Source: Syntrophaceae bacterium (lineage in GTDB: Bacteria > Desulfobacterota > Syntrophia > Syntrophales > Smithellaceae). From it: 64,000 nucleotides of DNA. Positions 1 to 64,000 of the stretch are shown in pieces; within the stretch, counting starts at the first letter, position 1; each line of letters opens with the position of its first letter. The position numbers and the translations under genes were made by a program. The stretch lies in contig PLMQ01000018.1 in NCBI GenBank assembly GCA_003142535.1, positions 25,573 through 89,572 of the forward strand, given 5' to 3'. The notes below the pieces were generated by a model. The model ran no database searches. It saw nothing but the letters and a program-made list of their open reading frames with translations, and was not told the DNA's origin.

Positions 1-2
1 CT

Positions 3-65
3 TCGACTGCTCTTGCCAAACAGGGTGGCAAGGTTGATTTTGATTTGCGGATTACATTGAAATGA
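3..65 (+). CDS. 3' end of a gene running off the left edge (position suggests a T2SS assembly-platform gene, GspL/PilN-like)
   Basis: The frame is open from the window edge (..STALAKQGGKVDFDLRITLK*). The TGA at 63-65 overlaps the ATG of the next gene (ATGA). Only 20 codons are visible. Confidence 0.3.
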   Translation, partial: STALAKQGGKVDFDLRITLK

Positions 66-622
66 TGAAAGCATTCTGGGACAAACTGGATAAAAAACAG
101 CGCTATTATGCAGCGGGGGTGGCCATATTTGTTTTAGCCGCGCTAATTCTCGAATTCGGCCTTCTCCCCTTCTGGGAAGCCCAAGGAAAAATTAAGCAGG
201 CAGTGCAAACCAATCAAAAGAAACTGGGCGAAATAATAAGGTTGGATAATGAATTTGCCCTGCAGGAAGCAAAAGCGGCTAAAGTCAAAAGAGTAATGGC
301 ATCGCGTCTCGCTGATTTCAGTTTGTTTTCCTATTTGGAAAAGAAAGCTCTTCAGGCGGCGGTAAAGGGAAACATTAAAAATATGAGTTCGTCCCGCGGC
401 ACGCAGACGGCGAACTTCGAAGAATCGCTCATTGATATCAGGCTCGATAAGATCACCATCAAACAACTGACGGATTTTCTATATTATGCCGAATCACCTG
501 CTGATCTGGTCAGAATTAAGAGGGTTACAGTGAGCAAGATGAAAGAAAGCCCTGAATATTTAAGCGTCCAGATGCAATTAGCCTCTTTTCAAATGCTCAA
601 CCCGCGGCAGGGAGGGCAATAG
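62..622 (+). CDS. T2SS protein M-like (GspM/PilO-like bitopic membrane protein)
   Basis: 186 aa with a single N-terminal TM (YYAAGVAIFVLAALILEFGLL) followed by a coiled-coil. It sits in the gsp block and is translationally coupled to its neighbours. Confidence 0.5.
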   Translation: MMKAFWDKLDKKQRYYAAGVAIFVLAALILEFGLLPFWEAQGKIKQAVQTNQKKLGEIIRLDNEFALQEAKAAKVKRVMASRLADFSLFSYLEKKALQAAVKGNIKNMSSSRGTQTANFEESLIDIRLDKITIKQLTDFLYYAESPADLVRIKRVTVSKMKESPEYLSVQMQLASFQMLNPRQGGQ

Positions 623-626
623 CAAA

Positions 627-1451
627 ATGAGTATTCTGAAAAACAGGGTTCTTTGGTTTACATTCTATGGCGTAATGATTACAGCCCTGTTCCTATACAT
701 TCTTTTTCCTTCTGATATAGTAAAGAGCCGCCTCGAATCAGGGGTAAGTTCGCCGGACTTCAGTTTAAATATAGGATCGGTGCGGCCTTCACTTCCTTTG
801 GGAATAAAACTGATAAATCCGGTTATAAGTTATCTGGCCAGGAAAGATGCTCTCTTTCAGGGAGAGACGCTGGATATTCAGCCCAATTGGCTGAGTTTTT
901 TCTGGAAACGTATGTATATAAATTTGAGCGGCAGGGCTTATGGCGGTAATTTTGACGGTCGCATCGGCTTGATTTCGCGGGATAAATCTTTCCCTCCGCC
1001 GGAGGGAAAACTGAATTTTCAAAACATTGATTTGTCCCGCTACGGTTTTCTCCAGGCACAGCTGGGCAGGGAGATTACCGGAAAAGCTAAAGGGAATATA
1101 TATTATGATAATGCTTCTGATAACTATCAGACTCTTACAGGTGCAATAGAATTATTTCTGACAAAAGGCAGTTATCCGCTGGCCGAGCCCTTTCTGGGAT
1201 TGAACAGGATTGAATATGAACGCGGCGAAATCAAGGCCAAGCTGAATAACGGCATTCTGCTAATTGAAAAACTGGAAATTTTCAGCCCGCAGATAAATTG
1301 TTCCTTAAAGGGCGAAATAAATCTGGCGGCAGCTTTAGAGCAAAGCCGGCTCAACCTTACCGGTGCTCTGGAAATTATCAGTAAAAATAAAATGAAAACA
1401 AACGTCACTATCAGCGGAACGCTGGCTAACCCTGTAAGTCGCTATTTTTAA
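627..1451 (+). CDS. T2SS protein N-like (GspN)
   Basis: 274 aa with an N-terminal TM. It lies directly after the GspM-like gene and before the GspC-like gene. Assignment is mainly by context and size. Confidence 0.45.
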   Translation: MSILKNRVLWFTFYGVMITALFLYILFPSDIVKSRLESGVSSPDFSLNIGSVRPSLPLGIKLINPVISYLARKDALFQGETLDIQPNWLSFFWKRMYINLSGRAYGGNFDGRIGLISRDKSFPPPEGKLNFQNIDLSRYGFLQAQLGREITGKAKGNIYYDNASDNYQTLTGAIELFLTKGSYPLAEPFLGLNRIEYERGEIKAKLNNGILLIEKLEIFSPQINCSLKGEINLAAALEQSRLNLTGALEIISKNKMKTNVTISGTLANPVSRYF

Positions 1452-1462
1452 GAGAATGCTTT

Positions 1463-2383
1463 ATGCTGACCACGATAACGGAAATAACTGATAATGTGCA
1501 GAATAAAATAAGGGATGTCATTGCCGGTCATCCGGCAAGCCTTGCTGTTTTGCAGCCCTTACTTATTGCGGCTCTAATAACGATCATCTCATATGAGTCG
1601 GTCGGGTTGTTTTATAAGCTTACGAGCTTTCCCCTGATCAGCCGTCATCCGGCAGCAAAAAATATTGTGGCCAGACAGGATGATTTGCCGGTAGCTCAAC
1701 GTGATGCCCTGCCGGCTTACGGAGTGATTGTCGAGCGTAATTTGTTCCGCACAACGCAAAAAGCAATTGCCGAAAAGCAACTCGACGGCGGTTTTTTCGG
1801 ATCAGGCCAGGAATATTCGGCATATGATTTAAAGGGTACAGTAGCCGGCGATTCTTCTTTTGGTTTTGCGGTACTGGAAGAACGCGGCAAGAATAAACAG
1901 ATATTGTGCCGTCTGGGTAATATGGTCGGTTCGGCCAGGCTGGTAAAAATTACCCGCAATGCTGTAGTTTTAAGAACGGCGGAACGTGATATAATCCTGA
2001 AAATAAAAGAAACCCCGGAAGGTTCTTTGTTTCCGCGTCCCGGTGCTGCGGAGATGGCAGGCCAATCCGGCGTATCACTCAGTCGCCGAGAGGTTAGTGA
2101 AAAATTAGGCGATTTAAAGACAATTATGAATCAGGCTTTGGTAAGACCATTTTTCGTTGACGGTGCTCAGGAAGGATTCATTATTTCCGACATCAAACCC
2201 GAAAGTCTCTATCAAAAATTAGGATTGCAAAATGGTGATATAATAATGGATGCGAACAACAAGCGTATGCAGAGCGCCGAAGATGTTTTGCAACTGGTCA
2301 ATTTAATGCAGTCCGGTGGCCAGATATCCCTTAGTCTGAAAAGAAACGGCAAAATGGAAATAATTAATTATTCTTTTCATTAG
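1463..2383 (+). CDS. gspC: T2SS protein C-like with C-terminal PDZ domain
   Basis: 306 aa with an N-terminal TM and a C-terminal PDZ-like segment (GLQNGDIIMDANNKRMQSAEDVLQLVNLMQSGGQISLSLKRNGK). Lies in the gsp block. Confidence 0.6.
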   Translation: MLTTITEITDNVQNKIRDVIAGHPASLAVLQPLLIAALITIISYESVGLFYKLTSFPLISRHPAAKNIVARQDDLPVAQRDALPAYGVIVERNLFRTTQKAIAEKQLDGGFFGSGQEYSAYDLKGTVAGDSSFGFAVLEERGKNKQILCRLGNMVGSARLVKITRNAVVLRTAERDIILKIKETPEGSLFPRPGAAEMAGQSGVSLSRREVSEKLGDLKTIMNQALVRPFFVDGAQEGFIISDIKPESLYQKLGLQNGDIIMDANNKRMQSAEDVLQLVNLMQSGGQISLSLKRNGKMEIINYSFH

Positions 2384-2464
2384 GCGCCGCAGGTATAATC
2401 AACCTTCGGGTAAAAGAGATAAAATCAGCAGAGGTTTTTATATAATTACGGGAGAAGATGTAAG

Positions 2465-3331
2465 ATGTATGCCGCATATTTCGGCCTGAAAGAAAATCCA
2501 TTCAACCTGGCGCCGGAGCCGCGCTATTTATATCTGAGCGGCCACCATCGCGATGCTCTGAATTGCCTGATTTACGGGATTAAAGAAAAAAAAGGATTTG
2601 TTCTGATTACAGGTGGTATCGGAACAGGTAAAACAACAGTCTGCCGGGCTCTGTTGAATTCTCTGGATGATTCTATCGAAACGGCGCTGATTTTCAATAC
2701 AGCCATTTCCGATCTGGATTTGCTGGAAACAGTACTCACGGAATACGGAGTTTCCATAAACGGCGGTCCGAAAACAAAAAAAGTTTACATTGATGCGTTA
2801 AATGATTTTTTATTAAATAATTTTGCCGCGGGCAAAAACGCCGTTCTAATCATCGACGAAGCACAAAATCTTTCCCACGGTGTTCTGGAGCAGATACGAA
2901 TGCTTTCCAACCTGGAAACGGAAAGAGAAAAGCTCATCCAGATAGTTTTAATCGGTCAGCCCGAACTGAATAATACTTTGATATTACCGGCGATGCGGCA
3001 GTTAAATGAAAGGATTACAGTTCGGCACGACCTGCAGCGGTTAGCGCCCGGAGAAGTGCGCAGTTATATCGCCTATCGTCTGACAATTGCCGGCGGCCCG
3101 GGTACCATTATCTTTACAGAAGGCGCTCTCGGGCAGATTTATAATTATACAGAGGGAATTCCCCGCCGCATTAATGCCCTTTGCGATCGTGCCCTGTTAA
3201 TCGCCTATTCGAAAAGCACTGCACGAATTGACCGCCGCCTGGTGAAGCGCGCTGTCCGCGATATCGGTATTAACTATTTCCAAAAAACTATGAGTCGCTG
3301 GGGAAAAATATGGTCGCGTTTAACCGCGTAA
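2465..3331 (+). CDS. gspA: ExeA/GspA-family AAA ATPase
   Basis: The N-terminus YFGLKENPFNLAPEPRYLY is typical of ExeA. It has Walker A (GGIGTGKTT) and Walker B (VLIIDEAQ). Confidence 0.8.
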   Translation: MYAAYFGLKENPFNLAPEPRYLYLSGHHRDALNCLIYGIKEKKGFVLITGGIGTGKTTVCRALLNSLDDSIETALIFNTAISDLDLLETVLTEYGVSINGGPKTKKVYIDALNDFLLNNFAAGKNAVLIIDEAQNLSHGVLEQIRMLSNLETEREKLIQIVLIGQPELNNTLILPAMRQLNERITVRHDLQRLAPGEVRSYIAYRLTIAGGPGTIIFTEGALGQIYNYTEGIPRRINALCDRALLIAYSKSTARIDRRLVKRAVRDIGINYFQKTMSRWGKIWSRLTA

Positions 3332-3364
3332 ACAGTGTGGTAAGTCCTTGACCGGAGAGTGATA

Positions 3365-4147
3365 ATGAGTTACATAAACGACGCCCTGCGCAAAGCGCAA
3401 AAAGAAAAAGAATCAAATTACTCGGCCTACAGCGGTATTATCTGCGCGCCCGATAAAAAAGCCGGTCGGCCTTCGAGCTTATTTTTAATAGCCGGTTTGT
3501 TTATATTGTTGACACTCGTTGTGGGCGTTATTGTTTTCTTATACGGGCTGAAGAATGAAAAGATACTGGTGGCAAAAGTATCAGCTCCGGCAGAGACGCC
3601 ATTAGCCGCGGCCGGGCACAGGCAGGGAGATGCTCCGGGGACCCCGGAGGCTGCGGCAATCAGGGAGCAGGTACCGGGTAAGAACACGACGGTGGGGGAA
3701 ATAATTGCGAGAAATACACCAGCGGCGGAAACTGAAAAGGCAAAACTGGAAGATGCAATTGTTCTTTATAGACACGCCCTTGCTTTACAACGGGAAGGGA
3801 AATTAAACGAGGCTAAAAAATTGTATAAAAAAATAATCAGAAATGACCCGCACCATGTAAATGCGCTCAATAATTTGGGGGTTATTTATTTAAGCCAGAA
3901 GAATTTTAAATGGGCTATAATCCGATTTAATGACGCGCTGACGATAAAACCCGGTTATGCCGATGCTTATTATAATCTGGCCTGCCTTTATTCACAGAAA
4001 AAAGAAATTGCCCGCAGTTTTCATTATTTGAAAACTGCCGTTAAGATAAATCCGGAAGTAAGACAGTGGGCAAAAAATGATGCTGATTTGCAAGAATTAA
4101 GCAGATTCCCCGACTTTAATAAGTTGATGGAGGAGAAGGAAAATTAG
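3365..4147 (+). CDS. GspB-like membrane-anchored TPR-repeat protein
   Basis: The N-terminus MSYINDALRKAQKEKE matches the GspB/ExeB-type start. It has one TM and C-terminal TPR repeats (AYYNLACLY, ALNNLGVIY). The ATG at 3365 lies behind GGAGAG, whereas the ORF track starts at a GTG at 3359. Confidence 0.6.
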   Translation: MSYINDALRKAQKEKESNYSAYSGIICAPDKKAGRPSSLFLIAGLFILLTLVVGVIVFLYGLKNEKILVAKVSAPAETPLAAAGHRQGDAPGTPEAAAIREQVPGKNTTVGEIIARNTPAAETEKAKLEDAIVLYRHALALQREGKLNEAKKLYKKIIRNDPHHVNALNNLGVIYLSQKNFKWAIIRFNDALTIKPGYADAYYNLACLYSQKKEIARSFHYLKTAVKINPEVRQWAKNDADLQELSRFPDFNKLMEEKEN

Positions 4148-4148
4148 G

Positions 4149-6416
4149 ATGAGCCTGCGGAAAAAACATTTAAACATAAGCCTGTTTTTTGCTTTGCTGC
4201 TATGTTCGGCAATTTTCTTAATTGAGCCGCCTGTGAGCATGGCGGCCAGGGTTGCCGGTTCCAATGTGCCTGTTACTACTACTCAAACTTTGCCGGTTGC
4301 GCCGACACCGGATAAAGAGGCGGTTCCGGCCGTAAAGAATCCTCAACAGGAAAGCGAACCGGCGGCAGACTCGGCCAAAAAGGTTATCCAGGGTATGCCT
4401 CCGCCGGCCGGTGCTCCGGTCCCGCAGAATGTTCCGCCCGCTCAGCAGATGAATATGCCGGCCACACCCGATACGTCTATAAAAAATGATACGGGTACGG
4501 TACCTCCTGCGGCCAAACAAAAACCAGCCCATTCCGTGAAGAGGCAGGCCGCTGAAAAATACGTGACTATTGATTTTGATAACGTGGATATTGGCGTATT
4601 TATTAAATTTGTCAGTGAGTTGACCGGCAAGAACTTTATTGTTGATGATAAGGTCAAAGGCAAGGTTACCATCATCTCACCGAAAAAAATTCCCCTTCAT
4701 GATGTCTATAAAGTCTTTCTTTCTGTTTTAGAGGTTTATGGTTTTACGACTGTTACCGTAGGCGACATGGTTAAAGTTATTCCGGCGGTTTTGGCGCGCG
4801 AAAAAAGTGTGGAAACAAGGCTCAAAAAAGAAATTACTGATCCTGAAGACCGGATTGTCACCCAGATTATCACCTTGGAGCGAGCCAATCCCGATGAAAT
4901 AAAACGCGTGCTCGATCCGATTATTTCCAAATCCAGCTCTGTTCTGTCCTATCCGCCCGCGGGCATGCTCGTTATTACTGATTTTCTTTCCAATATTAAA
5001 CGCCTGCAGGAAATAGTTCTGGCGCTGGATGTGGAAGGGGCCGGAGATCAGATATCTTACATTCCTCTGCAAAATGCTTCCGCGAGCGAAGTGGTAAAGT
5101 CGCTGACGATTATTTTCCAGCAGCGCCGTCCCAATGCTACGCCCCTGAGGATAGTTTCGGATTCCCGGACAAACTCAATTATCATCTTGGCCAGCGTTGC
5201 GGATACGGAAAATGTGCGCAAACTTGTTGCATTTATGGATAAAGACGTGCCCCGTGGCGAATCCAATATTCAGGTTTACCGCTTACAAAACAGCAATGCC
5301 GAAGATTTAGCGAAAGTTCTCAACAGTATTGTCAAAGATACCGGTGCCGCGGCCAGCGCGGCGGGTGGAGCGGCGGCGGCTCAAAAAGCGCTTACCCCGG
5401 TGGTTTCGAAAAATGTCCAGGTCGTCCCGGATAAGGCAACCAATACACTGGTGATTATGGCCGAAAGGGAAGATTATAAGATTCTCGAAAATATTATCAA
5501 GCAACTTGATGTGCCGCGGCCAATGGTTTACATTGAGGCCTTAATTATGGAAGTCAACGCCAATAAAGCTTTTAATCTGGGTGTTGAATGGCGCGGTCTG
5601 ACAAATACAGGTAAAGTCCCTGGTACAGATACAGGCCAATCGGCGGCTTTTATCGGTTCCGGTGGCGCGGGCAGTACAACACCGGGCGGCTACAATATCC
5701 TCGATACTTTAACTACGGCTGCTTTTCCGGGCGGTTTTACAATGGGCATTATCGGCGCCGGCATTACCATCGGTGGCGTTACCTTTCCTAACATCGGGGC
5801 TGTCATTCAGGCATACAAGACGGATCAAGAAGTGTCCATTTTATCCACTCCCCAGATCATGACACTGGATAATGAAGAAGCAGAAATAAATGTCGGCTCG
5901 AACGTGCCCTATATTACCCGTCAGGATGCAACTACAACGAGTGCCCAGTACCCGGTTAATTACAACACCTATGAGTATAAAGATGTCGGCGTGATCCTAA
6001 ACATCACGCCGCATATCAACGAGGAAAACTTTATTCGGCTGAAAATATCGCAGCAGGTCACCAAAGTGACCTCAGCCAGCACTTCTGCAACACCGACAAC
6101 ATTAAAAAGGACAGCAAAAACGACGGTAGTGATCAAGGATAATGAAACTATCGTTATCGGCGGCCTGGTGGGGGACAGTACGGAGAACGATACATATAAA
6201 GTACCGCTGCTGGGCGATATTCCCCTTCTGGGTTGGCTTTTTAAAACACATTCCACTTCCCGGGAAAAAACAAACTTGTATGTCTTTTTAACTCCGCATA
6301 TTGTCCGGACGCAACAAGATGCCAAGAAATTATTTGATGAAAAAAAGGAAACCATGGGTGAAGTTGTGGAAGGCGTAATAAAGTTGAACGAAAAAAAGCC
6401 GGAACAAAAACCCTAG
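4149..6416 (+). CDS. gspD: T2SS secretin GspD
   Basis: 755 aa with a signal sequence, N0-N3-like repeats and a secretin C-domain (VPLLGDIPLLGWLFK, LYVFLTPHIV). Confidence 0.9.
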   Translation: MSLRKKHLNISLFFALLLCSAIFLIEPPVSMAARVAGSNVPVTTTQTLPVAPTPDKEAVPAVKNPQQESEPAADSAKKVIQGMPPPAGAPVPQNVPPAQQMNMPATPDTSIKNDTGTVPPAAKQKPAHSVKRQAAEKYVTIDFDNVDIGVFIKFVSELTGKNFIVDDKVKGKVTIISPKKIPLHDVYKVFLSVLEVYGFTTVTVGDMVKVIPAVLAREKSVETRLKKEITDPEDRIVTQIITLERANPDEIKRVLDPIISKSSSVLSYPPAGMLVITDFLSNIKRLQEIVLALDVEGAGDQISYIPLQNASASEVVKSLTIIFQQRRPNATPLRIVSDSRTNSIIILASVADTENVRKLVAFMDKDVPRGESNIQVYRLQNSNAEDLAKVLNSIVKDTGAAASAAGGAAAAQKALTPVVSKNVQVVPDKATNTLVIMAEREDYKILENIIKQLDVPRPMVYIEALIMEVNANKAFNLGVEWRGLTNTGKVPGTDTGQSAAFIGSGGAGSTTPGGYNILDTLTTAAFPGGFTMGIIGAGITIGGVTFPNIGAVIQAYKTDQEVSILSTPQIMTLDNEEAEINVGSNVPYITRQDATTTSAQYPVNYNTYEYKDVGVILNITPHINEENFIRLKISQQVTKVTSASTSATPTTLKRTAKTTVVIKDNETIVIGGLVGDSTENDTYKVPLLGDIPLLGWLFKTHSTSREKTNLYVFLTPHIVRTQQDAKKLFDEKKETMGEVVEGVIKLNEKKPEQKP

Positions 6417-6479
6417 AGCCAGGTACGCCCTCGGAAAACAATATTCCGGCCAAGTCCAAAGAGTAGGCAATGTTCATCT

Positions 6480-8273
6480 ATGTCCAAAATCTATACAGCA
6501 CTGCAAGATTCCGCCATTACTGGCGCTGATTTGCCGCCCCAACTCGCAAAGCCCGCCCTCTCTTTCGCCACGAAACTGCTTTTAGCCGGTGTGCCTCAGG
6601 ATGTTCTGGATGAAGCTCTAAGTATCAAGGAGAAAACCGGTTCCGGCTTTTTTGAGCAGCTTCTGAAAAAGAAAGCAATAACGGAAGAGGAATTACTGAA
6701 AATAACGGGCGAACAATTTGGTCTGACCTGCTTAGCGGAACTGCCCACGGAAAGCATCAATATCGATTTTACCCAGCTTGTCGCCATCCACTATTTGAAG
6801 AAATTTAAAATGATTCCGCTGCAAACGCCGCAATCTGCGGCCATAGCGGTAAGCGATCCTACTAATTTCCAGCCCATCGATGATTTGCGCATGCTTTTGC
6901 AGATACCGCAGGCGAGCGTTGTTCTTGCCCCGCAAGAAGTGGTTATCGCGGCCATCAACCTGGCCTATGACATGAGCCGCTCTTCGGCTAAAGATTTCTT
7001 TGAGGAAATGAATGAGGAATCGGCCGATGATCTCATTTCGGAAATCAGCGAAACGGCGGATTTACTCGACGAAACCAGTGACGCGCCTATTATTAAATTG
7101 GTCAATCTGCTTGTTGCCGGCGCGATTAAAGACCGCGCCAGTGATATTCACGTCGAGCCGTATTCGAGTAACCTGAAAATTCGTTACCGCATTGACGGTA
7201 TTTTGTATGACATTTTAAACCTGCCGCGCCGTATCCAGTCTCCTCTTGTTTCCCGCATTAAAATTATGGCCAGGCTTAATATCGCCGAAAAGCGTCTGCC
7301 GCAAGACGGCCGCATCGAAATAAAAATTGCCGACAGACTTATCGACATCCGTGTTTCTATTATCCCGACGGCCTTCGGCGAAAGAGTTGTGCTGCGTTTG
7401 CTGGATAAAAGCGGCAAGATGATGATACTTTCCGATCTCGGCATGCGTGATGATCGCATCAAGCTGCTCAACAAACTGATTAAATCCCCCTACGGGATTC
7501 TTCTGGTAACCGGCCCCACCGGTAGTGGCAAAACAACAACTCTTTATGCCGCGCTCTCCACTATCAACCGGCCGGAAATAAATATCATTACCATTGAAGA
7601 CCCCATTGAATACCAGATGGAAGGCGTAGGCCAAATTCAGGTAAATCCGAAAATTGATTTGACTTTTGCTGCCGGTTTGCGTTCGATTGTCCGTCAGGAT
7701 CCCGATGTCATTCTGATCGGTGAAATACGCGACCGCGAAACGGCGGAAATTGCCATTCAATCGTCGCTAACCGGCCACCTTGTTTTTTCTACGCTGCATA
7801 CCAATGATGCCGCCAGCGCAGTCACCAGATTGATCGATATGGGTATTGAGCCTTTTCTGGTCACTTCATCCGTTATCGCGATTATCGCCCAGCGTCTGGT
7901 GCGGGTGCTTTGTCCGCACTGCAAGGAAGTCCATCAGCCGGATGTCGAATCTTTATCGAACCTCGGATTAAACAAATCGGTATTGAAGAACACCGCTTTT
8001 TACCGGAAGAAGGGTTGTAATTTATGCATGCACACCGGTTTCCGCGGCCGAATAGCTATATTTGAAATTATGGTTGTTGATGATGATATCAAAAGGCTCG
8101 TCTTGAAAACATCTGATGCCAACCAGATAAACGAGCTTGCCCTGAAACAGGGAATGATAACCTTGCAGCAGGATGGTATTCTTAAAGTCATGGAGGGAAT
8201 AACAACGATCGAAGAAGTGCTGCGCGTGACCAGAGCTCTGAATCGCAAAGAGGATATTGTGGCTGAAACATAA
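6480..8273 (+). CDS. gspE: T2SS ATPase GspE
   Basis: 597 aa with Walker A (GPTGSGKTT), Asp and His boxes, and a tetracysteine motif (CPHC...CNLC). Confidence 0.9.
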   Translation: MSKIYTALQDSAITGADLPPQLAKPALSFATKLLLAGVPQDVLDEALSIKEKTGSGFFEQLLKKKAITEEELLKITGEQFGLTCLAELPTESINIDFTQLVAIHYLKKFKMIPLQTPQSAAIAVSDPTNFQPIDDLRMLLQIPQASVVLAPQEVVIAAINLAYDMSRSSAKDFFEEMNEESADDLISEISETADLLDETSDAPIIKLVNLLVAGAIKDRASDIHVEPYSSNLKIRYRIDGILYDILNLPRRIQSPLVSRIKIMARLNIAEKRLPQDGRIEIKIADRLIDIRVSIIPTAFGERVVLRLLDKSGKMMILSDLGMRDDRIKLLNKLIKSPYGILLVTGPTGSGKTTTLYAALSTINRPEINIITIEDPIEYQMEGVGQIQVNPKIDLTFAAGLRSIVRQDPDVILIGEIRDRETAEIAIQSSLTGHLVFSTLHTNDAASAVTRLIDMGIEPFLVTSSVIAIIAQRLVRVLCPHCKEVHQPDVESLSNLGLNKSVLKNTAFYRKKGCNLCMHTGFRGRIAIFEIMVVDDDIKRLVLKTSDANQINELALKQGMITLQQDGILKVMEGITTIEEVLRVTRALNRKEDIVAET

Positions 8274-8314
8274 TCAGGCTGTTATTGCAGGTGAAGAAAG
8301 AATAATTAGGCGGT

Positions 8315-9169
8315 ATGAGCACCAGAACTATGTCCGATAAAGAATCAAAAATGATTGAATTTTATAAAATGAGCGGGAGCGGTAATGATTTTATTATCAT
8401 TGATAACCGCGATTTGTCACTGAATGTCGGCGATATCAGTAAATTTGTCCGCAAAGTCTGCCGGCATAAAATATCGGTAGGTGCGGATGGCTTGTTCTTA
8501 ATTGAACCGTCTGATCGTGCCGATTTTAAATGGCAATTTTTCAACTCGGACGGCAGCTCGGCGGAGATGTGCGGCAACGGCAGCCGCTGTGTTGCCCGCT
8601 ACGCTTATCTTAAAGGTATTGCGGGAAAGAAGATGTCGTGGGAAACCATCGCCGGCATTATCAGCGCTGAAGTTGAAGGTGATGTTGTGAAGGTAAAGCT
8701 GACCAATCCTTCAGCCGTGCAATTGGGAATCGAAATAGACGCCGCAGGCAGGCAATTTAGTTTAGATAAAGTTGATACCGGAGTTCCGCACGCAGTGGCT
8801 TTTGTCGATAACCTGGATACCTGCGATGTATTTCAATGCGGACGACATATACGCCACCATGAACATTTTCAGCCAAAAGGTACCAATGCCGATTTTGCTA
8901 CTGTTATTGACCTGCATAAAATCAGGTTGCGTACTTACGAGCGCGGTGTGGAGGATGAAACGCTGGCCTGCGGCACCGGTATGGTGGCAGCGGTTCTGGC
9001 TGCTGCGGAAAGAGGGTTTGTGGAATCGCCGGTTGACGTGCTGGTGCAAAGCGGTGAAACGTTACGCATTTATTTCGAACGTAAAAATGGCCACTGGCAG
9101 GAAATTTATCTTGAAGGTAAAGTAAAAATAGTCTATCAGGGATTTCTTTTTGCAGAAGCATATAAATAA
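8315..9169 (+). CDS. dapF: diaminopimelate epimerase
   Basis: Contains FYKMSGSGNDFIIID and catalytic Cys motifs (MCGNGSRC, LACGTG). The true start may be the internal Met at 8351. Confidence 0.9.
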   Translation: MSTRTMSDKESKMIEFYKMSGSGNDFIIIDNRDLSLNVGDISKFVRKVCRHKISVGADGLFLIEPSDRADFKWQFFNSDGSSAEMCGNGSRCVARYAYLKGIAGKKMSWETIAGIISAEVEGDVVKVKLTNPSAVQLGIEIDAAGRQFSLDKVDTGVPHAVAFVDNLDTCDVFQCGRHIRHHEHFQPKGTNADFATVIDLHKIRLRTYERGVEDETLACGTGMVAAVLAAAERGFVESPVDVLVQSGETLRIYFERKNGHWQEIYLEGKVKIVYQGFLFAEAYK

Positions 9170-9200
9170 TATTTAATTATTTCAATCAGGAGGTTTTACA

Positions 9201-10370
9201 TTGCGTACGGCCGAGCGTCTCACGAACATACCGCCATATTTGTTCATGGAGTTAAGAAAAAAAATCAACAAAGCCAAAGCCGACGGTGTTGATGTTATTT
9301 CGCTCGCTATCGGTGATCCAGTGGAAGCAACGCCGGATTCGATCATTGACGAGCTTTGCGCGACAGCGCGCGATTCCATGAACCACCGTTACCCGACAGA
9401 CGAGGAAAAGGGTATGCTTGCTTTTCGCAAGGAAATAGCCTGCTGGTATCAGGAAAGATATGGCGTCAGCCTCAATCCCGAAAATGAAATTCTGGGACTT
9501 ATCGGCTCGAAAGAAGGCTGCCATCATTTTATTCTGGCGCGGGTCAACACCGGCGATACAGTTTTAATGACCGATCCCGGTTATCCGGCCTACCGCGCGA
9601 GCATCCTGATGGGTGGCGGCGATCCGTATAATGTTCCCATTCTGCCGCAAAATAATTATCTGCCGGTATTCGAAGACATCCCGGCGGATGTCGCCAAAAA
9701 AGCAACCGCTATGTTCCTTAATTATCCGAACAATCCGACCGGTGCCTGCGCGACTTTGGAGTTTTTAAATAAACTTGTTGATTTTGCCCGTAATTATGAC
9801 ATTGCAATTTGTTACGATAATCCCTACAGCGAAATAGTCTTCGCCGGTCAGGAGCGAGTCAGTTTTCTGATGGCGCAAGGCGCAAAAGATGTCGGCATCG
9901 AACTTAATTCCTTATCCAAGCCTTTCAACATGTGCGGGTGGCGGCTGGGCATGGCTTGCGGCAATCCCGAATTGATTGCCGCCATCAGCAAAGTTAAAGA
10001 AAACACGGATTCGGGAATTTTTAATCCGATCCAGTTCGCCGGTATTAAGGCGTTGCAGAAAGAAGCGCCGTTTATTGAAAAAATGCTGGCTTTGTACGGA
10101 AAACGTCGCGAGCTGGTGCTCCAAACATTGAAAAAAATCGGCATTGATTTCAATCCGCCGCGGGGAACGTTTTACCTGTGGGTGCCCGTACCCAAGGGGA
10201 TGACATCGCTGGATTTCACCAACCGCCTGTTCGATAAAACATCCGTAGTTGTTGCTTCCGGCGTGGCTTACGGCAAATATGGCGAGGGTTTTGTGCGCAT
10301 ATCGCTGACTGTTTCCGATAAAAGGCTGGAAGAGGCGATGAAACGAATAGAAAAGGAATTCACACAGTAG
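9201..10370 (+). CDS. dapL: class I aminotransferase, probably LL-diaminopimelate aminotransferase
   Basis: TTG start behind CAGGAGG. The N-terminus is LTNIPPYLFMELRKKI..ISLAIGDP and it carries the PLP-lysine motif SLSKPF. It is adjacent to dapF. Confidence 0.7.
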   Translation: MRTAERLTNIPPYLFMELRKKINKAKADGVDVISLAIGDPVEATPDSIIDELCATARDSMNHRYPTDEEKGMLAFRKEIACWYQERYGVSLNPENEILGLIGSKEGCHHFILARVNTGDTVLMTDPGYPAYRASILMGGGDPYNVPILPQNNYLPVFEDIPADVAKKATAMFLNYPNNPTGACATLEFLNKLVDFARNYDIAICYDNPYSEIVFAGQERVSFLMAQGAKDVGIELNSLSKPFNMCGWRLGMACGNPELIAAISKVKENTDSGIFNPIQFAGIKALQKEAPFIEKMLALYGKRRELVLQTLKKIGIDFNPPRGTFYLWVPVPKGMTSLDFTNRLFDKTSVVVASGVAYGKYGEGFVRISLTVSDKRLEEAMKRIEKEFTQ

Positions 10371-10488
10371 CTTTTGTATCCTTCGTATAACTTTGTTGGC
10401 AGCTGCGCAGTCATCCTCGACGTATTATAATATACGCCTGCGGAGCCTGCTCGCCGCCGCCGCGTTCTACTTTGGATACAAAAGCTAC
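10367..10488. repeat. family-2 hairpin element, copy G (level-1 form)
   Basis: Perfect 15-bp inverted ends (GTAGCTTTTGTATCC / GGATACAAAAGCTAC) enclose AACTTTGTTGGCAGCTGCG plus an inner hairpin module. It lies between dapL and ychF. The ORF-track extension 10393-10509 reads through it. Confidence 0.7.
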
Positions 10489-10509
10489 TATAGAGAAAGA
10501 TTATTAATT

Positions 10510-11541
10510 ATGGAAATGGGTATATTGGGCCTTCCCCAAAGTGGGAAGAGCACATTGTTTGAAATCATGACCGGCGTGAAAAGCGGCCAGTTGCACAACG
10601 AAACGGTTGTGCGCGGACAGGCTTCCGTGCCGGATGAGCGTTTTGATAAGCTCGTCGAAATATATAAGCCGGTAAAAGTATCTCCGGCCAAAGTCCCTTT
10701 TGTGGATGTTCACGCCGTGGGCGAACATCCCTGGGAAGCTATCCGGCAAAACTTAAGCGGCACGGACGGGATTCTGCACGTTGTTGATGGCTTTTCTCTG
10801 CCTGATGTTCAATTGAGCATTGAAGCCTATCGCAAGCTGGAAGACGAGTTGATTCTTTCCGATTTATTAATCATTGAAAAAAAAATGGAGCGCCTGACCA
10901 AAACGTCCAAGAAAGCGCTCACGCCGCAGGATGTGGCGCAAAATGATCTTCTGCCCAAACTAAAAAAATGCCTCGAAGCGGGAAAACCATTACGCAAGGC
11001 AGGGCTCACCCCTGCGGAAGTTTTTACACTGCGGAGTTTTTCTTTCTGGAGCATTAAACCGGAACTGGTCGTGGTCAACGTGGCCGAAGATAATCTTTCC
11101 TTTGCCGATGCTTTTTCCAAGGAGGCAAAATTAGAAGAATCCGTCCTGGGGATTTGCTGCAAGATAGAGGCGGAGATGGCCGGACTCGCTGCGGCCGATC
11201 AAAAAGAATTTCTGGACTCGATGGGTATTGCCGAGCCGGCGTTTGGCCGGATTATCCGCGCGGCTATTTCTCTTCTGGGGCGCATGTCCTTTTTTACTGT
11301 CGGCGAGGATGAAGTCAAAGCCTGGGTTATTCCGCTGGAGACCAAAGCTCCCAAGGCGGCCGGAGCAATTCATAATGATTTTGAGCGGGGGTTCATTAAA
11401 GCCGAAGTCATGTCCTATGACGATTTTATCGCCTGTGGCAAATCGGTAGCGCAAGTCAAATCAGCCGGCCGCCTGCGCCTGGAAGGAAAAGAATATATTG
11501 TCAAAGATGGCGATATTATCACCTTCCGCTTCAATATTTAA
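10510..11541 (+). CDS. ychF: YchF-family ribosome-binding ATPase/GTPase
   Basis: G1 motif GLPQSGKSTLF and C-terminal TGS-like end (EGKEYIVKDGDIITFRFNI). The start is moved to the ATG at 10510 because the upstream extension is translation of a repeat. Confidence 0.85.
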   Translation: MEMGILGLPQSGKSTLFEIMTGVKSGQLHNETVVRGQASVPDERFDKLVEIYKPVKVSPAKVPFVDVHAVGEHPWEAIRQNLSGTDGILHVVDGFSLPDVQLSIEAYRKLEDELILSDLLIIEKKMERLTKTSKKALTPQDVAQNDLLPKLKKCLEAGKPLRKAGLTPAEVFTLRSFSFWSIKPELVVVNVAEDNLSFADAFSKEAKLEESVLGICCKIEAEMAGLAAADQKEFLDSMGIAEPAFGRIIRAAISLLGRMSFFTVGEDEVKAWVIPLETKAPKAAGAIHNDFERGFIKAEVMSYDDFIACGKSVAQVKSAGRLRLEGKEYIVKDGDIITFRFNI

Positions 11542-11551
11542 TATTATTTAT

Positions 11552-11953
11552 TTAAAGACTACTGAGCATTGCCATGATCTGCTTGCAAAAAGAATCAGGC
11601 TCTACCGTGTTCAGGGCAATAATCTCGCCGGGGCAAATGGAACTTTTGTCTTTCTTTAAAATATTGGCAACAATTTTTTTGGCGTAGAGCTTAATGCCGT
11701 ATTCTTCCAAAAACTTTTTTGCCGGCTTGGAGGCCAGCGGCGTATGAACGCAGGAAATAATTCCTGAATAAACGATCAGCTTGGCTGCAGCGAGCCCGAT
11801 AACTTTATCATGCAATGTCAGTTTTTCCTTTACCTGGCTGTAGTTCTCGAGGCAATCCATGAGTGGCTTCAGTCCGTGCCTGTCTGAGGAGAAAATAATT
11901 TTATCGTCCTGGATCAGCGCCAGCGAATATTTTTCAAAATCAGCCTTCAGCAT
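11552..11953 (-). CDS. DUF1893-like small protein
   Basis: 133 aa. Its start overlaps the end of the upstream membrane-protein gene by 7 nt. The family assignment is from memory of TM1506-like proteins and is tentative. Confidence 0.45.
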   Translation of the reverse strand: MLKADFEKYSLALIQDDKIIFSSDRHGLKPLMDCLENYSQVKEKLTLHDKVIGLAAAKLIVYSGIISCVHTPLASKPAKKFLEEYGIKLYAKKIVANILKKDKSSICPGEIIALNTVEPDSFCKQIMAMLSSL

Positions 11954-12453
11954 AAAATTTTCCGTAACGGTTTAATACCGGCATGGATTAAAGCCGCCCA
12001 GAGGATATTCGCTAAAAACAAAACAACAACAAGCCTTCCAATAAATGCCGCCGGTAGATGAATAAGATAATAATCGGATAATATCAGCCAGGGAAGTTCA
12101 CACAAAAAGGCGAGCAAAACGGAGATGATGATACTGCCCGTTTTTTTATAAAAAATACCGGTTAGTAAACCAAACAGCGCGTTGCCCACAAGGATGTAAG
12201 GGTTTCCCAGCAACAGCGCCGAGTATAGAGAGCCCGCAATACCGGCTACTATGCCGCCGCCCGCGCCGAATAATACTGCGGCTAAAATTATTGCCGCCGG
12301 GAAAAAATGAATTTTCCAGTCCTGCGCGAAGTTGATATTAATCAAGCTGGCCAGGCAGGGTAAAAATACTAAAATCGCAAAACCAGTCAATATTCGTTGT
12401 AACGATTTTATGCCTCCGGAATCATTAATAGAGGAATTGTCCATTTCTTTCAC
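11947..12453 (-). CDS. polytopic membrane protein (ECF S-component-like)
   Basis: 168 aa with about 5 hydrophobic helices and glycine-rich helix motifs. Confidence 0.45.
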   Translation of the reverse strand: MKEMDNSSINDSGGIKSLQRILTGFAILVFLPCLASLININFAQDWKIHFFPAAIILAAVLFGAGGGIVAGIAGSLYSALLLGNPYILVGNALFGLLTGIFYKKTGSIIISVLLAFLCELPWLILSDYYLIHLPAAFIGRLVVVLFLANILWAALIHAGIKPLRKILC

Positions 12454-12528
12454 CTCTTTTAAAAGTTTTTCAATTGTGTCAATTTTACACTATTGTTACC
12501 TTTTTGAATAGTTATTTTGCAAATTAAA

Positions 12529-13638
12529 TCAAGAAAATTTATCGATGAATTTCCGCATTATTTTACTGCCCATTGACTCTCGAGAGTGTAAAGCTGCGTA
12601 GGGACAAACTTCGATACAGCAATAGCAGCGAATGCATTTTGTATAGTTAAATTCGATATTATGCGCCAGCGGCCCTATGGCCTGTGCCGGGCAAATTGTC
12701 CAGCATTTGCCGCAAAGTTCACACAAGTTATCATCGCATACGGGTAAAGAAAGAGTGTGTTTGCGCAGAAAGTTGTGCAGAAAACGCGGTCCGAACACAA
12801 TTGCCTGCCTGCCCGGTAACTGAAAATTGTCGAAGATAGGCAGAACGCCATCGATTTCATAATCAGGGATTAAATTGTTTTCCGTAGCGGCTTTCAGGAT
12901 TGGTGCTTTATCAGGGTTTATGCCGAGCATTTTACAGACAGCCGTATCCAGAGCGAAAGAATCACAACTCCCCATAAGAACTCCGATTTTTCTGGGTTTT
13001 CCTCTTTTACCCGGCCCTTCGCCTTCCAAACCGAGAATGGCATCTAATATGGAGACTGTTGGTTTAACCGCCTGGTGGATGGCGATAAGCAGCCGGGCAA
13101 AACCAATTGTGTCCACTCCGGCGCGCATGTGCCAGTGCGATTTTTCAAAGCCGACAATGCAACCGAACATATTTTTTACGCTCAACGTCAACAGCATCTG
13201 GCTGTGGGTTTTCAGCTTCGGCAGGTTGATAATAACATCTGCTTCTACCGCATCTCGCGCAATATCAATGTTGCCATAAGGTTTGCCGATGCCCACTTTG
13301 ACTGTATTTTTAAAAGGCCGGCAGGCAACATCAAGGTCGGCCAGAGCTTCTTTGATGCCATTAACTTTCGCGATACGATCAAAAGAACCGATTGCTGGAG
13401 AATCAGATACCTGAGGCCTTGCTCCTTTGTGTAAAACATATTCCACCGCGGCTCGAATAACAAGCGGATGAGTAAGAACCGCATCTTCCGGTTTTGCCGC
13501 CGACAGCATATTGGGTTTAATAAGTACCTTGTCGCCGAACTTTATTTTATTGCTGGCTAAAGTTTCGATGATTTCAAAAAAAGCAGCTCTCAGCTCTTCA
13601 TAATTATAAGAAACATTGCGGATTATTACGCAGGCCAT
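12529..13638 (-). CDS. DUF362-family iron-sulfur protein with 2x[4Fe-4S] ferredoxin domain
   Basis: 369 aa with C-terminal CxxCxxCxxxCP motifs (CELCGKCWTICP and CIRCYCCIEVCP). Confidence 0.65.
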   Translation of the reverse strand: MACVIIRNVSYNYEELRAAFFEIIETLASNKIKFGDKVLIKPNMLSAAKPEDAVLTHPLVIRAAVEYVLHKGARPQVSDSPAIGSFDRIAKVNGIKEALADLDVACRPFKNTVKVGIGKPYGNIDIARDAVEADVIINLPKLKTHSQMLLTLSVKNMFGCIVGFEKSHWHMRAGVDTIGFARLLIAIHQAVKPTVSILDAILGLEGEGPGKRGKPRKIGVLMGSCDSFALDTAVCKMLGINPDKAPILKAATENNLIPDYEIDGVLPIFDNFQLPGRQAIVFGPRFLHNFLRKHTLSLPVCDDNLCELCGKCWTICPAQAIGPLAHNIEFNYTKCIRCYCCIEVCPYAALHSRESMGSKIMRKFIDKFS

Positions 13639-13891
13639 ATTGTGATAAACTTTCTTAAAGAAAAACAGTTAAATTAATCTTGCTGAAAAGTCACATACCA
13701 TAACCCATATTTACCTGACAAGAATTATCCAATTAATTACAGAGCTTCCTGCCTATGGCTTGGCAATGTTGCGATTATTTTTTGCTGCCAATTTTTCTTG
13801 ACACTCTATTGGACTTCTCTTATGCTTAACTTAAAGGAAGTTACAACCGATATAGAAAAACAATGGAAAGGATAAACGGCATAATTACTTA

Positions 13892-14145
13892 TTCGTGAAA
13901 CTCCAATTCCGAAAGCGAAGCTCGGCAGGGAACCCCGGCGCATGCCTGGGGATGCTGGTCGAAGCGTATCAGAATTGGGAAGTTGTAATGAGACCCAAAC
14001 TTCAGAAACAAAGTGCATAACCTAAAGGTCACAAGCTGAAGTTGGTTGGTCGAATTATCCCGCGAAGCGGAGAGTATAATCCCCCGCAGCGGGTTTAGGA
14101 ATCGGTTTCCAAAGCTTGCTTTGGGGATTATACCCGTGATTAAAG
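13892..14145 (+). repeat. family-1 hairpin-module array, locus A (3 modules, two with loop insertions)
   Basis: Starts TTCGTGAAACTCCAATT and ends CCCGTGATTAAAG. Module stems are CCAATTCCGA/…CAGAATTGG, AAACTTCAG/CTGAAGTT and TATAATCCCC/GGGGATTATA. The TAACCTAAAGGTCACA insert is at 14018-14033. Confidence 0.8.
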
Positions 14146-14206
14146 CGCTACAAATGTAATTATTCTGGTAAAATGTAAGTACATCTGTATTTCATATAGC
14201 AGGAAA

Positions 14207-16429
14207 ATGAGGGTGAATATGGATATAAAACAGAAAATTTTGGATACACTTCTCATTTTGAACACAGCCATCAAGAATGAGCGTCTTTATCCGCCTACCA
14301 GTTCGATCATTATCCACACAATAGAAAGACTTCATCAATCCTTGCTGGAAATTTTAACGCAGATAGATTCTTTAATTCTGGCCGAATCGGAAAAAAACAT
14401 CCTCATCTGCGGGGAGCCGCTAAATGCAAAAGAGCAGGAAAAACTACAGGTAACTGCATTTCTCAATATTCTTCTTAACTTTGGAATTAAAAGCATAACT
14501 TTTGAAAAAGGCCTGGAGAAAGAAGAGCTCCTTGCTTTCATTGATATTCTTTCTCGAAAACCGGCCGACCTGGCTGGTGAAAATGCTTTTGCGCAAATCA
14601 TGGCGGAAAAAAATGTAAAACATATTCTTTTGGATAAAAAAATTTATGTGGTTTTGAACAAAGATCAACAAATTATATCGGGGCTTGGTTTAAGTATTAC
14701 TGATGACCAGATTATGAAATTTGTTCAACATGTGCATCCTGATTTGGCTCCTGATCTTCAGAAGCTTCAGGAACTTGCCAAGGATCCGGAATGGCTGATG
14801 CTTACCTTTAAGGCCGGCTTATCTGAAGCCATGGCGCAAAAGGGGATTCTGACGAATGTTCAGCTTTCGCAAGGCCTGATAAATATGATGTCCCTCCTGG
14901 ATAAGGTGGCAGGCCCTCTGGAAAAAAATGATCAGGATAAGTTATCGCAGCGGATGGGCAAATCCATTGCTGATATAGACCCTGATGTGGCGGCTCAGGT
15001 GATGTCTCAAAATATCGAACATCTTTTCGGCGGCATGCTGATGCAGTATATTGCCAGTGAATTGGCCGGGCTGAAAGCCGTTGGTTTACGGACATCAGGA
15101 ACCGGCGGCCCAGGTGCAGGTGGTGGCGCAGGTAATGGTGCAGGCGGTGGTGGTGCGGGCTCAGTCTCAGGTGAAGGGGGGGTGCCGGGACAGTCCATTG
15201 ATGTTAAGGAAACCCTGAGTATGTTGCTGAAAGATGACAAAAAGGCATTGCTGGACGAATCTTTGCTGATGTCGCTGCCGAAAATTATTGAACAGCTCAT
15301 AGCTCAAAAGCAGCAGGAAACAATAGAAGCAGTTATTGACCGTTTGATGGACAATCTGGCTAGCGATAATATTGAAGTGCGCTCTCGGGCAGCGAAATCA
15401 CTGGTCGAGATTATAGAGCAAATTCCCGCCGAACAGAAAACCGAACTTATCGCGAATATAAATGACAAATTAATTGACTGGGTAAAATTGGAAACACTAG
15501 CCACTCCGGCCTATGAGAAAATATGCAGTATTCTGCAATCAGTTGCACAAGATGCAATTCGCCAGAGACAATTTGCGCGGGCAATACCAATCCTGAATGT
15601 TTTTAACGACATTCGCTCCGACGCTCTGGACAAAAATGACACAATTCATGAAATATCCAAAGATTTTATTCGCGTGCTGGCAACCGAAGAACAGCTTGCC
15701 TTTCTCTTCAGTGAATTTAACGTAAGTGAACACGAAAAGCAGTTGGAAGTGGGCGAGATATTAGTGAGGCTGGGCGATGTGGCCCTGAACCGTTTACTGG
15801 ATATACTTCGGGAAACCAAAGATAGTGATGAACGTGTCCGTATTATGCGCATGATTATCGGTATCGGGCCGATAACCATCCCCCTGATCAGGGAGCGGAT
15901 CAATAAAAGCGTGTCCTGGTTTTATTTGCGTAATCTGGCCTACATTTTGGGGCATATCGGCAATGAAGCCAGTGCAATTGCACTGAAACCGCTGCTGCTG
16001 CATGAAAACAGCAAGGTTCGGCAGGAGGCACTGAAAAGCATTTATCGGAAAGGGGGAGATCAGAGGAGCAAGGTGCTCTTGTCTGTTCTTCCGGACGCAG
16101 CTGATGAATTCAAAATTAATATTGTGGAGACGCTCGGTAATATGAAAAGTGCCGATGCGGTTGCCGATCTTCTGGATATGCTCAAGACCAAGCCGGTAAG
16201 ATCAAAATCGTTGCTATCCAGCCTGGAAGAAAAAATCTGTATTGCTCTGGGTTCCATCCGGTCTCCCGAGGCGATACCCGCCCTTACCGAAATTGCTGAG
16301 TCGAAATCATTTTTGCGCATCCGGTCTTATCCCGCCAATGTCCGCAATGCCGCCACAAATGCGGTAAACTCCATCAGGAAGAAACAGGCTGAGGCTAAAA
16401 AAGATAATGCCGGCACTTCCGCAAAGTAA
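14207..16429 (+). CDS. HEAT/armadillo-repeat protein with internal Gly-rich linker
   Basis: 740 aa. The C-terminal half has HEAT-like repeats (VRSRAAKSLVEI, VRQEALKSI, AIPALTEIA). The linker is GTGGPGAGGGAGNGAGGGGAG. The ATG at 14219, behind GAGG, is the more likely start. Confidence 0.65.
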   Translation: MRVNMDIKQKILDTLLILNTAIKNERLYPPTSSIIIHTIERLHQSLLEILTQIDSLILAESEKNILICGEPLNAKEQEKLQVTAFLNILLNFGIKSITFEKGLEKEELLAFIDILSRKPADLAGENAFAQIMAEKNVKHILLDKKIYVVLNKDQQIISGLGLSITDDQIMKFVQHVHPDLAPDLQKLQELAKDPEWLMLTFKAGLSEAMAQKGILTNVQLSQGLINMMSLLDKVAGPLEKNDQDKLSQRMGKSIADIDPDVAAQVMSQNIEHLFGGMLMQYIASELAGLKAVGLRTSGTGGPGAGGGAGNGAGGGGAGSVSGEGGVPGQSIDVKETLSMLLKDDKKALLDESLLMSLPKIIEQLIAQKQQETIEAVIDRLMDNLASDNIEVRSRAAKSLVEIIEQIPAEQKTELIANINDKLIDWVKLETLATPAYEKICSILQSVAQDAIRQRQFARAIPILNVFNDIRSDALDKNDTIHEISKDFIRVLATEEQLAFLFSEFNVSEHEKQLEVGEILVRLGDVALNRLLDILRETKDSDERVRIMRMIIGIGPITIPLIRERINKSVSWFYLRNLAYILGHIGNEASAIALKPLLLHENSKVRQEALKSIYRKGGDQRSKVLLSVLPDAADEFKINIVETLGNMKSADAVADLLDMLKTKPVRSKSLLSSLEEKICIALGSIRSPEAIPALTEIAESKSFLRIRSYPANVRNAATNAVNSIRKKQAEAKKDNAGTSAK

Positions 16430-16514
16430 AAAAGTTTAAGCTGCGCGAGGTTTCCTGAAATTACCGAAGCGAGAATGACGTAATCAACTTGCTGCAATCC
16501 TTCCTTGCCGGAGA

Positions 16515-16745
16515 AAATCACGGATACTATATCCCTGCTTATACGGGATAATTCGGCTAACAAACTTCAATTCGCTTCGCTTTTGAAGTTTGAGTCTCAT
16601 TATCCTCCGCTTCGCGGGATAGTTCAACTTATCAATTCCGACGCGCTTTGCTTTCGGAATTGGAGTTTCACGACCACCGCTTACGCGGGATTGTTCAACT
16701 TGCCAATTTCAATGCACTGCGTTATTGAAATTGGAGTTTCACGAA
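16515..16745 (-). repeat. family-1 hairpin-module array, locus B1 (3 tandem modules)
   Basis: Three units of about 72 nt. Each has a small CCGC-N3-GCGG hairpin, then GGATARTTCRAC, a long variable-stem hairpin, and AGTYTCAY. The array ends in GTTTCACGAA. The ORF 16505..16864 is a read-through artefact. Confidence 0.8.
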
Positions 16746-17010
16746 TAAAAAAATACAGCAAAGCAGGCTGCCGCTTCTTCTCTTCAGAAATTACATTTTT
16801 TGAAGTAACGATGCGGGATATATCGATTAAGTATGAGAGTAAAGATAAAAAATCCCGGCTGTAACTATTAAGGATTACAATCGGTCTGTTTCAGGAAGTG
16901 GAGGCGGCAAACCAATGATAGCAAGTAAGGCCGGGCCGCTAGTTATTTATAAAAAATGTCAGCATTTTCGTTTGCATAAACATTTGAACTGGAATAAATA
17001 GAAATAATAT

Positions 17011-17110
17011 TTAATCCCGCTGTACGGGGCTGTGCGGGATTGTTCAACTTGCCAATTTCAACTTGTGACCTTTAGGTTATGCACTGCGTTATTGAAATTG
17101 GAGTTTCACA
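17011..17110 (-). repeat. family-1 hairpin module, locus B2 (copy of the last B1 module plus an 18-nt loop insert)
   Basis: 17034-17061 and 17080-17109 are identical to 16685-16712 and 16713-16742. The extra CTTGTGACCTTTAGGTTA lies at 17062-17079. The module ends 35 nt upstream of mobB. Confidence 0.85.
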
Positions 17111-17141
17111 AATGAAATAATGGTAATAAGAGAATTAATAT

Positions 17142-17636
17142 ATGGCAATACCAATTATTTCCGTCGTAGGTAAATCCAATGCCGGCAAAACAACTCTGCT
17201 GGAAAAGTTGATTCCCGAACTGGTGAAGAGGGGATACCGCGTGGGAACTATTAAACATAATGTCCACGGATTCGAGATTGACCATGAAGGGAAGGACAGC
17301 TGGCGGCATAAAAAAGCAGGTACCCATTTGACTGTAATTTCATCTCCTGTTTGTTTAGCATTAATTGAAGATGTAGATAAAGATCACTCTTTGGAGGAAA
17401 TCAGAGAAAAATACATGAAAAATATCGATATAATCCTTTCCGAAGGATATAAGGGCAATCCTTTCCCCAAGATTGAAGTTTTTCGTTTGGAATTAAAACG
17501 AGAACTACTATGCCGCAAAGAAGACAATTTATTAGCTATTGCCTCTGATGTAAAAATAAACGCAGGTGTTCCCTGTTTGGATATAAATGATGCCGCAGGT
17601 ATTGTTGATTTAATCGAAAAAGAATTTCTTAAATGA
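17142..17636 (+). CDS. mobB: molybdopterin-guanine dinucleotide biosynthesis adapter MobB
   Basis: Contains IISVVGKSNAGKTTLLEKLI (P-loop) and GTIKHNVHGFEIDHEGKDSWRH. Confidence 0.85.
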   Translation: MAIPIISVVGKSNAGKTTLLEKLIPELVKRGYRVGTIKHNVHGFEIDHEGKDSWRHKKAGTHLTVISSPVCLALIEDVDKDHSLEEIREKYMKNIDIILSEGYKGNPFPKIEVFRLELKRELLCRKEDNLLAIASDVKINAGVPCLDINDAAGIVDLIEKEFLK

Positions 17637-17669
17637 TCATTTCCGTCGAAAAATTAAGCTCTTCGTCTT

Positions 17670-20600
17670 CTAAAACTGAATCCGCGAACTCAACAATCTT
17701 TTTCTCGGGAATTTGATATACGGCCTGATCTTTTGATTAATATTTTTACCCGTACCGTCATAATTAAGGGTAACGATCGGAATTCCGGTGTATTCTTCAA
17801 TCCGCGGCGCCATAGCTTCGGTTATCAGGCCGGCACAACAAAATGCCGGATTGGTCTGAACAAATAATGAGATGTCGGGATAATGTTTGGTCAGGGCGGC
17901 AATTTTGAGCAAATTGTCCATTGATTCACCGCACTGCTGAACTTTAACTTCAAAACTCTTATATATTCCCATATAATCAATATCAGCGTCCAGCGGCTGA
18001 TCGTTTACCAACTCGTTGAATAATTTATAATAGCTTTTTTCCAGTTGATTGACGAGGGTGATAACTGTTTTAGCCATCAAAACATCCATATATTCGCCTT
18101 CATAAAACCAACGCCGGATATAGGGGTCGGCGATCAATTTCGCAAATTCGTTGAAAGGCGTGGTTATGACTTCACCGCCGTATTCCTCAATGCAATGAAT
18201 GAGGTTTTGATTAAAGACATCGTTGTCGCGGGCATACATATCCCCGAAAATGGCTATTTTGGGTCGTCTTCCCGGGACTGTTTCAATTTTTTTGAAAAGA
18301 TTTATTACCTTGGCTACATCATCATCTTTGTTTCTACCGCCGAGCAATGTATTGTAAAAAATGTTCAGAGCCTGTGCGATGACTCTGTCCGTCATACCCT
18401 TTTCTTTTTCATAAGGCCTGATCTTGCAGCCGATTTTTCTGAGCATGCCACCGAATAAATGAGCAAAATAGGCCTCAATCGAAGCCTGTAAAGATATATC
18501 ATTCATGCTGATACTGCCCATATAAACATCAACTTTTTCCATACCATTGCCCACTACTTCCATCAATCCTTTGATCATTTGCGGATACATACGAATATTA
18601 CAGGCAACATGGCTTTCAAAACACCAGACGGCTGTCTGGGCGGGATCAAGATAATTATTTTCAATATAGTCAATATAGCTTTGAGCAATAAGATTGACCG
18701 GAATACACTGACCAGTGTTGGTCCGCAGACCGCGCTGAATAATCTTTTCTGTCAGCGGAACCATCCGGGCATCTATTCCTTCCTTAATATATACCGCTTC
18801 CAACAGCTTGGCGCTTAATGGATCAAAACCGGGAATGAGCAGAGTCTTATCTTTGATTTTGGTGGCACTTTCGGAGTTTAGCGGCAAGCTATGTTCCGGC
18901 ATGGTGCGCAATGACTTATTCTTATAATGATTACGGAACGAACGTACCGCCGCTTCAATCCGCGTTTCATAACCGACCTGGGAATCATGTTCGTCCAACT
19001 CGAGAATCAAATAGGGCTTCCCGTATTTATCCATGATCCGTTTGAAGTACTCGATTGTGAAAGAATCCGGGCTGCATTTGAATGACGTAACATAAACAGG
19101 ATATATCCCTTCGGTAAGTGCAGTAAAAAGTGCCGCTTTCAGAATTTTTGCGGCATAGTTCCAGTGCAGCCTTTTTAGCAGCGGATCGATCTCGGCAATA
19201 TCTTCTTTGTGATAGGGCAGCATGTCCTGATAGAAAGTTTTGATATTGAGATTGCTGAAGATGCCTGGTATCCCTTTGTTCATGGTATTTTGCAGGATGG
19301 AATAGGGTCTGCCGAGAAGAGCCACATGGATGTCCTTTTTGTCGAGCATTTCACGCTCGTAGATGTTGCGCAAATTGCCCCGCCTTTCCTTATAGTAGGA
19401 AAGCGCTGATTCATAGGCATTATAAATCTCCCAGTATCCGGAAGAAAGAATTGATTTCAGTAAAGTAAATAACTCTATTCTCGATTGAAACGAATTGTGA
19501 TCAATGACCGGCATAATTGCCTTGTTCTTCAGATGCAGGCTTTTGATTCCGGCGGCGAGTGTCGCGGCAAACTGAGTATAATAGCAGTAATATCTGTAGG
19601 CGTTCCGTTTTGGTTCTTTAGCTTCCAGATAGACAGGCAGAAAAATGTAATCGCATTTGTCGGCCAGATATTGGACATGGCCAAAGAAGGCATTCATCGG
19701 GGCACAGAATTCAGCCCCGGCAATTTTTTTGCCGTTTTTAATTGCATTTTTGAAATTATCACTTGTTATAGTTTCCACACCCAGAGTATTGAAGAAATGT
19801 TGCCATAACGGCATTTCCTCGGCCAGATATAATGCATGGGGAATTCCGATCTTAATTGGAATTTTGAATGACGAAGATTTCTTTGCTACCTGAAAAACTT
19901 TATTTCGTTCTTTGAGCAGATCATATTGTTTTTTTGTATTGCCGACATAATGCTTCGTATCATAATCACGACCGCAAAGGAATCCGAAGGCAACCGTTTC
20001 TCCCTGTACGGTAACTTTATTTATTTTGCAGCTATTATGGCAGAGTTCGCAAACTTCATTTTCTACCGGAATTGCTTCCTTATGCAGAGTGAGCCCGCGG
20101 AAAGAAGAATTTTTTACTCTATTTTCCGCCAGGATCAACGCGCTGCCTAATGCACCCGTTAAATGACAGAACTGAGAAACAAAGATAGGTTTTTTTAACC
20201 TATGCTCGAAAGCGGCAATCAATGCTTTATTACGCGCCGTTGCCCCCTGAAAGCAGATCCGGGCACCAATATTGGCCTCCATTGCCACCTTAGCCAGATA
20301 ATTTTCACAAACCGAATGTAGGACACTGGCCAGCACTTCATCAACCGTATATCCCTCAGTTAGGTAGTTGTTGATATCCCGTTCCATAAAAACAGTACAG
20401 CGGTCGGAAGAAATAGGGGACGGGGTATTAATGGCGCGATCGGCATAATCAGTAAGGGATACGCCAAGTTTCATTGCCTGCTCTTCGATAAAGCTCCCCG
20501 TTCCGGCGGCACAAACATTATTCATTACCGAGGAAGTGACCATGCCGTTTTTCATGTTGGTAAATTTGGCATCCTGCCCGCCGATTTCAATAATAGTGTC

Positions 20601-21863
20601 AACTTCGTTATCCAACTCGTAGGCGGCACGGGCGTGTGCCGTGATCTCGTCTATCACCAAGTCGGCGTTGATAATTCGTCCGATAAACTTTCTACCGGAA
20701 CCGGTAGTACCAACACCGTGAAAAATAAAGTTGCAGTCATGGCGAATATTAATATCTTCAATACAGTCGAAAAGAGCCTGAACTGCTTGAACCGGCTGAC
20801 CTGATGTCCGGGTATAAATGCCAATAAGCACGTTATTTTTTTCATCGATCAGAACAGCTTTCGTGCTGGTGGAACCGATATCAATCCCTAAGTAAACTTC
20901 CTGCGGCTTTTTTAGCGTTGAATAAATATTAACCTCAATCATTGAGGAGTTGTTTTTCGGCTGGTAGTTGTAACTTTCGATACTGGTGAAATCGGGATAT
21001 TGTGATGAGGATAACTGTAGTGGTGGATATCCGTAAATTTTTTCTTTTTGCTCATCGATAAAGATTTCATCCCAGCTTTTAATCTTCATCAGCTGAGGCG
21101 CTGTTTCTTCCAGATAGAGCAGCGCTGCACCGATTGCACCGTAAAGATGACTATATTCGCCGATAATCGGTTCCGCTTTCAGCAGATTACGGAAGTGTTT
21201 AACAACCGCCTGATTCATCGATACGCCACCGGCAAGGATTAACGGCGTCCGAATATTTTGGTCGGGAATCAAAGTATCCAGAACATTTTTTGCAAGGCCT
21301 TCACAGAGGCCGTCGCTAATCTGGCCTATCGAATAACCTTCCTGCTGGGCATTGATTAAATCTGTTTTGGCAAATACAGCACAGCGCGTAGCTATTTTAG
21401 GTGGATTTTCCTTATTACAAAAAGCAATCATGCTGAGCGCATCAATGCTTTTTAAGTTAAGCCGTTTGGCCTGCTGATCAAGAAAGCTTCCCGTGCCGGC
21501 AGCACACGATGAATTGGAACGATAGCGTTCATAATCGCCTTGCTCGGTAAAAGTGATCATGCCGAAGTTTTCACCGCCAACTGAAAGTATACTGCCGACT
21601 TCACGGTGATATTGTTTTACAGCAGCAATAATAGCGATCTGGGTATCATACCGCGAAACGTTACGCATTACTTCCGGGCCGGATAAAGTCATGGCAATAC
21701 CGCCAATCCGGCTAATATCTATGCTTTTCAGCATCTCTTTGAGCGTTTCGCTGATTGCACCGCTGTGGAACTGGTATGATGAATGAACTACTGCTCCTTT
21801 CTCATCAACGAGCACCAAAGAGACGGCAACCGAACCGATATCTATTCCAACGATGTTCAACAT
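17670..21863 (-). CDS. 1397-aa fusion: two BcrAD/BadFG-type ATPase (activase) domains plus 2-hydroxyacyl-CoA-dehydratase-like / DUF2229-like C-terminal region
   Basis: Two acetate/sugar-kinase-fold modules (IVGIDIGSVAVSL..CAAGTGSFLDQQA and LGIDIGSTSTKAV..CAAGTGSFIEEQA). A Cys cluster (CELCHNSCK) follows, then a C-terminal region of about 750 aa. Confidence 0.75.
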   Translation of the reverse strand: MLNIVGIDIGSVAVSLVLVDEKGAVVHSSYQFHSGAISETLKEMLKSIDISRIGGIAMTLSGPEVMRNVSRYDTQIAIIAAVKQYHREVGSILSVGGENFGMITFTEQGDYERYRSNSSCAAGTGSFLDQQAKRLNLKSIDALSMIAFCNKENPPKIATRCAVFAKTDLINAQQEGYSIGQISDGLCEGLAKNVLDTLIPDQNIRTPLILAGGVSMNQAVVKHFRNLLKAEPIIGEYSHLYGAIGAALLYLEETAPQLMKIKSWDEIFIDEQKEKIYGYPPLQLSSSQYPDFTSIESYNYQPKNNSSMIEVNIYSTLKKPQEVYLGIDIGSTSTKAVLIDEKNNVLIGIYTRTSGQPVQAVQALFDCIEDINIRHDCNFIFHGVGTTGSGRKFIGRIINADLVIDEITAHARAAYELDNEVDTIIEIGGQDAKFTNMKNGMVTSSVMNNVCAAGTGSFIEEQAMKLGVSLTDYADRAINTPSPISSDRCTVFMERDINNYLTEGYTVDEVLASVLHSVCENYLAKVAMEANIGARICFQGATARNKALIAAFEHRLKKPIFVSQFCHLTGALGSALILAENRVKNSSFRGLTLHKEAIPVENEVCELCHNSCKINKVTVQGETVAFGFLCGRDYDTKHYVGNTKKQYDLLKERNKVFQVAKKSSSFKIPIKIGIPHALYLAEEMPLWQHFFNTLGVETITSDNFKNAIKNGKKIAGAEFCAPMNAFFGHVQYLADKCDYIFLPVYLEAKEPKRNAYRYYCYYTQFAATLAAGIKSLHLKNKAIMPVIDHNSFQSRIELFTLLKSILSSGYWEIYNAYESALSYYKERRGNLRNIYEREMLDKKDIHVALLGRPYSILQNTMNKGIPGIFSNLNIKTFYQDMLPYHKEDIAEIDPLLKRLHWNYAAKILKAALFTALTEGIYPVYVTSFKCSPDSFTIEYFKRIMDKYGKPYLILELDEHDSQVGYETRIEAAVRSFRNHYKNKSLRTMPEHSLPLNSESATKIKDKTLLIPGFDPLSAKLLEAVYIKEGIDARMVPLTEKIIQRGLRTNTGQCIPVNLIAQSYIDYIENNYLDPAQTAVWCFESHVACNIRMYPQMIKGLMEVVGNGMEKVDVYMGSISMNDISLQASIEAYFAHLFGGMLRKIGCKIRPYEKEKGMTDRVIAQALNIFYNTLLGGRNKDDDVAKVINLFKKIETVPGRRPKIAIFGDMYARDNDVFNQNLIHCIEEYGGEVITTPFNEFAKLIADPYIRRWFYEGEYMDVLMAKTVITLVNQLEKSYYKLFNELVNDQPLDADIDYMGIYKSFEVKVQQCGESMDNLLKIAALTKHYPDISLFVQTNPAFCCAGLITEAMAPRIEEYTGIPIVTLNYDGTGKNINQKIRPYIKFPRKRLLSSRIQF

Positions 21864-21873
21864 TTTTAATGAC

Positions 21874-22123
21874 CTTTAATCACGGGTATTATATCCCTGC
21901 TTATACGGGATAAATCGGCTAACCAATTCCGATGCACTTCGTTTCGGAATTTGAGTCTCATTGCCCTCCGCTTCGCGGGATAATTATATTGCCCCGCTTA
22001 GCTTTGCATGCGGGATTAATTCAACTTGCAGATATTACTACCCTGCGCTTGTAATATCTGAGTTTCATTAATTCAACTTACCAATTTCCCTACACTACGT
22101 TATGGAAATTTGAGTTTCACGAA
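21874..22123 (-). repeat. family-1 hairpin-module array, locus C (4-5 modules)
   Basis: Starts CTTTAATCACGGGTAT, the reverse complement of the end of locus A. Ends GAGTTTCACGAA, the reverse complement of the start of locus A. It begins 10 nt upstream of the start codon of the 1397-aa gene. Confidence 0.8.
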
Positions 22124-22175
22124 TGAAGGGACTTTGCTCCTAAATGGCACCAGTAAAAATGCAGTTATTGTTCTG

Positions 22176-22976
22176 TCAAAATGCAAATGCCGGTTCGGCA
22201 GATACTGTTTTCAGAAGTTCTTCCGCCGTGTACACCTGTGATGATTTGCCACTGACGGCAAGCCATACTCCGCCTTCCGCTCCGCAAACACCTCCCGCAG
22301 CAACTAATTGAGCATGGGCTCCGGTTAATGTAACTATGGCATCAAGTTCAGTAAAAACCTCACCCGGTACCGGTAAAAGACGAGGGCCCTGAACACCGGG
22401 TGCATTTATTTTTGCGGCTAAATCATCGACATCACCGCATACTCGCTTTTCCAATCCCACTGGTATAATCAGGCGCACTCGCCGACCAGCTACTGCCGGC
22501 AGTATAGCGCCGGAAGTTCCGGCCTGGGGATGCGCTATATATATTGCTGCGCGCTTTTTTGATAAATCGAGGGCGTTTGCACCCTTTAAAATTATGTCAC
22601 CTTCTTGGAGATTATTGGCAACGTCAAATATCGTTTTGCCCTTCTGCCATACACCATTAGTGATAACGACATCACATGGTAATGCGCTTGCCTGTGGAGC
22701 CTGCCCGGCAGTAGTTGCTAAATAGGATGGAGGCAGTGTAACTCCGCGAAAAAAACTTTTGCGGGAAAAGTTGTCCACCTGCCCGATTGCCGCCAATATT
22801 TCTTCAGCGACATAGCCATTAGTCGTACCGGCAATAATCACAATTGTTCCGGATTGCAGAACTTTTAAAATTTCGGGATGCTTGGCCAGTGCCTTACCGA
22901 TAAGCCTTTTTCCTGCCGAGGGTGTTACCAGAAATTGTTTCATAATAATAGACTCCTTTCCAATTGTCTGGTGCAT
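22176..22976 (-). CDS. conserved hypothetical protein (no family recognised)
   Basis: 266-aa ORF, Gly/Ala-rich and soluble, last gene of a three-gene minus-strand operon. The likely start is the internal MKQFLV at 22943. Confidence 0.5.
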
Positions 22977-22992
22977 TTTTACTTAGATCATA

Positions 22993-24045
22993 TTACTTAG
23001 CAATCACAGCTGTTAATTCAATTTCGAACAACAAATCTTCCCGGCAAACATCGACATCGAGTTGAAATATTGTCCGGTCGACAGGAAATTTATGTTCATC
23101 AAGAATACGCATACATGTGCTGAAATCGCCATGTCTTTTTAGATATATTACAGACTGGGCAATGTTCGCATAATTCGCGTTAACAGTATCGAGAATTGCC
23201 TTTACCACATTTAGAGTGAATTCCATTTGCCGTTGGAAATTTCCGATATGTATGCTTGATCCCGCTTTGTCGATTGCGGCGGTGCCGCTAATGAATAATA
23301 ATATGTTATTGGAAAACTGAACAGCCACGGCACGGCTGAATAGTTTGCTATAAGCCGTTGGCTCGTTCTGCAAAGGGGATGATAGTTGTTTAATTGTAAT
23401 ATTGTTTCCGGAAAAAGCACAAAATTCAACAGCCAACGCTTCATTGCCGATCATGTGCCCTTGAATTCCGGTGCTTGCGGGTATGAAATGATTTGCGGCA
23501 GAATACCATTTTGCAAAAAATTGTTCTCTTGCCGTATTTAATTTTTTATAATCCTTCAATATATTATTCATGAAGAGCCAGGTGCGGGCAATCGCCGATT
23601 CCTGCATTGGAAAGCCCTGCAGGGTTTCGCTGATTTTATTGAATGCAGCAATAAACGAACGGCTGTTTCCCCCCTGCTTACTGAATATCGGGGCGCTGTA
23701 TAAAATATTTACTCCGTCTGATGTTATTTTTATTGCCTTATTGTTTTTTTCGGCTTTTGATTTTCCCTTTTCTAGTTGCGCGATTACAGATGAATATTGA
23801 GCAGGAAGGTCAGGGTGGCCTATGAATATTATCGGTGTATTTGATTGTAAAGAAGCAACTGATCCAGCCGAAAAAGAAGTGGCCTTCGCTGCAAGATGCG
23901 GCGGAACAATAATTTTTTCCTGCAAAACATAGTCTTCCCGGAGAATGTCGGCAACAAAAGGATCCCCAATTTCCCCAGTGTAATTATTTATGGTCAGGAA
24001 TTGAAGGCTGAAGGAATCTTCCTTGAGAATTACTCGTTGACTCAT
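22993..24045 (-). CDS. RidA/YjgF-fold protein resembling FkbO/Hyg5-family chorismatases
   Basis: 350 aa. Central ARTWLFMNNILKDYKKLNTAREQFF and the C-terminal RidA-like segment (ISGTAAID..., CREDLLFEIELTAV) recall the chorismatase pattern. This assignment is from memory and has not been searched. Confidence 0.4.
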   Translation of the reverse strand: MSQRVILKEDSFSLQFLTINNYTGEIGDPFVADILREDYVLQEKIIVPPHLAAKATSFSAGSVASLQSNTPIIFIGHPDLPAQYSSVIAQLEKGKSKAEKNNKAIKITSDGVNILYSAPIFSKQGGNSRSFIAAFNKISETLQGFPMQESAIARTWLFMNNILKDYKKLNTAREQFFAKWYSAANHFIPASTGIQGHMIGNEALAVEFCAFSGNNITIKQLSSPLQNEPTAYSKLFSRAVAVQFSNNILLFISGTAAIDKAGSSIHIGNFQRQMEFTLNVVKAILDTVNANYANIAQSVIYLKRHGDFSTCMRILDEHKFPVDRTIFQLDVDVCREDLLFEIELTAVIAK

Positions 24046-24048
24046 TAT

Positions 24049-25380
24049 TTATGTCCTTGAAAAATGAGCAAAGCTGCCGAGATGTCCAGTAAAACAGCAA
24101 TCCGTATCGTAACCCTCAATTTTTTGCTCGCTGATAAAATGACCCGTGTCAATGTCGGCTATTTTAAAATAGCCGGTACCGGCAATAAATAAAGCGTTTC
24201 CATCTTTCGACGCGGCAATGCCGTAGCTGTCATGATTGCAGATATGGGGGATCTGTGAGGTCTCGACATTTTCGCCGGGATCCATTTCAATGGTCTTATA
24301 AAGTTTCATTGTGGCAGCGTCAATCAGGAATACGGTATTGGGATAGCCGCTGACACCGATTAAAATTTTTCTCCGATGGCGAAAGACGATATGGGTGGTA
24401 ATTCGATGAAAATGGGGATGCGAAAATTCTCCCGCCAATTCCGGACCGGTTTTTTTCAGCCGAATTTTTTTTATAGTGCCGGAACCGAATATGCCTACCT
24501 TGGCTCCAATCAGACCGATATTGTGCCCCGAGAGATAACAAATTTCCTGATCTTCGGGATCGAATTCCACATGGCCCGCTGTCGGCATCGGCAGTCGCCA
24601 CTCACCGCCTGTCTTCAAATTCAGAACGAGTATTTCTGAGGGAACCAATCCACTTTCCAGCACCTGTCTCCAGGCTGAAGGGGTTTGATCCGGCGATTTG
24701 GCAGGAATAGTTTCCTCCAGTCGCAGGCCAAGTTCAGTCAGAATCAAGAAACAACGATCAGGGCTCAGCGACAACTGGTGCAGAGAATCTCCCAAATCCC
24801 CCTGCCAAACCTTCTCGACATGATTGTTCTGAACCGAAAGCTTCCATATAGTTACATGGACATTTTCCCGCGGATTATTAATTCGCCTAACTGTTTCTTC
24901 TAAAGGCCAGGAGGCAAACCACAATTCGCCAGTCTTTTGATCAAACCAGTTAGTGGTGGACAGCATTGCATTGCCAACTCCGGGATCAACTAATTGAGCG
25001 GATCGCAAATTGAAATCTATGTGCAGGAAGCGGTTAAATAAATTAAGCCCCACTTGAATTTTCCCATCATTCAGAGGAAGATAGCTGTGCGGCGCCACAC
25101 AATATTCCCACCACTGAGACTCTGATTGTCCATAAGGGAATTTATTATAATCTATCGACCATTTGTTTTTGGCTTCTGCGAAATCTGGTTTGCAGTTACC
25201 TTCTGCGCCTTTCAGGTCTACTTGCAGAGAAATGGCTGATTGTTTGGATGCCGGGAAATAATAGTGAGTTTGCGCCATTTTCCCTTTATGTAAAGATGGG
25301 CTTATAATATCCGGAAAACAAAAACCATCTAAAGAAAAGGGTTGTTCGCTGTTCGCCACGGTCAGATTAGTATATTTCAT
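24049..25380 (-). CDS. hypothetical protein, probably beta-propeller fold
   Basis: 443 aa with repeated beta-strand-rich segments and no recognisable catalytic motif. It ends 3 nt before the start of the next gene. Confidence 0.4.
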   Translation of the reverse strand: MKYTNLTVANSEQPFSLDGFCFPDIISPSLHKGKMAQTHYYFPASKQSAISLQVDLKGAEGNCKPDFAEAKNKWSIDYNKFPYGQSESQWWEYCVAPHSYLPLNDGKIQVGLNLFNRFLHIDFNLRSAQLVDPGVGNAMLSTTNWFDQKTGELWFASWPLEETVRRINNPRENVHVTIWKLSVQNNHVEKVWQGDLGDSLHQLSLSPDRCFLILTELGLRLEETIPAKSPDQTPSAWRQVLESGLVPSEILVLNLKTGGEWRLPMPTAGHVEFDPEDQEICYLSGHNIGLIGAKVGIFGSGTIKKIRLKKTGPELAGEFSHPHFHRITTHIVFRHRRKILIGVSGYPNTVFLIDAATMKLYKTIEMDPGENVETSQIPHICNHDSYGIAASKDGNALFIAGTGYFKIADIDTGHFISEQKIEGYDTDCCFTGHLGSFAHFSRT

Positions 25381-25529
25381 AAAAACTACTCTATGCTAGT
25401 GGAGCCCCCTCCGGCAGGAGCCGGAGGCTACTAAAACAACGCGACCTCCCGCAGATTACAGCGCTTTCTTTCCCGGTCGGAACCGGGGGATTTCAAGTCG
25501 CGGGATTAATTTTATGATATGTATTATCA

Positions 25530-26396
25530 TCAATTCAAAATTTTGTCCGGCAATATAAAATAATTTCCAAAAAATAAATTATAATTATCTGGAGTGAAAG
25601 GTATTAATCCGCCATCCGGATAAAATGTTAATTCGCCGAATATTATTTGATCTTTTACCAAGTATAAATCAACCCGCACAAAGGGGAACCCCTTGCATAA
25701 TTTTTTGGCAACAGCAATCATAGCGTCAAAAGTATTCGGCTTTTCTATTATAAGGTCGCTGCAGGGCTTACCTTTGTATGCATATATCCTGTTCCAATTC
25801 ATATCATATGCATTATACTTTAATCCTCCGGCGCTAAATCGGCCGGTACAGACAAATAATACTTCTGGCTTATTATTGTAGCAGTAAATTTTATAATCTA
25901 TGAGTTCATTAAATTCCTCATTCTCCAGGTACTTTTCACAGATCAGGCGCGGTTTAATATTTTTGTACGCCCATTCTCGACCGGCATAAAAATAGTTTGT
26001 CTTTAGCCATTTATTCATTGTGCGGCAGCATTTATCCCAATTGAGATTATTCTTGTCTTTGCATATTATATTCATGCCGCAGCTGTGAGTGGCCTTTAAT
26101 ACAAAACTTTTTGGCAGCCTGGAAAAGTCGATTTCATCTACTCTGTCATAAACGCCATACAATTTATTTAATATTGCGGCAAGCCCATTGCCCTCGATGT
26201 ATTTTCTAACGGCAAATTTGTCGGTTAAATCTGTCATTAACGGGTCGCGATAATAGAGCTTATACCATTGAATTTTTTCATCAAAGGTCTGGGGGGTATC
26301 TAAATTGGGCAAGCATCCATAAACTTTTAAATATCGCAAACGTATCAATAATTTATCCGGCAATATTCTCAAAAGTTTCCACAGTATTCGTTTCAT
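25530..26396 (-). CDS. ATP-grasp-fold amidoligase family protein (TupA-like)
   Basis: The N-terminus (LRYLKVYGCLPNLDTPQTFDEKIQWYKLYYRDPLMT) is characteristic of TupA-like glycan-modifying ATP-grasp proteins. Confidence 0.7.
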   Translation of the reverse strand: MKRILWKLLRILPDKLLIRLRYLKVYGCLPNLDTPQTFDEKIQWYKLYYRDPLMTDLTDKFAVRKYIEGNGLAAILNKLYGVYDRVDEIDFSRLPKSFVLKATHSCGMNIICKDKNNLNWDKCCRTMNKWLKTNYFYAGREWAYKNIKPRLICEKYLENEEFNELIDYKIYCYNNKPEVLFVCTGRFSAGGLKYNAYDMNWNRIYAYKGKPCSDLIIEKPNTFDAMIAVAKKLCKGFPFVRVDLYLVKDQIIFGELTFYPDGGLIPFTPDNYNLFFGNYFILPDKILN

Positions 26397-26567
26397 TTTA
26401 TAACCAATAATATTTATGCATCGGCAAATTCTTTTTTTTGCACGTTGCTCACTTGTCTACTAACTTTAGTGAGCTCTTTAATAAAAAAAGCAATCATAGG
26501 CGCTCGAAGGGATTAAATCTCCCACGGCAATGCGGAATTGCCATCCGGTGAAGCGCCTAGTTAAGTA

Positions 26568-27623
26568 CTATTTTTTATTGTATAATATCCTGTCAATAAT
26601 GTGCTTAAGCGCAGGAGGAAATAACCTCTTAATTCTGTGCTTAAGCACAGAGGGAATTGAAGAAATTAACCGTCTTTTTCCGCCTCTCTTGAGCCAATTC
26701 CCCTCTCTTTTCGTGGCCAAATAATTATTACAAGTAGCACAAGGAATATCATCTCTCGTTCCTTGTCTACCCATAAGCATATCTCTGGCGTAATTAATCT
26801 TTTCATTATTGAGACATTCAAAAAGACCATCGGTAAAGACATTCCCACCAAAATCTCCCCAAAAGTTTTCAGAACACCCCAGCACTTTTCCGTCCCAGTT
26901 TATTTGTGGTTGTTCCCACAATTCATGGCAGGTTCCCTGCATATAGGAGTCTACCCCATATTTTTCTTTGTATTCTTTCCATGAAATAGCACCATGTTCT
27001 TTTCTGATGGCTTCTCGCTTCCGGACAGGTGAAAATTCAGCATCCCATGATAGTTTCGAGTAGAAATACATATTAAGTTCGTCAGCCAAATTTCTTGCTG
27101 TTGGCAATTCATGCTCGTTGTGTCCAAAGATTACGAACTGCCATGACAACAAGGGATATTTTGACTGATACTGCTGCTTGAAAAAATTTATCTTCTTTAT
27201 GTTTTCAATTACTACATCATAGTTTCCGTTGATTCGATACCGTTTATAAGTTTCATTAGTTACACCATCTATAGAAACAGTCATAGTTCGAAACTTGTAT
27301 TTAACTAATCCCTCCAACACTTCTTTATCGACATTATTAAGATTTACACCATTATTAGCAGTTAAAACAACTCTCCGCTCATATGCGTACTTCATAATTT
27401 CCAATAGATCAGGATTTAGAAATATCTCGCCAAAGTTAGAAAGTTCGATTTCTGTAATCCATGGATTTTCATCAAGAAGCTTTTGAAAATCGCTCAACCG
27501 AAGGAAACCACTTCCTACAATTGGTAAGATCGCTTTACTGGCATTCGGACAAGAATAACACCTCAGCTGACATACTGATGATGCTTCGAGTCTAATCTTT
27601 TTATGTCTTATTTGCTTTGACAT
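26568..27623 (-). CDS. radical SAM protein with C-terminal Cys-rich (SPASM/twitch-like) extension
   Basis: CxxxCxxC motif (CQLRCYSC) near the N-terminus, and downstream Cys residues (CHELW...GCSENFWG...CATC). Confidence 0.7.
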   Translation of the reverse strand: MSKQIRHKKIRLEASSVCQLRCYSCPNASKAILPIVGSGFLRLSDFQKLLDENPWITEIELSNFGEIFLNPDLLEIMKYAYERRVVLTANNGVNLNNVDKEVLEGLVKYKFRTMTVSIDGVTNETYKRYRINGNYDVVIENIKKINFFKQQYQSKYPLLSWQFVIFGHNEHELPTARNLADELNMYFYSKLSWDAEFSPVRKREAIRKEHGAISWKEYKEKYGVDSYMQGTCHELWEQPQINWDGKVLGCSENFWGDFGGNVFTDGLFECLNNEKINYARDMLMGRQGTRDDIPCATCNNYLATKREGNWLKRGGKRRLISSIPSVLKHRIKRLFPPALKHIIDRILYNKK

Positions 27624-27905
27624 AAATTACCACCATAAAAATCGATGGGTATAATCACACCATCAGAAACAACAACCTGCAAATGACACCTAATAAATTA
27701 TTTATCATGATCGCTAAGAAAAAAATCATTTATTTCGGATTGAAATCCAGCATATCCATTGATGTTGTCGATTTGCGGCTTTCAGGAAGTTGTCAATAAA
27801 GAAAGCCCCATTAAAAATTTCATGATTGCCATCCGCCGGATTTACTATCTGAAGAGGTATAGTCACTAACTATTACTTATAAACTTGACACCTGACATCT
27901 TACTC

Positions 27906-29126
27906 TTATATGTACTCGGTTTCATGTACGTTATTCAGGATTCTATCCAGATAATTCTCAAATATCGGGCCGTTAAATACCTGGTGATAGTCAAGCCCTG
28001 GAAATAAAAGGTTATACTCGATCAGGACATATTTATTAACCTTATCCACTCCAAAATCCCAAGCCACTAAATCAAAGTGTGGAAGGCGTTCGTGGCCTTG
28101 AACGATGATCTTTTCTAGCTTGCCAAAATTCGGAAGGGCTATGTTCTTAAATGGTTTGCGGGTAAAGGGATGTTCAAATACCTTATTGAATTTGTGATCA
28201 TATCCAAATTCAGTGATATTACCATTTTTATCAACTCCGCACACCACGCCTTCAGCCCCTGTATTATCAACATAGTTTCTATTATTGCCAAATTTCATTA
28301 AATTGGAAAGGACTATAATTTTGTCTTCATACCTTAAACTCATAGACCGTATGCAGTTAACAGAATACGGATACATATCAGAAAGAATTAAGGATTGATC
28401 TATGCTTTCCTGTATTATGAATTCTCCTTTGTATGAAGATTTCAATTTATTAATATCCTGTAAGACGTCATCTACAAATATTTTGCCACCCCTTATTTTA
28501 CATTTCTTGATATTTTTCCCTGAACCCGAATCAATAGTCGGTTTGATAAAATAATCTACTTCTTTATCTGTTAAACTCTTTGAGTAGTTTCCAATATTTA
28601 ACAAATTATAATTAGCATCATGAAGGTTCCCGTGCATGCATCTCAGCACGGTCTTCGGCATTGTTATGCCTTGCATAAAAACATCGTACATATTTTTATC
28701 ATTATATGCCTGGGCCAGAATAAAATTGTTTAATGAAGGCATTATATAGTTTAAAAAAATATCTTCGGGAATGTATCTGCTGCTGTGTATGTTGTTCAAT
28801 GCCGCACAGAAGGCATTCCTTTTAGGATTTAGTCTTAGATTGTATTTTCGCCAATATTTTTTCGCTTCAGTTATTGATGGATGGTTAAGGTCCAGGACTG
28901 CAGACGTGCTTTTATATATACGATTTACTTGTTTGTTCCAATTTAATGTCCTGTTCCATCTTCTCAGGGAACGATCAATTTTTTTAAGTTGAAGTATGAT
29001 TCTTTTTTTCAATTTGTACCAGCACTTTCTTGTATGGTTATTTGTTACCGCAATCATACTAAAGTCTCCGCTTGAAGGCGAGGGTTTTCTCCCAATCCAG
29101 GAGGGGGATAATAAATCCGTCGTCAA
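27906..29126 (-). CDS. ATP-grasp-like protein (sugar-transfer-associated type)
   Basis: 406-aa ORF with an ATP-grasp-like core (FIKPTIDSGSGKNI, FIIQESIDQ). The true start is probably an internal Met, since the ORF abuts the divergent GT2 ORF with zero spacing. Confidence 0.5.
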   Translation of the reverse strand: MTTDLLSPSWIGRKPSPSSGDFSMIAVTNNHTRKCWYKLKKRIILQLKKIDRSLRRWNRTLNWNKQVNRIYKSTSAVLDLNHPSITEAKKYWRKYNLRLNPKRNAFCAALNNIHSSRYIPEDIFLNYIMPSLNNFILAQAYNDKNMYDVFMQGITMPKTVLRCMHGNLHDANYNLLNIGNYSKSLTDKEVDYFIKPTIDSGSGKNIKKCKIRGGKIFVDDVLQDINKLKSSYKGEFIIQESIDQSLILSDMYPYSVNCIRSMSLRYEDKIIVLSNLMKFGNNRNYVDNTGAEGVVCGVDKNGNITEFGYDHKFNKVFEHPFTRKPFKNIALPNFGKLEKIIVQGHERLPHFDLVAWDFGVDKVNKYVLIEYNLLFPGLDYHQVFNGPIFENYLDRILNNVHETEYI

Positions 29127-29213
29127 ATGATGGCATATTTTTTATTTCAGATTAATTTTATTATTATTGCTATAATTATAATAAGTTTAATAATACTAAT
29201 CGGAGAATACATA

Positions 29214-30176
29214 ATGAACAATTTAGTTACAGTTGTGATTCCTACTTATAAAAGACCTAATCAACTCAAACGAGCTATTGATAGTTGTTTAAGCCAAACA
29301 TATTCAAATGTTGAAATAATTGTTGTTGATGATAATTCCCCTGAAACAGAATACCGGAAAACAACTAAAGAAATTATGCGCCTGTATAATAATGAAAATA
29401 TTAAGTACATACAACATGACAAAAATAGAAATGGATCTGCTGCAAGAAATACCGGCTTAGCTAATGCAAATGGAAAATATATCACCTTTGTTGATGATGA
29501 TGATATTCTTTATCAAGAAAAATTAGCGAAGCAAGTAACTATTCTTGATCATAGTGATATTCAAATTGGTGGAGTTACGTGCGGATATGAATATTTAAGA
29601 AACGATGTTCGCTGCAAAGTCAACTATCCAATAAAAAGTGGAAACATGCAAAAAGATATCTTTTTGATCGAATGGGCAACTGGATCAAGTTCAGCCCCCC
29701 TTTATAAAACGGAAGCAATGCGAAGGATTAATGGCTATGATGAGAATTTTACAAGACTTCAGGATTGGGAAATGCTTATCCGCTTTTTTGAATTATACTC
29801 AATGGAGATGATTGATGAAGTATTAATTGCGGTGGATAAAGATGACCGCCAAAATGAATATAATATCCAAAGAATTATTGATATGGATCGCTTGTATATA
29901 GATAAATACAAAGATATAATTCACAGGTATGGATCAGAATATGCAGACGAAGTTACAAGAACTCAGCATTTATTTATTGCTGTCAAAGCATACAAAGTGG
30001 GAAAGCCGAATATTGCATTAAATTACACTTCTAAGGCAAGTGCAATAAAATCATTAACGCTTAAAGAACGATCTGTATTCCTTTTATATATGATATACTC
30101 TATACTACCATTTAAGGTTTTTCTATCAAATGTTTTTGGGAAAATTATTGAACATATAAAGTTTAAAAAAATATAG
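29214..30176 (+). CDS. family 2 glycosyltransferase
   Basis: Contains VTVVIPTYKRPNQLKRAIDSCLSQTY, VVDDNS and FVDDDD (DxD). The start is set at the ATG at 29214 behind GGAGA, because the track's 29-aa hydrophobic extension is doubtful. Confidence 0.8.
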   Translation: MNNLVTVVIPTYKRPNQLKRAIDSCLSQTYSNVEIIVVDDNSPETEYRKTTKEIMRLYNNENIKYIQHDKNRNGSAARNTGLANANGKYITFVDDDDILYQEKLAKQVTILDHSDIQIGGVTCGYEYLRNDVRCKVNYPIKSGNMQKDIFLIEWATGSSSAPLYKTEAMRRINGYDENFTRLQDWEMLIRFFELYSMEMIDEVLIAVDKDDRQNEYNIQRIIDMDRLYIDKYKDIIHRYGSEYADEVTRTQHLFIAVKAYKVGKPNIALNYTSKASAIKSLTLKERSVFLLYMIYSILPFKVFLSNVFGKIIEHIKFKKI

Positions 30177-30412
30177 GATTGAAGATATCCGGCAAAGCGT
30201 TTAACAGTTTCCGTAATATCACTTTCATAATCGGATCATAATTAATGATGTTTAGGTATTGACCAGTGCTTCTCGTATCTGCGTGGCTTGTTTCTGCAAA
30301 CTCGCAACCTGGTTGCGGTCTCCCAGTAATGCGGTGCAAAAACAAATAAAACTTATAAGCGGTGTCATAATCAGAAGATATAACGTAATGAAAAAAGATC
30401 GAATAATCATAA

Positions 30413-31807
30413 TTATTCTTTAACTTTTAAATGATTTTGCAAATAGTTTTTAAAATCAACATAGTTGTTAGTCATGGATAAAGCATTTCCCTTGCGTTCA
30501 TCAATGCCTTTCATGCTGGCGGGCAGTTCGGGAGTTAAACCTAAAAGTTTTTGAATTTCCTCCGGGAATTTGGCCGGATGTGCAGTTTCCAGCGATACTG
30601 CTAAACCTTTTGTTTTGGTTGCCTGAAAAAATGCTTCCAGTCCGGCCCAGCCTACTGCTCCGTGTTGTTCCAAAACAACATTATATAACTGATAAACTTT
30701 CTTTATTGTTTTTCTAGTTTCCTCATCAGAAATGCTCACCGAAAAAATGTGTTGCCGCATTTCCTCTAAATCAGGATTACTATGAACAACTCCTGCCCGG
30801 TCAACAGTGCCGCCGTAAAGCTCAAAAAACCGCGCCAGATTACTGGGATGTCCGACATTCATGGCATTAGAGATACATGCCCGGGACGGAGATACTTTCT
30901 TGTAGCTTCCATTTTTCAGGTAGTTAGGAAATTCATCATTTTCATTTGTCGGCATGACGAGTTTGGCTAGAGGCATTCCCATGCGCCGCGCGTATTCACA
31001 GCCGAGCGCATCGCCGAAATTGCCCGACGGTACGGAAAAAATAATTTCTTCTCCAGCTGCGGCCAGTTGAGCATAAGCATATATGTAATAAATAATTTGC
31101 GGCAAAATACGGCCAAAGTTGATGGAATTAGCGGACGTTAAATTAAACCTGGCGAGTGCCGGATCAGAAAAGGCCTGCTTGACTAAATTCTGGCAATCGT
31201 CGAATTTTCCGGAAACGGAAAGTGACTGCACGTTGCCGCCGATGGTATCGAGTTGCTTTTTTTGCCGAAGGCTGACTTCATCGGTCGGGTAAAGAATGGT
31301 AACATCAATCCCTATTACATCCTTAAAGGCTTTGCCCACAGCGCTGCCGGTATCGCCGGAAGTAGCCACAAGAATATTGAGTCTTTCGCCCTGAGGGCGA
31401 CAGTAACTCATTAAACGAGCCATCATCCGCGCGGCAAAATCCTTAAATGATGCCGTCGGTCCCTGATCCAGGCGCATTACAAATGTTCGACGACTGACTT
31501 CTTCCAGAGGCACCGGATAGTTATAGGCATCCTGCACCACATGAGTGAGCACTTCCACGGAAAATTCATCAGCAAGAAATGCCATGGCCACAAGCAGCGC
31601 AGTTTCCCAATAGGGCTTGCCTTTTAATTCCTGAATATCGTTTAATGATAACCGGGGAATGGAATCAGGCATGAACAACCCTTCATCAGGCGCTTGTCCG
31701 GTAAGCAAAGCTTCTTTAAAAGAAACTTTGCCCGCAAAAGGCTTAATCCCGGTGATATTTTTTAAGTCGCGATTGGTGCTGTAGTAGCGAATGGACATTT
31801 TGCTCAT
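30413..31807 (-). CDS. thrC: threonine synthase (long form)
   Basis: 464 aa with the PLP-lysine motif (GPTASFKDFA) and SGDTGSA. Confidence 0.9.
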   Translation of the reverse strand: MSKMSIRYYSTNRDLKNITGIKPFAGKVSFKEALLTGQAPDEGLFMPDSIPRLSLNDIQELKGKPYWETALLVAMAFLADEFSVEVLTHVVQDAYNYPVPLEEVSRRTFVMRLDQGPTASFKDFAARMMARLMSYCRPQGERLNILVATSGDTGSAVGKAFKDVIGIDVTILYPTDEVSLRQKKQLDTIGGNVQSLSVSGKFDDCQNLVKQAFSDPALARFNLTSANSINFGRILPQIIYYIYAYAQLAAAGEEIIFSVPSGNFGDALGCEYARRMGMPLAKLVMPTNENDEFPNYLKNGSYKKVSPSRACISNAMNVGHPSNLARFFELYGGTVDRAGVVHSNPDLEEMRQHIFSVSISDEETRKTIKKVYQLYNVVLEQHGAVGWAGLEAFFQATKTKGLAVSLETAHPAKFPEEIQKLLGLTPELPASMKGIDERKGNALSMTNNYVDFKNYLQNHLKVKE

Positions 31808-31990
31808 CCTCTTATTAATTAGTCTCTTTTTTTAACTCAGTATCGGAAATAAATCAATCACAAAGCGGCGACTCATGAAGTTACGGCAACGCCACTAATT
31901 CCAGTTGGAAAATATAGGCTTATATGTTAAAAATAAACATATGCGTTGATTCAAGATAATGCAAATTTTTTTGACAGGCCTTGAAAGAAA

Positions 31991-33043
31991 ATGAAAGAAA
32001 AAGAGATCATCCGCTTGACGGAAACAGTTCACAGCGCCGGTTGAGCCTGTAAGATAGGTCCGGGTGACCTGAAAGAAGCTCTGCGCGATTTGCCGCTGAT
32101 TCATGATCCTAATTTGCTGACTGGGATTGAACATGCGGAAGACGCGGGAGTGTATAAAATCAGCCCCGAGCTTGCGCTGGTGCAAACCGTTGATTTTTTT
32201 ACTCCCACTGTTGATGATCCTTACATATTCGGCCAGATTGCCGCAGTCAATGCGCTTAATGATGTTTATGCTATGGGCGGCAAGCCTCTGACGGCAATGA
32301 ACATCGTTTGTTTCCCTGTCCAGAAAATGAACATCGAAGTTTTACGGGAAGTCCTGCGCGGTGGGCTGGATAAAATGCGCGAAGCCGGGGTTTTGTTAGT
32401 CGGCGGGCACAGCGTGGAAGATAATGAAATCAAGTACGGCCTTTCCGTAACCGGTGTGATTCATCCCGATAAAGTCCTCTTTAATCACGGCGCACAAGCG
32501 GGAGATAGCCTCATTTTAACCAAGCCTCTGGGTACCGGAATAATCAGCACTGCCATTAAAGGAGGCGAGGCTGAGTCGCAGCAAATAGAAGAAGCGATTA
32601 ATTCCATGACTATGCTCAATAAAACGGCTGCCGAACTAATTGTTGCAGCAGGCGACATTCATGCCTGCACCGATATAACCGGTTTTGGTTTCTTAGGGCA
32701 CGCCTGTGAAATGATCGATGGCAGCGATGTCGGTTTACGCATTAACTCAGCGGCCGTCCCGATTTTCAGCGGCCTGCAGGAATTAGTGGAAACGGGATTT
32801 GTGCCGGGCGGCCTTTACCGAAATAAAAATTTCCGCCTTTCCCAAATCGAAACGCTGGATACTTGTCCCCCCTGGATATTAGAAGTTCTTTTCGATCCGC
32901 AAACTGCCGGCGGGCTATTTTTCAGCTTGCCGAAATCGCAGGCGCCGGAGCTTGTGGAAAAAATGCATCGGGCCGGAATCAGCGATGCCGCTATTGCCGG
33001 TGAAGTTGTAGCTGAACATCCGGGCAAAATTATTGTTTACTGA
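31991..33043 (+). CDS. selD: selenide, water dikinase (selenophosphate synthetase) with in-frame TGA = selenocysteine
   Basis: An ATG at 31991 is in frame with the track ORF 32090..33043. Translation gives MKEKEIIRLTETVHSAG-U-ACKIGPGDL, the SelD active-site loop, with the TGA at 32042-32044 where E. coli has Cys17. The rest of the protein is SelD-like (DFFTP, GGHS). Confidence 0.85.
32056..32070 (+). promoter_or_regulatory. candidate bacterial SECIS apical hairpin
   Basis: AGGTC-CGGGT-GACCT begins 11 nt after the UGA and its loop contains GGU. The stem is only 5-6 bp, so this is tentative. Confidence 0.45.
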
Positions 33044-33078
33044 GACAATAATCTCTTAAACATTTAAGCGCTTAAATC

Positions 33079-34152
33079 ATGAAATTTAAATCTTTTTTCA
33101 TCAAGAAAGAAACCGAGCTAAACTGGGCAAAGCTGATGGATTTGGTGCAGCCCAATGATTCCTTGCTTTTACTGATGTATGGCAGCCCTGATCCCGATGC
33201 CATTGCTTCGGCGATGGCTTTGCGTGAGCTTTTACAGCGCACCCGCGGGCTTGCCAAATGCAGTTTTGCCTCAACTGAACCATTGAACAGGCAACAAAAT
33301 TACGAGTTTATTTTTTCGATGCGCCTTAATATCCAGTCAATTAATCAAGTTGATTTATCTGCCTATCAGTTAATCGCGCTTATAGATGCGCAGCCATCTT
33401 TTCTTGGCGGCCCCTTAAGTTTTTTGCAGCCGCATATTGTTTTCGATCATCATCCGCGTGAAGGTAAATGGAAAGCAATGCTGGAAGATATCCGTCCTAA
33501 TTACGGCGCTTTATCCAGTATAATGACAGAGTATTTGCTTTGCGCCAATATAAAGATACCACGTAGCCTGCATACTGCCCTTCTCTATGGAATTAAAACA
33601 GACACGGATAATTTTGACCGCGACACTATTGCCGAAGATATCAACGCCTATACCTATCATACAAAATATGCCAACATGCCGCTCATCCGGCGCATTGAAC
33701 TCAATCAAACGCCGGACAGATTTTTAAAGTATTTCGACCATGCTTTCCATCATGTGAATAATTTTCGCGGTCGCAGGATTTGCTACTTGGGAAAAGTGGA
33801 AAGCCCCGATGTTTGCGTACAAGTGGCTGATTTTTTTCTGCGATTGATCGGCACTTATTACGTTGTTATCGCCGGCATTGTCGAAGACAAACTCATTATC
33901 ACTTTTCGCGGCGATGGTTACAGGCAGGATTGCGGCGCTCTTGCCCAAAATGCCTTTGGTTCATTCGGTAGCGGTGGCGGGCACAAGGGTGCTGCGCGCA
34001 TGGAAATTCCACTGAATGTTTTAAAAAAGCAGCTTGGCGATAATTTAGCGCAACATATTGTTGATCGATTTTTGATCGAAAATCTGAAAAGTGGACAAAA
34101 ATCAAAACAGGGTAAAAATGATTCGGCAACCAAGGGAGATAATAATTCATGA
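33079..34152 (+). CDS. DHH/DHHA1 phosphoesterase (NrnA-like)
   Basis: Contains the motifs SPDPDAIAS, FDHHP and GGGHKGAA (DHHA1). Confidence 0.7.
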   Translation: MKFKSFFIKKETELNWAKLMDLVQPNDSLLLLMYGSPDPDAIASAMALRELLQRTRGLAKCSFASTEPLNRQQNYEFIFSMRLNIQSINQVDLSAYQLIALIDAQPSFLGGPLSFLQPHIVFDHHPREGKWKAMLEDIRPNYGALSSIMTEYLLCANIKIPRSLHTALLYGIKTDTDNFDRDTIAEDINAYTYHTKYANMPLIRRIELNQTPDRFLKYFDHAFHHVNNFRGRRICYLGKVESPDVCVQVADFFLRLIGTYYVVIAGIVEDKLIITFRGDGYRQDCGALAQNAFGSFGSGGGHKGAARMEIPLNVLKKQLGDNLAQHIVDRFLIENLKSGQKSKQGKNDSATKGDNNS

Positions 34153-35192
34153 AAGAATTCGGGTTTAAAAAAGAAACAGCAACCGGCCGCTATCTCGATC
34201 CTTTTAACGGTTTTCAGGAAAAGCAGGTTGATTTTGAATTACGCTATGACGAAATTACCGGCGTCGCCTGCCATGTTTTACCTTATCGTCTGCGGCTTGC
34301 CCAAAAGCCCGATGTAGATGCATATCTGGAAAAATCACCGGAATCATTGTGCTCTTTTTGCCCGGGCTTGTTCGAAAAGTTAACACCCAAATATACACCG
34401 GATATAAATCCTACGGGAAAATTTCAATGTGGTGAAGCTTATCATTTTCCCAACGCTTTTCCTTACGATCAAAATAACGGCGTGGCAATTTTTTCCGCGC
34501 GTCATTTGGTTTACCTGAATGAATTAACCCCTGCTTTTATGCATGATGGATTTCGAGTCTGCGGCGATTATTTTCATCGCCTGGCCGAGATGAATTTGCG
34601 TTATAAATATTGCTCAATTAATTGGAATTATATGCCGCCGGCCGGCGGGGGAATGATCCATCCTCATTTACAGACTATTGCCGGACGCAAACCCAGCAGC
34701 TTTATGCAGCGTCTTTTGACCAGCGCCCAAAATTATTCCGTGGCAACTGGTAATAATTTATGGCAGAGTTTAATCCAATGGGAAAAAGAGACAAAAGAGA
34801 GGTTTATTGCTTCTACCGGTATAATCAGCTGGCTCGCGAGCTTTGCGCCGAAAGGCATGGCGGGGGAAATTGATTTTATTTTTCGGGAAAAGACTTCGTT
34901 TTTCGAATTAACCGAGGCCAATTTTGCCGAACTTCTCGACGGCTTAGCCAGGGTATTCCGCTACTTGTATGTGAGCAACTTCATAAGTTTCAATATGGTT
35001 CTCTACGCCCCGCTGCTCAGCGACCGTAACTTCTGGGTGCAGGGAAAAATTGTGCCGCGCTTTGTGGTTAATCCTCTGGGAACGAGTGATATCAATTATT
35101 TTGAAAAGCTACATAATGAAATTATCTGCCCGGTTGTCCCGGAAGAACTTTGCCGCGAATTACAGCCGTATTTTAATCAATCACCGGTATGA
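34149..35192 (+). CDS. GalT-like HIT-superfamily nucleotidyltransferase
   Basis: Contains CSFCPG (zinc knuckle) and the GGMIHPHLQ His-x-His motif. Overlaps the upstream gene by 4 nt. Confidence 0.55.
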   Translation: MKEFGFKKETATGRYLDPFNGFQEKQVDFELRYDEITGVACHVLPYRLRLAQKPDVDAYLEKSPESLCSFCPGLFEKLTPKYTPDINPTGKFQCGEAYHFPNAFPYDQNNGVAIFSARHLVYLNELTPAFMHDGFRVCGDYFHRLAEMNLRYKYCSINWNYMPPAGGGMIHPHLQTIAGRKPSSFMQRLLTSAQNYSVATGNNLWQSLIQWEKETKERFIASTGIISWLASFAPKGMAGEIDFIFREKTSFFELTEANFAELLDGLARVFRYLYVSNFISFNMVLYAPLLSDRNFWVQGKIVPRFVVNPLGTSDINYFEKLHNEIICPVVPEELCRELQPYFNQSPV

Positions 35193-35354
35193 ATACTCCG
35201 GCGACTAGCTATGCAGTATGGCACACAATCACAACTTCGGTCGCCTATATCCGGAGGGAAAATGTTATGCGAGAGCAAAAAATTTACCCGACCCTTTAGA
35301 CATTCACGAAAGAATAGTTTTTGTCTTTTTTCTGGCTCTTTGGCTTAGCGCAAT

Positions 35355-35456
35355 TTAGAAGACTTTGAAGTAAGACAATAAGAAAACAATAATGACAACA
35401 ACCAACACCGCCAATAAGACAAAATTGAATTTGCGTTTCTCTTTTATTACTGCCAT
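35355..35456 (-). CDS. possible 33-aa single-TM small protein
   Basis: MAVIKEKRKFNFVLLAVLVVVIIVFLLSYFKVF, preceded by the strong SD AAGGAGG 6 nt upstream. The only support is the RBS and the hydrophobic helix. Confidence 0.3.
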   Translation of the reverse strand: MAVIKEKRKFNFVLLAVLVVVIIVFLLSYFKVF

Positions 35457-35640
35457 CGTTCGCCTCCTTAGTTGTTACCGTTATTATAGTTCTTTCGCCG
35501 CCCCGGGGCATTGCCCTCAGTCTATCCACGCCTCTGAAAATTGTTACTAACTATTATACTATTAATTTTGATATTTGATAAAACATTGTTTCTTTCATAC
35601 AAAATATAAGAAAGTTCCGTTTGCATGTCAACATTTTTAT

Positions 35641-35850
35641 TAATGAGACTCCAATTTCAAAAGCGTAGCGAATTAAAATTGGTTAGTCGAATTATCCCGC
35701 ATAAGCGGCGGTAATGAGACTCCAATTTCAAAAGCGTAGCGAATAACCTAATAACCTAAAGGTTACGCGAGGTCACAAATTAAAATTGGTTAGTCGAATT
35801 ATCCCGCGTAAGCGGTGGTAGTGAGACTCCAATTCCAAAAGCAAAGCGAA
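35641..35850 (+). repeat. family-1 hairpin-module array, locus D (2 full modules plus a third truncated in its loop)
   Basis: The unit TAATGAGACTCCAATTTCAAAAGCGTAGCGAATTAAAATTGGTTAGTCGAATTATCCCGCATAAGCGGCGG is repeated. Unit 2 has a 36-nt loop insert at 35744-35779. Unit 3 stops after ..GCAAAGCGAA, where the first attC-like site begins. Confidence 0.85.
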
Positions 35851-35911
35851 TAACGAAAAAATCAGCGGGAGGCGGGCGTAGCCTGCCGATCCGCTGTATT
35901 GTCTGGTTATG
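35849..35911 (-). repeat. attC-like site 1
   Basis: Sequence is ATAACGAAAAAATCAGCGGG-AGGCGGGCGTAGCCTGCCGA-TCCGCTGTATTGTCTGGTTAT, with outer AAC...GTT boxes. It is 3' of hicA. Confidence 0.55.
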
Positions 35912-35934
35912 CCAATTCTTTAATTATATGCTTT

Positions 35935-36081
35935 TCAAAGGTGTTCATCTATTTCATCATGTCTTGGAACGGGCTGCTTTTTACCTGTTTTAGGATTAAT
36001 ATAAAGATCGTGACGGCCGCCGTGCCTTACAAACTCGCAGCCGAAGGAAGTGATTTTCTTAATAAGTTCTTTTCTCTTCAT
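35935..36081 (-). CDS. hicA: HicA-family mRNA interferase toxin (48 aa, below the ORF-track cutoff)
   Basis: Hand translation gives MKRKELIKKITSFGCEFVRHGGRHDLYINPKTGKKQPVPRHDEIDEHL. The ATG overlaps the hicB stop (ATGA). Confidence 0.7.
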   Translation of the reverse strand: MKRKELIKKITSFGCEFVRHGGRHDLYINPKTGKKQPVPRHDEIDEHL

Positions 36082-36275
36082 AGATTGAAAGCAAGTTCTC
36101 TAACATTATGATTTTCAGGAACATCTTCCATAGTCATGAGCATGTAGGCATCTTTCATATTCTCTTCAAGCTCTTCAAGAGTTTCACCCTGGGTCATTAT
36201 TTCTGGATGTTCAAACAATTTGCCTATCCAAAATTTTTCGCCCTTCCAATAAATCATTTTCAGTTTTGTTTCCAT
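36078..36275 (-). CDS. hicB: HicB-family antitoxin (UPF0150-like)
   Basis: METKLKMIYWKGEKFWIGKLFEHPEIMTQGETLEELEENMKDAY, starting at an ATG behind AGGAGG. The track's longer ORF (to 36359) runs into attC-like site 2. Confidence 0.65.
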   Translation of the reverse strand: METKLKMIYWKGEKFWIGKLFEHPEIMTQGETLEELEENMKDAYMLMTMEDVPENHNVRELAFNL

Positions 36276-36355
36276 ATTCTTACCTCCTGACAACAACTTT
36301 TGATAATAATACCATAAAAATTGAAAATTTTCCGTTTTATATTGCTGGTTTTCAG

Positions 36356-36413
36356 GCATAACGAAAAAATCAGCCGGAGCGTAGCGATTGGCTATATTGA
36401 TTTTGAGGTTATC
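36356..36413 (-). repeat. attC-like site 2
   Basis: Sequence is CATAACGAAAAAATCAGCCGG-AGCGTAGCGAT-TGGCTATATTGATTTTGAGGTTATC. The vapC stop codon (36409-36411) lies inside the outer box. Unpaired bases are on one arm only. Confidence 0.6.
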
Positions 36414-36777
36414 TTTTTTTTATGTATTTTATGCACAGGTTATCTGCAGCTTGCGCCAGTTTCTTATCTTGTGTCCAGATAGGAACACCTGTCAATACAG
36501 CGGATGTAATAAGGTGGACATCAACATAGCCCAACCCTTTTCCCATTAAACGGTTATTTTCTATAAATGACAATACTTCGTCATGTTCGGCTTCGATGCA
36601 CATCGGCAGCAATTGCAAAAACGAAAGGATGATTGCTCTGTCTTTGAGATTCCCGCAGGCAAGTTCGCCTGCAATCAATGGGTGGCATAGTACCCGTCCA
36701 TCATTGAGCAGGTTTGCAAGATCAGCATTTCCATCCCTCAAATGTGAAACCCAAACCGATGTATCCACAAGAACCAT
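36409..36777 (-). CDS. vapC: PIN-domain toxin VapC
   Basis: MVLVDTSVWVSHLR... carries the conserved acidic residues of a PIN domain. It lies 3 nt downstream of vapB. Confidence 0.8.
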   Translation of the reverse strand: MVLVDTSVWVSHLRDGNADLANLLNDGRVLCHPLIAGELACGNLKDRAIILSFLQLLPMCIEAEHDEVLSFIENNRLMGKGLGYVDVHLITSAVLTGVPIWTQDKKLAQAADNLCIKYIKKR

Positions 36778-36780
36778 TTC

Positions 36781-36975
36781 CTATACCGCTCCTTTTCTTC
36801 TCGGTATCGCTTTCAACTGCTTTTGAGTCCCACCGAGCCTTGCAAGCCTCTTGCCACTTTCTCTGGCAATAAGAGCCTCAAGTCCAAGCTTAACGAGGGC
36901 GGTCTTTTCCTTGATTCCAGTCATTTTGGATGCTTTGGCCAGCAGGTTATCTTCGATATTCAAAGTTGTTCTCAT
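36781..36975 (-). CDS. vapB: VapB-type antitoxin
   Basis: 64 aa (MRTTLNIEDNLLAKASKMTGIKEKTALVKLGLEALIARES), upstream of the PIN toxin. Confidence 0.75.
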   Translation of the reverse strand: MRTTLNIEDNLLAKASKMTGIKEKTALVKLGLEALIARESGKRLARLGGTQKQLKAIPRRKGAV

Positions 36976-37043
36976 AGCTTCATCTCATACAATTAGTATG
37001 CCTGAGTATGTATCATCTATGCATATCTGTCAAGTCATTCTTA

Positions 37044-37096
37044 GCTAACGATAAAATCGCCCGGAGCATAGCGATCGGGTGTATTGACTGGTTAAT
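37044..37096 (-). repeat. attC-like site 3
   Basis: Sequence is CTAACGATAAAATCGCCCGG-AGCATAGCGAT-CGGGTGTATTGACTGGTTAA. Confidence 0.55.
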
Positions 37097-37118
37097 AATT
37101 TTATTAAATATTTTAATA

Positions 37119-37673
37119 TCACTTTATTTTATCAAGCCACTTCTTAATGGAAAGAAAAAATTTCATAAAGACATTCGACCCTATCGTCATTAATACTATT
37201 GTGTCGCGTGTAGATGAAGATGATATTTTGTTTTGAGAGAAATTAAAATCAGATTTACCCATTGATATTGCAAAACATTTACCTATGGCAAAAATAAGTT
37301 CATCCCAATCCGATGTTTTTCCCGTAATTGTATTTTGATATGTAGCGATTTCGTTGTTGACCGATTCCCATATACTGTCATTATTCGGTCGAATCATCAT
37401 GCTTGCTCTAATTATCTTGCTAAAAGAAACAAGAATTTCATCTTTCTTCTGTGCGTCGCCTGACCATAAGGTAAAAGCATAAATACAAGTAAATAGTTTT
37501 AATGCGTAAATATGAAATCGCAATTCAGTTTCTACGTTTGGATCAATTTGTTCAATTTCATAATTTTCTTTGTAAGATTGAATAGAAGAATTTGCCTCCT
37601 TATCCATAATACACAGAAAATACAAATGTTCGGCAATTTGATCTGGTGTATATTTTGTTTTGAAAATAGTCAT
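37119..37673 (-). CDS. cassette-encoded hypothetical protein (184 aa)
   Basis: The ORF is bounded by attC-like sites 3 and 4. The start is set at MTIFKTKY because the track's start (37703) lies inside site 4. No motif was recognised. Confidence 0.5.
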   Translation of the reverse strand: MTIFKTKYTPDQIAEHLYFLCIMDKEANSSIQSYKENYEIEQIDPNVETELRFHIYALKLFTCIYAFTLWSGDAQKKDEILVSFSKIIRASMMIRPNNDSIWESVNNEIATYQNTITGKTSDWDELIFAIGKCFAISMGKSDFNFSQNKISSSSTRDTIVLMTIGSNVFMKFFLSIKKWLDKIK

Positions 37674-37686
37674 GAAATTGCTCCAT

Positions 37687-37740
37687 ATTAACGAAAAAAT
37701 CACCCGGAGCGTAACGATCGGGTGTATTGACCTTGTTATA
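37687..37740 (-). repeat. attC-like site 4
   Basis: Sequence is TTAACGAAAAAATCACCCGG-AGCGTAACGAT-CGGGTGTATTGACCTTGTTAT. Confidence 0.55.
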
Positions 37741-37745
37741 GAATT

Positions 37746-38729
37746 TTATTGATTGTGATTCCAAGCATTCATAATATCTCGTGCCCTATCTTTGCTGAAA
37801 CCTTGACCAATAGCTTCATCAAGATGCCTATTTATGTCTGCTTCATTTGGTCTGAAATTTGGTGCCATAGACCTACTAAGTAATCCAAATCCGGAAATTG
37901 TATCTAAATCTTCGGAAAGTAAGGTAGGCACTTCTTCTACCGGAAGGATTGGTGTATCTTTTCTTTTACTTTGTGCCATATATTGATTTCTCTCTACTCT
38001 AGATAATGACATAGCTTGGTCAAGCAGTTCTTTCCCGTCAGGCATTATTTTATTCATATATTCAATCATTTTTTTCTCGGTGTCTTCCAATAAAAGTATT
38101 ACATCTTGAATGTTTCCACCTATCGATGCGCCTTGCTCCAACACTGCTTGGACTTTTTGCAGGGCGGTTGAATCCTTTAGAGTGGATAAAGGGATTTTGT
38201 CTTCGGAAATTTCTAATTCAGCGCCTAGGTTTTTTGCAGCTTTAATAAATCTATCTTGATCAAGTTTATCTTTTTCCCTAGCTTCTTCTATATCTTTTTT
38301 TGATATAGGTCGCCTCTCTGGTGGAAATAAGACGTTTTTATATCTTCGCTGAAGATGCCGCTCAAAACAACCAGGATATTCACTCCATATTATCATTTCA
38401 CCATTTTCAAAAAATGCATCCTCGGGATGAATATATGCGCCGTATTTATTTATAATTTCTTTTTTCATGTTATCTATTACCGCAATGTATCTTTGATCTC
38501 CACCATGCTCCGCTTTTGATTCTTCAAGATTTTTTAAAAATATAGGGATAGATAATCTACCACCTTCTTGAGACAATCGTGCTATCTCTTTATCTATTTC
38601 TTTCATTTGTTCTGCAGTTAGATCTTTTATCTTTTCAGGGGAGAATTGAGGAGCGCCTTTTTTACGGCTGTAGATAACATAACCAATAAAGATGAATACC
38701 AAAACAAGTATTATCCAAGACATAAGCAA
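37746..38729 (-). CDS. cassette-encoded hypothetical protein (327 aa, N-terminal TM anchor)
   Basis: MLMSWIILVLVFIFIGYVIY forms a TM helix, followed by a charged helical soluble domain. No motif was recognised. Confidence 0.55.
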   Translation of the reverse strand: MLMSWIILVLVFIFIGYVIYSRKKGAPQFSPEKIKDLTAEQMKEIDKEIARLSQEGGRLSIPIFLKNLEESKAEHGGDQRYIAVIDNMKKEIINKYGAYIHPEDAFFENGEMIIWSEYPGCFERHLQRRYKNVLFPPERRPISKKDIEEAREKDKLDQDRFIKAAKNLGAELEISEDKIPLSTLKDSTALQKVQAVLEQGASIGGNIQDVILLLEDTEKKMIEYMNKIMPDGKELLDQAMSLSRVERNQYMAQSKRKDTPILPVEEVPTLLSEDLDTISGFGLLSRSMAPNFRPNEADINRHLDEAIGQGFSKDRARDIMNAWNHNQ

Positions 38730-38751
38730 TCACCTCTTTATTCATTTATCC

Positions 38752-38815
38752 TATAACGAAGAAATCAGCCGGAGCGTAAGCGATCGGCTGGATTGAAAGG
38801 CGAAAAATGTTCTTG
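38752..38815 (-). repeat. attC-like site 5 (most divergent outer arm)
   Basis: Sequence is ATAACGAAGAAATCAGCCGG-AGCGTAAGCGAT-CGGCTGGATTGAAAGGCGAAAAATGTTCTTG. Confidence 0.5.
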
Positions 38816-38894
38816 CAATCACCTTTTTCCGTCAAGGGGATATTTTTGCTCTTGACAAGATGAGGCCTTATAGGGGTTAGGTTTTGATTTTCCT

Positions 38895-39467
38895 TTACTT
38901 ATTCGGCATCGTTGTCTTTTTAATAGTATTGTCATTTGCAGTGTATGTTTCGATCAGCGATTTGTATAATTTTGTATCAGCAAATTTTAAGCCAAGGCAA
39001 AACATGAAAAAAAGTATCAAAACTAAGGACCAAAAATAATATGCAGGAACATGATCTCGAAGCCATTTGAGAGTAATTTTTTCTGGATAGTCTATTGCCT
39101 TTTTTTCTGGCACTATGATTTCTTTTTTGGGGGTACAAACATCGGGATTTCTCTTCAGCCAAGTAACAACGGAGTCCAAAACGGAAATAATGTTTTGAAC
39201 GCTTGTTATAGACGGCGACTGGTAATAATTAGAAATTCCTTCATTGAATATTTGATTTATAAGACTAGAATATTTATTTGTTCCAATAGTATCATTAAGC
39301 AGATCAATTATTTCTATAACAAACGTGCGAAAGCGGGGATCGTCTTGTGGGTTAATATGGTGATGGTGGATCATGTCAGAACTTGTTGGTGGTGTAAACC
39401 GAGCCATTATAGCGCTAAGTTCATTGCGGTATCGCTCAAGCTCTTGCAGAATATTTTCAGTTGTCAT
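38895..39467 (-). CDS. hypothetical protein (190 aa, C-terminal TM), probable first cassette
   Basis: The ORF is followed by attC-like site 5. It has a C-terminal TM (YYFWSLVLILFFMFCLGLKF) and a HHHH run. GTTAAAC (minus strand, 39469-39475) lies just 5' of the ATG. Confidence 0.5.
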   Translation of the reverse strand: MTTENILQELERYRNELSAIMARFTPPTSSDMIHHHHINPQDDPRFRTFVIEIIDLLNDTIGTNKYSSLINQIFNEGISNYYQSPSITSVQNIISVLDSVVTWLKRNPDVCTPKKEIIVPEKKAIDYPEKITLKWLRDHVPAYYFWSLVLILFFMFCLGLKFADTKLYKSLIETYTANDNTIKKTTMPNK

Positions 39468-39793
39468 AGTTTAACCTAACAATTAATATACCAACTTAGT
39501 ATTTTCCGATATTTCGTGCAAGTATAAGCTTTTGAAAAATAAAATGCAAATGTATATATTCCTTTAAAATCAATGGGGAATAGAATACTGTTGCTTAGCT
39601 TTTTGTGGTAATATGGAGTAACCCCAATAAAGGCAAATTGGGATAATTTATGGATAATTTGGCAAAAACTTATAATAATGTCCTTCCTGGTTCCAAAAAT
39701 TTCTTCTGGAGCCTGAGGGGTCATATCTGTATTTGACCTTGGACAATATGCTCAACTTGCGATATCCGTCTAGCCAGTGCCTTACTATCAAAT

Positions 39794-39828
39794 AAAAAAG
39801 GCGGCGCTGATGAGCGTCGCCTTTTTCT
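39794..39828 (-). terminator. bidirectional rho-independent terminator
   Basis: AAAAAAGGCGGCGCTgatgAGCGTCGCCTTTTT is a GC-rich stem with A/T runs on both sides, 3' of the zinc-ribbon gene. Confidence 0.7.
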
Positions 39829-39847
39829 GTTAGAATAATTGTAGCAA

Positions 39848-40147
39848 TTAATCTTCTTTACTGCTTTTAGCCTTTTCAGCTTTTTTGGTTGTTTCCGCAG
39901 GTTTAGTTTCAACAGTTGTGGACGCGCTTTCGGATTCCTTTTTTTCTACTGTTGTTGACGGTACTTTTTTTCCGCCGTAGTCTGTTGCGTACCATCCTGA
40001 GCCTTTCAGGCTGAAAGACGATAAGGAAAGAAGCTTCTGCACTTTACCTTTACAGAACTTGCAGCTTTTTAATTCCGGATCGGTAATTCCCTGAAACTCT
40101 TCAAATTGCTTGCCGCATTTCCGGCATTTGTATTCGTAAATTGGCAT
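39848..40147 (-). CDS. FmdB-family zinc-ribbon protein with Lys/Thr/Glu-rich tail
   Basis: MPIYEYKCRKCGKQFEEFQ...CKFCKG, starting at the ATG behind GGAGG. Confidence 0.75.
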   Translation of the reverse strand: MPIYEYKCRKCGKQFEEFQGITDPELKSCKFCKGKVQKLLSLSSFSLKGSGWYATDYGGKKVPSTTVEKKESESASTTVETKPAETTKKAEKAKSSKED

Positions 40148-40191
40148 AACTAAAAACCTCCCCAATACCATTGAAACCGAAACGGTATCAA

Positions 40192-40752
40192 TTAAATCGC
40201 GGATATTTCATACCCGCCGCTGAAGCAGTCCAGCACCAGTTCCAAATCATGATAACTGGCTGGCTGCAGCGCCGATTTTGTTAAATTATGGACAATATTT
40301 TCTTCTTCAGCTTTTTCGTCCGCCGAAGCGTTAAAGTCTATGTCTCCATTGCCGAAGCGCAAAACGTGAATTAATTCATGCACGGCAATGTAGAGCATCA
40401 AGGGGCTGAATTTAATGAAAGAATTCGCCCTCTCCACCGCATCCAGAATTATGTTGTCCTGCAGGCAGATTCTGTAAAAATCGAAAACACCCTTATCATT
40501 TTCAGCTAACCCGCCCGGTTTTTCATAACTGTACTTACACAGGTGGGCAAATGCGCTGTCTTTTATTTCATGTTGTTCCAAATATGCAAGTGTTTTTACA
40601 TCATACTTATTTTTTTTGAACTGGTTTTCTCCTATTCTAAAATGGCCAAAAACCAGCTTCTCCGCATCGCTGAATGCCTTACTTGCTACCGGCAACTGAG
40701 CTGCATTAAAATAGCGCACCATAAATCCACCGTAAATATTCGTTTTGTTCAC
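40192..40752 (-). CDS. hypothetical protein with HExxH motif (possible zinc metallopeptidase-like)
   Basis: 186 aa with HELIH at the expected spacing in a helical context. No further family was recognised. Confidence 0.4.
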   Translation of the reverse strand: MNKTNIYGGFMVRYFNAAQLPVASKAFSDAEKLVFGHFRIGENQFKKNKYDVKTLAYLEQHEIKDSAFAHLCKYSYEKPGGLAENDKGVFDFYRICLQDNIILDAVERANSFIKFSPLMLYIAVHELIHVLRFGNGDIDFNASADEKAEEENIVHNLTKSALQPASYHDLELVLDCFSGGYEISAI

Positions 40753-40900
40753 TAGTAATATATGTATTTGAGCTTACGAAGTCAAGATTGGTAAAGTTTT
40801 ATAACAGGGAGGGAAAGGAAAAGTAAATTGATTTGACATCATGGTTTCTGTTAGCGTATATCTAACCAATATTATGCAGTAATATTTTAAGGGAGCCGCG

Positions 40901-42031
40901 ATGCAACGGCAAACAGCAAAAACTAAAATCGGAATTTTATACGGTGGCAGGTCGGGTGAACATAATGTTTCGCTTTGTTCCGCGGCTTCAGTCGTTTCCG
41001 CCCTGGATAGAAACAAATATGATGTGACGGCCATTGGTATTGATCGGGACGGGCGCTGGTACGTTCAGGACAAATCGCAGATAATTCCCGATAAGGATTT
41101 CGGCAAGATTCTGGCGATGAAAAAACGAGGCAAGTGGCTGGTTAATCATTTTGAACAGAAAAACAAACTGCACCTCTATAATATTGAAAACAGGGGTGAA
41201 GAGGTTGTAATCGATATTGTTTTCCCTGTTTTGCATGGAACCTTCGGCGAGGACGGCACGTTGCAGGGATTATTGGAGCTGGCGATGGTGCCATATGTCG
41301 GCGCGGATGTAACCGGCTCTGCTATAGGTATGGATAAAGATGTCGCCAAACGACTATTACACGAGGCCGGAATTCCGGTTGTGCCGTCCGTAACTTTAAA
41401 TAAGCAGCAATGGCAGAATAATTCCGGACATATCATGCAAGCGGCGCTCGATAAACTCGGGTTGCCGGTCTTTGTCAAACCTGTCTGTACCGGGTCTTCC
41501 GTTGGTGTAAAAAAAGTAAAAGAAAAAGGTGAATTGTCTGCGGCTGTTGACTTTGCCTTTCAGTTCGATACCAGGATAATGATCGAAAAAGGCATTGAAT
41601 GCCGCGAGATTGAATGCGCGGTATTAGGCAACGAAAACCCCGTGGCATCGATATTGGGCGAAGTAATTCCCAGCCATGAGTTCTATTCCTATGAAGCCAA
41701 ATACATCGATCCCCAAGGCGCTGCCCTGAAAATACCGGCGGAAATTGAACCGTCTCTTGCCGATTCTATCAGGAAGGCCGCAGTTCGCGGCTATGTTGCT
41801 TTGGGCTGCAGTTCGATGGCGAGAGTTGATTTCTTCCTGGATAAAAAGACCAACGAATTTTATCTTAACGAAATTAATACGCTCCCCGGCTTCACCAGCA
41901 TCAGCATGTATCCCAAACTTTGGGAAGCCAGCGGGATCAAATACAGCGATCTTCTGGATAAGCTGATTCAACTGGCCGTAGATCGGCACAAGAAAAAACT
42001 GGAAATTAAGACGGACTGTACTGAAGTATAA
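40901..42031 (+). CDS. ddl: D-alanine--D-alanine ligase
   Basis: Contains KIGILYGGRSGEHNVSLCSA, FPVLHGTFGEDGTLQGLLE and EINTLPGFT. Confidence 0.9.
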   Translation: MQRQTAKTKIGILYGGRSGEHNVSLCSAASVVSALDRNKYDVTAIGIDRDGRWYVQDKSQIIPDKDFGKILAMKKRGKWLVNHFEQKNKLHLYNIENRGEEVVIDIVFPVLHGTFGEDGTLQGLLELAMVPYVGADVTGSAIGMDKDVAKRLLHEAGIPVVPSVTLNKQQWQNNSGHIMQAALDKLGLPVFVKPVCTGSSVGVKKVKEKGELSAAVDFAFQFDTRIMIEKGIECREIECAVLGNENPVASILGEVIPSHEFYSYEAKYIDPQGAALKIPAEIEPSLADSIRKAAVRGYVALGCSSMARVDFFLDKKTNEFYLNEINTLPGFTSISMYPKLWEASGIKYSDLLDKLIQLAVDRHKKKLEIKTDCTEV

Positions 42032-42217
42032 GTATTTAAGTGTTTTGTCTGTGATTTTCTACAAAAACTTTCAAAGTAGGCGGAGCACGTTGAGTACAAA
42101 GTGCCCGGAATTCCAGAGTTCATCGAGCATTTGTTCCACAGCCTTACCGGTTATCCGCACAACGCATAATTCCCGGTCGCCCTGCTGTACCGACAGGAGA
42201 CTGACTACGTGGATATA

Positions 42218-42703
42218 TCATCTTAGGGCAATCGGGGCTATCAGCCCGAAGGTGTCTTCTTCCTTGGCAATGGCAAAGGTAATGCGCGCACCGCCCCGGG
42301 GGAAATCGAATATGCTCACAAATACCCGGAAAATGTCCGACTCCGTAATCAACCCGACTTGTTTCATCTTTTGGGTCACCATTAACGTACTGATCCTGCC
42401 GTTCCGCATCAATCTGGCGGCTTCTTCTATTGGTGTTTCCTGCGAGACAGTTTGCAGGGAGCGGCTCATGATCTCCGCAGCCGTAACATGGAACGTCTTA
42501 TTATCGGAGGCTTTGAGCGCAAACGGATTGACTTTCGGAGGATAGGCGTGGAGAATATCAGTGGCGGTAATTATTCCCACGGGATGCGGGTCGCCGGCAT
42601 GATGCTCGACTACGGGCAGGCGGCGGATGTGTCTTTTGGCCATAAGTGCCACTGTCTTGGTAACGGATGTATGAGATTCAATCGTCACCAAATCCAGCGT
42701 CAT
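42218..42703 (-). CDS. CBS-domain pair protein
   Basis: Two CBS-like repeats (IRRLPVVE..., ISTLMVTQ...) and a C-terminal ACT-like tail. Confidence 0.65.
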   Translation of the reverse strand: MTLDLVTIESHTSVTKTVALMAKRHIRRLPVVEHHAGDPHPVGIITATDILHAYPPKVNPFALKASDNKTFHVTAAEIMSRSLQTVSQETPIEEAARLMRNGRISTLMVTQKMKQVGLITESDIFRVFVSIFDFPRGGARITFAIAKEEDTFGLIAPIALR

Positions 42704-42917
42704 CCATTATATAATAAAGCTGTATGGTGATCTCATTTTTCCGTTGGATAGAGAAATTGTGTGTCAAATAAATGCCGGTATGACATACAATCTCTGTTGT
42801 AAGCATTCATAAATTATGCTTATAATAAATTAGCTCTTGATTTAAAAATAATGCTTAGGCATGATTAAGCCGGTTTTAGTGATTACTAATATTTTTCAAT
42901 AAAGGAGGGGAGATAGA

Positions 42918-44012
42918 ATGAAAAAATTCTATACAATTATAATTGTCAGCTTCATGATGATAATGTTTATTGCCCGTTCGGCTTTTGCCGAGCCTATCAA
43001 ATGGCAAATGATTACTTGCTGGATCCCATCAATGGCTGTTTCCGAAAGCGATAAGCGCTTCGCGAAAAGCGTCTATGAGCTCAGCGGCGGGAGGCTGCAA
43101 ATTACGGTTAATTCCGCAGGAACAATTGTTCCTGCTCTATCGGTTTTTGATGCTGTTTCCCGCGGTGTTGCCGAAATAGGTTCCGATAGTCCGGCATATT
43201 GGTCAGGCAAGAATTCCGCGTTTGATCTTTTAGGGTCATTTCCCACAGCGCTTAGTCAATATGATGTATTTAACTGGTACTTCCATTCCGGCGGCCATGA
43301 TTTGTATAATTATATGTATGGCAAATATAATATGCTTTACTTTATCACATCTGTAGCTCCCATGGGTTCGGGTATACGTTCGCGTCAGCCGATAAGAACA
43401 TTAGCCGATTTCCGGGGTAAAAAATTAAGAATGTCCGGCAAGGCTCAAGGCTATATCCTGCAGAAACTTGGTGCAGCTCAGCTAATGATGGCCGGCGGTG
43501 ATATTTATCAGGCACTGCAAATGGGTACTATTGACGGTGCTGAATTTTCGTGTCCTTCCATTGACTGGAGTTTGGGTTTAGGTGATGTGACTAAATATAA
43601 TATCGGTCCCGGCTGGAATCAACCGGCAACAGTTTTTGGTATTATGATCAACAGGGATGCCTGGTATAAATTACCGTCGGATCTGAAGAGAATTGTGGAA
43701 TTTGCAGCGAATGATAATATGATTTATATGAGTTCTTATTATGAAGCAAAAAATGGTGCAGCCCTTAGTCTTTTCCGCGATAAAGGAACGGAAACATACA
43801 GATTAAGCCCCAGAGACATGAAGCAACTGGAAGACTGGTCATGGGAATATATTGTCGTAGAAGCTCAAAGAAATGAGGATTATGATAAAGTAGCTACCTC
43901 TATCGTTCAGTATTTGAAAGATTTTCGTGTGACTCGTACTTCGGAAGAACCTTTTGCTCATGGACGCAACCCGGCAGTTGTTCCCCGGTTACCTCATTTA
44001 GTAGGAAGATAA
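42918..44012 (+). CDS. TRAP transporter substrate-binding protein (DctP family)
   Basis: Has a signal peptide, begins behind AGGAGGGGAG, and is followed by the Q and M subunits. Confidence 0.75.
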   Translation: MKKFYTIIIVSFMMIMFIARSAFAEPIKWQMITCWIPSMAVSESDKRFAKSVYELSGGRLQITVNSAGTIVPALSVFDAVSRGVAEIGSDSPAYWSGKNSAFDLLGSFPTALSQYDVFNWYFHSGGHDLYNYMYGKYNMLYFITSVAPMGSGIRSRQPIRTLADFRGKKLRMSGKAQGYILQKLGAAQLMMAGGDIYQALQMGTIDGAEFSCPSIDWSLGLGDVTKYNIGPGWNQPATVFGIMINRDAWYKLPSDLKRIVEFAANDNMIYMSSYYEAKNGAALSLFRDKGTETYRLSPRDMKQLEDWSWEYIVVEAQRNEDYDKVATSIVQYLKDFRVTRTSEEPFAHGRNPAVVPRLPHLVGR

Positions 44013-44090
44013 GAGATATTTTTAAGCCTATAGAGAATGAAGTCTGTGGTAAATATATTAATAATAATATAACGAAAGAGGACTATTATT

Positions 44091-44624
44091 ATGGAAACCG
44101 ATTTTTGGATTTCAACGACAAATTTTCTGGACAATATCAATGAATGGGCAGGCAGAATTTTTTCCTGGTTAATCGTTATACTTACACTGGTGATGGTTAT
44201 TGAAGTATTTATGAGATATATGGGAATGCCGACCGCCTGGGGTTTTGAATCTATTAAATTCCTTTTTGGTGCCCATTTTATGCTCGTTGCCGGTTATGGT
44301 TTGCTTTACGGTTCGCACGTTCGCATCGATCTTTTAACCAGCCGCATGTCGAAAACGACGGAATGCATTATCTCTATCGTCTGCTATCTTTTCCTTTTCT
44401 TCCCTTTTATTATTGTCTGGTTATATTTTGGCTGGGGATATTTTCAAACATCTTGGTCTATTAGCGAAAAATCATGGAGCACCTGGGGGCCTCCCTTATA
44501 CCCTATTAAGTTCGTTATTCCGTTGACTGCGCTATTCTTATTAATTCAGGGACTGTCGGAAGTTATTAAAAATATCGCAATGATTCGAATATTAGCATTA
44601 TCAGACGAGGGGGTGACCAAATGA
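44091..44624 (+). CDS. TRAP transporter small permease (DctQ family)
   Basis: 177 aa with 4 TM helices. Overlaps dctM by 4 nt. Confidence 0.75.
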   Translation: METDFWISTTNFLDNINEWAGRIFSWLIVILTLVMVIEVFMRYMGMPTAWGFESIKFLFGAHFMLVAGYGLLYGSHVRIDLLTSRMSKTTECIISIVCYLFLFFPFIIVWLYFGWGYFQTSWSISEKSWSTWGPPLYPIKFVIPLTALFLLIQGLSEVIKNIAMIRILALSDEGVTK

Positions 44625-45946
44625 GCGTCGTTATCATAGGCATTTTGATGTTTGTGGTTCTTATTGTTTGCTTTTTCCTCGGGCATCCGCTGGCATTTGT
44701 TTTAGGAGGAGTCGGGACGATTTTCGCTTATTTCTTCAGTGGCCCCGCGTTTTTTAATATTTTTATTGAGCGTATTTACGCCGGAACAATGGACAATATG
44801 ACGCTGGTTGCCATTTCTTTGTTTATTTTTATGGGCAACTTGCTAACCATCTCCGGTGTTGCTGATAAGCTATTCGAATCTATGCACTATCTTTTAGGTA
44901 CCATGAGAGGCGGATTAGGCCTGGCAGTTTTATTGGTATGCATTTTATTTGCCGCCTGTACGGGAATTGTCGGCGCATCGGTAGTTACCATGGGACTTCT
45001 CACCGGGCCAATGCTTTTGCGTTACGGCTATCAGAAAGAATTGACCATGGGAATGATTGCCGCCGGTGGTACACTGGGTCTTCTAATCCCTCCCAGTATT
45101 ATGCTCGTTATCATGGGTGACCAGGCAGGAATTCCTGTATACAAGCTTTTTGCTGCTACCGTTATCCCCGGACTATCCCTGACTATTGCTTACATGTTAT
45201 ACGTTGGCATCAGGTGCGGCATCAATCCTGAACTCGGGCCGCCTATTCCCATGGAAGAGTTGCATAAAACATCCTTCGGTACCAGACTATCCGATTTCAT
45301 TATTTACGCTGTGCCGCCTTTGGCTCTCATTATTTGCGTGTTGGGAGTAATTTTTTATGGTTATGCAACGCCGGTGGAAGCGGCCGGTATCGGAGCCTTC
45401 ATTGCTCTTATTTTAGTAATAATATACCGGCATTTCACCTGGGAAGGATTCCTTGCCTGCCTTTATCAAACAGCAAAAGCAACGACAATGGTATTAATAA
45501 TCATTGTCGGGGCCTCGTGTTTTACAGGAGTTTTCATGGGAATTGGCAGCGGACCGGCTATGGTGGAATCATTGACTGCTCTGGGCTTAAGCAAATGGGG
45601 GCTGTATTTTATAATGATGATTTTGCTCATTATCATGGGATGTTTCATTGACTGGGTCGGTGTTGTTCTTATTACTTTTCCCATTTTCCTGCCGATTGCC
45701 AAACTTATGGGTTTTGACATGGTCTGGTTTGTGACGATGATTGCAATCTATTTACAAATTTCTTTTCTAGCGCCGCCTTTTGGCTATGCGCTGTTTTATC
45801 TGGCGGGCATGAATTTTGAGGGTGTTCACTGGGGACATATTTATCGCGGTGTCTTGCCTTTTCTCATTATACAGCTTATCGGACTTGTTATCTTTACCTA
45901 TTTCCCGGAAATAACTCTTTGGTTACCATCAATGATGGTTGGATAG
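44621..45946 (+). CDS. TRAP transporter large permease (DctM family)
   Basis: 441 aa, polytopic, with a typical DctM N-terminus. Confidence 0.85.
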   Translation: MSVVIIGILMFVVLIVCFFLGHPLAFVLGGVGTIFAYFFSGPAFFNIFIERIYAGTMDNMTLVAISLFIFMGNLLTISGVADKLFESMHYLLGTMRGGLGLAVLLVCILFAACTGIVGASVVTMGLLTGPMLLRYGYQKELTMGMIAAGGTLGLLIPPSIMLVIMGDQAGIPVYKLFAATVIPGLSLTIAYMLYVGIRCGINPELGPPIPMEELHKTSFGTRLSDFIIYAVPPLALIICVLGVIFYGYATPVEAAGIGAFIALILVIIYRHFTWEGFLACLYQTAKATTMVLIIIVGASCFTGVFMGIGSGPAMVESLTALGLSKWGLYFIMMILLIIMGCFIDWVGVVLITFPIFLPIAKLMGFDMVWFVTMIAIYLQISFLAPPFGYALFYLAGMNFEGVHWGHIYRGVLPFLIIQLIGLVIFTYFPEITLWLPSMMVG

Positions 45947-46060
45947 TGAATAAACTTTAATTAGCGGTCAGTCGCCGGCAGACGGCTGCCCGCTTTTCAT
46001 CTTTGGTCTTAGACGGCGCATTTTTCAATTGATAATCGTTCGTAAATCAAAAAATATATT

Positions 46061-46207
46061 ATACCATTTCGCCTTTCTTTGGCTAACTTTGTTGGCTGCG
46101 TCGTCGGCTTCCTCAGCGTATGTACTAACGCGTGACCTTTAGGTTATACGCCTCCGGCGCCTCCTCCTAGCCGCCTCGTTATCCTTTGAAAGCAAAACGG
46201 AATTACC
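46061..46207. repeat. family-2 hairpin element, copy E (level-2 form: backbone + 75-nt insert + mini-insert)
   Basis: The backbone is identical to copy H (CTTTGGCTAACTTTGTTGGCTGCGTCG ... TTATCCTTTGAAAGC). It is interrupted at 46104-46178, and the insert carries GTGACCTTTAGGTTA at 46132-46146. Confidence 0.8.
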
Positions 46208-46395
46208 CGTTTATAATTTTTCTCCGGCATTGTTTTTTAATCATGGCATGAACCCCCTCCAGCTAACTCTGGATACAGTCTTGCGGCAAATTGCAAGGAA
46301 TATTCCATAAAGGAAATAATTCTTGCTGATGCCTGGAAAAGCGGATATAGACCAATTATCATCTACGACAATTAAACTAAGGAGCAATAAAACTA

Positions 46396-47250
46396 ATGGC
46401 CGCAACTCTGCGCAAATCTTTACAATCAATAGAAGATCACAAAATAGCTAATCCTCATTATAATGATCTTTTGGATATATTGGCTGATATTTTGATTTTA
46501 CGCGAAGAATACCGCAATAATATGAAAGATTCTATTTTTTCCGTCGATGAAAAATATATTAATCAAAAAATGGAAGGGGGACTTCCTTTAATTGATTTTG
46601 CCGGCGGCAATTATGATCTGACTCATCCGAAAGAATATTTTAATTCTCTTGTTGCCATTGCCGAAAAAAGAATGCCGGAAGATGCGAAAAATATTATCGA
46701 GATCATCAAAGATCAAAAATTTGACTGGGAAAAAATGATTTGCTCGTCATTTGACTGTACGGAAGAAGAAAAATTGCCGGGAAAAATAAAAACTAGCAGC
46801 GAGTCTGATGAAAATCTGGATCTTATAGATTTGTTTGTGGAAGAAAGTTTGCGACCGGAATTGGAATTCATTACCGAAAAATACGGTAAAGTTGTTGCCA
46901 GATTGGGCTGGTCTGAAGGTTACTGCCCCATTTGCGGTAAGGAACCGAAAATTGGTGAAATCAGGGAAGGGGAAGACGGGAAACGCTACCTTTTTTGTCA
47001 TCAATGCGGTTATAAGTGGTCTTTCCGCCGGATCAAATGCCCTTTCTGTGGTAACGAAGAGCAGCACTCGCTGGCATATTTCGCCGTGGAAGGTGAGGAG
47101 CGCCACCGGGTTGATGTCTGCAATAAGTGTCGCCGCTATATAAAAATGGTCGATGTACCCAAAACCAGCGGCGATGATATCAACCTCGACGTCGAAGACA
47201 TTGCTACCTTGCACCTCGACATGCTGGCCTATGAAGAAGGTTACAACTGA
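46396..47250 (+). CDS. fdhE: formate dehydrogenase accessory protein FdhE-like
   Basis: Four CxxC pairs (CPICG, CHQCG, CPFCG, CNKCRRY) with FdhE-like spacing. Confidence 0.7.
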   Translation: MAATLRKSLQSIEDHKIANPHYNDLLDILADILILREEYRNNMKDSIFSVDEKYINQKMEGGLPLIDFAGGNYDLTHPKEYFNSLVAIAEKRMPEDAKNIIEIIKDQKFDWEKMICSSFDCTEEEKLPGKIKTSSESDENLDLIDLFVEESLRPELEFITEKYGKVVARLGWSEGYCPICGKEPKIGEIREGEDGKRYLFCHQCGYKWSFRRIKCPFCGNEEQHSLAYFAVEGEERHRVDVCNKCRRYIKMVDVPKTSGDDINLDVEDIATLHLDMLAYEEGYN

Positions 47251-47253
47251 CGG

Positions 47254-47387
47254 CACCATAAAAAAGCCCATATGCTGGTTTCCACCTTAGGTGGCGTTGC
47301 GCTTCATCCCTCGTCACTGCGGCCTACGGAGAAGTAGGCCTCATTCCTCACGCTTCGCGCGCCTTGCCTCTGGTGCTTTTTATGGCG
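47254..47387. repeat. structured intergenic element F (possible distant family-2 relative)
   Basis: Closing stem CACCATAAAAAAGC/GCTTTTTATGGCG, with inner hairpins CCACC-TTA-GGTGG and GGCCTAC-GGAGAA-GTAGGCC. The segment TTCATCCCTCGTCAC resembles TCATCCTCGAC in copy G. Confidence 0.5.
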
Positions 47388-47430
47388 TCGTTTCATATTT
47401 AATATTTTTGTAATTCTTACGAGTTCATTC

Positions 47431-48087
47431 ATGCAAGATCAGCAAATCAATAATATAATTAAAATTCTGCAAAAGGAGTTGGAAGTGGGTACGCTGCCCA
47501 TTGTCTCGCATTTGGCGGCGGATCAGCGCGATCCTTTTGTCATCTTAATTTCCACACTCTTGAGCTTGCGCACGAAAGATGAAGTTACGGCGGTAGCCAC
47601 AGAAAGGCTATTTACTCTAGGTTCCACACCGCAGGAAATGCTAAAATTGTCATTGAATAAAATCGCTAAAACAATTTATCCTGTTGGTTTTTACCGCGTT
47701 AAAGCACAAACAATTCATCATGTCTGCCGGGAATTAATCAATCGTTTTAATTCCCAAGTTCCCGATAATCTGGATGATTTGCTCAGCATTAAAGGCGTTG
47801 GACGCAAAACGGCGAACCTGGTTATTGCTCTAGCTTACGGTAAAGATGCGATTTGTGTCGATACCCATGTGCATCGAATTTCCAACCGTTTAGGTTATGT
47901 GCAAACAAAAACGCCCGAAGAAACGGAATTTGCTCTGCGGGCAAAGCTGCCCCGCCGCCACTGGATTATTTATAATACCCTTATGGTCGCTTTCGGCCGG
48001 AAAACATGTAAATCTGTTTCGCCGTTCTGCAGCCAATGTCCGGTATTCAAATACTGCGATCGGATAGGCGTTACCCGTAGCCGATAA
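47431..48087 (+). CDS. nth: endonuclease III
   Basis: HhH-GPD motif (LLSIKGVGRKTANLV), catalytic Lys/Asp, and a C-terminal [4Fe-4S] cluster (CKSVSPFCSQCPVFKYC). Confidence 0.9.
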   Translation: MQDQQINNIIKILQKELEVGTLPIVSHLAADQRDPFVILISTLLSLRTKDEVTAVATERLFTLGSTPQEMLKLSLNKIAKTIYPVGFYRVKAQTIHHVCRELINRFNSQVPDNLDDLLSIKGVGRKTANLVIALAYGKDAICVDTHVHRISNRLGYVQTKTPEETEFALRAKLPRRHWIIYNTLMVAFGRKTCKSVSPFCSQCPVFKYCDRIGVTRSR

Positions 48088-48209
48088 ATGCCGCTCCGTG
48101 GTATTTCGTATTTCCATATTTCGGGGACATAACAATTAATTAAGCCTGATTTCTTCATTCGCAAAAGAAATATGTGTCATGTTCCCGGAAATGGGATAAA
48201 AGAAAAAAG

Positions 48210-48238
48210 TTGACGATCTTCCTGCGTTTGTATATCAT
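48210..48238 (+). promoter_or_regulatory. sigma70-type promoter candidate for gap
   Basis: TTGACG, a 17-nt spacer, then TATCAT, about 55 nt upstream of the gap ATG. Confidence 0.4.
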
Positions 48239-48293
48239 TCCGCGTTTTTAAAATAGATACGGATAATTATTAGAATTTTGGCGGAGGTTAAAA

Positions 48294-49298
48294 ATGGCTA
48301 TAAAAATAGCAATTAATGGTTTTGGACGCGTAGGCCGTTATATGATTCGCGCCTGCCTCGACTATAAAAATATTGATATCGTTGCCATCAATTCGCGAGC
48401 CAAAGCTTCGGCGCTTGCGCACTTACTTAAATACGATTCCGTTCACGGTAAAATTAAGGCTGATGTCAGCGCGGATGATAATAATATCATAGTCAACGGC
48501 AAAAAAATTGCTGTTACACAATTTTCCAATCTCGCTGATTTACCCTGGAAGGCAATGGGCGTCGATATCGTCATTGAATCCACCGGCAAATTCCGCAAAG
48601 GCGCCGAACTTGCCGCTCATATTACAGCAGGGGCGAAAAAAGTTATCTTAGCCGTTCCCGGTAAGGGCGTTGACGGCACCTTCGTCATGGGTGTAAACGA
48701 AGAAACCTATGACCATCAAAAACACCATATTATTTCTAACGCCTCCTGCACGACTAACTGCCTCGGGCCAGTAGTAAAAGTAATAAATGAAAAATTCGGT
48801 ATAGTAAAGGGTTTGATGACGACAGTTCACTCCTATACAATGGATCAGCGTCTGCTTGATGGTTCACACAAGGATTTAAGGCGCGGCAGAGCAGCAGCTT
48901 TAAGCATTGTCCCGACTTCCACGGGAGCAGCCAGCGCTATCGGTGACGTCATCCCTACCCTCAAAGGAAAACTGAACGGTATCGCTTTGCGCGTGCCGAC
49001 GCCTAATGTATCTTTGATTGATTTGGCGATAGAAGTAGCGCGCCCTGTTACCGTTGAGGAAATAAACGGAGCGCTAAAAGATGCCGCCGAAAATAAGTTA
49101 AAAGGTATTTTAGCTTATAGCGAAGAAGAACTCGTTTCGGTTGATTTTACAAGCAGTTCTTATTCTTCGATTGTTGATGCACCCCTAACCCAGGTTGTCG
49201 GTGGAACATTGGTTAAAATATTTTCCTGGTATGACAATGAAAGCGGATATAGTTGCAGATTACGTGACTTGGCTATTTATATAGCCGGTAAAGGCTAA
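48294..49298 (+). CDS. gap: glyceraldehyde-3-phosphate dehydrogenase
   Basis: Contains INGFGRVGR and SNASCTTNCL (catalytic Cys). Confidence 0.95.
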   Translation: MAIKIAINGFGRVGRYMIRACLDYKNIDIVAINSRAKASALAHLLKYDSVHGKIKADVSADDNNIIVNGKKIAVTQFSNLADLPWKAMGVDIVIESTGKFRKGAELAAHITAGAKKVILAVPGKGVDGTFVMGVNEETYDHQKHHIISNASCTTNCLGPVVKVINEKFGIVKGLMTTVHSYTMDQRLLDGSHKDLRRGRAAALSIVPTSTGAASAIGDVIPTLKGKLNGIALRVPTPNVSLIDLAIEVARPVTVEEINGALKDAAENKLKGILAYSEEELVSVDFTSSSYSSIVDAPLTQVVGGTLVKIFSWYDNESGYSCRLRDLAIYIAGKG

Positions 49299-50062
49299 TG
49301 GGCAACATGGCTGAAACAATTATTGCGGCAAACTGGAAAATGCATAAAACTATTGGGCAATCAATTGAATTTGCGCGTAGTTTAAAAGATGCGCTATCCA
49401 AAAAGCCGGTTTCAGCGGCAATTGTAATTGCGCCGCCTTTTACCAGTCTGGGGGCATTAAAGCTGGAACTGAAAGACTCGGCGGTTCTCCTTGCCGGTCA
49501 AAACATGAATGCGGTACCGCAAGGAGCTATGACCGGAGAAATCTCCGGTGAAATGCTGTTGGATGCGGGCTGTAAATATTGCATCCTAGGCCACTCGGAG
49601 CGTCGTCTGCATTTTGGTGAAGATGACAGGCTGATCAATGCCAAAGTAATCGCAGCCTTGGAATGTGGTTTAAAACCGGTTTTTTGTATAGGGGAAAAAC
49701 TGGCCGAAAGGGAAGCGGCGGCAACTTTGCAAGTAATTTCCCGGCAGTTAAAAGAAGGATTGAATAAAGTATCGGCCGGTGATATAAAAAAAATCGTAAT
49801 TGCTTACGAGCCTGTCTGGGCAATTGGCACGGGGAAAACGGCAACGCCGCAGCAGGCTCAGGAAGTTCACTTATTTATCCGTAAATTCCTGAATGAAATA
49901 TACGGAGAAAAAGAAGTGGCAGGCGTTTCCCTAATATATGGCGGCAGTGTCAATGCCGAAAACATAGATTCATTAATGGCGCAGACAGAAATTAGCGGAG
50001 TATTAGTCGGTTCGGCAAGTCTTGATCTCGCGTCATTTTTAAGAATAATAAATTTTCAATAA
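49298..50062 (+). CDS. tpiA: triosephosphate isomerase
   Basis: Contains AANWKMH, GHSERR and AYEPVWAIGTG. The start is at 49298 (TAATG overlap with gap) or at the ATG at 49307. Confidence 0.95.
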   Translation: MGNMAETIIAANWKMHKTIGQSIEFARSLKDALSKKPVSAAIVIAPPFTSLGALKLELKDSAVLLAGQNMNAVPQGAMTGEISGEMLLDAGCKYCILGHSERRLHFGEDDRLINAKVIAALECGLKPVFCIGEKLAEREAAATLQVISRQLKEGLNKVSAGDIKKIVIAYEPVWAIGTGKTATPQQAQEVHLFIRKFLNEIYGEKEVAGVSLIYGGSVNAENIDSLMAQTEISGVLVGSASLDLASFLRIINFQ

Positions 50063-50073
50063 GAGGATTTTAT

Positions 50074-50418
50074 ATGCATACATTAATTACAATAGTACAT
50101 GTGTTAGCCTGCTTTGTCCTGATTTTAGTTGTGCTTTTACAGGCAGGCAAAGGCGCAAATATGGGTGCTGCTTTCGGCGGTTCCAGCCAGACAGTTTTTG
50201 GCTCCTCAGGAGCAGGTACTTTCCTGGGTAAGATGACTGCGGCAGTAGCGATAATTTTTATGCTTACTTCTTTAACGCTTACTTACACGGCAACCCATAG
50301 AGGTTCATCGCTGTTTGATCGTTCTAAGGCACCGGTCAGCAGACAGGCTGCGCCGGTTACACCGGCACAAAATCAGGCAAGCCCGGCGACACCTCCGGTA
50401 GCTCCGGCTGGAAAGTAA
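50074..50418 (+). CDS. secG: preprotein translocase subunit SecG
   Basis: N-terminus (LILVVLLQAGKGANMGAAFGG) with a second TM helix. It sits in the classic tpiA-secG-tRNA-Leu context. Confidence 0.85.
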   Translation: MHTLITIVHVLACFVLILVVLLQAGKGANMGAAFGGSSQTVFGSSGAGTFLGKMTAAVAIIFMLTSLTLTYTATHRGSSLFDRSKAPVSRQAAPVTPAQNQASPATPPVAPAGK

Positions 50419-50516
50419 TGAAGCTCTTGGCCAACCATAAAGGGGAGCCTGATGGGAAGCACAGCGCAATTTACACGGGAAATAAAGCTGGTTTAAATAA
50501 ATTTGAAGTTGATGAT

Positions 50517-50603
50517 GCCGAAGTGGTGGAACTTGGTAGACACGCTATCTTGAGGGGGTAGTGGACAAAATCCGTCCGGGTTCAAGTCCCGGCTTCGGCA
50601 CCA
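50517..50603 (+). tRNA. tRNA-Leu (anticodon GAG), CCA encoded
   Basis: Acceptor GCCGAAG/CTTCGGC, anticodon stem CTATC/GGTAG with loop TTGAGGG, a long variable arm, and T-arm CCGGGTTCAAGTCCCGG. Folded by hand. Confidence 0.85.
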
Positions 50604-50859
50604 TTTAATCAATGGTATAGTCCCCAGAGCAAGCTCTGGGCACAATGCCGCAGTAAGCTGCTATGTTTTACAGGATGATGTTTTGTGCCGAAATCAATTT
50701 TAAAGCAGGAAATAGCAATTATGAGCCATCCACGCTCTCCCATTGCCGCTAATTTTTCTCAAATCGGCAAAGCAATTCTGGATTTGCTAAAATCCTAACT
50801 GCCGCCCTCGGCAAAGGTTATATCAAGCCGCCTTTTACAGAAGGGCATGGCTCCAAGAG

Positions 50860-51711
50860 TTAATACCTGTGTTCGTTAATAATCTCCTCTAATTCGGAGC
50901 CATAAGCTCTGACTTTTTCCTGCGGCAGGACTTCACGGAAGTTTTCGCCATACAAAACAAGATCTAATAAAATCTTATCCGGCAAAAACATAAATATGGC
51001 GCGATTTTCATCTTTTGCGCGCTGGAAACGCCAGGTATATAGTTTTTTCAGAAGCTCTTTTTGCAGCTGGTTTAAAGAATAATAACCGGCAACTTTAGTA
51101 TGTCCGCGTCGATCAATTTTCCTTTCCTGCCAATTAGCAGCTGCAATTTTGGCGAAGGCTTCGTGCGCCTTTTCTTCCAAACCGCTTTTCTGTAATTGCG
51201 CCAGTTGTCCTGCGTATAATGCAGAAAGATATTTAACGTCTTCAACGGCATATTGCAATTGCTCATCGGAAAGTGGCCGGTTATCCCAGCGGGAACGCTG
51301 CATCTTCTTGCTTTTTTTTAATTCCATATCCAGAAAGTGATTAATCATTTTCTCCAGTGATAACTGCTGAAAGCCCAAAATATGGGCAGCCCGGTGAGTA
51401 TCAAAAATATTTCTAAATTCGAACCCATAATCCCTTCTCAAAAGCCGAATGTCATTATCAGCAGCATGAAGAACTTTAATAATTTTCCTATCCGCAAAAT
51501 ATTTCCCTAAAAAAGATATATCCAATTTATCTAATGGATCAAAAATATAAGTAGCATTATGAGCTTTAATCTGGATAAGGCACAATACTTCCCGAAAATA
51601 GCGGAACGAATCATATTCCGTATCAATGCTTAAGATAGTACTCTTGTTAAAGTCATCAACCGCAAATTGTAACTTTTTTTGAGTGTTTATTAAAAACCAA
51701 TGTTTATTCAT
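50860..51711 (-). CDS. rnd: ribonuclease D-like 3'-5' exonuclease with HRDC domain
   Basis: Contains ExoI (SIDTEY), ExoII (HAADNDIRLL) and ExoIII (YAVEDVKYL) motifs, plus an HRDC-like C-terminus. Confidence 0.75.
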   Translation of the reverse strand: MNKHWFLINTQKKLQFAVDDFNKSTILSIDTEYDSFRYFREVLCLIQIKAHNATYIFDPLDKLDISFLGKYFADRKIIKVLHAADNDIRLLRRDYGFEFRNIFDTHRAAHILGFQQLSLEKMINHFLDMELKKSKKMQRSRWDNRPLSDEQLQYAVEDVKYLSALYAGQLAQLQKSGLEEKAHEAFAKIAAANWQERKIDRRGHTKVAGYYSLNQLQKELLKKLYTWRFQRAKDENRAIFMFLPDKILLDLVLYGENFREVLPQEKVRAYGSELEEIINEHRY

Positions 51712-51721
51712 AAATCGAAAC

Positions 51722-52516
51722 TTAACCGAAACAGTAATTTAAAGCTATAAAAATGAAGAAAAAAACACTAAGAAAAAATAATGCTATAAAATCTGTACTT
51801 ACCATTCTTAATTCAACAAAAGATGTCCTGGTATCTTGTTGATAGTTTCTTGCTTCCATCGCCACGGCCAATTCATCCGCCCGTCGGAAAACGCCGAGCA
51901 GCACTGCGGCAGTTAAAGACAGGAAGGCTTTTATCCGGAGAATAAATCCTGATTTTTTCTCGTTATAGCCACGGGCTCTCTGGGCAATTTCGATCCTTTC
52001 TTTTTCCGAAAGTAAGACAGGCATCATTCGTAGTGCCAGCATTATCATTACGGCAATAACATCAACAGGTACACGCAATAATTTTAGAGGATATAAATAG
52101 TATTTGATTGCTGCAATAATTTGTGCAGGCGGTGAAGTCATGGTCAGTAGAACTGCTGCTAAAATCAAGCACAAAAACTGCCAGGTAACGAGAAATCCGG
52201 CACTTAATCCCGCGCGGGAAAGTGAAAGCCCAAAGCAGGTAATACTTAAAAAAGCGTTCCCTTCGGTAAACAAGGCGTGAACAAAAAAAATCAGCACAAT
52301 AAAAAATAAAAGAGGCTTAACGGCCTGCGCGATAGTTCGCAACCTTATGCCACTGAAAAATGCTAAGATAATCAACGCAAGACCAAGGAAAACAGAAGGC
52401 AGTGGTTTTGCCGCCAAAATAACAATGCTCAAAACAATTACAGCCGCGAGCTTAATTCTGGGGTCCAGGCGGTAAATAATTGCTCCACCCCGAATATAAG
52501 AGCCGATATGATACAT
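51722..52516 (-). CDS. ECF transporter transmembrane (T) component (CbiQ/BioN-like)
   Basis: 264 aa, polytopic, with an ARG-containing coupling-helix motif (AQRARGY). Lies downstream of the ecfA-like gene. Confidence 0.75.
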   Translation of the reverse strand: MYHIGSYIRGGAIIYRLDPRIKLAAVIVLSIVILAAKPLPSVFLGLALIILAFFSGIRLRTIAQAVKPLLFFIVLIFFVHALFTEGNAFLSITCFGLSLSRAGLSAGFLVTWQFLCLILAAVLLTMTSPPAQIIAAIKYYLYPLKLLRVPVDVIAVMIMLALRMMPVLLSEKERIEIAQRARGYNEKKSGFILRIKAFLSLTAAVLLGVFRRADELAVAMEARNYQQDTRTSFVELRMVSTDFIALFFLSVFFFIFIALNYCFG

Positions 52517-52522
52517 AGCGGA

Positions 52523-53350
52523 TTACCTGGTCTTTACTAATAATTTAATTTGTTCGGTGGCATCTTCCATAGCGACAATATCAGTGCGCACAGGAAAGCC
52601 ATCCAGCTTAAGCCTGATCAGAAGTTCGGTAACTTGTGGTAATTGCATTCCCATTTCCTGGAGCAGGTCAACTTTACCAAAAATATCCTGTGGATCCCCT
52701 TCCATGCTGACGCGGCCTTCATTGATCACAACAACTCTAGATGCCATTGCCGCTTCGTCCATATTATGGGTAATGTGAATTATTCCGACATTTTCGGTAT
52801 TTAGTTTGTCGATTATTTTTAATATTCGCTTTGCGGCTGCAGGATCAAGAAAGGCAGTAGGCTCATCAAAAGCGATATAACGCGGCCGCATAGCCAGGAC
52901 TCCGGCAATAGCTACCAGTCTTTTTTCACCGCCCGAAAGATGTTCGACATTGCGCTTAGCCAGTTCCAAAATGCCAACGCGCTCCAAAGCTTCGGCAACC
53001 CTTTCTTTGATTGCAGCAGTTGGTAACTGCAGATTTTCCGGTCCGAAAGCAACATCTTCTTCTACTGTCATGCCAATAATCTGATTTTCCGGATTTTGGA
53101 AAACCATGCCGACTCGCGATCTTATCTGAATGTGGTTTTCCGTATCACTAGTATTCAATCCATCAATAATTACTTTGCCCTGCCGGGGCAAGATTAAGGC
53201 ATTTAGATGCTGAATCAGCGTAGTTTTCCCGCATCCGTTAGGGCCGATTAATGACAGGTGCTCTCCTTCCTGGATTTCCAGAGAAACACCGCACAGAGCA
53301 TCAATGCCTTCCTGCTCATATCGATAGTAAATGTTATTTATACTTATCAC
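52523..53350 (-). CDS. ECF transporter ATPase (CbiO/BioM-like)
   Basis: Walker A (GPNGCGKTT), signature (LSGGEKRL) and Walker B (IAFDEPT). Confidence 0.85.
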   Translation of the reverse strand: MISINNIYYRYEQEGIDALCGVSLEIQEGEHLSLIGPNGCGKTTLIQHLNALILPRQGKVIIDGLNTSDTENHIQIRSRVGMVFQNPENQIIGMTVEEDVAFGPENLQLPTAAIKERVAEALERVGILELAKRNVEHLSGGEKRLVAIAGVLAMRPRYIAFDEPTAFLDPAAAKRILKIIDKLNTENVGIIHITHNMDEAAMASRVVVINEGRVSMEGDPQDIFGKVDLLQEMGMQLPQVTELLIRLKLDGFPVRTDIVAMEDATEQIKLLVKTR

Positions 53351-53358
53351 GGAAAGTC

Positions 53359-53895
53359 CTAAGTTTTGATTCGGCCTTTAAGCCGGGAAGCAATGATTGC
53401 CGCCAGCAATATCTTGATTATATCACCGGGAATAAAGGGCAATACCCCAACGGTCAGCGCCTCGCGGAAAGTAATTTTGGCGACATATGCGAGCTGTAAG
53501 CTTCCGATAAAATATATAATCAGCATGCCTATGGTCATTGCAAAAATATTCCAGAAGATGCCGGAGTTTTTTTTTACCCCGGAAATCAAGCCAATGACAA
53601 AAGCAGCGATAATAAAACTCAGCAAATAGCCGCCGGTAGGTCCGAAAATAATACCTATACCTGCTTTGCCGCCGTGAAAAACAGGAATTCCTACTATACC
53701 TAAAAGAAGGTAAACAAACTGGCTTAAAGCGCCTAAAGGTCCGCCCAGCAATACGGCTGCTAAGTTTACAAAAAAAGTTTGCGCGGTAATCGGCACAGGA
53801 GGCAGAGGGATAATTATAAAAGCACCCGCTGCAGTAAGCGCTCCGAAAAGCGCTGCGTAAACTATACCTTTAATTGATTTATTACTTGCTGCCAT
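53359..53895 (-). CDS. bioY: biotin transporter S-component BioY
   Basis: 178 aa. ITAQTFFVNLAAVLLG...GGYLLSF is typical of BioY. Confidence 0.85.
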   Translation of the reverse strand: MAASNKSIKGIVYAALFGALTAAGAFIIIPLPPVPITAQTFFVNLAAVLLGGPLGALSQFVYLLLGIVGIPVFHGGKAGIGIIFGPTGGYLLSFIIAAFVIGLISGVKKNSGIFWNIFAMTIGMLIIYFIGSLQLAYVAKITFREALTVGVLPFIPGDIIKILLAAIIASRLKGRIKT

Positions 53896-53924
53896 AAAAC
53901 ATCATTTGCATAATTTATGATCTA

Positions 53925-54074
53925 TTAAAATGTAAATGATACACCGCTTTTAATAATCAAACCGTCAACGGGATAATATAGGTTTTCACCCCACGGGGCC
54001 ATGTCTATACCGTAAGTTGCATATTTTTCATCAGTTAAATTTTCCACGACGGCAAAAGAATATATCTCTTTCCT
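53925..54074 (-). pseudogene. orphan C-terminal fragment of a TonB-dependent receptor
   Basis: A 49-codon open frame ends in SFAVVENLTDEKYATYGIDMAPWGENLYYPVDGLIIKSGVSFTF*. It aligns with the C-terminus of the intact neighbour (FFGVENLANVKYSSFGMYGAPYSDNTYYPMPGITFKGGLSFEF*). A stop codon lies directly upstream and there is no start or plug/barrel. Confidence 0.7.
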
Positions 54075-54182
54075 TTAATTACCTGCAACCAGAAAGATGA
54101 CTTTCGGCAGGAGGTCTATTGTGATGATATATAATGTCGTTCCGAGACGAAAAGTAAATCTTTTTTTCAGAGATGAGTCCCC

Positions 54183-56237
54183 TTAAAACTCAAAGGAAAG
54201 TCCTCCTTTGAAAGTAATCCCCGGCATAGGATAGTAAGTGTTGTCGCTGTAAGGAGCTCCATACATGCCAAAAGATGAATATTTCACATTGGCCAGATTT
54301 TCCACACCAAAGAAAGCAGTCATTTTGACCTTCTCAATAGGTGGTTTATAAGAAAGATAAATATTGAGAAGAGTGTAACTATCTAGCTTTTCACCAACGT
54401 TATCGAAGTCCTGCGACAGAAAGGAATCCCCCACATAGCGCACTTCAGGACGTAACATCAGGTTATAGGGTAGATAAATCTCCAAACCTAAAGTTGCCAT
54501 CCGGTTGGGTACAAGCCACAGCTCCTTTTTATTGTAGGCACCGTTCTCATAAGTGGCTTTATGATAAGTGAAATTACCATACAGCAGGGCTTGTTTTTCC
54601 CACAAGTAGGAAAGGGAAACCTCTGCACCATCATGGCGTGTATTTCCGGTATTTTGATTATAACCCGTCGGGAAAAACCCCACATACTGGATTTCATCCT
54701 CCATATCGATCCTGAACAGGGTCAGTCCTATTTTCAAGTTATTCAGCGGATAGAATTCCATGCCCGCTTCGGTACTGATACCTTTTTCTTTTTCAAGGCT
54801 CTTTAAAAATCCTCCACCGGCGCCATTAAAGGAAGCTACTTCATCGAGAAAAGGAATACGGTAGATGGTACTGTATTTTGCGAAGACCTTCGATTTTTTG
54901 CCCACAAGCCAGGTCAGCCCTGCTTCATATGCTTCGGCATTGTATGTTTTATCCTGATCTGTAAAGCTGTTGGCCGGAGTCACAAAATCCAGATTGGAGC
55001 CCCTGATCGACGCCCGTTCCAGGCGATAACCGGCGCTGAAAATAAGATTTTTCAGAATGCTGAATTCGTCGCGAATATAGCCTCCCAGGCTCTCCCGCGT
55101 AAAATCCGCCATACTTGATTTACTGGTTCTCTCCTGATCACTGTAAAAATATTTCCTGTAGGGTTCGTTATAATAATCAACACCCAAAATCACTTTATTG
55201 TTGAACCCGAAGATTTCTTTAGTCAGAACATACTTTGGCGTAATGCCGTATGTATCCGCGCTCGTGTCGGCAAAGAGAAACCACGATGGCATATTCACCC
55301 CGAGGTCTTTTTTGCCATACAGAAAATTGATTTCGAGTTGTCCCCATGATCCGAAGAATGATTTGATCCCCAGATTAACATTGGTATATTTATCAGAACC
55401 GTCATCGTTCGAATGGGCAGGAGACCAGGGACCACCAGCCGGCTGATATTGGCGCCGATCCTGCTCCATTTGTAGCTTAGTTAAAGCGCCCGGCATTTGA
55501 TAATCAGTTTTAATAAAAGAGACGCCCAGCGAAACGCTAAGCAAATCACTGGCTGTATATCCCAGATCAAAACCGCCGCTCTGCGCCGAATATTTCGAGC
55601 GCTCCCGATAGCCGAAGTTAAAATTATTTTCTCCGTTTGCAGCGTAAGTCCATTTTTCAGTGGCTCCGGTTACGCTAACCCGTTCGTCATTAAGGCCATA
55701 ACTTCCGACAATGGCGGACGCGTTAAACTGCGGTTGGGCCTTGCCTTTCTTGGTGATGATATTAATAACACCGCCGATCGCGGCATCACCGTAAAGAACA
55801 CTTTCCGGACCCCGGACGACTTCAATCCTTTCGATATTATTGACCGGTATCTGCAGCCAGTTGATGGAAGACATATCCGTCCGGTTCAGGCGGCGTCCAT
55901 CCAGCAAAATCAGGGCTTTCCCGTAAGGGTTATCTCCACCCATACCACGCATATCGACGTAGGCTTGGGAGGTATTGCCGCTGGATGTGCGGAATTGGAT
56001 ACTTTCCAGATTATCCAGAACATCAACTACTGTTGTTGCGCCGGATTTGCTGATATCATCTGCCGTGATAATGGTAACATTAGCAGGAGTTTTACGCGTT
56101 TCCTGCTTGTCACGCGTGGCAGTTACAACTATTTCGCCCATTGTTACAGCAGTGTTGTCATCACTTTTATTTTGAGCTTGTGCCTCTGAAAAATTTGCTA
56201 CAGAAAACAACAGAATTAAAAGAAATACTTTCTTCAT
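54183..56237 (-). CDS. TonB-dependent outer-membrane receptor (BtuB-like, B12-riboswitch controlled)
   Basis: Signal peptide (MKKVFLLILLFSVANFSEAQA), TonB box/plug (GEIVVTATR) and terminal ..GLSFEF. The start is set at 56237 behind AAGGAG, because the track's 27-aa extension overlaps the riboswitch. Confidence 0.85.
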   Translation of the reverse strand: MKKVFLLILLFSVANFSEAQAQNKSDDNTAVTMGEIVVTATRDKQETRKTPANVTIITADDISKSGATTVVDVLDNLESIQFRTSSGNTSQAYVDMRGMGGDNPYGKALILLDGRRLNRTDMSSINWLQIPVNNIERIEVVRGPESVLYGDAAIGGVINIITKKGKAQPQFNASAIVGSYGLNDERVSVTGATEKWTYAANGENNFNFGYRERSKYSAQSGGFDLGYTASDLLSVSLGVSFIKTDYQMPGALTKLQMEQDRRQYQPAGGPWSPAHSNDDGSDKYTNVNLGIKSFFGSWGQLEINFLYGKKDLGVNMPSWFLFADTSADTYGITPKYVLTKEIFGFNNKVILGVDYYNEPYRKYFYSDQERTSKSSMADFTRESLGGYIRDEFSILKNLIFSAGYRLERASIRGSNLDFVTPANSFTDQDKTYNAEAYEAGLTWLVGKKSKVFAKYSTIYRIPFLDEVASFNGAGGGFLKSLEKEKGISTEAGMEFYPLNNLKIGLTLFRIDMEDEIQYVGFFPTGYNQNTGNTRHDGAEVSLSYLWEKQALLYGNFTYHKATYENGAYNKKELWLVPNRMATLGLEIYLPYNLMLRPEVRYVGDSFLSQDFDNVGEKLDSYTLLNIYLSYKPPIEKVKMTAFFGVENLANVKYSSFGMYGAPYSDNTYYPMPGITFKGGLSFEF

Positions 56238-56279
56238 GGTTCTTCTCCTTTCCCCCTCGGGATTAAAGTAAGTTGAACC

Positions 56280-56420
56280 GCCATAAAGTCTCCTGGCTTG
56301 CGGCAGCCTACTTTCCACGCCTTCCCAATGCTCTTGGCATCAGTGGCAAAATGTGGATTTCGTTCCGCTTACAGGTGCGGGGCAGCGCCGGCTTTTTACC
56401 GGCTTCCTCTCTTGGCAGTT
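56280..56420 (-). promoter_or_regulatory. cobalamin (B12) riboswitch
   Basis: The minus strand reads ..AGAGGAAGCCGGTAAAAAGCCGGCGCTGCCCCGCACCTGTAAGCGG..GCCACTG..GGGAAGGCG..AAGCCAGGAGAC. This includes the conserved GGAAGCCGGT core and the B12 box (AGCCAGGAGAC, 56288-56298). Confidence 0.8.
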
Positions 56421-56422
56421 CT

Positions 56423-57199
56423 CTAGGTTAGTAATGTCATCCTGGGTAATCCGGTTTGCGGATTTCGGTCTACCAGAACATCAACATCATAAACCTCTTT
56501 TATATTTACCGCGGTTATGACTTCCGCGGGATTTCCTATAGCATAATTTTTACCGCAGTAAAGTAAAATTATGCGGTCAGCATGTTGACTGGCCAAATTT
56601 ATGTCATGGGTGACAAAAATCACCGTAAGATTTTGTTCTTTATTCAACTGGCGCAGTAAAGAAAGAAATTGAACCTGATGTTTTAAATCCAGAAAAACAG
56701 TACTCTCATCAAGCAGCAGTATTTTCGGCTCCTGAGCAAGAGCGCGGGCAATCAAAACACGCTGGCGCTCACCGGTGCTGAGCTCGTCGAATCTGCGGGA
56801 GGCCAGGGCCAGAGTATCCGTCTTTTCCATCGCCTCGCGGACTATCCGGTAATCTTGCATATTTTCAAATGTAAAATTGCTCAAATGCGGAAATCGCCCC
56901 ATGAGCACTATTTCTTCGGCATAAAATGAAAATATGGAAGGAGTTTCCTGCGGCACAATGGCTACTGTTTTAGCTATTTCCCGGCGGCGCCATTGATTCG
57001 TTTCCTTACCATCAATCAGCATTCTCCCCGTATCGGGAAAGAGAATGCCGTTAATAATTTTTAGAAGGGTTGTTTTGCCGGAACCATTAGGTCCGATTAC
57101 TGCCACAACCTGGCCTTCCTCAACCGTAAAAGAGAGGTCATTTAAAACCGGCTTTTCGTCATAACAGAAATTTATATTTTGACCGCAAATCAACGGCAT
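56423..57199 (-). CDS. ABC transporter ATPase (FepC/BtuD-like)
   Basis: Walker A (GPNGSGKTT), signature (LSTGERQR) and Walker B (LLLDEST). Confidence 0.8.
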   Translation of the reverse strand: MPLICGQNINFCYDEKPVLNDLSFTVEEGQVVAVIGPNGSGKTTLLKIINGILFPDTGRMLIDGKETNQWRRREIAKTVAIVPQETPSIFSFYAEEIVLMGRFPHLSNFTFENMQDYRIVREAMEKTDTLALASRRFDELSTGERQRVLIARALAQEPKILLLDESTVFLDLKHQVQFLSLLRQLNKEQNLTVIFVTHDINLASQHADRIILLYCGKNYAIGNPAEVITAVNIKEVYDVDVLVDRNPQTGLPRMTLLT

Positions 57200-57201
57200 A
57201 G

Positions 57202-58197
57202 TTAATTAGACTTCCTTTTCAAAAGAAAAATAAAATAAGGCGCGCCGCAAAGAGCGGTGATCACACCAACAGGTAATTCCGATGGGGCTAAAATAATTCT
57301 GGCGATTGTGTCGGCGGCCACCAAAAAAGCAGCGCCGAAAAGAGCGGCGGCAGGTAAAAGCAGGCGATGGTCGGAGCCGAAAAGTAGGCGCATCATATGC
57401 GGCACAATGATGCCGACAAAACCAATAATACCGCTCAAAGACACGGCAACGGCGGTAATAAGGGATGTGATAATTAAAAGCCCCTGCTTGGAGCGATCTA
57501 CATTAACCCCCAATTGCCTCGCCGTTTCATCACCCTGAACAAACAAATTTAATTTACGCGCCTGCAGGTAAAGAAAAATAAATCCGCCAATCAGACAAGC
57601 TGCGGCTATCCAAACTTCTTTTACCGATGCGCGGGAAAGATCGCCCATCAGCCAGAATGTAATACTGTGCAATTCCATGCTGTTTACTATCGAAAGGAAA
57701 AACAGGATAGCAGCGGAAAAAAAAGCATTCACGACGACACCGGAAAGTAAAAGCGAATTATCCAAAAGAGGTCCTCTGCCGCCGCCGGCAACAATAAAAA
57801 CCAGAAATACAGTAGCCAGAGCTCCGAAAAAAGCAAGCAGGGGCACACCGAGATAAAATGATCCGGCTCCAATAAGTATTCCAATAATTGCTCCCAAAGC
57901 CGAACCGCCGGAAATTCCCAAAACATAGGGGTCAGCTAGTGGATTGCGCAGCAGCGCCTGAAAAACAACACCGCTGAGCGAAAGAGAAGCACCGACAATA
58001 CCGGCGAAAATTATTCGGGGCAAACGTACGGAAAAAATGATTAATTCATCCTGTGCGGAAAGAGAATATCGTCCGGTAAAAATATCCGTGAAAGACATTA
58101 GTATCTGCCCGGGATTAATATAGACGCTGCCCGCTGCAAGTGAGACGATGCCCAGCGCCAGCAAAATAATGAACATTACCGCGCTGATTTTCAGCAC
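57202..58197 (-). CDS. FecCD-family permease (BtuC-like)
   Basis: 331 aa, polytopic. Contains RLPRI and a C-terminus (GAPYFIFLL) typical of FecCD/BtuC. Confidence 0.8.
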   Translation of the reverse strand: MLKISAVMFIILLALGIVSLAAGSVYINPGQILMSFTDIFTGRYSLSAQDELIIFSVRLPRIIFAGIVGASLSLSGVVFQALLRNPLADPYVLGISGGSALGAIIGILIGAGSFYLGVPLLAFFGALATVFLVFIVAGGGRGPLLDNSLLLSGVVVNAFFSAAILFFLSIVNSMELHSITFWLMGDLSRASVKEVWIAAACLIGGFIFLYLQARKLNLFVQGDETARQLGVNVDRSKQGLLIITSLITAVAVSLSGIIGFVGIIVPHMMRLLFGSDHRLLLPAAALFGAAFLVAADTIARIILAPSELPVGVITALCGAPYFIFLLKRKSN

Positions 58198-58246
58198 TCT
58201 GGATAATTTTACCCGATGATAAATAGCAAATTCCCCCTCAAATCAA

Positions 58247-58600
58247 TTATTGCTTATCCTTATTTTTCTTATTTTTTCTTTTATCAATGACGGTATTGCG
58301 TAGAATTTCCCATGCTTTTTCTACTTTTTTCGCCTCTTCCTCATCGGCCTCACTCACAGTGCTTTTGCCGGTTGTATAAATGGTTACGGTATTTCCGTCT
58401 TTGTCTTTAACCTCTTGAACACCCATTGTGGCAGTTGGATCTTTCGCGGCCTCTTCCTGCTGAATCATTAATTGAATGGTTTTGTCGCTGACACCGGCTT
58501 TTTTCAATTCCACTACTTGCTGCGGTGTCAGTGCAAAACAAGAAATTGCCACCAATAAAGCGCCCACAAAAACTGCGCAGCTAACTATTGTTTTTTTCAT
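58247..58600 (-). CDS. small secreted hypothetical protein with Lys-rich tail
   Basis: Signal-like N-terminus (MKKTIVSCAVFVGALLVAISCFA). First gene of the btuCD-like cluster. Confidence 0.45.
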   Translation of the reverse strand: MKKTIVSCAVFVGALLVAISCFALTPQQVVELKKAGVSDKTIQLMIQQEEAAKDPTATMGVQEVKDKDGNTVTIYTTGKSTVSEADEEEAKKVEKAWEILRNTVIDKRKNKKNKDKQ

Positions 58601-58735
58601 ATAATTCACCTTATTTGGGTTCAACCGTTTTTCCAATAATAATCAATTACGAATATTATAAATTAACCGACAAATTACAGATAATTATTGCTTCAGTCAA
58701 GTATCCTTATTGAAGATTAATGTTCGTGGATTTTA

Positions 58736-59818
58736 ATGCAAAGACTTGTTAATATGCATTTCAGGTTATCACATCGTAAGAAAGCGCCAGAGAATATGAT
58801 TATCAATGCAATATTGTTGACTTTAGCAATAGCCATTTTTATTATTGTTTTTCCTATGATTAAAATTGCTCATACCCCATCCGAGATGAAAGATGTTCCT
58901 CACCCGGACTCTTTGTCTCTTACTCACCAGCTTTACCGTCATGTTGAGGTGCTAAGTTCAGAAATCGGTTCACGAAGCCTTAATGAGATCGATAAAATAG
59001 ATAGGGCTAGGAATTATATTGAAACTTGCCTCCTGGAGGGAGGATTGCCGTATGTCCGGCAGGATTATCAATATTACAATAAGAAGACATACAGCAATAT
59101 TATTGTCACCCGTCCAGGTGGGACTAAGCCTGCAGAAACAATAGTTATCGGCGCGCATTATGATACTATTTCCACCACTCCCGGAGCAGATGATAATGCT
59201 TCCGCTGTGGCCGTACTTTTAGAGATGTGCCTCGCCTTGAAGGATTACTTGCCGGATAAAACTTTAAAGCTGGTTTTCTTTACACTGGAAGAACCACCGG
59301 CTTTCGATACTAATAAAATGGGTAGCTATGTTTTTGCCGAAGACGCCAAAAAAAGGGGCGAAAGCATTTATGCCATGATTTCGCTGGAGATGCTTGGCTA
59401 TTATAGCAACAGGAAAAAAGGGCAGCAATTCCCCCTGCCTTTCATGAACATGTTTTATCCGACAACGCCTGATTTTATTTTAATAGTCGGTGATTCTGCC
59501 TCCAAGTATATTGTAGAATTAACAGGAGATAATATTCGTCAGGCGTCTGACGTGCAGGTGGAGACTCTCACTGTCCCCCGTTTTTTTCCGGGGATTACTC
59601 TTTCCGACAACTCATCATTCTGGAAAATGGGATATAACGCGATAATGATAACGGACACCGGATTTTATCGCAATCCCAATTACCATTCACCCAAAGATAC
59701 AATCGGGACTCTGGATTTCCATAAAATGACGTCGCTTTGTTCCGGCTTAGTGGAAACAATAAAAGTGTTATGCAAAAGCGAAAATTATTCCGGGGATGAC
59801 CACGGGCATGATCTGTAA
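58736..59818 (+). CDS. M28-family metallopeptidase (membrane-anchored)
   Basis: Contains GAHYDT, GADDNASAVAVLLE and EEPP, and has an N-terminal TM helix. Confidence 0.75.
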   Translation: MQRLVNMHFRLSHRKKAPENMIINAILLTLAIAIFIIVFPMIKIAHTPSEMKDVPHPDSLSLTHQLYRHVEVLSSEIGSRSLNEIDKIDRARNYIETCLLEGGLPYVRQDYQYYNKKTYSNIIVTRPGGTKPAETIVIGAHYDTISTTPGADDNASAVAVLLEMCLALKDYLPDKTLKLVFFTLEEPPAFDTNKMGSYVFAEDAKKRGESIYAMISLEMLGYYSNRKKGQQFPLPFMNMFYPTTPDFILIVGDSASKYIVELTGDNIRQASDVQVETLTVPRFFPGITLSDNSSFWKMGYNAIMITDTGFYRNPNYHSPKDTIGTLDFHKMTSLCSGLVETIKVLCKSENYSGDDHGHDL

Positions 59819-59832
59819 AAAGTTGATTAAAA

Positions 59833-59908
59833 TGGAGCCGATGAGCGGGATCGAACCGCTGACCTGCTGATTACGAATCAGCTGCTCTACCAGCTGAGCT
59901 ACATCGGC
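59833..59908 (-). tRNA. tRNA-Thr (anticodon CGT), CCA encoded
   Basis: Acceptor GCCGATG/CATCGGC, D-arm AGCTCAGCTGGTAGAGC, anticodon stem GCTGA/TCAGC with loop TTCGTAA, and T-arm GCGGTTCGATCCCGC. Folded by hand. Confidence 0.85.
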
Positions 59909-60014
59909 ATCCTGAATATCCGGTAAGAGAAGAAGTCCTTATCTTAAGGACTTAGCGTTGTCAAGTTTTTGTATAACCGTTACACCCGGCTATTGCTATT
60001 TACCGAGGCGCTTA

Positions 60015-60791
60015 TCATTTTAAATTTTGCGCCAGCACCGCGGCGCCGATGGCGCCGGTAAGTTGGGCATGTTCGGAAATTATGGTGTTGATATTCAGCG
60101 CCTTTTCCAGCGCTTTTACTGCTCCGATATTTTTGGCCACACCTCCGGTGATCATTACAGGCACAGTCAAGCCTGCTCTGGCAGCTAAGGCGGATACTCT
60201 GGTGGCTATGGATTCATGGATGCCCGCGGCGATATCTTCCCTCGCGACTCCCTTGGAGATTAGCGATATGACCTCCGATTCGGCAAACACGGTGCAAAGG
60301 CTGCTTATTGGGGCCGGTTTTTGCGATTTCAGTGATAAAGCGCCGAATTTGTCCAGATCAATCTCCAGCGCCCGCGCCATGACTTCCAGAAAGCGTCCCG
60401 TACCCGCCGCGCACTTGTCGTTCATAACAAAGTTTTTCACTTTGCCGTTTTCATCCAGCAGAATTGCTTTGCTGTCCTGTCCGCCGATATCAATGATAAA
60501 GCGGATGGTGTTGTTCAGATAACGCGCCCCTGCCGCATGGCAGGTAATTTCGGTTATTGCTTTATCGGCAAAACTGACGCTGCCGCGTCCGTAGCCGGTA
60601 GACACAACTTTAATATGCTCTGATTCTTTAAGCCCCGCTTCCTGTAAAATTTCCGTAAATATCTTTTTCCCCGCTGCCTCGGAGTTATAGCCGGTAAAAA
60701 TAAGTTTGGTTGCGGCGAGCTTTCCGTATTTGAACAGCGCGGCTTTAGTTGTGATGGAGCCGATATCAATGCCTGCCGTGTACATTCCCAA
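60015..60791 (-). CDS. BcrAD/BadFG/HgdC-type ATPase (dehydratase/reductase activase)
   Basis: Contains GIDIGSITTKAALF and CAAGTGRFLEVMA, with the conserved Cys for the bridging [4Fe-4S] cluster. Confidence 0.85.
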   Translation of the reverse strand: MGMYTAGIDIGSITTKAALFKYGKLAATKLIFTGYNSEAAGKKIFTEILQEAGLKESEHIKVVSTGYGRGSVSFADKAITEITCHAAGARYLNNTIRFIIDIGGQDSKAILLDENGKVKNFVMNDKCAAGTGRFLEVMARALEIDLDKFGALSLKSQKPAPISSLCTVFAESEVISLISKGVAREDIAAGIHESIATRVSALAARAGLTVPVMITGGVAKNIGAVKALEKALNINTIISEHAQLTGAIGAAVLAQNLK

Positions 60792-62033
60792 TTAAGCTCC
60801 CTTTCTTTCCCTGACCAGTTCCATAAAGGCGTCAATGCGCGTGGCGATTTGGCTTTCCGAAAAAAATCTTTCATCAACCATGTCCGCTTCAATCATCAAG
60901 GAAGGCAGGCCGCGCTCTTTGCGGACTATGCGCTGAATATCCAGTTGGCCGAAGGAGTAAGGCTTGCAACTGCGGTTGGAATGCATGACTAATCCGTCAA
61001 CATCATATTTATCAACCATCTTGATTACTTCCCTGGCCATCTCATCAATGCCGATATTCAGATAAATGCGGGAATAGCCTTCCGCCATGGATTCCAGAAA
61101 ATTATTCTCATCAATATATTTCAATGCTCCGCACCAGGCCGAAGTGTAAGTATCCGCGACAAGACAAGCATCCGCTGCCGCAAATTTTTCGGAAAGCCAC
61201 TTCGTCCGGTACCAGATGGGCAGATTGTCCCATAATAGACGATATTTTTCGTTTGCGACGGCACCGATGCCATCAGCAATGCGCTGTTTCATCTCGGCCA
61301 GCAGCTCTTTATAATAATCAACCGCCAGCTTTGTGCCGCGTAGCGTAACAATCAGCGCCAGATGAAAAAAAGCATCAAAGGCGGAAAGCGGCGCCGGTTT
61401 GTTTTGCGCAGTATCCAGCACAGCCTGCCAGAGCCTTTGCCCTTCAACCGAAATTTTGCCGACCTCCTTCATCCGGTCATGATCCATCTTTTTTGCGCAG
61501 ACATCTTCCAAAAATAATATATATTCTTCAATTTGTTTACGGACGTATTTTCTCGCTTCATCCGTGAACTGGGTATGGCAAAAAGGTGTATCTAGGATAA
61601 ACAGCGGCACATTGAAATACCGGGCCTGCACTTCATACCATTTGAGCACGGTGCCGCAGATATTATTGCAGCAGATCAGCATGTCCGGTTTGGGTAGTCC
61701 CCCGATCGGGCCGCCGTTGACAGTCGCGCAGGAAATATCCGAACGTGCGTAAGAGCATAAATCGCTCGAATAGTTCATGGCTTCCGCCTTCTGGCACAGA
61801 TCAATACCCATTTTGGAAGCGCCGATCATCGCGCCGTGATTTTCGGGATAAACGGGAATGACGTCCATGGCGATCAGCGGCTCCACCGGGCCTCCGCTGG
61901 TTATCCAGGCGACTTTCTTGCCCGTTTGCTCCGCCATTTTCGCCTCGATATAATACGTCGTCATGATATCTTTCATCTTTTTGACGGATTTAATTTTTCG
62001 TTTTTCTTTTTCGGGGTCTTTTTCTTCGGCCAT
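60792..62033 (-). CDS. 2-hydroxyacyl-CoA dehydratase / benzoyl-CoA reductase B/C-family subunit
   Basis: 413 aa with the HgdA/BcrB-like pattern (conserved Cys residues, PVYPENHG). The gene abuts the activase gene with no intergenic gap. Confidence 0.7.
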   Translation of the reverse strand: MAEEKDPEKEKRKIKSVKKMKDIMTTYYIEAKMAEQTGKKVAWITSGGPVEPLIAMDVIPVYPENHGAMIGASKMGIDLCQKAEAMNYSSDLCSYARSDISCATVNGGPIGGLPKPDMLICCNNICGTVLKWYEVQARYFNVPLFILDTPFCHTQFTDEARKYVRKQIEEYILFLEDVCAKKMDHDRMKEVGKISVEGQRLWQAVLDTAQNKPAPLSAFDAFFHLALIVTLRGTKLAVDYYKELLAEMKQRIADGIGAVANEKYRLLWDNLPIWYRTKWLSEKFAAADACLVADTYTSAWCGALKYIDENNFLESMAEGYSRIYLNIGIDEMAREVIKMVDKYDVDGLVMHSNRSCKPYSFGQLDIQRIVRKERGLPSLMIEADMVDERFFSESQIATRIDAFMELVRERKGA

Positions 62034-62081
62034 ATGCGTCTCCTTGTGATAAACCGGTTATCTCTTATATCGCTCTTGTTG

Positions 62082-63203
62082 TTATAGCGTTTCTAAAAAT
62101 GCCTCAATGCGAGTTTGCAGCTGCCCCTGGGCCTGTGGCTGATCTTCAACCTCCAAGAGCAAGCTGGGGATGACCGCTTTATCCAGAGCTTCTTTTAAAT
62201 AGGGATAGTCAAAGGCATGGGGGTCGCAGAATTTAAGCAGCATGAAAATGACTCCGTCAGCGCCATTTTCCTGAGCCGTCTGAATAAGATTTTCCGCGCG
62301 ACTTTTATTGTCTTTATGTTTGGCGGAGCAAATTACTCGCTGTAAATATCTTTCCGCGATAGCGGTAATCGGATCACCATCGGTTTTAATCAGGCCTGCA
62401 AAATACCTGGAGCCTGTGCATAAATCATCAGCGACGACGTCTCCTCCGGCATCTTCGATCACTGAGTAAATATCGGGATGCGAGCATAAGCCGCCGGATA
62501 AGACCAGACGCTTCTTTTTTGTGTTAGTCGTTTTTATTGCGGACTTTTCGAGCTCTTTGATGGCACTTTGCAGAAGTTTCAGGTAGCTGCTTCTTTCCAT
62601 AATCATGGCGCCGCGTAGCAGGGTGTAAATATCTTTGCCCTTTATTATTTGCGGATTCTTGCTTTTCAATTCATAAACCCTTTTCAGACTGTTACGGATT
62701 TCATTATAGAGGGCTATTGATTTTCTCAGGTCATCACCGGTAATTTTGACTTTCAGCGCTTTTTCCAGATTACTGCGGAAAAGATTAAGCACATCGATCA
62801 AATACTCTCGGGCGCTGGCGGTGTTGAGCTTAACCGGCAAAACGACATCCAGATGAAAACCGGCAGGCACGTTGAGTCGCCAGATATCTGAGAGCCGCTG
62901 CACCGTATCGCAGGTATGCGGGAAAATCATGCCGTCCAGAAAATTCAAATCACCTGATAAGGCATCTTCCAGCACACCGCGCACCAGTGAACAGCAGTAA
63001 GCCTGCAGATGGCCATCGGCGAGGATAATGTTTTTGTTGGAGCCAAACAAGCGTAAAGGATGCGCCCCGGCAGCGAAAATAATTTCTTCCGGCGCATAAG
63101 TGCACATGTAACCCACAACTTTTTTGCCGCCGTCTTTCTTCAGCTTCCGCGCGTAAGTAAAAGGATCAGCAACTGCTGCGGTCAGTATTTCCAAGCTTTC
63201 CAT
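62082..63203 (-). CDS. 2-hydroxyacyl-CoA dehydratase-family subunit (second subunit)
   Basis: 373 aa, HgdB/BcrC-like (YMCTYAPEEI, FCDPH). First gene of the three-gene operon. Confidence 0.7.
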   Translation of the reverse strand: MESLEILTAAVADPFTYARKLKKDGGKKVVGYMCTYAPEEIIFAAGAHPLRLFGSNKNIILADGHLQAYCCSLVRGVLEDALSGDLNFLDGMIFPHTCDTVQRLSDIWRLNVPAGFHLDVVLPVKLNTASAREYLIDVLNLFRSNLEKALKVKITGDDLRKSIALYNEIRNSLKRVYELKSKNPQIIKGKDIYTLLRGAMIMERSSYLKLLQSAIKELEKSAIKTTNTKKKRLVLSGGLCSHPDIYSVIEDAGGDVVADDLCTGSRYFAGLIKTDGDPITAIAERYLQRVICSAKHKDNKSRAENLIQTAQENGADGVIFMLLKFCDPHAFDYPYLKEALDKAVIPSLLLEVEDQPQAQGQLQTRIEAFLETL

Positions 63204-63222
63204 CAGTATCTCCCTGATTATG

Positions 63223-63289
63223 ATACCCTTTCGCTTTCTTTGGCTAACTTTGTTGGCTGCGTCGTTATCCTTTGAAAGCGAAAGGGTAT
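63223..63289. repeat. family-2 hairpin element, copy H (minimal level-0 form)
   Basis: ATACCCTTTCGCTTTC ... GAAAGCGAAAGGGTAT encloses TTTGGCTAACTTTGTTGGCTGCGTCGTTATCC. It lies 20 nt upstream of the dehydratase operon start codon. Confidence 0.8.
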
Positions 63290-63643
63290 GAGATTATGTG
63301 ACTAATTAAAGAATCACATTAAACAAACATAGATATAATTCCAAATAGTATTCTGAAACGCAAGTATAATTTAGGATGCCCTGGTGACCATTTGAGTTAT
63401 GTAAAGCCCCTTGTCTGACACATTTTATGAATTGACATATGTGATAGCATTTGGCTTTTCGCGACGCAGTCACCCTGTTGCTTAATTGGTCGGTCAGGTT
63501 GCAAACTTATAACACGACTGATTATTCCGTTTGACATTGCCATGGGTAAATATTAAATTAAACCTGACTTTTAGGTTAATAAGTTTCGTAACAAATATCT
63601 TTTTATTTTCAGCCACACCTTTTATCGCGTCAGGGGGCATCAG

Positions 63644-64000
63644 ATGAAAGAGCCATCCAAGACAAAGCAGGAACTTATCGAAGAGATAGCCGCCTTAAAG
63701 AAGAAAATCAAGAAACTGGAAAAATCAGAAACATCGCGCAAGCAGGCGGAGGATGAGCTGAGGGAGACAGAAAAGCATTATCGGCAGCTAGCAGAGGATA
63801 TGCCGGCGTTTATTTGCACTTTCTTGCCGGATAGCACCCTGACCTACGTCAATCCGGCCTACTGTGAAATATTTCAAAAGCGCCCAGATGAACTTGTTGG
63901 ACAAAAATTCCTTAATTTCTTGCCGGATGAAGCGATTCGCGAAAATGTTCGACGCCAATACATGTCCCTCACTCCTGAAAATTCGGTGCATACTTATGAA
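63644..64000 (+). CDS. PAS-domain sensor protein, N-terminal part (runs off the right edge)
   Basis: Translation from the ATG at 63644 gives MKEPSKTKQELIEEIAALKKKIKKLEKSE.. (coiled-coil), then a PAS start (AEDMPAFICTFLPDSTLTYVNPAYCEIFQKRPDELVGQKF). The frame is open to the window end. Confidence 0.7.
   Translation, partial: MKEPSKTKQELIEEIAALKKKIKKLEKSETSRKQAEDELRETEKHYRQLAEDMPAFICTFLPDSTLTYVNPAYCEIFQKRPDELVGQKFLNFLPDEAIRENVRRQYMSLTPENSVHTYE

Follow-up and report, generated by a model that had tools for sequence, protein, structure and literature searches.

What are the short hairpin modules that recur between the genes of this Syntrophaceae contig, and why do their stems stay paired when the stem sequence changes? 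The whole stretch of DNA analysed, 64,000 nt in length, is referred to here as the window. A preliminary description of it, made from the letters alone, had recognised no described element in the modules and had suggested three identities: cassette-less relatives of integron attC sites, a REP/BIME-like system, or a new structured RNA family.

For detection of the family, a covariance model was built from 106 modules, five of which were taken from the window. The model matched the window loci together with loci of many other genomes. Within the window it returned 10 real matches (E values 1e-19 to 0.17), all of them at five intergenic loci that lie where the preliminary description had placed them, and the scan of the full 64 kb gave no credible match outside these five. 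Partial and interrupted copies in two of the arrays were added by nhmmer. The total comes to about 11-13 modules, lower than the roughly 15 first counted. Tandem Repeats Finder reported a period of 71 nt at 16573-16744, in agreement with the repeat unit of about 70 nt originally proposed.

The most regular array is B1 (16516..16750, plus strand), in which the left end AATCACGGATAC is followed by three canonical modules at 16545-16602, 16616-16673 and 16687-16744 (75.9, 69.5 and 76.8 bits, respectively) and by the right end CACGAATAAA; its predicted DNA folds agree with the structure obtained from covariation (z -3.4 to -3.9). Element B2 (17013..17114, plus strand) consists of one module, matched at 17040-17111 with 38.6 bits, that carries an 18-nt apex insert, CTTGTGACCTTTAGGTTA. 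The start codon of mobB (MobB, PF03205) lies 28 nt downstream of its end. Array C (21878..22124, plus strand) runs from the left end AATCACGGGTAT to the right end CACGAAT, with modules at 21907-21963, 22013-22070 (arm CAGATATTAC) and 22072-22120 (46.4, 69.1 and 48.3 bits, respectively) and extra small hairpins at 21964-22012. On the minus strand, array A (13889..14141) has the same left end, AATCACGGGTAT, at 14133-14141, extra small hairpins and the right end CACGAATAA. Its module A1 (13986-14075; covariance-model match 13986-14057, 33.8 bits) has an apex with a GTGACCTTTAGGTTAT insert, and A2 (13893-13985), found by nhmmer at 13893-13922, has a large apex insert. Array D (35641..35851, minus strand; 79.7 and 14.5 bits) comprises D2 (35641-35698), D1 (35712-35805, with a 36-nt apex insert; nhmmer matches 35712-35743 and 35779-35805) and D0 (35819-35851, an nhmmer match). 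D0 is a half module, and an adjoining attC site stands in place of its 5' arm.

The module plan as first described, a small CCGC-N3/4-GCGG hairpin, a GGGAT(A/T) linker, a long hairpin and AGTYTCAY, was reproduced. The small hairpin of each module has the form ATCCCnn-loop-nnGGGAT, and the long hairpin, about 54 nt in length, runs from an RTTCRAC box through a variable stem of 10 bp and a loop of 12 nt to AGTYTCAY. Its arms are complementary as reported, but the paired region is larger, as it also takes in the outer boxes, two flanking bases and an apical mini-helix. Column composition over all 107 modules places RTTCRAC opposite GTYTCAY, paired across a fixed TC/TC mismatch, and a 2-bp mini-helix was found within the 12-nt "loop". 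Covariation thus resolves the long hairpin into an outer stem that is broken by an invariant 2x2 mismatch; above it come a bulge of 2 nt and a 10-bp stem whose sequence is free, and a small internal loop then leads to an apical helix of 2 bp that is closed by a triloop.

Pairing was tested on 106 distinct modules from more than 40 genomes, with 20 pairs and hence 2120 cells. Paired cells made up 94.0%, compared with 71.8% in shuffles, and none of 500 shuffles reached the observed value; in slid controls pairing was at most 46%. Changes on both sides occurred in 17 of the 20 pairs, and for three two-state covarying pairs all eight combinations were found. The stems therefore keep structure and not sequence through true compensatory covariation, as had been suspected, and the hairpin is under selection to stay paired.

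The composition of the hairpin bears on the molecule that folds. Read on the complement strand, the apex is (G/A)CG-N-AG(C/T), i.e. the motif known from mini-hairpin DNA, GCGNAGC, and the fixed mismatches turn into tandem G·A pairs flanked as T-GA-A. For mini-hairpins of the GCGNAGC/GCGNNAGC type, a markedly higher stability of the DNA form over the RNA form is reported (PMC13037366). Mispairs among the 2120 cells were 27 G·T and 32 A·C. With G·T not above A·C, GCGNAGC apexes and tandem G·A pairs on one strand, the evidence points to a folded single DNA strand. Nearest-neighbour DNA folding gave equal energies for both strands, so the choice of strand is not informed by folding.

To follow the family across species, genomes were scanned with one genome taken per species. 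At least 112 stretches were recovered, with about 27 Syntrophia and about 13 Bacteroidota/Chlorobiota genomes among the matches listed (counted by assembly prefix), and 247 covariance-model matches were obtained in about 0.87 Mb of locus sequence. The family is thus not confined to one region: it is common in MAGs of Smithellaceae/Syntrophaceae and occurs in MAGs of Bacteroidota/Chlorobiota and on IMG/VR phage contigs. A separate search of IMG/VR with the left-end motif gave 21 matches, all of which were conserved phage coding sequence and not the element. The proteins that the Bacteroidota loci have in common with the Smithella loci are SOD and YjbQ. No match to array B1 was obtained by blastn in GenBank phages or PLSDB plasmids. 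Rfam 15 returned none at gathering score and, at E<=10, only a chance miRNA match of 20.7 bits. A literature search for an earlier description of such repeats in Smithella found none, and the initial impression that this is not a described element therefore holds for these sources.

Several observations suggest that the element is mobile, among them its occurrence on phage contigs and the position of several copies at the ends of contigs. Arrays A, B1 and C have a conserved left end, AATCACGG(G/A)TA, and a conserved right end, CAC(G)AAT(A/G)A, which marks them as bounded elements and not open-ended arrays. A complete element, of about 150-250 nt and two to eight hairpins, starts with (A)AATCACGGGTAT, continues with one or two small hairpins and then one to four modules, and finishes with TCAC(G)AATAA(A); this right boundary is approximate, as AATAA may belong to the element or to the target. 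Six pairs of orthologous sites were found in which one genome has the element and the other lacks it (L104/L112, L052/L067, L050/L007, L069/L020, L018/L038 and L114/window). Two loci of one MAG, L058 and L084, hold a common 148-nt copy with 98.6% identity between unrelated flanks, and arrays at the same site with 89% identical flanks differ in module content. No site was conserved in all relatives compared. The element ends, AAATCACGGG.. and ..CACGAATAAAC, are not inverted copies of each other, so that there are no terminal inverted repeats, and no target-site duplication was seen in the flanks of the near-identical copies or of the filled/empty site pairs. A DDE-type MITE was rejected on these two grounds. 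An intrinsic terminator was also rejected, as no T-run follows the hairpin on either strand.

Based on these features, we consider it on balance probable that the modules are the units from which a miniature, non-autonomous mobile DNA element is assembled, one that is folded as a single DNA strand and moved by a structure-specific enzyme. The working form would be one folded DNA strand, presumably the complement of the module orientation seen in B1, i.e. the plus strand at loci A and D. An enzyme encoded elsewhere, for which a HUH/Y1 nuclease or a tyrosine recombinase would be candidates, would recognise the hairpins and not the stem sequence, and would copy or move the element into A/T-rich intergenic DNA without target duplication. 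Selection on recognition by this enzyme could maintain stem pairing while the stem sequence drifts. Effects on neighbouring genes, as when a copy provides a TAA stop codon or places a ribosome-binding site, GGAG, at a distance of 7 nt from an ATG, would be secondary and reflect where copies survive.

Covariation alone cannot separate RNA from single-stranded DNA, and the modules could act as RNA, in the form of a cis-acting hairpin in polycistronic transcripts that, for example, directs their processing or stability in the manner of an RNase III site, or serves as a ribosome-binding cassette with the Shine-Dalgarno-like GGAG in its 3' arm. The paired length of about 20 bp would suit such a role. 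On IMG/VR contigs, a downstream start codon in the same orientation adjoins 9 of 14 modules, and five of these nine overlap the ATG itself (e.g. ..TTGGAGTCTCATTATG, with GGAG 7 nt upstream); among co-oriented bacterial arrays, 30 of 69 finish <=45 nt before the next start codon. Adjacency to gene boundaries is, however, expected of any element that fills a short intergenic spacer, and orientation relative to flanking genes showed no bias (69 co-oriented, 65 opposed), such that transcription would give the antisense strand for half of the copies. In many subfamilies TGAGT, CGAGT or GGGTC stands in place of GGAG, no Rfam family matches, and G·U-type pairs are scarce and do not outnumber A·C in the counts given above. 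A role as RNA is therefore unlikely, and the structured RNA family first suggested is disfavoured by the mispair counts and the random orientation. The modules might instead be structural DNA that is retained by the host and is not selfish, serving as hairpin or cruciform sites for protein binding (as E. coli BIMEs), for single-strand initiation or priming, or as recombination hot spots for gene shuffling. Replication origins of ssDNA, ssiA and N4 promoters are reported to contain mini-hairpin sequences (PMC13037366), the family persists in many Smithellaceae species, modules turn over at one site with the flanks unchanged, and TTGACA is mildly over-represented <=30 nt downstream (8 of 176 compared with a background of 0.7%). 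A spreading element accounts better for the presence/absence polymorphism, for dispersed copies that are nearly identical and for the distribution over unrelated phyla and phages; the lack of any position conserved across all relatives also speaks against a host function, as does the even distribution of orientations with respect to GC skew (positive in 86 of 179), which is a weak test on 8-kb pieces. We consider host retention rather improbable.

The relation to attC sites needed closer comparison, as array D adjoins five of them. These sites, at about 35851-35912, 36359-36416, 37046-37102, 37689-37745 and 38754-38810 (35851..38810, plus strand), are not members of the module family. They separate cassette ORFs on the minus strand, including VapB/VapC (PIN) at 36409-36975, and fold as R-box, unpaired spacer and L-box. 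The same attC family was found on at least 120 metagenome contigs, some of which adjoin integron integrases (TIGR02249, 469 and 406 bits), and for this reason the sites described earlier as attC-like are taken as genuine attC. A GCGNAGC or GCGNNAGC apex is present on 162 of 214 sites of this family. The loop core that modules and attC sites had been said to share is real, but reduces to this apex plus a few neighbouring bases. Integron attC sites act as folded single strands, and the modules resemble this family (AACGAAAAAATCAGCCGGAGCGTAGCGATCGGCTG..GTTA) in being structure-conserved, sequence-variable hairpins with an RYYYAAC-like 5' box, AAC/GTT pairing and unpaired stem features, as well as in the apex.

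It could accordingly be argued that the modules are attC sites in a degenerate or specialised form ("micro-cassettes"), recombined by the integron integrase of the lineage and dispersed by secondary-site insertion. The 5' box in the form GTTCAAC fits RYYYAAC, the 3' box begins with GTT paired to AAC, the internal loop and bulge loosely resemble the unpaired spacer and extrahelical bases, the half module D0 meets the attC site exactly at the stem/loop border, and target duplication is absent. The two boxes, however, do not both fit the attC consensus: RTTCRAC conforms when position 5 is A, but in all 107 modules the 3' box GTYTCAY, while keeping GTT, has a fixed T and C where GTTRRRY needs purines. 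Modules occur in only 4 of the 120 attC loci listed and are absent from every locus with an IntI match, and no intI was found in the window. The spacing of 71 nt is too small for cassettes, of which there are none between modules, and the modules are dispersed, at five separate intergenic sites within 64 kb and at more than 100 unrelated loci, without linkage to intI or attC arrays. Insertion of the cassette array into module D0 by a G|TT crossover was considered and discarded, as the junction sequence does not fit. We hold derivation from attC to be highly improbable, and the description as cassette-less attC relatives was not upheld.

The mobile-element reading was then compared with known dispersed repeats. 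REP/BIME and REPINs of Enterobacteria and Pseudomonas are mobilised by RAYT Y1 transposases. Like the modules, REP/BIME/REPIN sequences are short imperfect palindromes, intergenic and high in copy number, arranged in mosaic arrays with paired stems and without terminal inverted repeats or target-site duplications, and are probably recognised as single-stranded hairpins by an enzyme from another locus. BOX of Streptococcus pneumoniae has the layout boxA-boxB(n)-boxC, is dispersed and has no linked transposase; it shares with our element a fixed left part, variable tandem internal hairpin modules and a fixed right part, situated between genes. The modules differ from BOX in having no sequence relation to it, several stem subfamilies with covarying arms and a mini-hairpin DNA apex. 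Of the three original suggestions a REP/BIME-like system fits best, but without the tag and inverted pairs of that system. REP palindromes carry a conserved GTAG or CGTC tetranucleotide at one end, according to Di Nocera et al. 2013 (PMC3733652); no GTAG or CGTC was found at the hairpin feet of the 107 modules, which are RTTCRAC and GTYTCAY. Modules also stand head-to-tail in one orientation, whereas the REPIN mobile unit is an inverted REP pair, and they have two different hairpins per unit and defined left and right ends. Their range takes in two or three phyla as well as phages, in contrast to the vertical inheritance described for REPINs. With IS200/IS605-derived PATEs the element shares hairpins near both ends, the lack of terminal inverted repeats and target duplication, and a short conserved motif, TCAY, that recurs at internal junctions and at the right end. 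PATEs insert 3' of a fixed tetra- or pentanucleotide; for the element, no conserved target tetranucleotide could be demonstrated at the empty sites compared, no orientation bias was seen, and the sampled loci yielded no full-length copy bearing TnpA or TnpB. Known Y1 "peel and paste" elements show a lagging-strand bias, of which the weak GC-skew test gave no sign here. The element is most likely a REP/BIME- or BOX-like non-autonomous mobile hairpin element that has not been described previously.

For identification of a mobilising enzyme, 1,896 ORFs from 112 loci (~0.9 Mb) were compared by all-vs-all blastp; no recurrent neighbour gene emerged, only housekeeping paralogues. A motif scan of the sampled loci for Y1 transposases pointed to L040 and L063. 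The search for RAYT/Y1 genes proposed earlier, carried out on the sampled loci, yielded one clear Y1_Tnp gene (L040 1127-1772; PF01797, 48.9 bits), but this is flanked by other repeats, ATAAAGGGGACAGAT. With its own, different terminal repeats, this RAYT-like gene was set aside as the mobiliser, and in contrast to REP no RAYT gene flanked by modules was found in the sampled loci. Neither was a long copy with an internal ORF, i.e. a left end followed by a distant module, found there. A XerC-like gene between two arrays of L096 was also dismissed, since its homologues in L069 and L020 lack flanking modules; judged by sequence motifs and blastp, it looks like an ordinary XerC/XerD-type recombinase. 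A bolder reading, which we think unlikely, is that the modules represent an unrecognised class of structure-specific ssDNA mobile element, with GCGNAGC caps and G·A-stiffened stems, that crosses Desulfobacterota, Bacteroidota and phages. Its enzyme would be neither a RAYT nor a classical transposase, and might perhaps be the integron integrase of the lineage, acting on the attC-like R box, or a host or phage enzyme.

Smithella and its relatives are key syntrophic degraders of alkanes and fatty acids and are known almost only from MAGs. In these genomes the repeat is very abundant but has so far gone without annotation. At several loci (L019, L046 and L084) a copy lies at the end of its contig, which indicates that the repeat breaks assemblies; it can also create false small ORFs and shift apparent start and stop codons. 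The covariance model provides a means to mask or trace it. As a natural example of selection on the secondary structure of DNA the family is unusually clean: twenty pairs covary, nothing bears the signature of RNA, and the cap is the textbook motif of mini-hairpin DNA. That a widespread family of true attC sites carries this cap as well suggests a general rule in the design of ssDNA recombination sites. If a mobilising enzyme were found, the system could serve as a compact structure-specific DNA insertion tool. Given its occurrence in two or three phyla and in phages, the element would be a useful marker of gene flow in anaerobic communities.

All five repeat loci of the preliminary description exist and are intergenic: A (13889-14141) and D (35641-35851) on the minus strand, and B1 (16516-16750), B2 (17013-17114) and C (21878-22124) on the plus strand. 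All loci were read in a common B orientation, that is, the plus strand at B and C and the minus strand at A and D. Read this way, a module comprises a small hairpin (CCGC-N3/4-GCGG, or the longer form ATCCCnn-loop-nnGGGAT), the linker GGGAT(A/T), the box (G/A)TTC(A/G)AC, two unpaired bases, a 10-nt arm, a 12-nt "loop", the complementary arm and AGT(T/C)TCA(C/T). The period at B1 is 71 nt (Tandem Repeats Finder). The left end AATCACGG(G/A)TA is common to arrays A, B1 and C, which terminate in CAC(G)AAT(A/G)A. Matches to a module covariance model within the 64 kb were confined to the five loci. Comparison of the module with Rfam gave no match even at E ≤ 10, in line with the earlier failure to recognise a described element.

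Hairpin structure was scored on an alignment (A2) of 106 distinct modules of canonical length, stacked without gaps, using the structure ....((((..((((..((((((((((...((...))..))))))))))))))..)))). Standard pairs were present in 94.0% of 2120 cells versus 71.8% in shuffles, with none of 500 shuffles reaching the observed pairing; when the 3' partner was slid by 1-3 columns, pairing was at most 46%. Both sides had changed in 17 of 20 pairs, which bears out the proposal that structure is kept and stem sequence is not. Three pairs alternate between two states nearly without exception, at columns 7/56 (A-T 55, G-C 47), 11/52 (G-C 54, A-T 50) and 30/36 (A-T 51, G-C 46); the states occur in every one of the eight possible combinations, and the pairs therefore changed independently. 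From the base up, the long hairpin consists of an outer stem with a constant TC/TC mismatch, a 2-nt bulge, a 10-bp stem of free sequence, a 3x2 internal loop, a 2-bp apical helix and the triloop T-N-C. Of the 55 distinct 5' arms of the inner stem, 41 belong to one large cluster, 11 to another, and three are singletons. One subfamily (arm CGCTTCAAAC / GTTTTCAGCG) contains a further TC/TC mismatch, located within the inner stem. Predicted DNA folds of the window modules matched the covariation-derived structure. The module hairpin is under selection.

Four observations argue for DNA over RNA as the working form: mispair symmetry, lack of orientation bias, DNA-stable motifs and the cap found on attC sites. 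A structured RNA is expected to show a clear G·U excess on the sense strand; among the 2120 cells (1965 Watson-Crick), the wobble type was not commoner (G·T 27, A·C 32). Array orientation was random: 69 arrays were co-oriented with the downstream gene and 65 opposed to it. It was likewise random by type of intergenic region (tandem 75, divergent 24, convergent 17) and by local GC skew (positive in 86 of 179). On the strand complementary to B orientation, the conserved unpaired bases become motifs known to be stable in DNA. There, the TC/TC mismatches read as tandem G·A in a T-GA-A context, which favours sheared G·A pairs, putative for the modules. The apex becomes (G/A)CG-N-AG(C/T), i.e. GCGNAGC, a cap also carried by a family of true attC sites; sites of this kind work as folded single strands. 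Many small hairpins on this strand are CCGCGAAGCGG or CCGCGTAAGCGG. GCGNAGC and GCGNNAGC are "mini-hairpin DNA" sequences, reported to be markedly more stable than their RNA counterparts and to occur in ssDNA replication origins, in ssiA and in N4 promoters (PMC13037366). The active strand would be the complement of B orientation, an assignment kept conditional because a nearest-neighbour energy model did not separate the two module strands. Action of the modules as RNA, one of the options raised from the sequence alone, draws its main support from gene boundaries. The right end is often flush with such a boundary: the terminal TTA of the element, TAA on the opposite strand, forms the exact end of 12 of 65 convergent genes. 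Several genes on phage contigs start at ..GGAGTCTCATTATG, and the 30 nt downstream show a mild enrichment of TTGACA (8/176 versus a background of 0.7%). These features are read as survivorship effects: in genomes with short spacers, copies would be retained at places where a stop codon, a GGAG or an A-rich stretch is provided by the element. Given the mispair counts and the random gene orientation, the RNA reading is not supported.

A second option was kinship with attC sites. On predicted fold and family context, the five sites at about 35851, 36359, 37046, 37689 and 38754 (span 35851-38810; cassettes on the minus strand) are genuine attC sites. In the predicted fold of each, an R box of 5 bp (ATAAC/GTTAT) is followed by an unpaired 3x3 spacer, then by an L box of 7 bp that contains extra bases, and finally by a terminal structure. 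The sites separate small ORFs, including VapB/VapC, on the minus strand. No intI was found in the window, whose attC cluster therefore lacks an integrase. Among the matches listed, an exact 21-mer from this family is shared by more than 120 metagenome stretches, several of which encode integron integrases. Those of L251 and L224 reached 469 and 406 bits on NCBIfam TIGR02249 (cut-off 265), a result independent of the IntI1 query. The apex of 214 sites of this family was GCGNAGC in 141 and GCGNNAGC in 21 (162/214, 76%), so that the "loop core" said to be common to modules and attC-like sites is real. In the window sites the motif lies on the plus strand (35870-35890, 36375-36390), opposite the cassette ORFs, which by the usual convention would be the bottom, recombinogenic strand; it may help attC bottom strands in general to fold. 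Beyond this cap, modules differ from integron attC sites: their 3' box violates GTTRRRY, they are dispersed with no cassettes between them, and among the attC loci listed they occur in 4 of 120 and in none with IntI matches. The suggested relationship is accordingly not supported, and we conclude that modules and attC sites share a design feature, not a common mechanism. The cap should nucleate folding of single-stranded DNA.

Modules and attC sites meet at array D, which is closed by a half module, D0. An attC site takes the place of the 5' arm of D0, the junction falling exactly at the border of stem and loop; a G|TT crossover does not explain this junction. The syntenic locus L081 lacks the entire block at 35.2-39.85 kb. 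In the window, a degenerate left end (ATCACCGGTATGAATACTCCGG, 35182-35215) immediately follows the stop codon of gene 34149-35192, and at the matching place L081 has an intact array in plus orientation (3770-3985). To judge from this comparison, the window array was probably lost or disrupted upon arrival of the cassette block.

Several observations indicate that the element moves. Comparison of related genomes gave six pairs in which an orthologous site is filled in one member and empty in the other; at three such sites the window is the empty member and L114 the filled one. Where the left junction could be aligned, the insertion begins at CACGGG; its right junction would fall at one of two places, following either TCAY or AATAA(A). 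L058 and L084, both from a single Bacteroidales MAG, each carry a 148-nt copy running from AAATCACGGG to CACGAATAAAC; the two copies are 98.6% identical, with unrelated flanks and with neither inverted termini nor duplication. L017 and L113 carry different modules at the same site, with flanks 89% identical. B1, L112 and L108 have in common a composite of two modules, with arm CAAACTTC.. followed by arm CCAATTCCG.., and multi-module units therefore move as a whole; L050 has this composite with a different second arm. Some copies lie at contig ends, as repeats are expected to break assemblies.

A gapped pattern scan using one genome per species gave more than 112 stretches with the pattern among the matches listed, so the family is not confined to this region, a point the preliminary description had left to a wider covariance model scan. 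The majority of stretches listed come from Smithella, Smithellaceae or Syntrophaceae MAGs and others from Bacteroidales, Rikenellaceae, Salinivirgaceae, Ferruginibacter, Vicingus and Chlorobiota MAGs, whose stretches the covariance model scores as real modules (53-82 bits). At least one contig of this Bacteroidota/Chlorobiota-assigned group encodes a type IX secretion sorting domain, which we take to be a mark of Bacteroidota. L013 and L097 were rejected as members, both being high-GC with matches due to chance. A module-bearing "Candidatus Buchananbacteria" contig (L075, CAIOLF010000041.1) is 79% identical in DNA to Smithellaceae loci L104 and L112 and was probably mis-binned. In IMG/VR viral contigs, 28 stretches fit the two-hairpin pattern; one 46-kb contig, which also has Neck1 and tail genes, carries at least four modules within a single fetched stretch (L122) and pattern matches in two more (L124, L145). 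A blastn search with array B1 gave no match among GenBank phages or PLSDB plasmids. Identical MobB-bearing contigs recur in several ENA, JGI and Logan metagenome assemblies, and the source of the window is therefore an uncultured population. The longest array seen, in L096, has four to five modules at a 121-nt period on one side of an XerC-like gene and two more on the other (2457-2867 and 3866-4069).

The REP/BIME-like suggestion proved apt as to behaviour: the elements work like REP/BIME, REPIN or BOX elements but fail the defining tests of each, having no GTAG/CGTC tag, no inverted pair and, in the loci examined, no RAYT flanked by the repeats, and they lack the TIR/TSD that MITEs require. 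On a search of the Smithella literature, the family is not previously described. Dispersed hairpin repeats are expected in bacteria; beyond the ordinary are the clean covariation on DNA, the mini-hairpin cap common to a large attC family and the spread over phyla and phages.

No recurrent gene family was found near elements in the loci examined, nor any left end separated from its own module by an ORF, and a viral-contig scan for the left end matched solely phage coding sequence. The XerC-like gene of L096 resembles an ordinary XerC/XerD-type recombinase and was rejected as mobiliser. A RAYT-like Y1 transposase gene (PF01797) of Smithella sp. SCADC (L040, 1127-1772) was also rejected; its own inverted ATAAAGGGGACAGAT repeats differ from modules, and gene and repeats form a distinct REP-like system of this lineage. 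A structure-specific single-strand enzyme would fit better than a DDE transposase because of the hairpins at both ends, the lack of TIR/TSD, the head-to-tail arrays and the TCAY constant at the right end and every internal junction. Neither strand bias nor a fixed target was seen for the elements, for which reason this reading is kept tentative.

A second dispersed repeat family (..GCTAACTTTGTTGGCTGCGTCGTCGGCTTCCTC...GCCGCCTCGTTATCC) occurs in the window at 10377-10489, 46073-46203 and 63234-63289, in L114 (4290-4420) and in L055 (6790-6905). Its TAAC...GTTA ends also give it an attC-like look, and the copy at 63234 is an internally deleted form with both ends joined. A nested insert of 18-36 nt with GTGACCTTTAGGTTAT, its own small palindrome, was seen at 14003-14030, 17062-17085, 35742-35777 and 46130-46155 and in L020, L038, L055 and L114. 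It lies on the 5' side of the apex in some module hairpins and is also found at the apex in the second repeat family, as though hairpin tips were its target. A cobalamin riboswitch (56268-56450, minus strand, 92 bits) overlaps the called start of a 711-aa ORF (54183-56318), and tRNA-Leu(GAG) and tRNA-Thr(CGT) are listed with 50517-50603 (plus strand) and 59833-59908 (minus strand).

Follow-up and report, generated by a model that had tools for sequence, protein, structure and literature searches.

An 18-nucleotide hairpin unit in the loops of Smithellaceae repeats: a probable ultra-small mobile insertion

Small dispersed repeats (SDR1-8) of 21-27 nt were reportedly described by Elhai et al. 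in 2008 from Nostoc punctiforme and related cyanobacteria. To our knowledge this is the one description of very small mobile repeats, that of 2008 in cyanobacteria, and their mechanism is still unexplained. A short motif at the apex of a palindrome is known from BIME-1/RIP of E. coli, where an IHF site lies in the linker between two inverted REPs. The 2008 SDR work is cited in PMC3116915 and PMC4390886, the latter noting that SDR5 is inserted precisely inside HIP1. REP and REPIN sequences are short intergenic hairpin repeats mobilised by RAYT (HUH Y1) transposases (PMC3116915, PMC3733652, PMC6006769); the IS200/IS605 family and its miniature derivatives, the PATEs, measure at least about 100 nt, need a pair of subterminal hairpins and are strongly biased by replication strand (PMC6006769). 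We describe here an 18-nt unit which is probably an ultra-small non-autonomous mobile insertion with single-stranded loops as its targets, where it mostly enters 5' of a T. It is apparently among the smallest mobile DNA elements seen in bacteria, and occurs in a Smithella-family host and at least 40 related species.

The window (the whole 64-kb stretch of DNA that was analysed) contains five copies of a 15-nt core, GTGACCTTTAGGTTA: three exact matches, one with one mismatch and one with two. The expectation was 0.07, none of 100 dinucleotide-preserving shuffles reached five, and all five copies are intergenic by the ORF list. The unit consists of three variable bases plus the core and has no coding capacity. 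The leader 5' of the core is usually C-N-N (3 nt), and sometimes CTATA (5 nt) or CGGTGAC (7 nt); the additions are precise, of 18, 20 or 22 nt, and target-site duplication is absent. Chance similarity, or an assembly or sequencing artefact, can hardly be entertained as an explanation. A minority of the genome matches described below lie in unrelated taxa without hairpin context and look like chance; but for the window sites the explanation was refuted by the count of five against 0.07 and by the agreement of independent assemblies, the inserts being identical in JGI and ENA assemblies and recurring in long-read MAGs of many species.

Two families of hairpin repeats act as hosts in the window. 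Family 1 is a 71-nt unit, often tandem, with covarying stems and the layout GCGGGAT-WRTTCRAC-..-CCAAyTTnnn-[12-nt loop]-nnnAArTTGG-AGTyTCAy, plus a CCGC-TTAY-GCGG linker; its empty loop is 12 nt long (T-N-C-R-C-T-N-C-G-Y-T-T), and the arms of its 10-bp apical stem vary between units yet stay complementary (CCAATTTCAA/TTGAAATTGG, CAAACTTCAG/CTGAAGTTTG, CAGATATTAC/GTAATATCTG). Family-1 units occupy 13893-14063 (minus strand), 16543-17109 (plus strand; locus B, with a tandem array at 16543-16742), 21905-22127 (plus) and 35641-35860 (minus). Family 2 is a longer imperfect palindrome with the apex ..CGTA-[7-8-nt loop]-TACGCC..; an element at 10370-10490 (plus) has an empty apex with an 8-nt loop, gacgta-TTATAATA-tacgcc, a second at 46073-46203 holds site E, and a short form lies at 63234-63289. 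No Rfam model covers either host family or the insert: the only matches above the gathering score in the window are a cobalamin riboswitch and a tRNA, and a search of 13600-17200 at E <= 5 gave no credible match.

An earlier note on this DNA, made from the letters alone, had placed the motif at four loci in the two repeat families and suspected a fifth, and the copies were found there. At site B2, in the filled family-1 unit at 17034-17109 (plus), the insert is CTT+GTGACCTTTAGGTTA at 17062-17079 (plus; core 17065-17079, exact), directly 3' of the 5' stem arm and ahead of the 12-nt family-1 loop TGCACTGCGTTA. The site A insert (minus; CTT plus an exact core at 14018-14032) occupies the same hairpin position in a diverged family-1 host at 13986-14063; the motif is present as claimed, but the 18-nt insert covers 14018-14035 and not 14018-14033. 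Site E (46129-46146, plus; CGC plus an exact core at 46132-46146) is in a family-2 apex, where the insert stands at the 3' end of the 8-nt apical loop TGTACTAA and just 5' of the TACGCC arm, the filled loop reading TGTACTAA + CGCGTGACCTTTAGGTTA. Site D, at 35744-35779 (minus), is a nested pair in a family-1 loop of 48 nt (12+18+18), whose inner core at 35752-35766 has one mismatch; the neighbouring unit, 35641-35700, is empty. The suspected diverged copy near 63563-63578 is site F, CTGACTTTTAGGTTA at 63564-63578 (plus), with two mismatches and no enclosing host hairpin; it may be a decayed copy or a chance match, about 0.1 being expected at two mismatches. Family 1 thus hosts A, B2 and D, and family 2 hosts E.

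A trial scan of viral contigs gave 22 matches, of which six were tRNA-Met(CAU) genes and several others lay in loops of unrelated GC-rich hairpins. Because of these tRNA genes, the scan of species-representative genomes used the query GTGACCTTTAGGTTANNB, which excludes tRNAs by design. That the insert is itself a captured tRNA fragment is very improbable, and this origin was rejected as the main idea. Many tRNA-Met(CAU) genes contain the reverse complement, (CA)TAACCTAAAGGTCAC, as their segment from anticodon loop to T-stem, the identical 15-mer being that of the six viral-contig genes, and at sites A and B2 the identity reaches 17 nt, CATAACCTAAAGGTCAC. The extra CA, however, belongs to the host loop, B1 (the empty paralogue of B2) having CA without an insert; the sole tRNA(CAU) gene in the fetched Syntrophales-labelled loci reads CATAACCGGTAGGTCCC, not the motif, matches being confined to tRNA-Met genes of phage and other bacteria; and the variants of the unit covary as a self-contained hairpin, which the tRNA segment is not.

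The genome scan matched at least 111 stretches; among these, 88 of the matches listed, from at least about 42 species-level genomes, were labelled Smithella, Smithellaceae, Syntrophaceae, delta-proteobacterium or Thermodesulfobacteriota. The nearest YchF homologues with a name are called Smithella or Smithellaceae, which confirms Smithellaceae as the source of the window. Contigs labelled Woesearchaeota (L080; L numbers denote fetched genome loci) and Verrucomicrobiota (L102) have family-1 or GTAG-hairpin flanks and are probably mis-binned. This genome sample was selected for exact core matches; unselected neighbouring Smithellaceae loci (81 kb) gave only one variant copy, so copy number is very uneven between species. 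Family-1 loops were the commonest context among the genome matches listed. The other contexts listed were family-2 apexes, a TATCCC..GGGGATA hairpin family, GTAG-tagged hairpins (GTAGGGAACGGT-[unit]-TCGCG-ACCGTTCCCTAC), many unique GC-rich hairpins (e.g., ACCCGGC-A[unit]TAC-GCCGGGT) and tandem arrays with an 18-nt period (L090, L065, L036). The GTAG-tagged hairpins are of the REP type as defined in PMC3733652. A literature search found no description of such repeats in Smithella or Syntrophus.

The clearest comparison of a filled with an empty site is that of B2 with B1 (16685-16742, plus). As the earlier note had stated, their flanks of 28 nt and 30 nt are 100% identical and the sole difference is the 18-nt indel CTTGTGACCTTTAGGTTA. 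The possibility, raised with that statement, that the indel is an assembly artefact did not hold up, the B2 insert being carried by eight independently assembled contigs (six from JGI, two from ENA). JGI, ENA and Logan assemblies all hold contigs encoding identical proteins, none of Logan's spanning an insert site. The site E insert was present in four of four spanning contigs and that of site D in two of two; no empty version of A, B2, D or E was found among the spanning contigs of the source species, all of which are filled and so give no sign of recent activity in this lineage. The hosts of A and B2 match at 40 of 58 flank positions (about 69%), whereas their inserts agree at 18 of 18 positions, for which the probability at the host's divergence is about 0.001 (0.69^18); from these sequences, the insert would appear to be younger than its host or under tighter constraint.

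Loop lengths in family 1 are quantised: 50 units have 12 nt, seven have 30, nine have 32, two have 34, and window site D has 48. The 18-nt class (C-N-N plus core) is placed ahead of loop position 1, and the 20-nt class (CTATA plus core) after loop position 5, ahead of TTCGY. A further paralogous 18-nt indel separates L038 from L086 and L105, the difference being CGTGTGACCTTCAGGTTA. Comparison of orthologous repeats, which the earlier note had proposed across strains, also yielded presence and absence, though between species and not within the source species. In the family-2 element flanked by the aminotransferase gene and ychF, the apex is empty in the window (gacgta-TTATAATA-tacgcc) and in Smithella contig L145 (gacgta-TTATCATA-tacgtc), and filled in Syntrophaceae UBA6255 (L054; gacgta-TTTTCATA-CGCGTGACCTTTAGGTTA-tacgcc); the window and L054 share about 77% identity in the genes flanking this apex. 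In the second orthologous pair CTATAGTGCCCTTTAGGGTA is present in L144 and absent from L147. Any single filled/empty pair may represent precise deletion instead of insertion.

The unit also enters its own copies. On the minus strand site D reads TTTGTGACCT + CGCGTAACCTTTAGGTTA + TTAGGTTA, and dropping the middle 18 nt restores TTT+GTGACCTTTAGGTTA exactly. The outer copy is TTT+GTGACCT (35770-35779) continued by TTAGGTTA (35744-35751), and the inner copy is CGC+GTAACCTTTAGGTTA at 35752-35769. Since removal of the inner 18 nt restores the outer copy, D is one unit that interrupts another between its T7 and T8, in the TTTA loop; it had been taken for an expanded variant and is really two nested 18-nt units. 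Further nested stacks were found in L049, L080, L114, L119, L058 and L096. In nested stacks the left halves (GTGACC) are always equal in number to the right halves (AGGTTA), and the middle copy of L114 has a matched compensatory pair, GTGCCC...GGGTA.

These stacks bear upon the idea that the motif is a footprint, either the joined ends left after a larger element was excised from the loop or an att-like recombination core. Halves GTGACC and GGTTA are indeed separable by inserted DNA, but in every case examined the DNA between them was further copies of the same unit. Family-1 loops also take larger inserts (38 nt at 13922-13959, 16 nt in L092, about 60 nt in L079/L096); these, however, are not bounded by motif halves and carry direct duplications of 5-6 nt, the mini-insert carrying none. 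Within the window there is no GTGACC...AGGTTA pair 16-120 nt apart, and no integrase or transposase adjoins the sites. No larger element bounded by both halves having been found in the window, the footprint idea is weakened, and we regard it as improbable.

The core can fold upon itself. On the GTGACC strand the fold is TGACC-TTTA-GGTTA, with five base pairs including a G.T (T2-A15, G3.T14, A4-T13, C5-G12 and C6-G11) and the 4-nt loop TTTA. The mini-hairpin proposed earlier, AACCT-AA-AGGT, would have an impossible 2-nt loop, and the variants support the fold given here: over 18 distinct variants from credible contexts 97.8% of cells were paired, a level reached by three of 500 shuffles. The A4-T13 pair is changed to C-G in four variants, and G3.T14 to A-T in three or to G-C in two; a change of A4 to G gives G.T, a change of C6 to T gives T.G, and the remaining core variation is mostly in the loop. 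The covariation support is modest and comes mainly from one pair, for which a single subfamily event may account. The wobble pairs are possible only on the GTGACC strand, which indicates that the relevant form is single-stranded.

We examined if the unit is associated with hairpin loops, the earlier note having claimed that it occurs only in them, at the apex. Apical-loop tests based on MFE were misleading, because the mini-hairpin extends into the flanks and helices of 2-3 bp form inside the loops; arm-based and enclosing-helix tests with ORF-free controls were used instead. Of 114 sites, 40% had complementary flanking arms of at least 8 bp; the figure for 3000 control positions outside ORFs in the same loci was 5.5% (Fisher p = 7e-26). 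Deletion of the 18 nt left the junction under an enclosing helix of at least 8 bp, no more than 20 nt from its top, in 50% of the sites and 15% of the controls (p = 1e-16). Only 16 of the 114 sites were inside an ORF of at least 100 aa. In the related genomes roughly half to 60% of sites are in clear hairpin loops. The claim therefore survives as a strong tendency and not as a rule: four of the five window copies conform, as does the excess of genome matches over controls, but site F has no hairpin, the L144 insert occupies an internal loop, not the apex, of a long hairpin, some copies form tandem arrays, and some are without any surrounding hairpin. The loop association is strong but not absolute.

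In family 1, 22 of 22 inserts have the same orientation. The symmetric family-2 apex holds inserts in either host orientation, always directly 5' of TACG on the GTGACC strand; orientation thus tracks the local strand rather than the host repeat. At 96 of 113 distinct sites (85%) the insert is followed by T, often within T-N-C-R-C, with much of this signal coming from family-1 loops; the junction is often A|T, and in 68 of the 113 the leader begins with C (position -3). The leader dinucleotide was weakly correlated with the downstream loop sequence (permutation p = 0.045), and tests for pairing or duplication between leader and target gave no more than marginal values (p = 0.045 and 0.098). Orientation bias would be expected of an IS200/IS605-type transposon that uses single-stranded DNA of the lagging strand. 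By two weak proxies the unit has none, its orientation being 29:29 relative to flanking gene direction and 42:47 relative to local GC skew.

An alternative that we consider unlikely, although it deserves more weight than the footprint, is that the core is a binding site for a protein or RNA on hairpin loops, spread by gene conversion among homologous repeats and kept by selection. The perfect conservation of the 15-mer across at least about 42 species would agree with this, as would the near-palindrome TAACCT-AA-AGGTYA, which would suit a dimeric DNA binder, and the fixation of copies within the source species, as seen in the spanning contigs; the weak correlation of leader with downstream loop is what co-conversion of flanks would give. 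Gene conversion, however, needs homologous flanks, and the unit sits in unrelated family-1, family-2, GTAG REP-like and unique GC-rich hairpins. It also lies within its own loop, and a tandem or nested layout would be strange for a binding site; G.T pairs are tolerated in the stem on one strand only, which points to a single-stranded form; and the orientation of the unit shows no preference relative to genes (29:29, a weak proxy). A binding-site role would, moreover, leave the spread of the sequence unexplained, and the mobile reading is favoured over it.

Among a recombination footprint, a protein-binding site and a minimal mobile hairpin, which the earlier note had offered side by side, we thus prefer the last, the first being weakened and the second failing to account for spread. 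It is favoured because of the precise filled and empty paralogues and orthologues, the self-nesting, and the identical cores in unrelated or diverged hosts. The unit is discrete and independent of its host, and its insertion is precise, strand-specific and into unpaired loops, including its own; the receiving hairpins (family 1, family 2, GTAG-tagged REP-like and assorted GC-rich ones) are unrelated.

For a mobile unit of this kind the target, and probably the element too, would be handled in single-stranded form, either as DNA, in a hairpin extruded while the DNA is replicated or repaired, or as RNA. We infer that a trans-acting enzyme encoded elsewhere in Smithellaceae genomes moves the unit. 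Only copies with an intact core would propagate, and selection for insertion competence would hold the core invariant; this would explain why the 15-mer is the same in at least about 42 species despite an identity of only about 77% in their flanking genes. Speculatively, the most plausible type of enzyme is a HUH/RAYT-like nuclease-ligase acting on single-stranded DNA hairpins. This type is attractive because GTAG REP-like hairpins are present in several of the fetched loci and because such enzymes act on single-stranded hairpins (PMC6006769, PMC3479197). An RNA route, as reportedly proposed for the cyanobacterial small dispersed repeats, may be an alternative, and the variable leader might stem from imprecise processing at one end. 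A Pfam scan of 20 window ORFs detected no transposase, HUH, reverse transcriptase or integrase, the scanned ORFs being housekeeping genes or having no Pfam match; no RAYT gene was found among the window ORFs examined. A bolder reading, which we put forward tentatively and think doubtful, is that the 18-nt element is the smallest described in bacteria and that a novel enzyme activity splices a 5-bp hairpin into single-stranded loops 5' of a T, in a mode distinct from those of IS200/IS605, RAYT, integron and retroelement. If this were true, the cyanobacterial SDRs would offer another, independent case of this general phenomenon.

The occurrence of precise insertion, self-nesting and a mini-hairpin in a second, unrelated lineage means that the phenomenon is no cyanobacterial oddity. 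Copy number differs widely among dozens of Smithellaceae genomes, so that its correlation with gene content offers a route to the enzyme. The loops of REP-like hairpins must be single-stranded in vivo often enough to serve as landing pads, a point of relevance to the evolution and diversification of such repeats. The quantised 18-nt indels might find use as strain or species markers, and they cause contig breaks in short-read assemblies.

We compared the unit with the defining features of known small elements. By these it is not a REP, a REPIN, a MITE or an IS200/IS605 miniature. REPs are defined as GC-rich imperfect palindromes of 20-40 bp with a 5' GTAG or CGTC tag, whereas the unit is untagged and has a 5-bp stem with a G.T. 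Like REP/REPIN sequences it is noncoding and intergenic, and each presumably depends on a trans-acting enzyme, with one copy in the genome, that handles single-stranded DNA hairpins; the unit differs in having no GTAG/CGTC tag, an AT-rich stem and no inverted doublets, and in sitting inside REP-like loops. MITEs have TIRs and a TSD and measure 50-500 bp, in contrast to a unit of 18 nt that left no duplication at the B1/B2 or window/L054 junctions. With IS200/IS605 elements the unit shares the lack of target duplication, hairpin dependence and strand specificity, and may share a short preferred neighbour sequence, much of that signal coming from family-1 loops; it has, however, one 5-bp hairpin within 18 nt and, by the weak proxies above, no orientation bias. 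The BIME-1/RIP linker is likewise a short specific motif at the apex between inverted repeat arms, but it is a fixed part of a composite, whereas the unit is a separable insert that is found in unrelated hairpins and nested in itself.

The closest known system is the small dispersed repeats of Nostoc. The SDRs, as reportedly described, and the 18-nt unit are alike in being noncoding, tens of nucleotides long and precisely inserted in other repeats and in their own copies, in having a conserved small hairpin with compensatory changes, and in being confined to one coherent lineage. They differ in length (18 nt with a core of 15 nt, shorter than the 21-27 nt of the SDRs), in target (hairpin-repeat loops, including GTAG REP-like ones, as against heptamer arrays or HIP1) and in the variable 3-7-nt leader of the unit. 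The unit belongs to Syntrophales / Thermodesulfobacteriota and not to cyanobacteria, and its likeness to the SDRs is one of general features. It appears to represent a known but poorly understood kind of element, one apparently undescribed in Smithellaceae and yet widespread in this one syntrophic family.

The family-1 hairpin units, each 71 nt long, stand in tandem arrays at window positions 13893-14063, 16543-17109, 21905-22127 and 35641-35860, and such units are abundant in Smithellaceae genomes. Their stems vary in sequence from unit to unit with complementarity kept, and the 12-nt loop is conserved; there was no Rfam match to the family-1 units in the window. The 18-nt unit is one of several sequences found within these loops. 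A 38-nt GC-rich hairpin unlike it (tcggcagggaaccccggcgcatgcctggggatgctggt; 13922-13959, minus strand) occupies the loop of the host unit at 13893-13985, and is bracketed by a direct duplication of CGAAGC (13916-13921 and 13960-13965). Related genomes supplied further loop inserts, including one with 5-nt duplications (locus L092) and a 60-nt insert seen at two loci (L079 and L096). Because they accept these other inserts too, the family-1 loops look like general landing pads.

The family-2 palindrome has a long form (46073-46203 and 10370-10490) and a short form (63234-63289) that is without the central ~75 nt, with the junction at GGCTGCGTCGT|TATCCTTTGAAAGC; from this comparison of sequences, the central hairpin of family-2 may itself be an insert within a smaller repeat.

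Other repeats and elements were noted in the window. The region at 35850-40800 is AT-rich (GC 0.36-0.37) and contains HicA-toxin and PIN-domain genes along with several ORFs without a Pfam match. A 26-47-nt repeat (ATAACGAAAAAATCAGCCGGAGCGTAGCGAT...) occurs in it five times, always directly behind a small ORF, and the region has the look of clustered toxin-antitoxin-type cassettes with a common terminator-like repeat. At 26584-26655, close to where the radical-SAM gene region ends, a 36-nt unit (AATATCCTGTCAATAATGTGCTTAAGCGCAGGAGGA) occurs twice in tandem, with 78% identity between the copies. A cobalamin riboswitch (56268-56450, minus strand; 92 bits) precedes a TonB-dependent receptor gene (54183-56318, minus strand), which is an ordinary arrangement.

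Among the fetched loci, the 18-nt unit (GTGACCTTTAGGTTA-CGN) also forms tandem arrays, at 2471-2521 of L090 and at the ends of L036, L065 and L122; since several of these arrays run to contig ends, they may be longer than assembled. Arrays of diverged units in a Desulfobacula MAG (L131) hint at a wider host range. The exact 15-mer core was found in terminator-like or GC-rich hairpin loops of unrelated bacteria (Cognaticolwellia, L044; Acutalibacteraceae, L046), and within such loops in phage-labelled contigs (viral loci L014, L018, L021 and L028, and L015); these copies may have arisen by chance or spread horizontally, or may belong to a more widespread phenomenon.

The reverse complement of the motif matches exactly the segment from anticodon loop to T-stem, CATAACCTAAAGGTCAC, found in numerous tRNA-Met(CAU) genes of phages and bacteria, an identity noted for viral loci L012, L023, L025, L026, L027 and L031 and for window sites A (14018-14035, minus strand) and B2 (17062-17079, plus strand). 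Because the tRNA(CAU) of a Syntrophales-labelled locus (the single such gene compared) differs from the motif, its identity to tRNA-Met(CAU) is probably a coincidence.

Follow-up and report, generated by a model that had tools for sequence, protein, structure and literature searches.

The window, a stretch of 64,000 nucleotides from a Smithellaceae (Syntrophales) chromosome, contains a genuine integron gene-cassette array, an already-known type of element. Read along the minus strand, it runs from the stub of a divergent integrase gene (intI) through the intI-attI intergenic region and attI to five cassettes, each of which ends in an attC site of 55-65 nt from a family common to Syntrophales integrons. 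The parts of the locus are listed here from its head to its distal end, with bit scores from covariance model R1.

39650-39711, plus strand: 5' stub of intI, about 20 codons; homology to the intI-attI module ends at 39711.
39522-39649, no strand: intI-attI intergenic region, with the conserved block ATTACCACAAAA.GC.AAGC in multiple and pairwise alignments.
39478-39521, minus strand: predicted attI, type B, ...CGAAATATCGGAAAATAC-TAAGT-TGGTATATTAATTG|TT, with the likely crossover between G39480 and T39479.
38757-39479, minus strand: cassette 1, an orphan ORF of 190 aa (38895-39467) and attC5.
38749-38807, minus strand: attC5, 53.7 bits, with R'' mismatches in the model alignment.
37692-38756, minus strand: cassette 2, an orphan ORF of 327 aa (37746-38729) and attC4.
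37684-37742, minus strand: attC4, 73.6 bits.
37049-37691, minus strand: cassette 3, an orphan ORF of 184 aa (37119-37673) and attC3.
37041-37099, minus strand: attC3, 60.4 bits.
36362-37048, minus strand: cassette 4, vapB (36781-36975), vapC (36409-36777) and attC2.
36354-36415, minus strand: attC2, 61.5 bits.
35854-36361, minus strand: cassette 5, a small upstream ORF (36078-36278), hicA (35935-36081) and attC1.
35846-35914, minus strand: attC1, 44.0 bits, its loop with 10 extra bases.
35641-35853, no strand: distal boundary, formed by a dispersed REP-like element in 2.5 tandem copies (repeat families D4 and D5).

The five repeats had been noticed in a sequence-only reading of this DNA, and both a repeat finder (families D1-D3) and model R1 place them where that reading did. 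The 105 copies from which R1 was built come from other genomes, those of the window being left out, and the model was run on the window with filters off. It gives exactly five matches in the 64 kb, all on the minus strand and with 44-74 bits, the next best reaching 12.4 bits (E about 0.9); a search with a 42-nt consensus of the repeat has a chance expectation of 0 matches. The copies are imperfect palindromes of 55-65 nt, each 3' of an ORF or ORF pair. The outer AAC...GTT boxes described earlier hold for the ...CGTTA end in all five and for the ..TAAC box start in four, but in attC5 the R'' box is degenerate, with TTCGC replacing CTAAC, so that cassette 1 has probably lost the ability to be excised. 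The other four sites, attC1 to attC4, look intact. The inner stem varies among the copies (CAGCCG/CGGCTG, CACCCG/CGGGTG and CAGCGG/CCGCTG). Inspection by eye of alignment A3 shows one additional base in the R''/L'' arm, which reads A or C on the top strand and T or G on the bottom strand, together with 1-2 more unpaired bases, while a variable spacer of 4-5 nt separates the AAC box from the L box. When each copy was folded as DNA on both strands, the minimum-energy structure was the inner GC stem only in four of the five, with modest z-scores, and an outer R-box helix was predicted for copy 2 only. Rfam has no attC family, and its matches in the window are one cobalamin riboswitch and one tRNA only.

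Other genomes provide the context for these sites. The family is present in at least 119 genome blocks, mostly from Syntrophales MAGs, with 259 matches in same-orientation arrays of up to 8 sites per 8 kb. Across these genomes the repeat is found only in cassette-like arrays of this kind, which disposes of the concern that it might lie mostly elsewhere. Its sites are typically 55-56 nt long, with boxes R' = GTTAKRY and R'' = RYMTAAC. Most have 0-1 mismatch to each 4-nt degenerate part of the R'' and R' cores (RYYYAAC and GTTRRRY), and the R' consensus departs from GTTRRRY because 48% of the sites have a T at position 5. Paired cells make up 97.8% of the inner helix, 23 GC-to-CG double changes occur at one pair, and the covariation score of the stem was reached by none of 500 shuffles. 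Integron integrases adjoin the family at several loci (L008, 433 bits; L012, 426 bits; L218, 415 bits; TIGR02249, cutoff 265), and L012 has the classical divergent integron layout. Group II introns at L094 and L102 are inserted in the bottom strand directly after the TTGT of an attC, a known habit of group IIC-attC introns (PMC3001079). An attC model for Deltaproteobacteria has been reported (Ghaly et al. 2021, PMC8352920).

The cassette boundaries carry a signature of recombination. The 5' end of a cassette matches the reverse complement of its own R'' box at a mean of 3.07 of 4 positions (perfectly in 43 of 83 cassettes), against 1.73 in same-site controls and 1.62 in random pairs; the observed mean was reached in 0 of 10000 permutations. 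Cassettes 2 to 5 of the window score 4/4, 4/4, 3/4 and 4/4, the 5' end TTATAG of cassette 2 being complementary to its R'' CTATAA. Cassette 1 stands outside the scoring set and has no cognate R'' match. This complementarity between the 5' end of a cassette and its own attC points to a circular intermediate and to a crossover at G|TT.

The position of the sites directly 3' of minus-strand ORFs, three of them the orphans listed above, is corroborated by the ORF list and by Pfam. The vapBC assignment is upheld as well (VapB, PF09957; VapC, PIN domain PF01850), and the vapC stop codon (36409-36411) does lie inside the R'' box of attC2, GATAAC. A promoter scan gives this cassette its own promoter-like site at 37033-37005. 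vapBC is accompanied by attC in at least 9 other arrays (L012, L029, L031, L032, L036, L043, L062, L096 and L099) at 60-92% amino acid identity, and the L012 array is intI-linked. The arrays sharing vapBC lack the other cassettes of the window, save for distant hicA matches (46-56%) in L050, L077 and L091. The proposed hicBA pair stands in part: HicA belongs to PF07927, but the upstream ORF has no family match, so “hicB” is a putative antitoxin. The orphan of 327 aa has an N-terminal transmembrane segment; searches of Pfam, NCBIfam, PADLOC and PHROGs gave no match for the three orphan cassettes or for the putative HicB. As two toxin-antitoxin pairs and three orphans, the cassettes disclose no new function.

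The head of the array is where our analysis departs most from the sequence-only reading, which saw no tyrosine recombinase and no attI-intI module. There is indeed no integrase in the window, but attI and the 5' stub of intI are found at 39478-39711. Similarly, the GTTAAAC proposed as the core at 39469-39475 is present, but the conserved crossover site is the overlapping GTTAGG (39480-39475) within attI, and the recombination point is likely to be its G|TT (39480/39479) and not GTTAAAC. The window aligns with the intI-attI module of L218 and L247 at 65% identity over 239 nt (E 3.7e-20), those of L011 and L235 align too, and in the multiple alignment the ATG of the window falls on the intI ATG. 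The stub, of about 62 nt, is degenerate, with 62-67% nucleotide identity in the alignment, and a search with it at the protein level gave no significant match. In the window, tblastn with IntI-A and IntI-B found nothing past the stub, Pfam scans of the flanking ORFs identified no integrase, and none was found in the 10 kb past either window end. With these flanks included, the five attC sites have no intI within about 35 kb on one side or about 34 kb on the other, which makes the array a CALIN under the definition of IntegronFinder, a cluster of attC sites lacking an integron integrase (Cury et al. 2016, PMC4889954).

The attI of the window is predicted from its match to a motif that heads about 25 arrays in genome loci and about 120 metagenome loci. 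The attC sites of the family lie downstream of this motif on the same strand at 41 loci, upstream at 1 and on the opposite strand at 0, and in L218 and L235 the motif stands about 126 nt from a divergent full-length intI. In 10 of 20 cases the 4 nt after the attI GTT are a perfect complement of the R'' in the attC that comes next. The intergenic region (39522-39649) probably holds promoters, and a consensus promoter scan, the sole source for this site, gives a candidate on the minus strand, TTTGCA-18-TATACT at 39550-39521. Two further searches concerned the two ends of such arrays. The last attC is followed by no conserved sequence that might be the right half of an empty attI, and a search upstream of the attI motif for a conserved gene that might encode a new recombinase gave a PIF1/RecD-like helicase gene as the only recurrent one, from one orthologous locus.

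At the distal end, the third copy of the REP-like element is represented by its loop and right arm, fused to the R' G|TT of the last attC; the element lies outside the integron proper. Further copies occur at 14026-14070, 16537-16751, 17072-17108 and 21899-21985, and at other loci. The family at 35641-35851 was considered as a variant attC or an insertion target, given a shared TCGCTACGCT loop and an apparent 36-nt insertion, and was rejected: it is a dispersed REP-like family with variable loops, in which long loops are a common variant and account for the apparent insertion. A search at the opposite end of the inserted array for the left arm that the truncated copy lacks found none. The comparison with relatives proposed earlier speaks for insertion: the array is absent from the same locus, next to a galT-like protein of 74-86% identity, and the gap between the flanking genes is below 90 nt in L126, L127 and L128 and 195 nt in L125, against 4204 nt in the window.

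We conclude that the locus is, with high confidence, a decayed sedentary chromosomal integron of a Smithellaceae genome. An integron-type array or CALIN with toxin-antitoxin cassettes and without an integrase in the window had been proposed from the start, and this was borne out in every test run, by the R1 scores, the cassette-like contexts, the linkage to IntI elsewhere, the crossover signature and the absence from relatives. What identifies it as a decayed integron, and not as cassettes at a secondary site, is the homology of 39478-39711 to the intI-attI module. The cassettes would have been captured singly, as circles, by an integron integrase that recombined attI, at G|TT, with the bottom strand of attC in its folded form, which would leave each with a 5' end (TTRRRY) able to pair with its own R'' box. 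The integrase gene would then have been deleted, sparing about 20 codons, so that the array could now be rearranged only with IntI from another place in the genome. The first cassettes are probably transcribed from a promoter in the surviving intergenic region, and the two toxin-antitoxin cassettes (vapBC and hicA with its partner) probably protect the array from loss.

Other explanations have to be weighed against this one. The repeats could be intrinsic terminators, or a dispersed repeat of the REP/MITE type, without any relation to integrons. The GC stem precedes ATTTTTTC on the coding strand, the loop is conserved to a degree unusual for attC, and a true REP-like family with the common TCGCTACGCT loop adjoins the array. 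Yet the repeats are restricted to the array in the 64 kb, have one orientation per locus and always form arrays, and a simple terminator scan calls none of them, one partial match excepted. Since terminators could not generate the G|TT cognate signature, this signature, the confinement of the R1 matches and the linkage to IntI rule the idea out for practical purposes. It is also conceivable that the CALIN never had an integrase of its own, and that the cassettes entered an attG-type site, on the downstream side of the Zn-ribbon gene, through an IntI acting in trans. Cassettes are documented to insert at genome sites other than att (bioRxiv 10.1101/2022.09.11.507474), and attG sites are short, non-conserved and double-stranded, with a GWT core (Loot et al., in the same preprint). 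This would fit the lack of intI in the window and within 10 kb; moreover, CALINs are frequent, and in 95% of them no intI pseudogene can be recognised in the vicinity (PMC4889954). The cassettes of the window share with attG-inserted ones their place outside a complete integron, but their array begins at a conserved attI, and a stretch of 230 nt upstream of it shows homology to the intI-attI module found in complete integrons, the start codon of intI among it. Insertion at an attG would bring neither attI nor this homology, and we hold it to be very unlikely.

A more serious alternative is that the locus is not a dead remnant but a working part of a distributed integron, which keeps attI and its array without a cis integrase and is served by an IntI encoded elsewhere. 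We regard this as possible, though less probable than decay. About 90% of the sites with the attI type of the window have no intI, and where at least 1.6 kb of sequence is available upstream of a type-B attI, a full intI is present at only 2 of 53 sites. The end of the module falls just inside intI, 126-220 nt upstream of the TCGGAAAA start of the leader, in 46 of 84 sites. Orthologous intI-less loci (L013, L022, L105 and L117) are 85-88% identical upstream and unrelated right after G|TT, and the first cassette differs in 7 of 8 same-flank pairs; three of these seven are the intI-bearing loci L218, L235 and L247, so among intI-less pairs 4 of 5 differ. Different first cassettes at orthologous intI-less sites are a hint of an integrase acting in trans, and one MAG contig has an intI-linked integron and, 400 kb from it, a separate attC locus (L012 and L101). 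Against this, the orthologous sets are few and bear another subtype of the attI motif, the genome of the window has no known intI, and the first attC of the window is defective. In addition, the copies of the window locus from five metagenomes are all identical, with no cassette movement seen. Decay of a sedentary integron remains our preferred reading of the locus. By the same evidence we would advance only tentatively the wider proposal that one integron lineage of Syntrophales and neighbouring anaerobes consists mostly of orphan attI-headed arrays across the chromosome, which would still acquire and shed cassettes at attI with an integrase provided in trans. This lineage may be that of a 443-aa IntI-B, its attI and the nearly invariant 55-nt attC, the intI of the orphan arrays being reduced to its first 0-30 codons.

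The decayed integron can be placed among known systems. Like other CALINs, it has two or more attC sites that share an orientation and lacks intI in the vicinity; it is also chromosomal and fits the mean size of about 5 attC sites. Most CALINs have no trace of an integron platform, whereas this one retains attI, the intI-attI intergenic region and the intI 5' stub, so that an origin through loss of the integrase is directly readable in its sequence. It resembles sedentary chromosomal integrons, such as those with the Vibrio VCRs, in attC sites that are highly similar within the array and across the taxon, in cassettes that are mostly orphan ORFs and toxin-antitoxin systems, and in its chromosomal place among housekeeping genes. 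It differs from them in its very small array of five cassettes, in the deletion of the integrase and in its attC family, which is short (55-56 nt) and has a loop sequence nearly invariant over more than 100 MAGs and two integrase clades. In the Xanthomonas-type chromosomal integrons that Gillings et al. are said to have described in 2005, intI is reportedly most often a pseudogene at one conserved locus. There too the array is kept past the loss of integrase function, but here almost nothing of intI survives, and arrays at many different loci begin with similar stubs.

The array of the window is thus a well-documented case of the origin of a CALIN, an origin that is invisible in most of them. 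For integron biology, the analysis adds a sharply defined attC family used by two integrase clades in uncultured syntrophic bacteria, and attI sequences from both clades. If the distributed integron were real, it would combine many landing pads with few integrase genes, and the array of the window would be one such pad and not a dead relic. The intI-less attI sites with different first cassettes at orthologous loci make integrase activity in trans directly testable in natural populations.

The five-cassette array on the minus strand (35854-39479) is a CALIN, a cluster of attC sites lacking an integron integrase, as defined in IntegronFinder (PMC4889954). Its repeats are copies of a strongly conserved element of about 55 nt with the top-strand consensus ryTAAC-aarr-tCAATmCAGCCG-ATCGCTACGCTC-CGGCTGATTTTTTC-GTTAkr. 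A repeat finder placed the five copies in families D1-D3, at spacings of about 500, 687, 643 and 1066 nt, and 0 matches to the 42-nt consensus are expected by chance. A covariance model, R1, built from 105 copies of which none came from the window and run with filters off, returned exactly five sites (44.0-73.6 bits, E 1e-10 to 7.5e-20), the next-best match in the window having 12.4 bits. The five repeats counted in the sequence-only reading are real. One pair of the inner stem switches from GC to CG in 23 of the 105 copies, and minimum-energy DNA folds gave the inner stem alone in four of the five window copies. When the sites are numbered by rising coordinate, the R'' and R' boxes are recognisable in attC1-attC4, the loop of attC1 being 10 nt longer; about half of the sites of the family have one R' position that does not fit GTTRRRY. 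Because attC5 has TTCGC where the alignment to R1 has CTAAC, cassette 1, which carries this site, is probably fixed in place.

Features of the array and of its surroundings are as follows.

Minus strand: hicA, encoding HicA (PF07927), preceded by a 66-aa ORF, with an attC site 3' of it
Minus strand: vapB and vapC, encoding VapB (PF09957) and VapC (PIN domain), with an attC site 3' of the pair
Minus strand: orphan ORFs of 184, 327 and 190 aa, each followed by a repeat
37005-37033, minus strand: promoter-like site TTGACA-17-CATACT inside the vapBC cassette, kept in cassette copies of other arrays (L099 near 3332; L029 near 1138)
35641-35853: REP-like family, often tandem; also at 14026-14070, 16537-16751, 17072-17108 and 21899-21985, and in other loci
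35296-35400, minus strand: small ORF with a strong RBS for a hydrophobic peptide, between the galT-like gene and the REP-like elements; conserved in an 86% relative (L125 5841-5942, minus strand, 33 aa as called there)
56268-56450, minus strand: cobalamin riboswitch (92 bits), upstream of TonB-dependent receptor and FecCD/ABC transporter genes (54183-58197)

The repeats had been described as lying 3' of hicBA, vapBC and orphan ORFs. Their positions, HicA, VapB, VapC and the orphans stand; hicB is putative, the 66-aa ORF upstream of hicA having had no family match. The vapC stop codon (36409-36411) does fall, as proposed, within the outer box GATAAC. Toxin-antitoxin cassettes are well known in chromosomal integrons (PMC13108822).

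We searched 8-kb blocks of species-representative genomes with a degenerate pattern of 25 nt taken from the conserved arm, and at least 119 blocks matched. Most of the matches listed come from MAGs named Syntrophales, Smithella, Syntrophaceae or "Deltaproteobacteria". Nearly identical members of the same attC family also lie, in small number, in bins named Nitrospirota (L067, L090, L096, L113), Bacteroidota (L010, L066, L086, L114, L116), Ignavibacteria (L047, L059) or archaea (L069 and L108; Methanobacterium, Methanosarcina), either because short contigs were misbinned or because cassettes have spread across phyla. In the 119 loci listed R1 finds 259 sites, nearly all in one orientation within a locus and at most eight per 8 kb. 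These same-orientation arrays answer the doubt that the repeat might occur mostly outside cassette contexts. In its homogeneity the family resembles the taxon-specific attC sites already established, which include a deltaproteobacterial model (PMC8352920).

The link to an integrase comes from other loci. In four of them (L008, L012, L027 and L100) the repeats adjoin a tyrosine recombinase that contains the IntI-specific ALARKYP...DPRSG...RHH segment, and the enzymes of L008 and L012 reach 433 and 426 bits with the TIGR02249 "integron integrase" model (cutoff 265). L012 has the classical divergent arrangement, its integrase gene lying on the minus strand (23-1039) and eight repeats on the plus strand (3151-7641). 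A second integrase clade, IntI-B, is encoded in L218 (2748-4148, minus strand) and L235 (1367-2692, minus strand). The full-length enzyme of 443 aa reaches 415 bits with TIGR02249, shares about 50% identity with that of L012, and has an N-terminal extension of about 110 aa absent from the first clade, IntI-A (339 aa). The two clades share the attC family and differ in attI, that of IntI-A (L008, L012, L027) having AATAAGTGGAAAA repeats and ...CTTATTACACTG|TTAGAC.

Passage through a circular form leaves the last R' bases (TTRRRY) at the 5' end of the cassette itself, so this end should pair with the R'' of its own attC and not with that of the upstream site. We therefore compared the 4 nt after the upstream G|TT crossover point with the reverse complement of the 4 nt before the AAC of the next site. 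The cognate match averaged 3.07 of 4 positions and was perfect in 43 of 83 consecutive site pairs, versus 1.73 in the same-site control and 1.62 for random pairs; none of 10000 permutations reached the observed mean. In the window the matches were 4/4, 4/4, 3/4 and 4/4. Terminators or REP elements, the other readings of the repeats, cannot yield this pattern. The vapBC cassette was found in at least nine other arrays (60-92% amino acid identity), each time directly followed by an attC and with neighbours that differ between arrays; one is the integrase-linked L012. A 62-kb contig, L002 (ENA WOOD18 scaffold_303), stops inside the array exactly at the vapC start, perhaps because a cassette that recurs elsewhere in the community broke the assembly there. 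In three loci the bottom strand of the element is interrupted after ...TTGT, and GTGTACGCCCGG... follows: near 290 in L043, and at two group II intron copies each (RF02001, RF01998) in L094 (1340-1609 and 3858-4127, plus strand) and L102 (2807-3137 and 5407-5737, minus strand), where the RF02001 domains score 129-132 bits. Insertion into the attC bottom strand, opposite to cassette transcription, is known behaviour of group IIC-attC introns (PMC3001079).

How did such an array come to stand without an integrase? The 45 nt directly upstream of the first cassette (39521-39476, minus strand) read ...CGAAATATCGGAAAATAC-TAAGT-TGGTATATTAATTG|TTAGG. This motif heads about 25 arrays among the genome loci, where an attC almost never lies upstream of it. 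Its GTT is followed by 4 nt that agree with the R'' of the following attC, without a mismatch in 10 of 20 cases and with a mean of 2.85, so that the motif is the insertion point. When metagenomes were scanned with it, at least 120 contigs matched; among those listed, a family attC followed the motif on the same strand in 41, preceded it in 1 and was on the opposite strand in 0. In L218 and L235 the divergent IntI-B gene starts about 126 nt upstream of the motif, which is therefore the attI of IntI-B. The intI-attI module of L218 and L247 aligns with window positions 39478-39711 at 65% over 239 nt (E 3.7e-20), and L011 and L235 align there too. The ATG at 39650 falls on the intI start codon in the multiple alignment, and homology stops after about 20 codons, past which an intI remnant was not detectable at the protein level in the window. 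This homology makes assembly of the array at a secondary site very unlikely, and we infer an integron whose integrase gene has been deleted. The sequence-only reading was right that no intact integrase gene is present in the window, but its denial of an attI-intI module gives way to a retained attI and intI stub. The core GTTAAAC that it placed just 5' of the first cassette is present, but crossover is likely in the overlapping GTTAGG, at G39480|T39479.

The array lies among housekeeping genes (threonine synthase, an AIR-synthase-like gene, DHH phosphoesterase, a galT-like gene, a Zn-ribbon protein, D-Ala-D-Ala ligase and a TRAP transporter), and homologues of the galT-like protein are named Smithellaceae or Smithella. 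The galT-like and convergent Zn-ribbon genes are less than 90 nt apart, with a bidirectional terminator between them, in L126, L127 and L128 (74-78% identity). In the 86% relative L125, 195 nt take the place of 4204 nt of the window (35642-39845). The array is thus a lineage-specific insertion and not syntenic among relatives. Five metagenome contigs with the exact window locus have identical content. Together with the R1 scores, the IntI link and the crossover signature, the absence from relatives bears out the original proposal of an integron-type array or CALIN. The last R' (G35854|TT) is fused to the loop and right arm of a REP-like element. The REP-like unit combines a small hairpin (CCGCTTAYGCGGG) with a larger one (CTAACCAATTT..loop..AAATTGGAGTC); in some copies the loop TCGCTACGCT and a CTAAC..CAAT left arm are the same as in the attC family, and a long-loop variant contains GTGACCTTTAGGTTAT. 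We considered this family as a part of the integron and rejected it, because it is dispersed in the window and other loci, with variable loops.

Such sites commonly lack the integrase gene. Of the type-B attI sites, 53 have 1.6 kb or more of sequence upstream; among these, intI was full in 2, fragmentary in 3 and missing in 48 (about 90%). In 46 of 84 sites the similarity to the module breaks off just inside intI, 126-220 nt upstream of the TCGGAAAA start of the leader (at 202 nt in the window), and across metagenome loci L133-L252 and the genome loci with the attI-B motif the retained module usually stops within intI codons 0-30. This comes either from repeated truncation at a single place or from the spread of a truncated unit. 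In four orthologous intI-less loci with a variant form of the motif (L013, L022, L105, L117), a PIF1-like helicase gene starts 132 nt upstream; these loci are 85-88% identical upstream and unrelated from G|TT onward (58-62%). Among 8 pairs of sites that share a host flank, 7 differ in the first cassette; three of the seven are intI-bearing loci (L218/L235/L247), and intI-less pairs differ in 4 of 5. Since orthologous intI-less loci carry different first cassettes, these small sets suggest that cassettes may turn over without an integrase in cis. Two points alone might be new to specialists: the retained attI with its intI stub, and the excess of attI sites lacking intI.

Follow-up and report, generated by a model that had tools for sequence, protein, structure and literature searches.

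The window examined here, a stretch of 64,000 nucleotides from a Syntrophaceae bacterium (GCA_003142535.1, PLMQ01000018.1:25573-89572), contains an array of gene cassettes that meets a row of DNA hairpins inside the loop of the last hairpin, and the question raised by this locus is how such a junction could arise. The initial annotation had taken it for the start of an array inserted into the hairpin by site- and structure-specific recombination.

The junction between hairpin modules and cassette array

Three modules stand in tandem on the plus strand. The first, d1 (35641-35711), is a complete and insert-free two-hairpin unit of a Smithellaceae repeat element, as judged from a covariance-model match (35642-35694, 70.8 bits), the DNA fold and the sequence; the second, d2 (35712-35818; covariance-model match 35713-35801, 58.9 bits), is also complete and carries a nested pair of micro-elements of 36 nt; and the third, d3 (35819-35853), is truncated to its left arm and loop. 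d3 is gapless and in register with d1 and d2, with 88% identity across left arm and loop, and its 30-mer GTGAGACTCCAATTCCAAAAGCAAAGCGAA occurs a single time in the window (35821-35850). The sequence that follows GCGAA is the right arm in d1 (TTAAAATTGGTTAGTC) and in d3 it is TAACGAAAAAATCAGCGGG, the first of five attC-like sites; the alignment supported this part of the initial annotation. At the very same loop position d2 has its 36 additional bases (35744-35779), which begin with TAAC, as had also been recognized. On the minus strand the sequence reads ...AGGTTA↓TTCGCTACGC at d2 and, coming from attC1, ...CGTTA↓TTCGCTTTGC at d3 (arrows mark boundaries or crossover points); the d3 junction falls on exactly the same base as the end of the d2 mini-insert, both being GTTA↓TTCGC, and the insert-free d1 has TTTTAA↓TTCGC, without GTT. 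The identical d3 junction was present in at least eight independent assemblies (JGI, ENA and Logan samples), therefore it is not an assembly artefact.

A right arm matching d3 had been reported missing at the far end of the array, and this was borne out: the covariance model, run with filters off, and a pattern search gave none in 38600-40000 (best 8 bits, E 0.29). The same model detected 10 copies of the module in the window, and we conclude that the right arm of d3 is absent, from this region as from the rest of the window; the 3' domain of the repeat element was likewise absent in a pattern search near 38600-40000.

The array itself (35854-39479, minus strand) consists of five cassettes with no integrase gene nearby. 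It terminates in attC1 (35851-35912), its last attC, in which R'' (top strand GGCATAAC) occupies 35905-35912 and R' (top strand CG↓TTA) 35851-35855. Cassette 5 (35854-36361) contains HicB (65 aa, with its own ribosome-binding site), HicA (35935-36081; Pfam HicA_toxin in L001) and attC1; cassette 4 (36362-37048) VapB, VapC (PIN domain) and attC2 (36359-36413); cassette 3 (37049-37691) a 184-aa ORF, with a ribosome-binding site that follows attC4 on the minus strand at a distance of about 10 nt, and attC3 (37046-37097); cassette 2 (37692-38756) a 325-aa ORF and attC4 (37689-37741); and cassette 1 (38757-39479), delimited in part by sequence inspection, a 190-aa ORF and a long attC5 (38754-38884), its start being G↓TTAGGTTAAACTATG and its R'' AAACCTAAC. 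Besides HicAB and VapBC the products are three proteins of no assigned function. In front of cassette 1 lies a proximal platform (39480-39575, minus strand) with promoter-like AT-rich DNA (TTTGCA-18-TATACT, 39550-39521) and a 26-nt attI-like sequence, AAAATACTAAGTTGGTATATTAATTG↓ (39505-39480). Of the parts of a complete integron this putative attI-like 26-mer and the promoter-like DNA are present and intI is lacking: a motif search, tblastn with an IntI1 query and a Pfam search of the flanking ORFs revealed no intI or other tyrosine recombinase gene in the window, and none of about 160 fetched loci contained an integrase gene. The five attC sites (starts 35851, 36359, 37046, 37689 and 38754, all within 35851-38884) fall within 3.6 kb, and in the absence of intI the array is therefore a CALIN as defined by Cury et al. 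2016 (at least two attC sites less than 4 kb apart, no intI nearby; PMC4889954).

The consensus of this attC family, from 34 aligned members, is TAAC-GAAAA-AATCAGCCG...CGGCTG-G/T-ATT-5/6 nt-GTTAT. By inspection of the same alignment the sites consist of R'' (xTAAC), a 5-nt spacer, an L box, a GCGNAGC loop, an L box with one bulged G or T, a 5-6-nt spacer and R' (GTTAT), and R'' and R' covary across the 34 members (CCCAAC with GTTGGG, ATAAC with GTTAT). In every cassette the start pairs with the R'' of the attC belonging to that cassette, the five cassettes giving 8/8, 6/7, 7/7, 7/8 and 8/9 (for example TTATGCC with GGCATAAC, 8/8, in the HicBA cassette; TTAATAT with ATATTAAC, 7/7; TTATAGG with CCTATAAC, 7/8), and this pairing between adjacent sites exceeds that between the two ends of a single attC. 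The starts of the X and DUF4019 cassettes of the sister strain (L151, L152, L156), which are described below, are likewise complementary to their own R''. Such pairing is a signature of circular cassette intermediates.

Orientation of the array and its continuation in a sister strain

All cassette ORFs of the window lie on the minus strand, each ending in a stop just short of an attC, beyond which the next ribosome-binding site follows at 10-20 nt. On the plus strand the bulged base sits in the 3' arm, 3 bp away from the spacer, the same placement as in the bottom strand of the aadA attC. Additionally, in the DUF4019 cassette (L152, L156) and in its 77% homologue from an unrelated canonical array (L155) the ORF stop is followed by R'' ACAGCGAAC, and both begin with TTCG(C/T)TG. 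ORF layout, bulge position and the DUF4019 comparison together identify the minus strand as the attC top strand; the complementarity of R'' and cassette start is symmetric, thus of no use for this decision. It follows that the proximal end of the array is at 39480↓39479 (ATTAATTG↓TTAGGTTAAACTATG) and that the d3 junction, which had been described as the start, is the distal end.

The opposite polarity was also considered, since the ORFs of 20 contigs follow the consensus strand, and it was set aside in view of the ORF layout, the DUF4019 cassettes and the breakpoint in the sister strain. These contigs, classed as viral (IMG/VR, L015-L034), carry the same attC family with ORFs mostly on what corresponds to the bottom strand of the window, a polarity opposite to that seen there; their stop codon lies inside TAAC and their ribosome-binding site after GTTAT. 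Some of their attC copies are cut in the loop and continue with a conserved TTTAACAATTTTGAAAGGAGAG block.

The breakpoint was located with a sister contig of 957 nt (L151), which matches the window at 98.8% identity over HicAB and attC2, from the AAC of attC1 to the end of VapC, and is unrelated to it left of this AAC (35852). Since the homology begins at AAC, the most likely site of recombination is AA↓C on the bottom (plus) strand, G↓TT on the top (minus) strand, between 35853 and 35854, and the final TAA of d3 (35851-35853) would be the top-strand TTA that follows the crossover. IntI cleaves the bottom strand within 5'-AAC-3' of the R box (PMC11641012). The junction GCGAA↓TAAC of the initial annotation is a real recombination junction at the IntI cleavage point, with the correction that the point itself most likely lies 3 nt further to the right.

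In the sister array (L151, L152, L156) the minus strand continues beyond attC1 with at least three further cassettes: ...HicBA-attC1'-[X 152 aa + 201 aa]-attC0-[DUF4019]-attC(-1)-[76 aa], where the X cassette starts with TTCGGCG, complementary to the attC0 R'' GCCGAAC. The difference between window and sister strain is what integrase-mediated loss or gain of distal cassettes would be expected to give, as far as can be read from contigs of 957-1579 nt, which fix neither the chromosomal place of the sister array nor the ancestral state.

Homologues of the GalT-like neighbour gene assign the window to Smithellaceae (Syntrophales). The relatives were examined for an uninterrupted d3, the empty site that an insertion would leave elsewhere: in L012 and L014 (77-78% protein identity) a Zn-ribbon gene directly follows the GalT-like gene, and the closest relative, L011 (86%), has one inverted module and no cassettes; none of the three has an array or a d3. 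As these three relatives lack the array, the segment from about 35640 to 39800 is lineage-specific. An exact pattern of d3 plus right arm had no match in metagenome_contigs, a collection without this strain, in which the 20-mer of the d3 loop gave 8 unrelated chance matches.

Several minor features accompany this flank. A degenerate inverted 3' domain (TTCATACCGGTGATT, 1 mismatch; 35179-35265, minus strand) overlaps the stop codon of the GalT-like gene, the C-terminus of which is not the same as in L011. A conserved 33-aa hydrophobic ORF (35355-35456, minus strand) is present in L011 as well; its near-consensus promoter, TTGACA-17-TATATT (35603-35631), is immediately beside d1. A short contig of a strain variant (L159) loses all similarity to the window immediately upstream of this ORF.

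The repeat element and the micro-element in its loops

The modules are parts of a discrete structured repeat element of 85-240 nt, which is confined to Smithellaceae. It is composed of a 5' TTATTGTGAAAC with hairpin 1, then GTTGAACAATCCCGCGAAGCGGAGGG, zero to three extra modules of the AATGAGAC type and a 3' domain, GGGGTTCATACCCGTGATT. A degenerate pattern of right arm plus second hairpin returned at least 103 module loci, all in Smithellaceae/Syntrophaceae MAGs, about 29 of which are among those listed; it is a previously undescribed lineage-restricted repeat. The census counted 142 modules, 108 of them with the canonical 16-nt loop (e.g. GAAAGCGAAGCGCAGC). Over 50 diverse copies 95.4% of the hairpin positions were paired, with 133 double-sided changes against 44.6 in shuffles; the search pattern itself imposed the complementarity of the inner stem, and the outer pairs 2-51 and 6-47, which it did not impose, show AU/GC switches of 24/19 and 29/20. 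The RNA fold gave z = -4.75, and the element is often found just upstream of start codons. Rfam 15 contains no match for it: the window gave just a cobalamin riboswitch (56268-56450, minus strand; upstream of genes for a TonB-dependent receptor and an ABC/FecCD transporter) and a tRNA gene (59836-59908, minus strand), and a permissive Rfam scan of 13800-22200 gave one match at chance level.

Complete copies in the window are locus A (13893-14141, plus strand; two modules and a 3' domain ending ...ATACCCGTGATT), locus B1 (16516-16752, minus strand; three modules and a 3' domain) and locus C (21878-22127, minus strand), which with its 3' domain lies directly upstream of a 1397-aa BcrAD/HGD-like gene. 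Elsewhere 81 of 125 arrays of modules end in the 3' domain ...CCCGTGATT; locus D, the one that contains d3, is without it, and nothing of the element follows the d3 loop. A recurrent second kind of truncation or nesting exists too, in which a left arm shortened to about 15 nt passes directly into a new AATGARAC module (L061 7590, L069 7062, L112 6663, L131 7232).

Two other classifications of the modules were discarded. The 71-nt period (35-nt repeat plus 36-nt spacer) resembles a CRISPR; the spacers are mutually related hairpins with covarying stems, there are no cas genes and the neighbours are housekeeping genes. A REP/REPIN identity does not agree with direct tandem units within a composite element, with the lack of a GTAG/CGTC tag or with the lack of Y1_Tnp among the window ORFs scanned. 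Loops of REP sequences are known insertion sites of IS1397-type elements. The likeness to REP, BIME and REPIN (PMC3116915, PMC3733652) consists of multi-copy intergenic hairpin repeats with compensatory stem changes, occurring in tandem clusters and with loops that take other DNA; the Smithellaceae element differs in being a defined composite of tandem direct modules between its 5' and 3' ends instead of inverted doublets, in having neither tag nor a RAYT gene in the window, and in its d(GCGNAGC) apices.

These apices (GCGAAGC, GCGTAGC, GCGCAGC; e.g. 35663-35669 and 36382-36388) are found in module loops, second hairpins and attC loops. The d(GCGNAGC) mini-hairpin is exceptionally stable in single-stranded DNA, which hints that the hairpins matter as DNA rather than as RNA. 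Homology between module loop and attC loop (AGCGTAGCGA) was considered as well, and the presence of this mini-hairpin motif in both is the simpler explanation.

The mini-inserts proved to be a separate and widespread micro-element of 18-21 nt, TAACCTRAAGGTCAC plus 3-6 variable nt, which nests in itself and is smaller than any classical mobile element. At one mismatch or less 44 matches were found in the window and in loci of about 25 MAGs, a few of which, outside hairpins, are due to chance. The d2 insert is one 18-nt unit nested in another, TAACCTAA(TAACCTAAAGGTTACGCG)AGGTCACAAA, the outer unit occupying 35744-51 and 35770-79 and the inner one 35752-69; the same nested pair recurs in another type of module (L112), and in L100 the element nests in its own loop to three deep. 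The inserts at loci A and B2 do come after GTGCA, as had been observed, and are the same 18-nt TAACCTAAAGGTCACAAG: one, in locus A, occupies the loop of the second module at 14018-14035 (plus strand), and the other lies at 17062-17079 (minus strand), in the loop of the B2 module, being absent from an otherwise identical paralogue (16694-16749). Within module loops the element follows GCGAA, GCGTA, GTGCA or GCGCA. It is also found in loops of the hairpin repeat here called family-2, unrelated to the modules (window, 46124-46146, minus strand; L066, L102, L112), and in terminator-like hairpins (L120). Thus the TAAC of the mini-inserts belongs to an independent element with several loop positions, other hairpin families and itself as targets, which corrects the initial annotation.

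The preceding base is nearly always A (GCGAA↓, GTGCA↓, GCGTA↓, ACGTA↓) and there is no target duplication. Comparison of B1 with B2 revealed boundaries that are not expressible as G↓TT crossovers, hence the element did not spread by classical cassette integration. For the same reason an IntI-type micro-cassette, an excision scar and an insert with TA/CG target duplication were rejected. Lack of target duplication and the fixed preceding A recall the miniature elements of IS200/IS605 type, yet 18 nt is too short for two end hairpins and no transposase is linked. The closest described analogue known to us may be the SDR of heterocystous cyanobacteria, which, reportedly from the work of Elhai et al. 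in Genome Research in 2008, are very small mobile repeated elements. Both kinds are shorter than 30 nt and palindromic, lie inside other repeats or hairpins, nest mutually and are present in one and absent from the other of otherwise identical paralogues; the micro-element is set apart from SDR (named in PMC3116915) by its own sequence with the 3-6 nt tail, its occurrence in Smithellaceae (Desulfobacterota), its place after A in hairpin loops and its likeness to an R box.

Copies of family-2 are located at 10370-10490, 46060-46215 and 63225-63290 in the window, with related copies in L066, L102 and L112; the copy at 63225 is a short form (ATACCCTTTCGCTTTC...GAAAGCGAAAGGGTAT), and that at 46060 encloses an inner hairpin of about 75 nt with a micro-element inside. 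Other GC-rich hairpin inserts were seen in module loops, one of about 50 nt in the first module of locus A (13893-13985) and TCCGGCGAATGCCGGA in L011 (6160-6275) and L089 (about 7790-7830), thus the module loops accept several kinds of insert.

Origin of the distal junction

The explanation that we favour, with roughly even confidence, is that an integron integrase recombined attC1 with the terminal GTT of a micro-element in the d3 loop, whereby the distal cassettes and the rest of the repeat would have been deleted. In the starting state a repeat element would have stood just distal to a longer array, its third module carrying, as we conjecture from d2, a palindromic micro-element whose minus-strand end, AGG↓TTA↓TTCGC, provides the GTT core. 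An integrase acting in trans, the activity of which in this organism is assumed, would then have joined folded attC1 to this GTT and excised the distal cassettes, the remaining micro-element, the other arm of d3 and the 3' domain, leaving CG↓TTA↓TTCGC, the sequence that is observed. The sequence data establish the make-up and orientation of the array, the place of the break, the additional cassettes of the sister strain, the loss of the 3' half of the repeat element and the identity of the d2 and d3 junctions; the part played by IntI and the former micro-element in d3 are inferred from these. The absence of an integrase gene from the window and the fetched loci, the absence of an intact d3 from the strains searched and the opposite ORF polarity around this attC family in the IMG/VR contigs count against the proposal. 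The position of the junction fits the G↓TT of attC, the target's own G being lost in the product; the TTA after the crossover, and its position, correspond to the end of the micro-element, and a GTT is available in a d2-type micro-element and absent from the plain loop of d1. Recombination of attC1 with this GTT would account at once for the same position and the same TAAC in d2 and d3, for the missing right arm and for the additional cassettes of the sister strain.

Experiments have demonstrated that IntI recombines at secondary sites of the form GWT, with excisions that take flanking DNA among the outcomes (bioRxiv 10.1101/2022.09.11.507474). The locus has much in common with known CALINs and attG sites (PMC4889954; bioRxiv 10.1101/2022.09.11.507474): toxin-antitoxin and function-unassigned cassettes behind five attC sites without intI, cassette starts complementary to their own R'', a boundary at the AAC/GTT core and, if the proposed deletion is correct, loss of flanks by IntI through a secondary site. 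It differs in that the partner site, probably derived from an 18-nt micro-element, belongs to the loop of a repeated hairpin, in that an attI-like, promoter-bearing platform without intI occurs at unrelated loci of two genomes, and in that no integrase was found. Should the favoured explanation hold, this would be a natural, sequence-resolved case of integrase recombination between an attC and a non-att site planted by a tiny repeat in a hairpin loop, and it would show one concrete way in which cassette clusters without an integrase become trimmed and fixed in chromosomes.

An illegitimate, recombinase-independent deletion, by slippage or by breakage and repair at the hairpin bases through a microhomology of 1-3 nt (A, AA or TAA), is possible but rather less probable. 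Both endpoints lie at the feet of strong hairpins, AA/AAC is common to both junction partners, a plain microhomology event would yield the identical sequence, and CALINs are thought to arise partly via rearrangement (PMC4889954). What speaks against it is precision: the endpoint on the attC side is the exact point of integrase cleavage and that on the module side is the boundary of the d2 micro-element to the base, and by our own estimate random breakage would produce both coincidences with a frequency of about 1e-4 (about 3/200 x 5/700).

De novo integration, as proposed in the initial annotation, would make the d3 loop a structure-specific target, similar to attG or attI, in which one or more cassettes were inserted and the array then grew. 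The junction is indeed at the IntI crossover and at the loop position of the d2 insert, and cassette insertion outside attI is documented (bioRxiv 10.1101/2022.09.11.507474). We nevertheless regard it as unlikely, since the proximal boundary should hold the other half of d3, and an attI-like sequence common to another genome was found there instead, with no module signal, and since the sister strain has its further cassettes distal to attC1, so that the junction has the look of a deletion endpoint or of attC x secondary-site recombination. Furthermore, an attC of this family was present in 0 of the 103 module loci (about 29 Smithellaceae MAGs) and a module beside an attC in 0 of the 20 IMG/VR contigs with this attC family; among 135 left arms examined, d3 alone borders on an attC. 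We conclude that cassettes do not in general target hairpin loops.

A second case is suggested by an unrelated locus of another MAG (L105), in which a single cassette stands behind the 26-nt proximal sequence known from the window, AAAATACTAAGTTATTATATTAATTG↓TTAGCTG. A complete repeat element follows within about 100 nt in the same relative orientation as in the window, and the array ends past the 3' end of this element and not in a loop; this array ending beside a repeat element, with the octamer CGGATAAC against CGAATAAC, could be counted in favour of de novo integration. The putative junction is CGGATAA↓C there against CGAATAA↓C in the window, and the attC of L105 folds poorly.

We give still less weight to the reading in which an integron integrase, or a relative of it, copies the micro-element into exposed loops as the smallest form of an integron recombination site, reduced to an R box (TAAC-N6-GTYA), where it would serve cassette arrays as a portable landing or exit site; if this were true, repeat element, micro-element and cassettes would form one recombination system that builds integrase-less arrays genome-wide. 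It is more doubtful again that a single machinery, distinct from classical IntI cassette integration, inserts any TAAC...GTTA hairpin into loops, micro-elements and attC-bounded arrays alike: the A↓TAAC left junction is the same in micro-elements and at attC1, the micro-element resembles a bare R box (TAACCT-AA-AGGTTA) and it occupies loops of several hairpin types, but its boundaries in B1 and B2 are not those of G↓TT crossovers, the right-hand junction expected of an inserted array is missing, and the 1.2 Mb of fetched sequence contained no other attC within a hairpin loop. That d3 is incidentally truncated, with position and TAAC coincidental, or that the assembly is chimeric at the repeat, is scarcely credible: these repeats are frequent break points of assemblies, as in L007-L010, which stop in d1, but the recurrence of the junction in independent assemblies and the exact positional coincidences oppose it.

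The two platforms are alike in extent, the attI-like 26-mer and about 95 nt of promoter-like AT-rich DNA standing before the cassettes at 39480-39575 in the window and at 3960-4055 in L105, and both have no integrase gene nearby and a repeat element at the distal side. The unrelated GC-rich array with the homologous DUF4019 cassette (L155) includes an ORF of the Y1_Tnp family (4990-5649; PF01797, IS200/RAYT-like).
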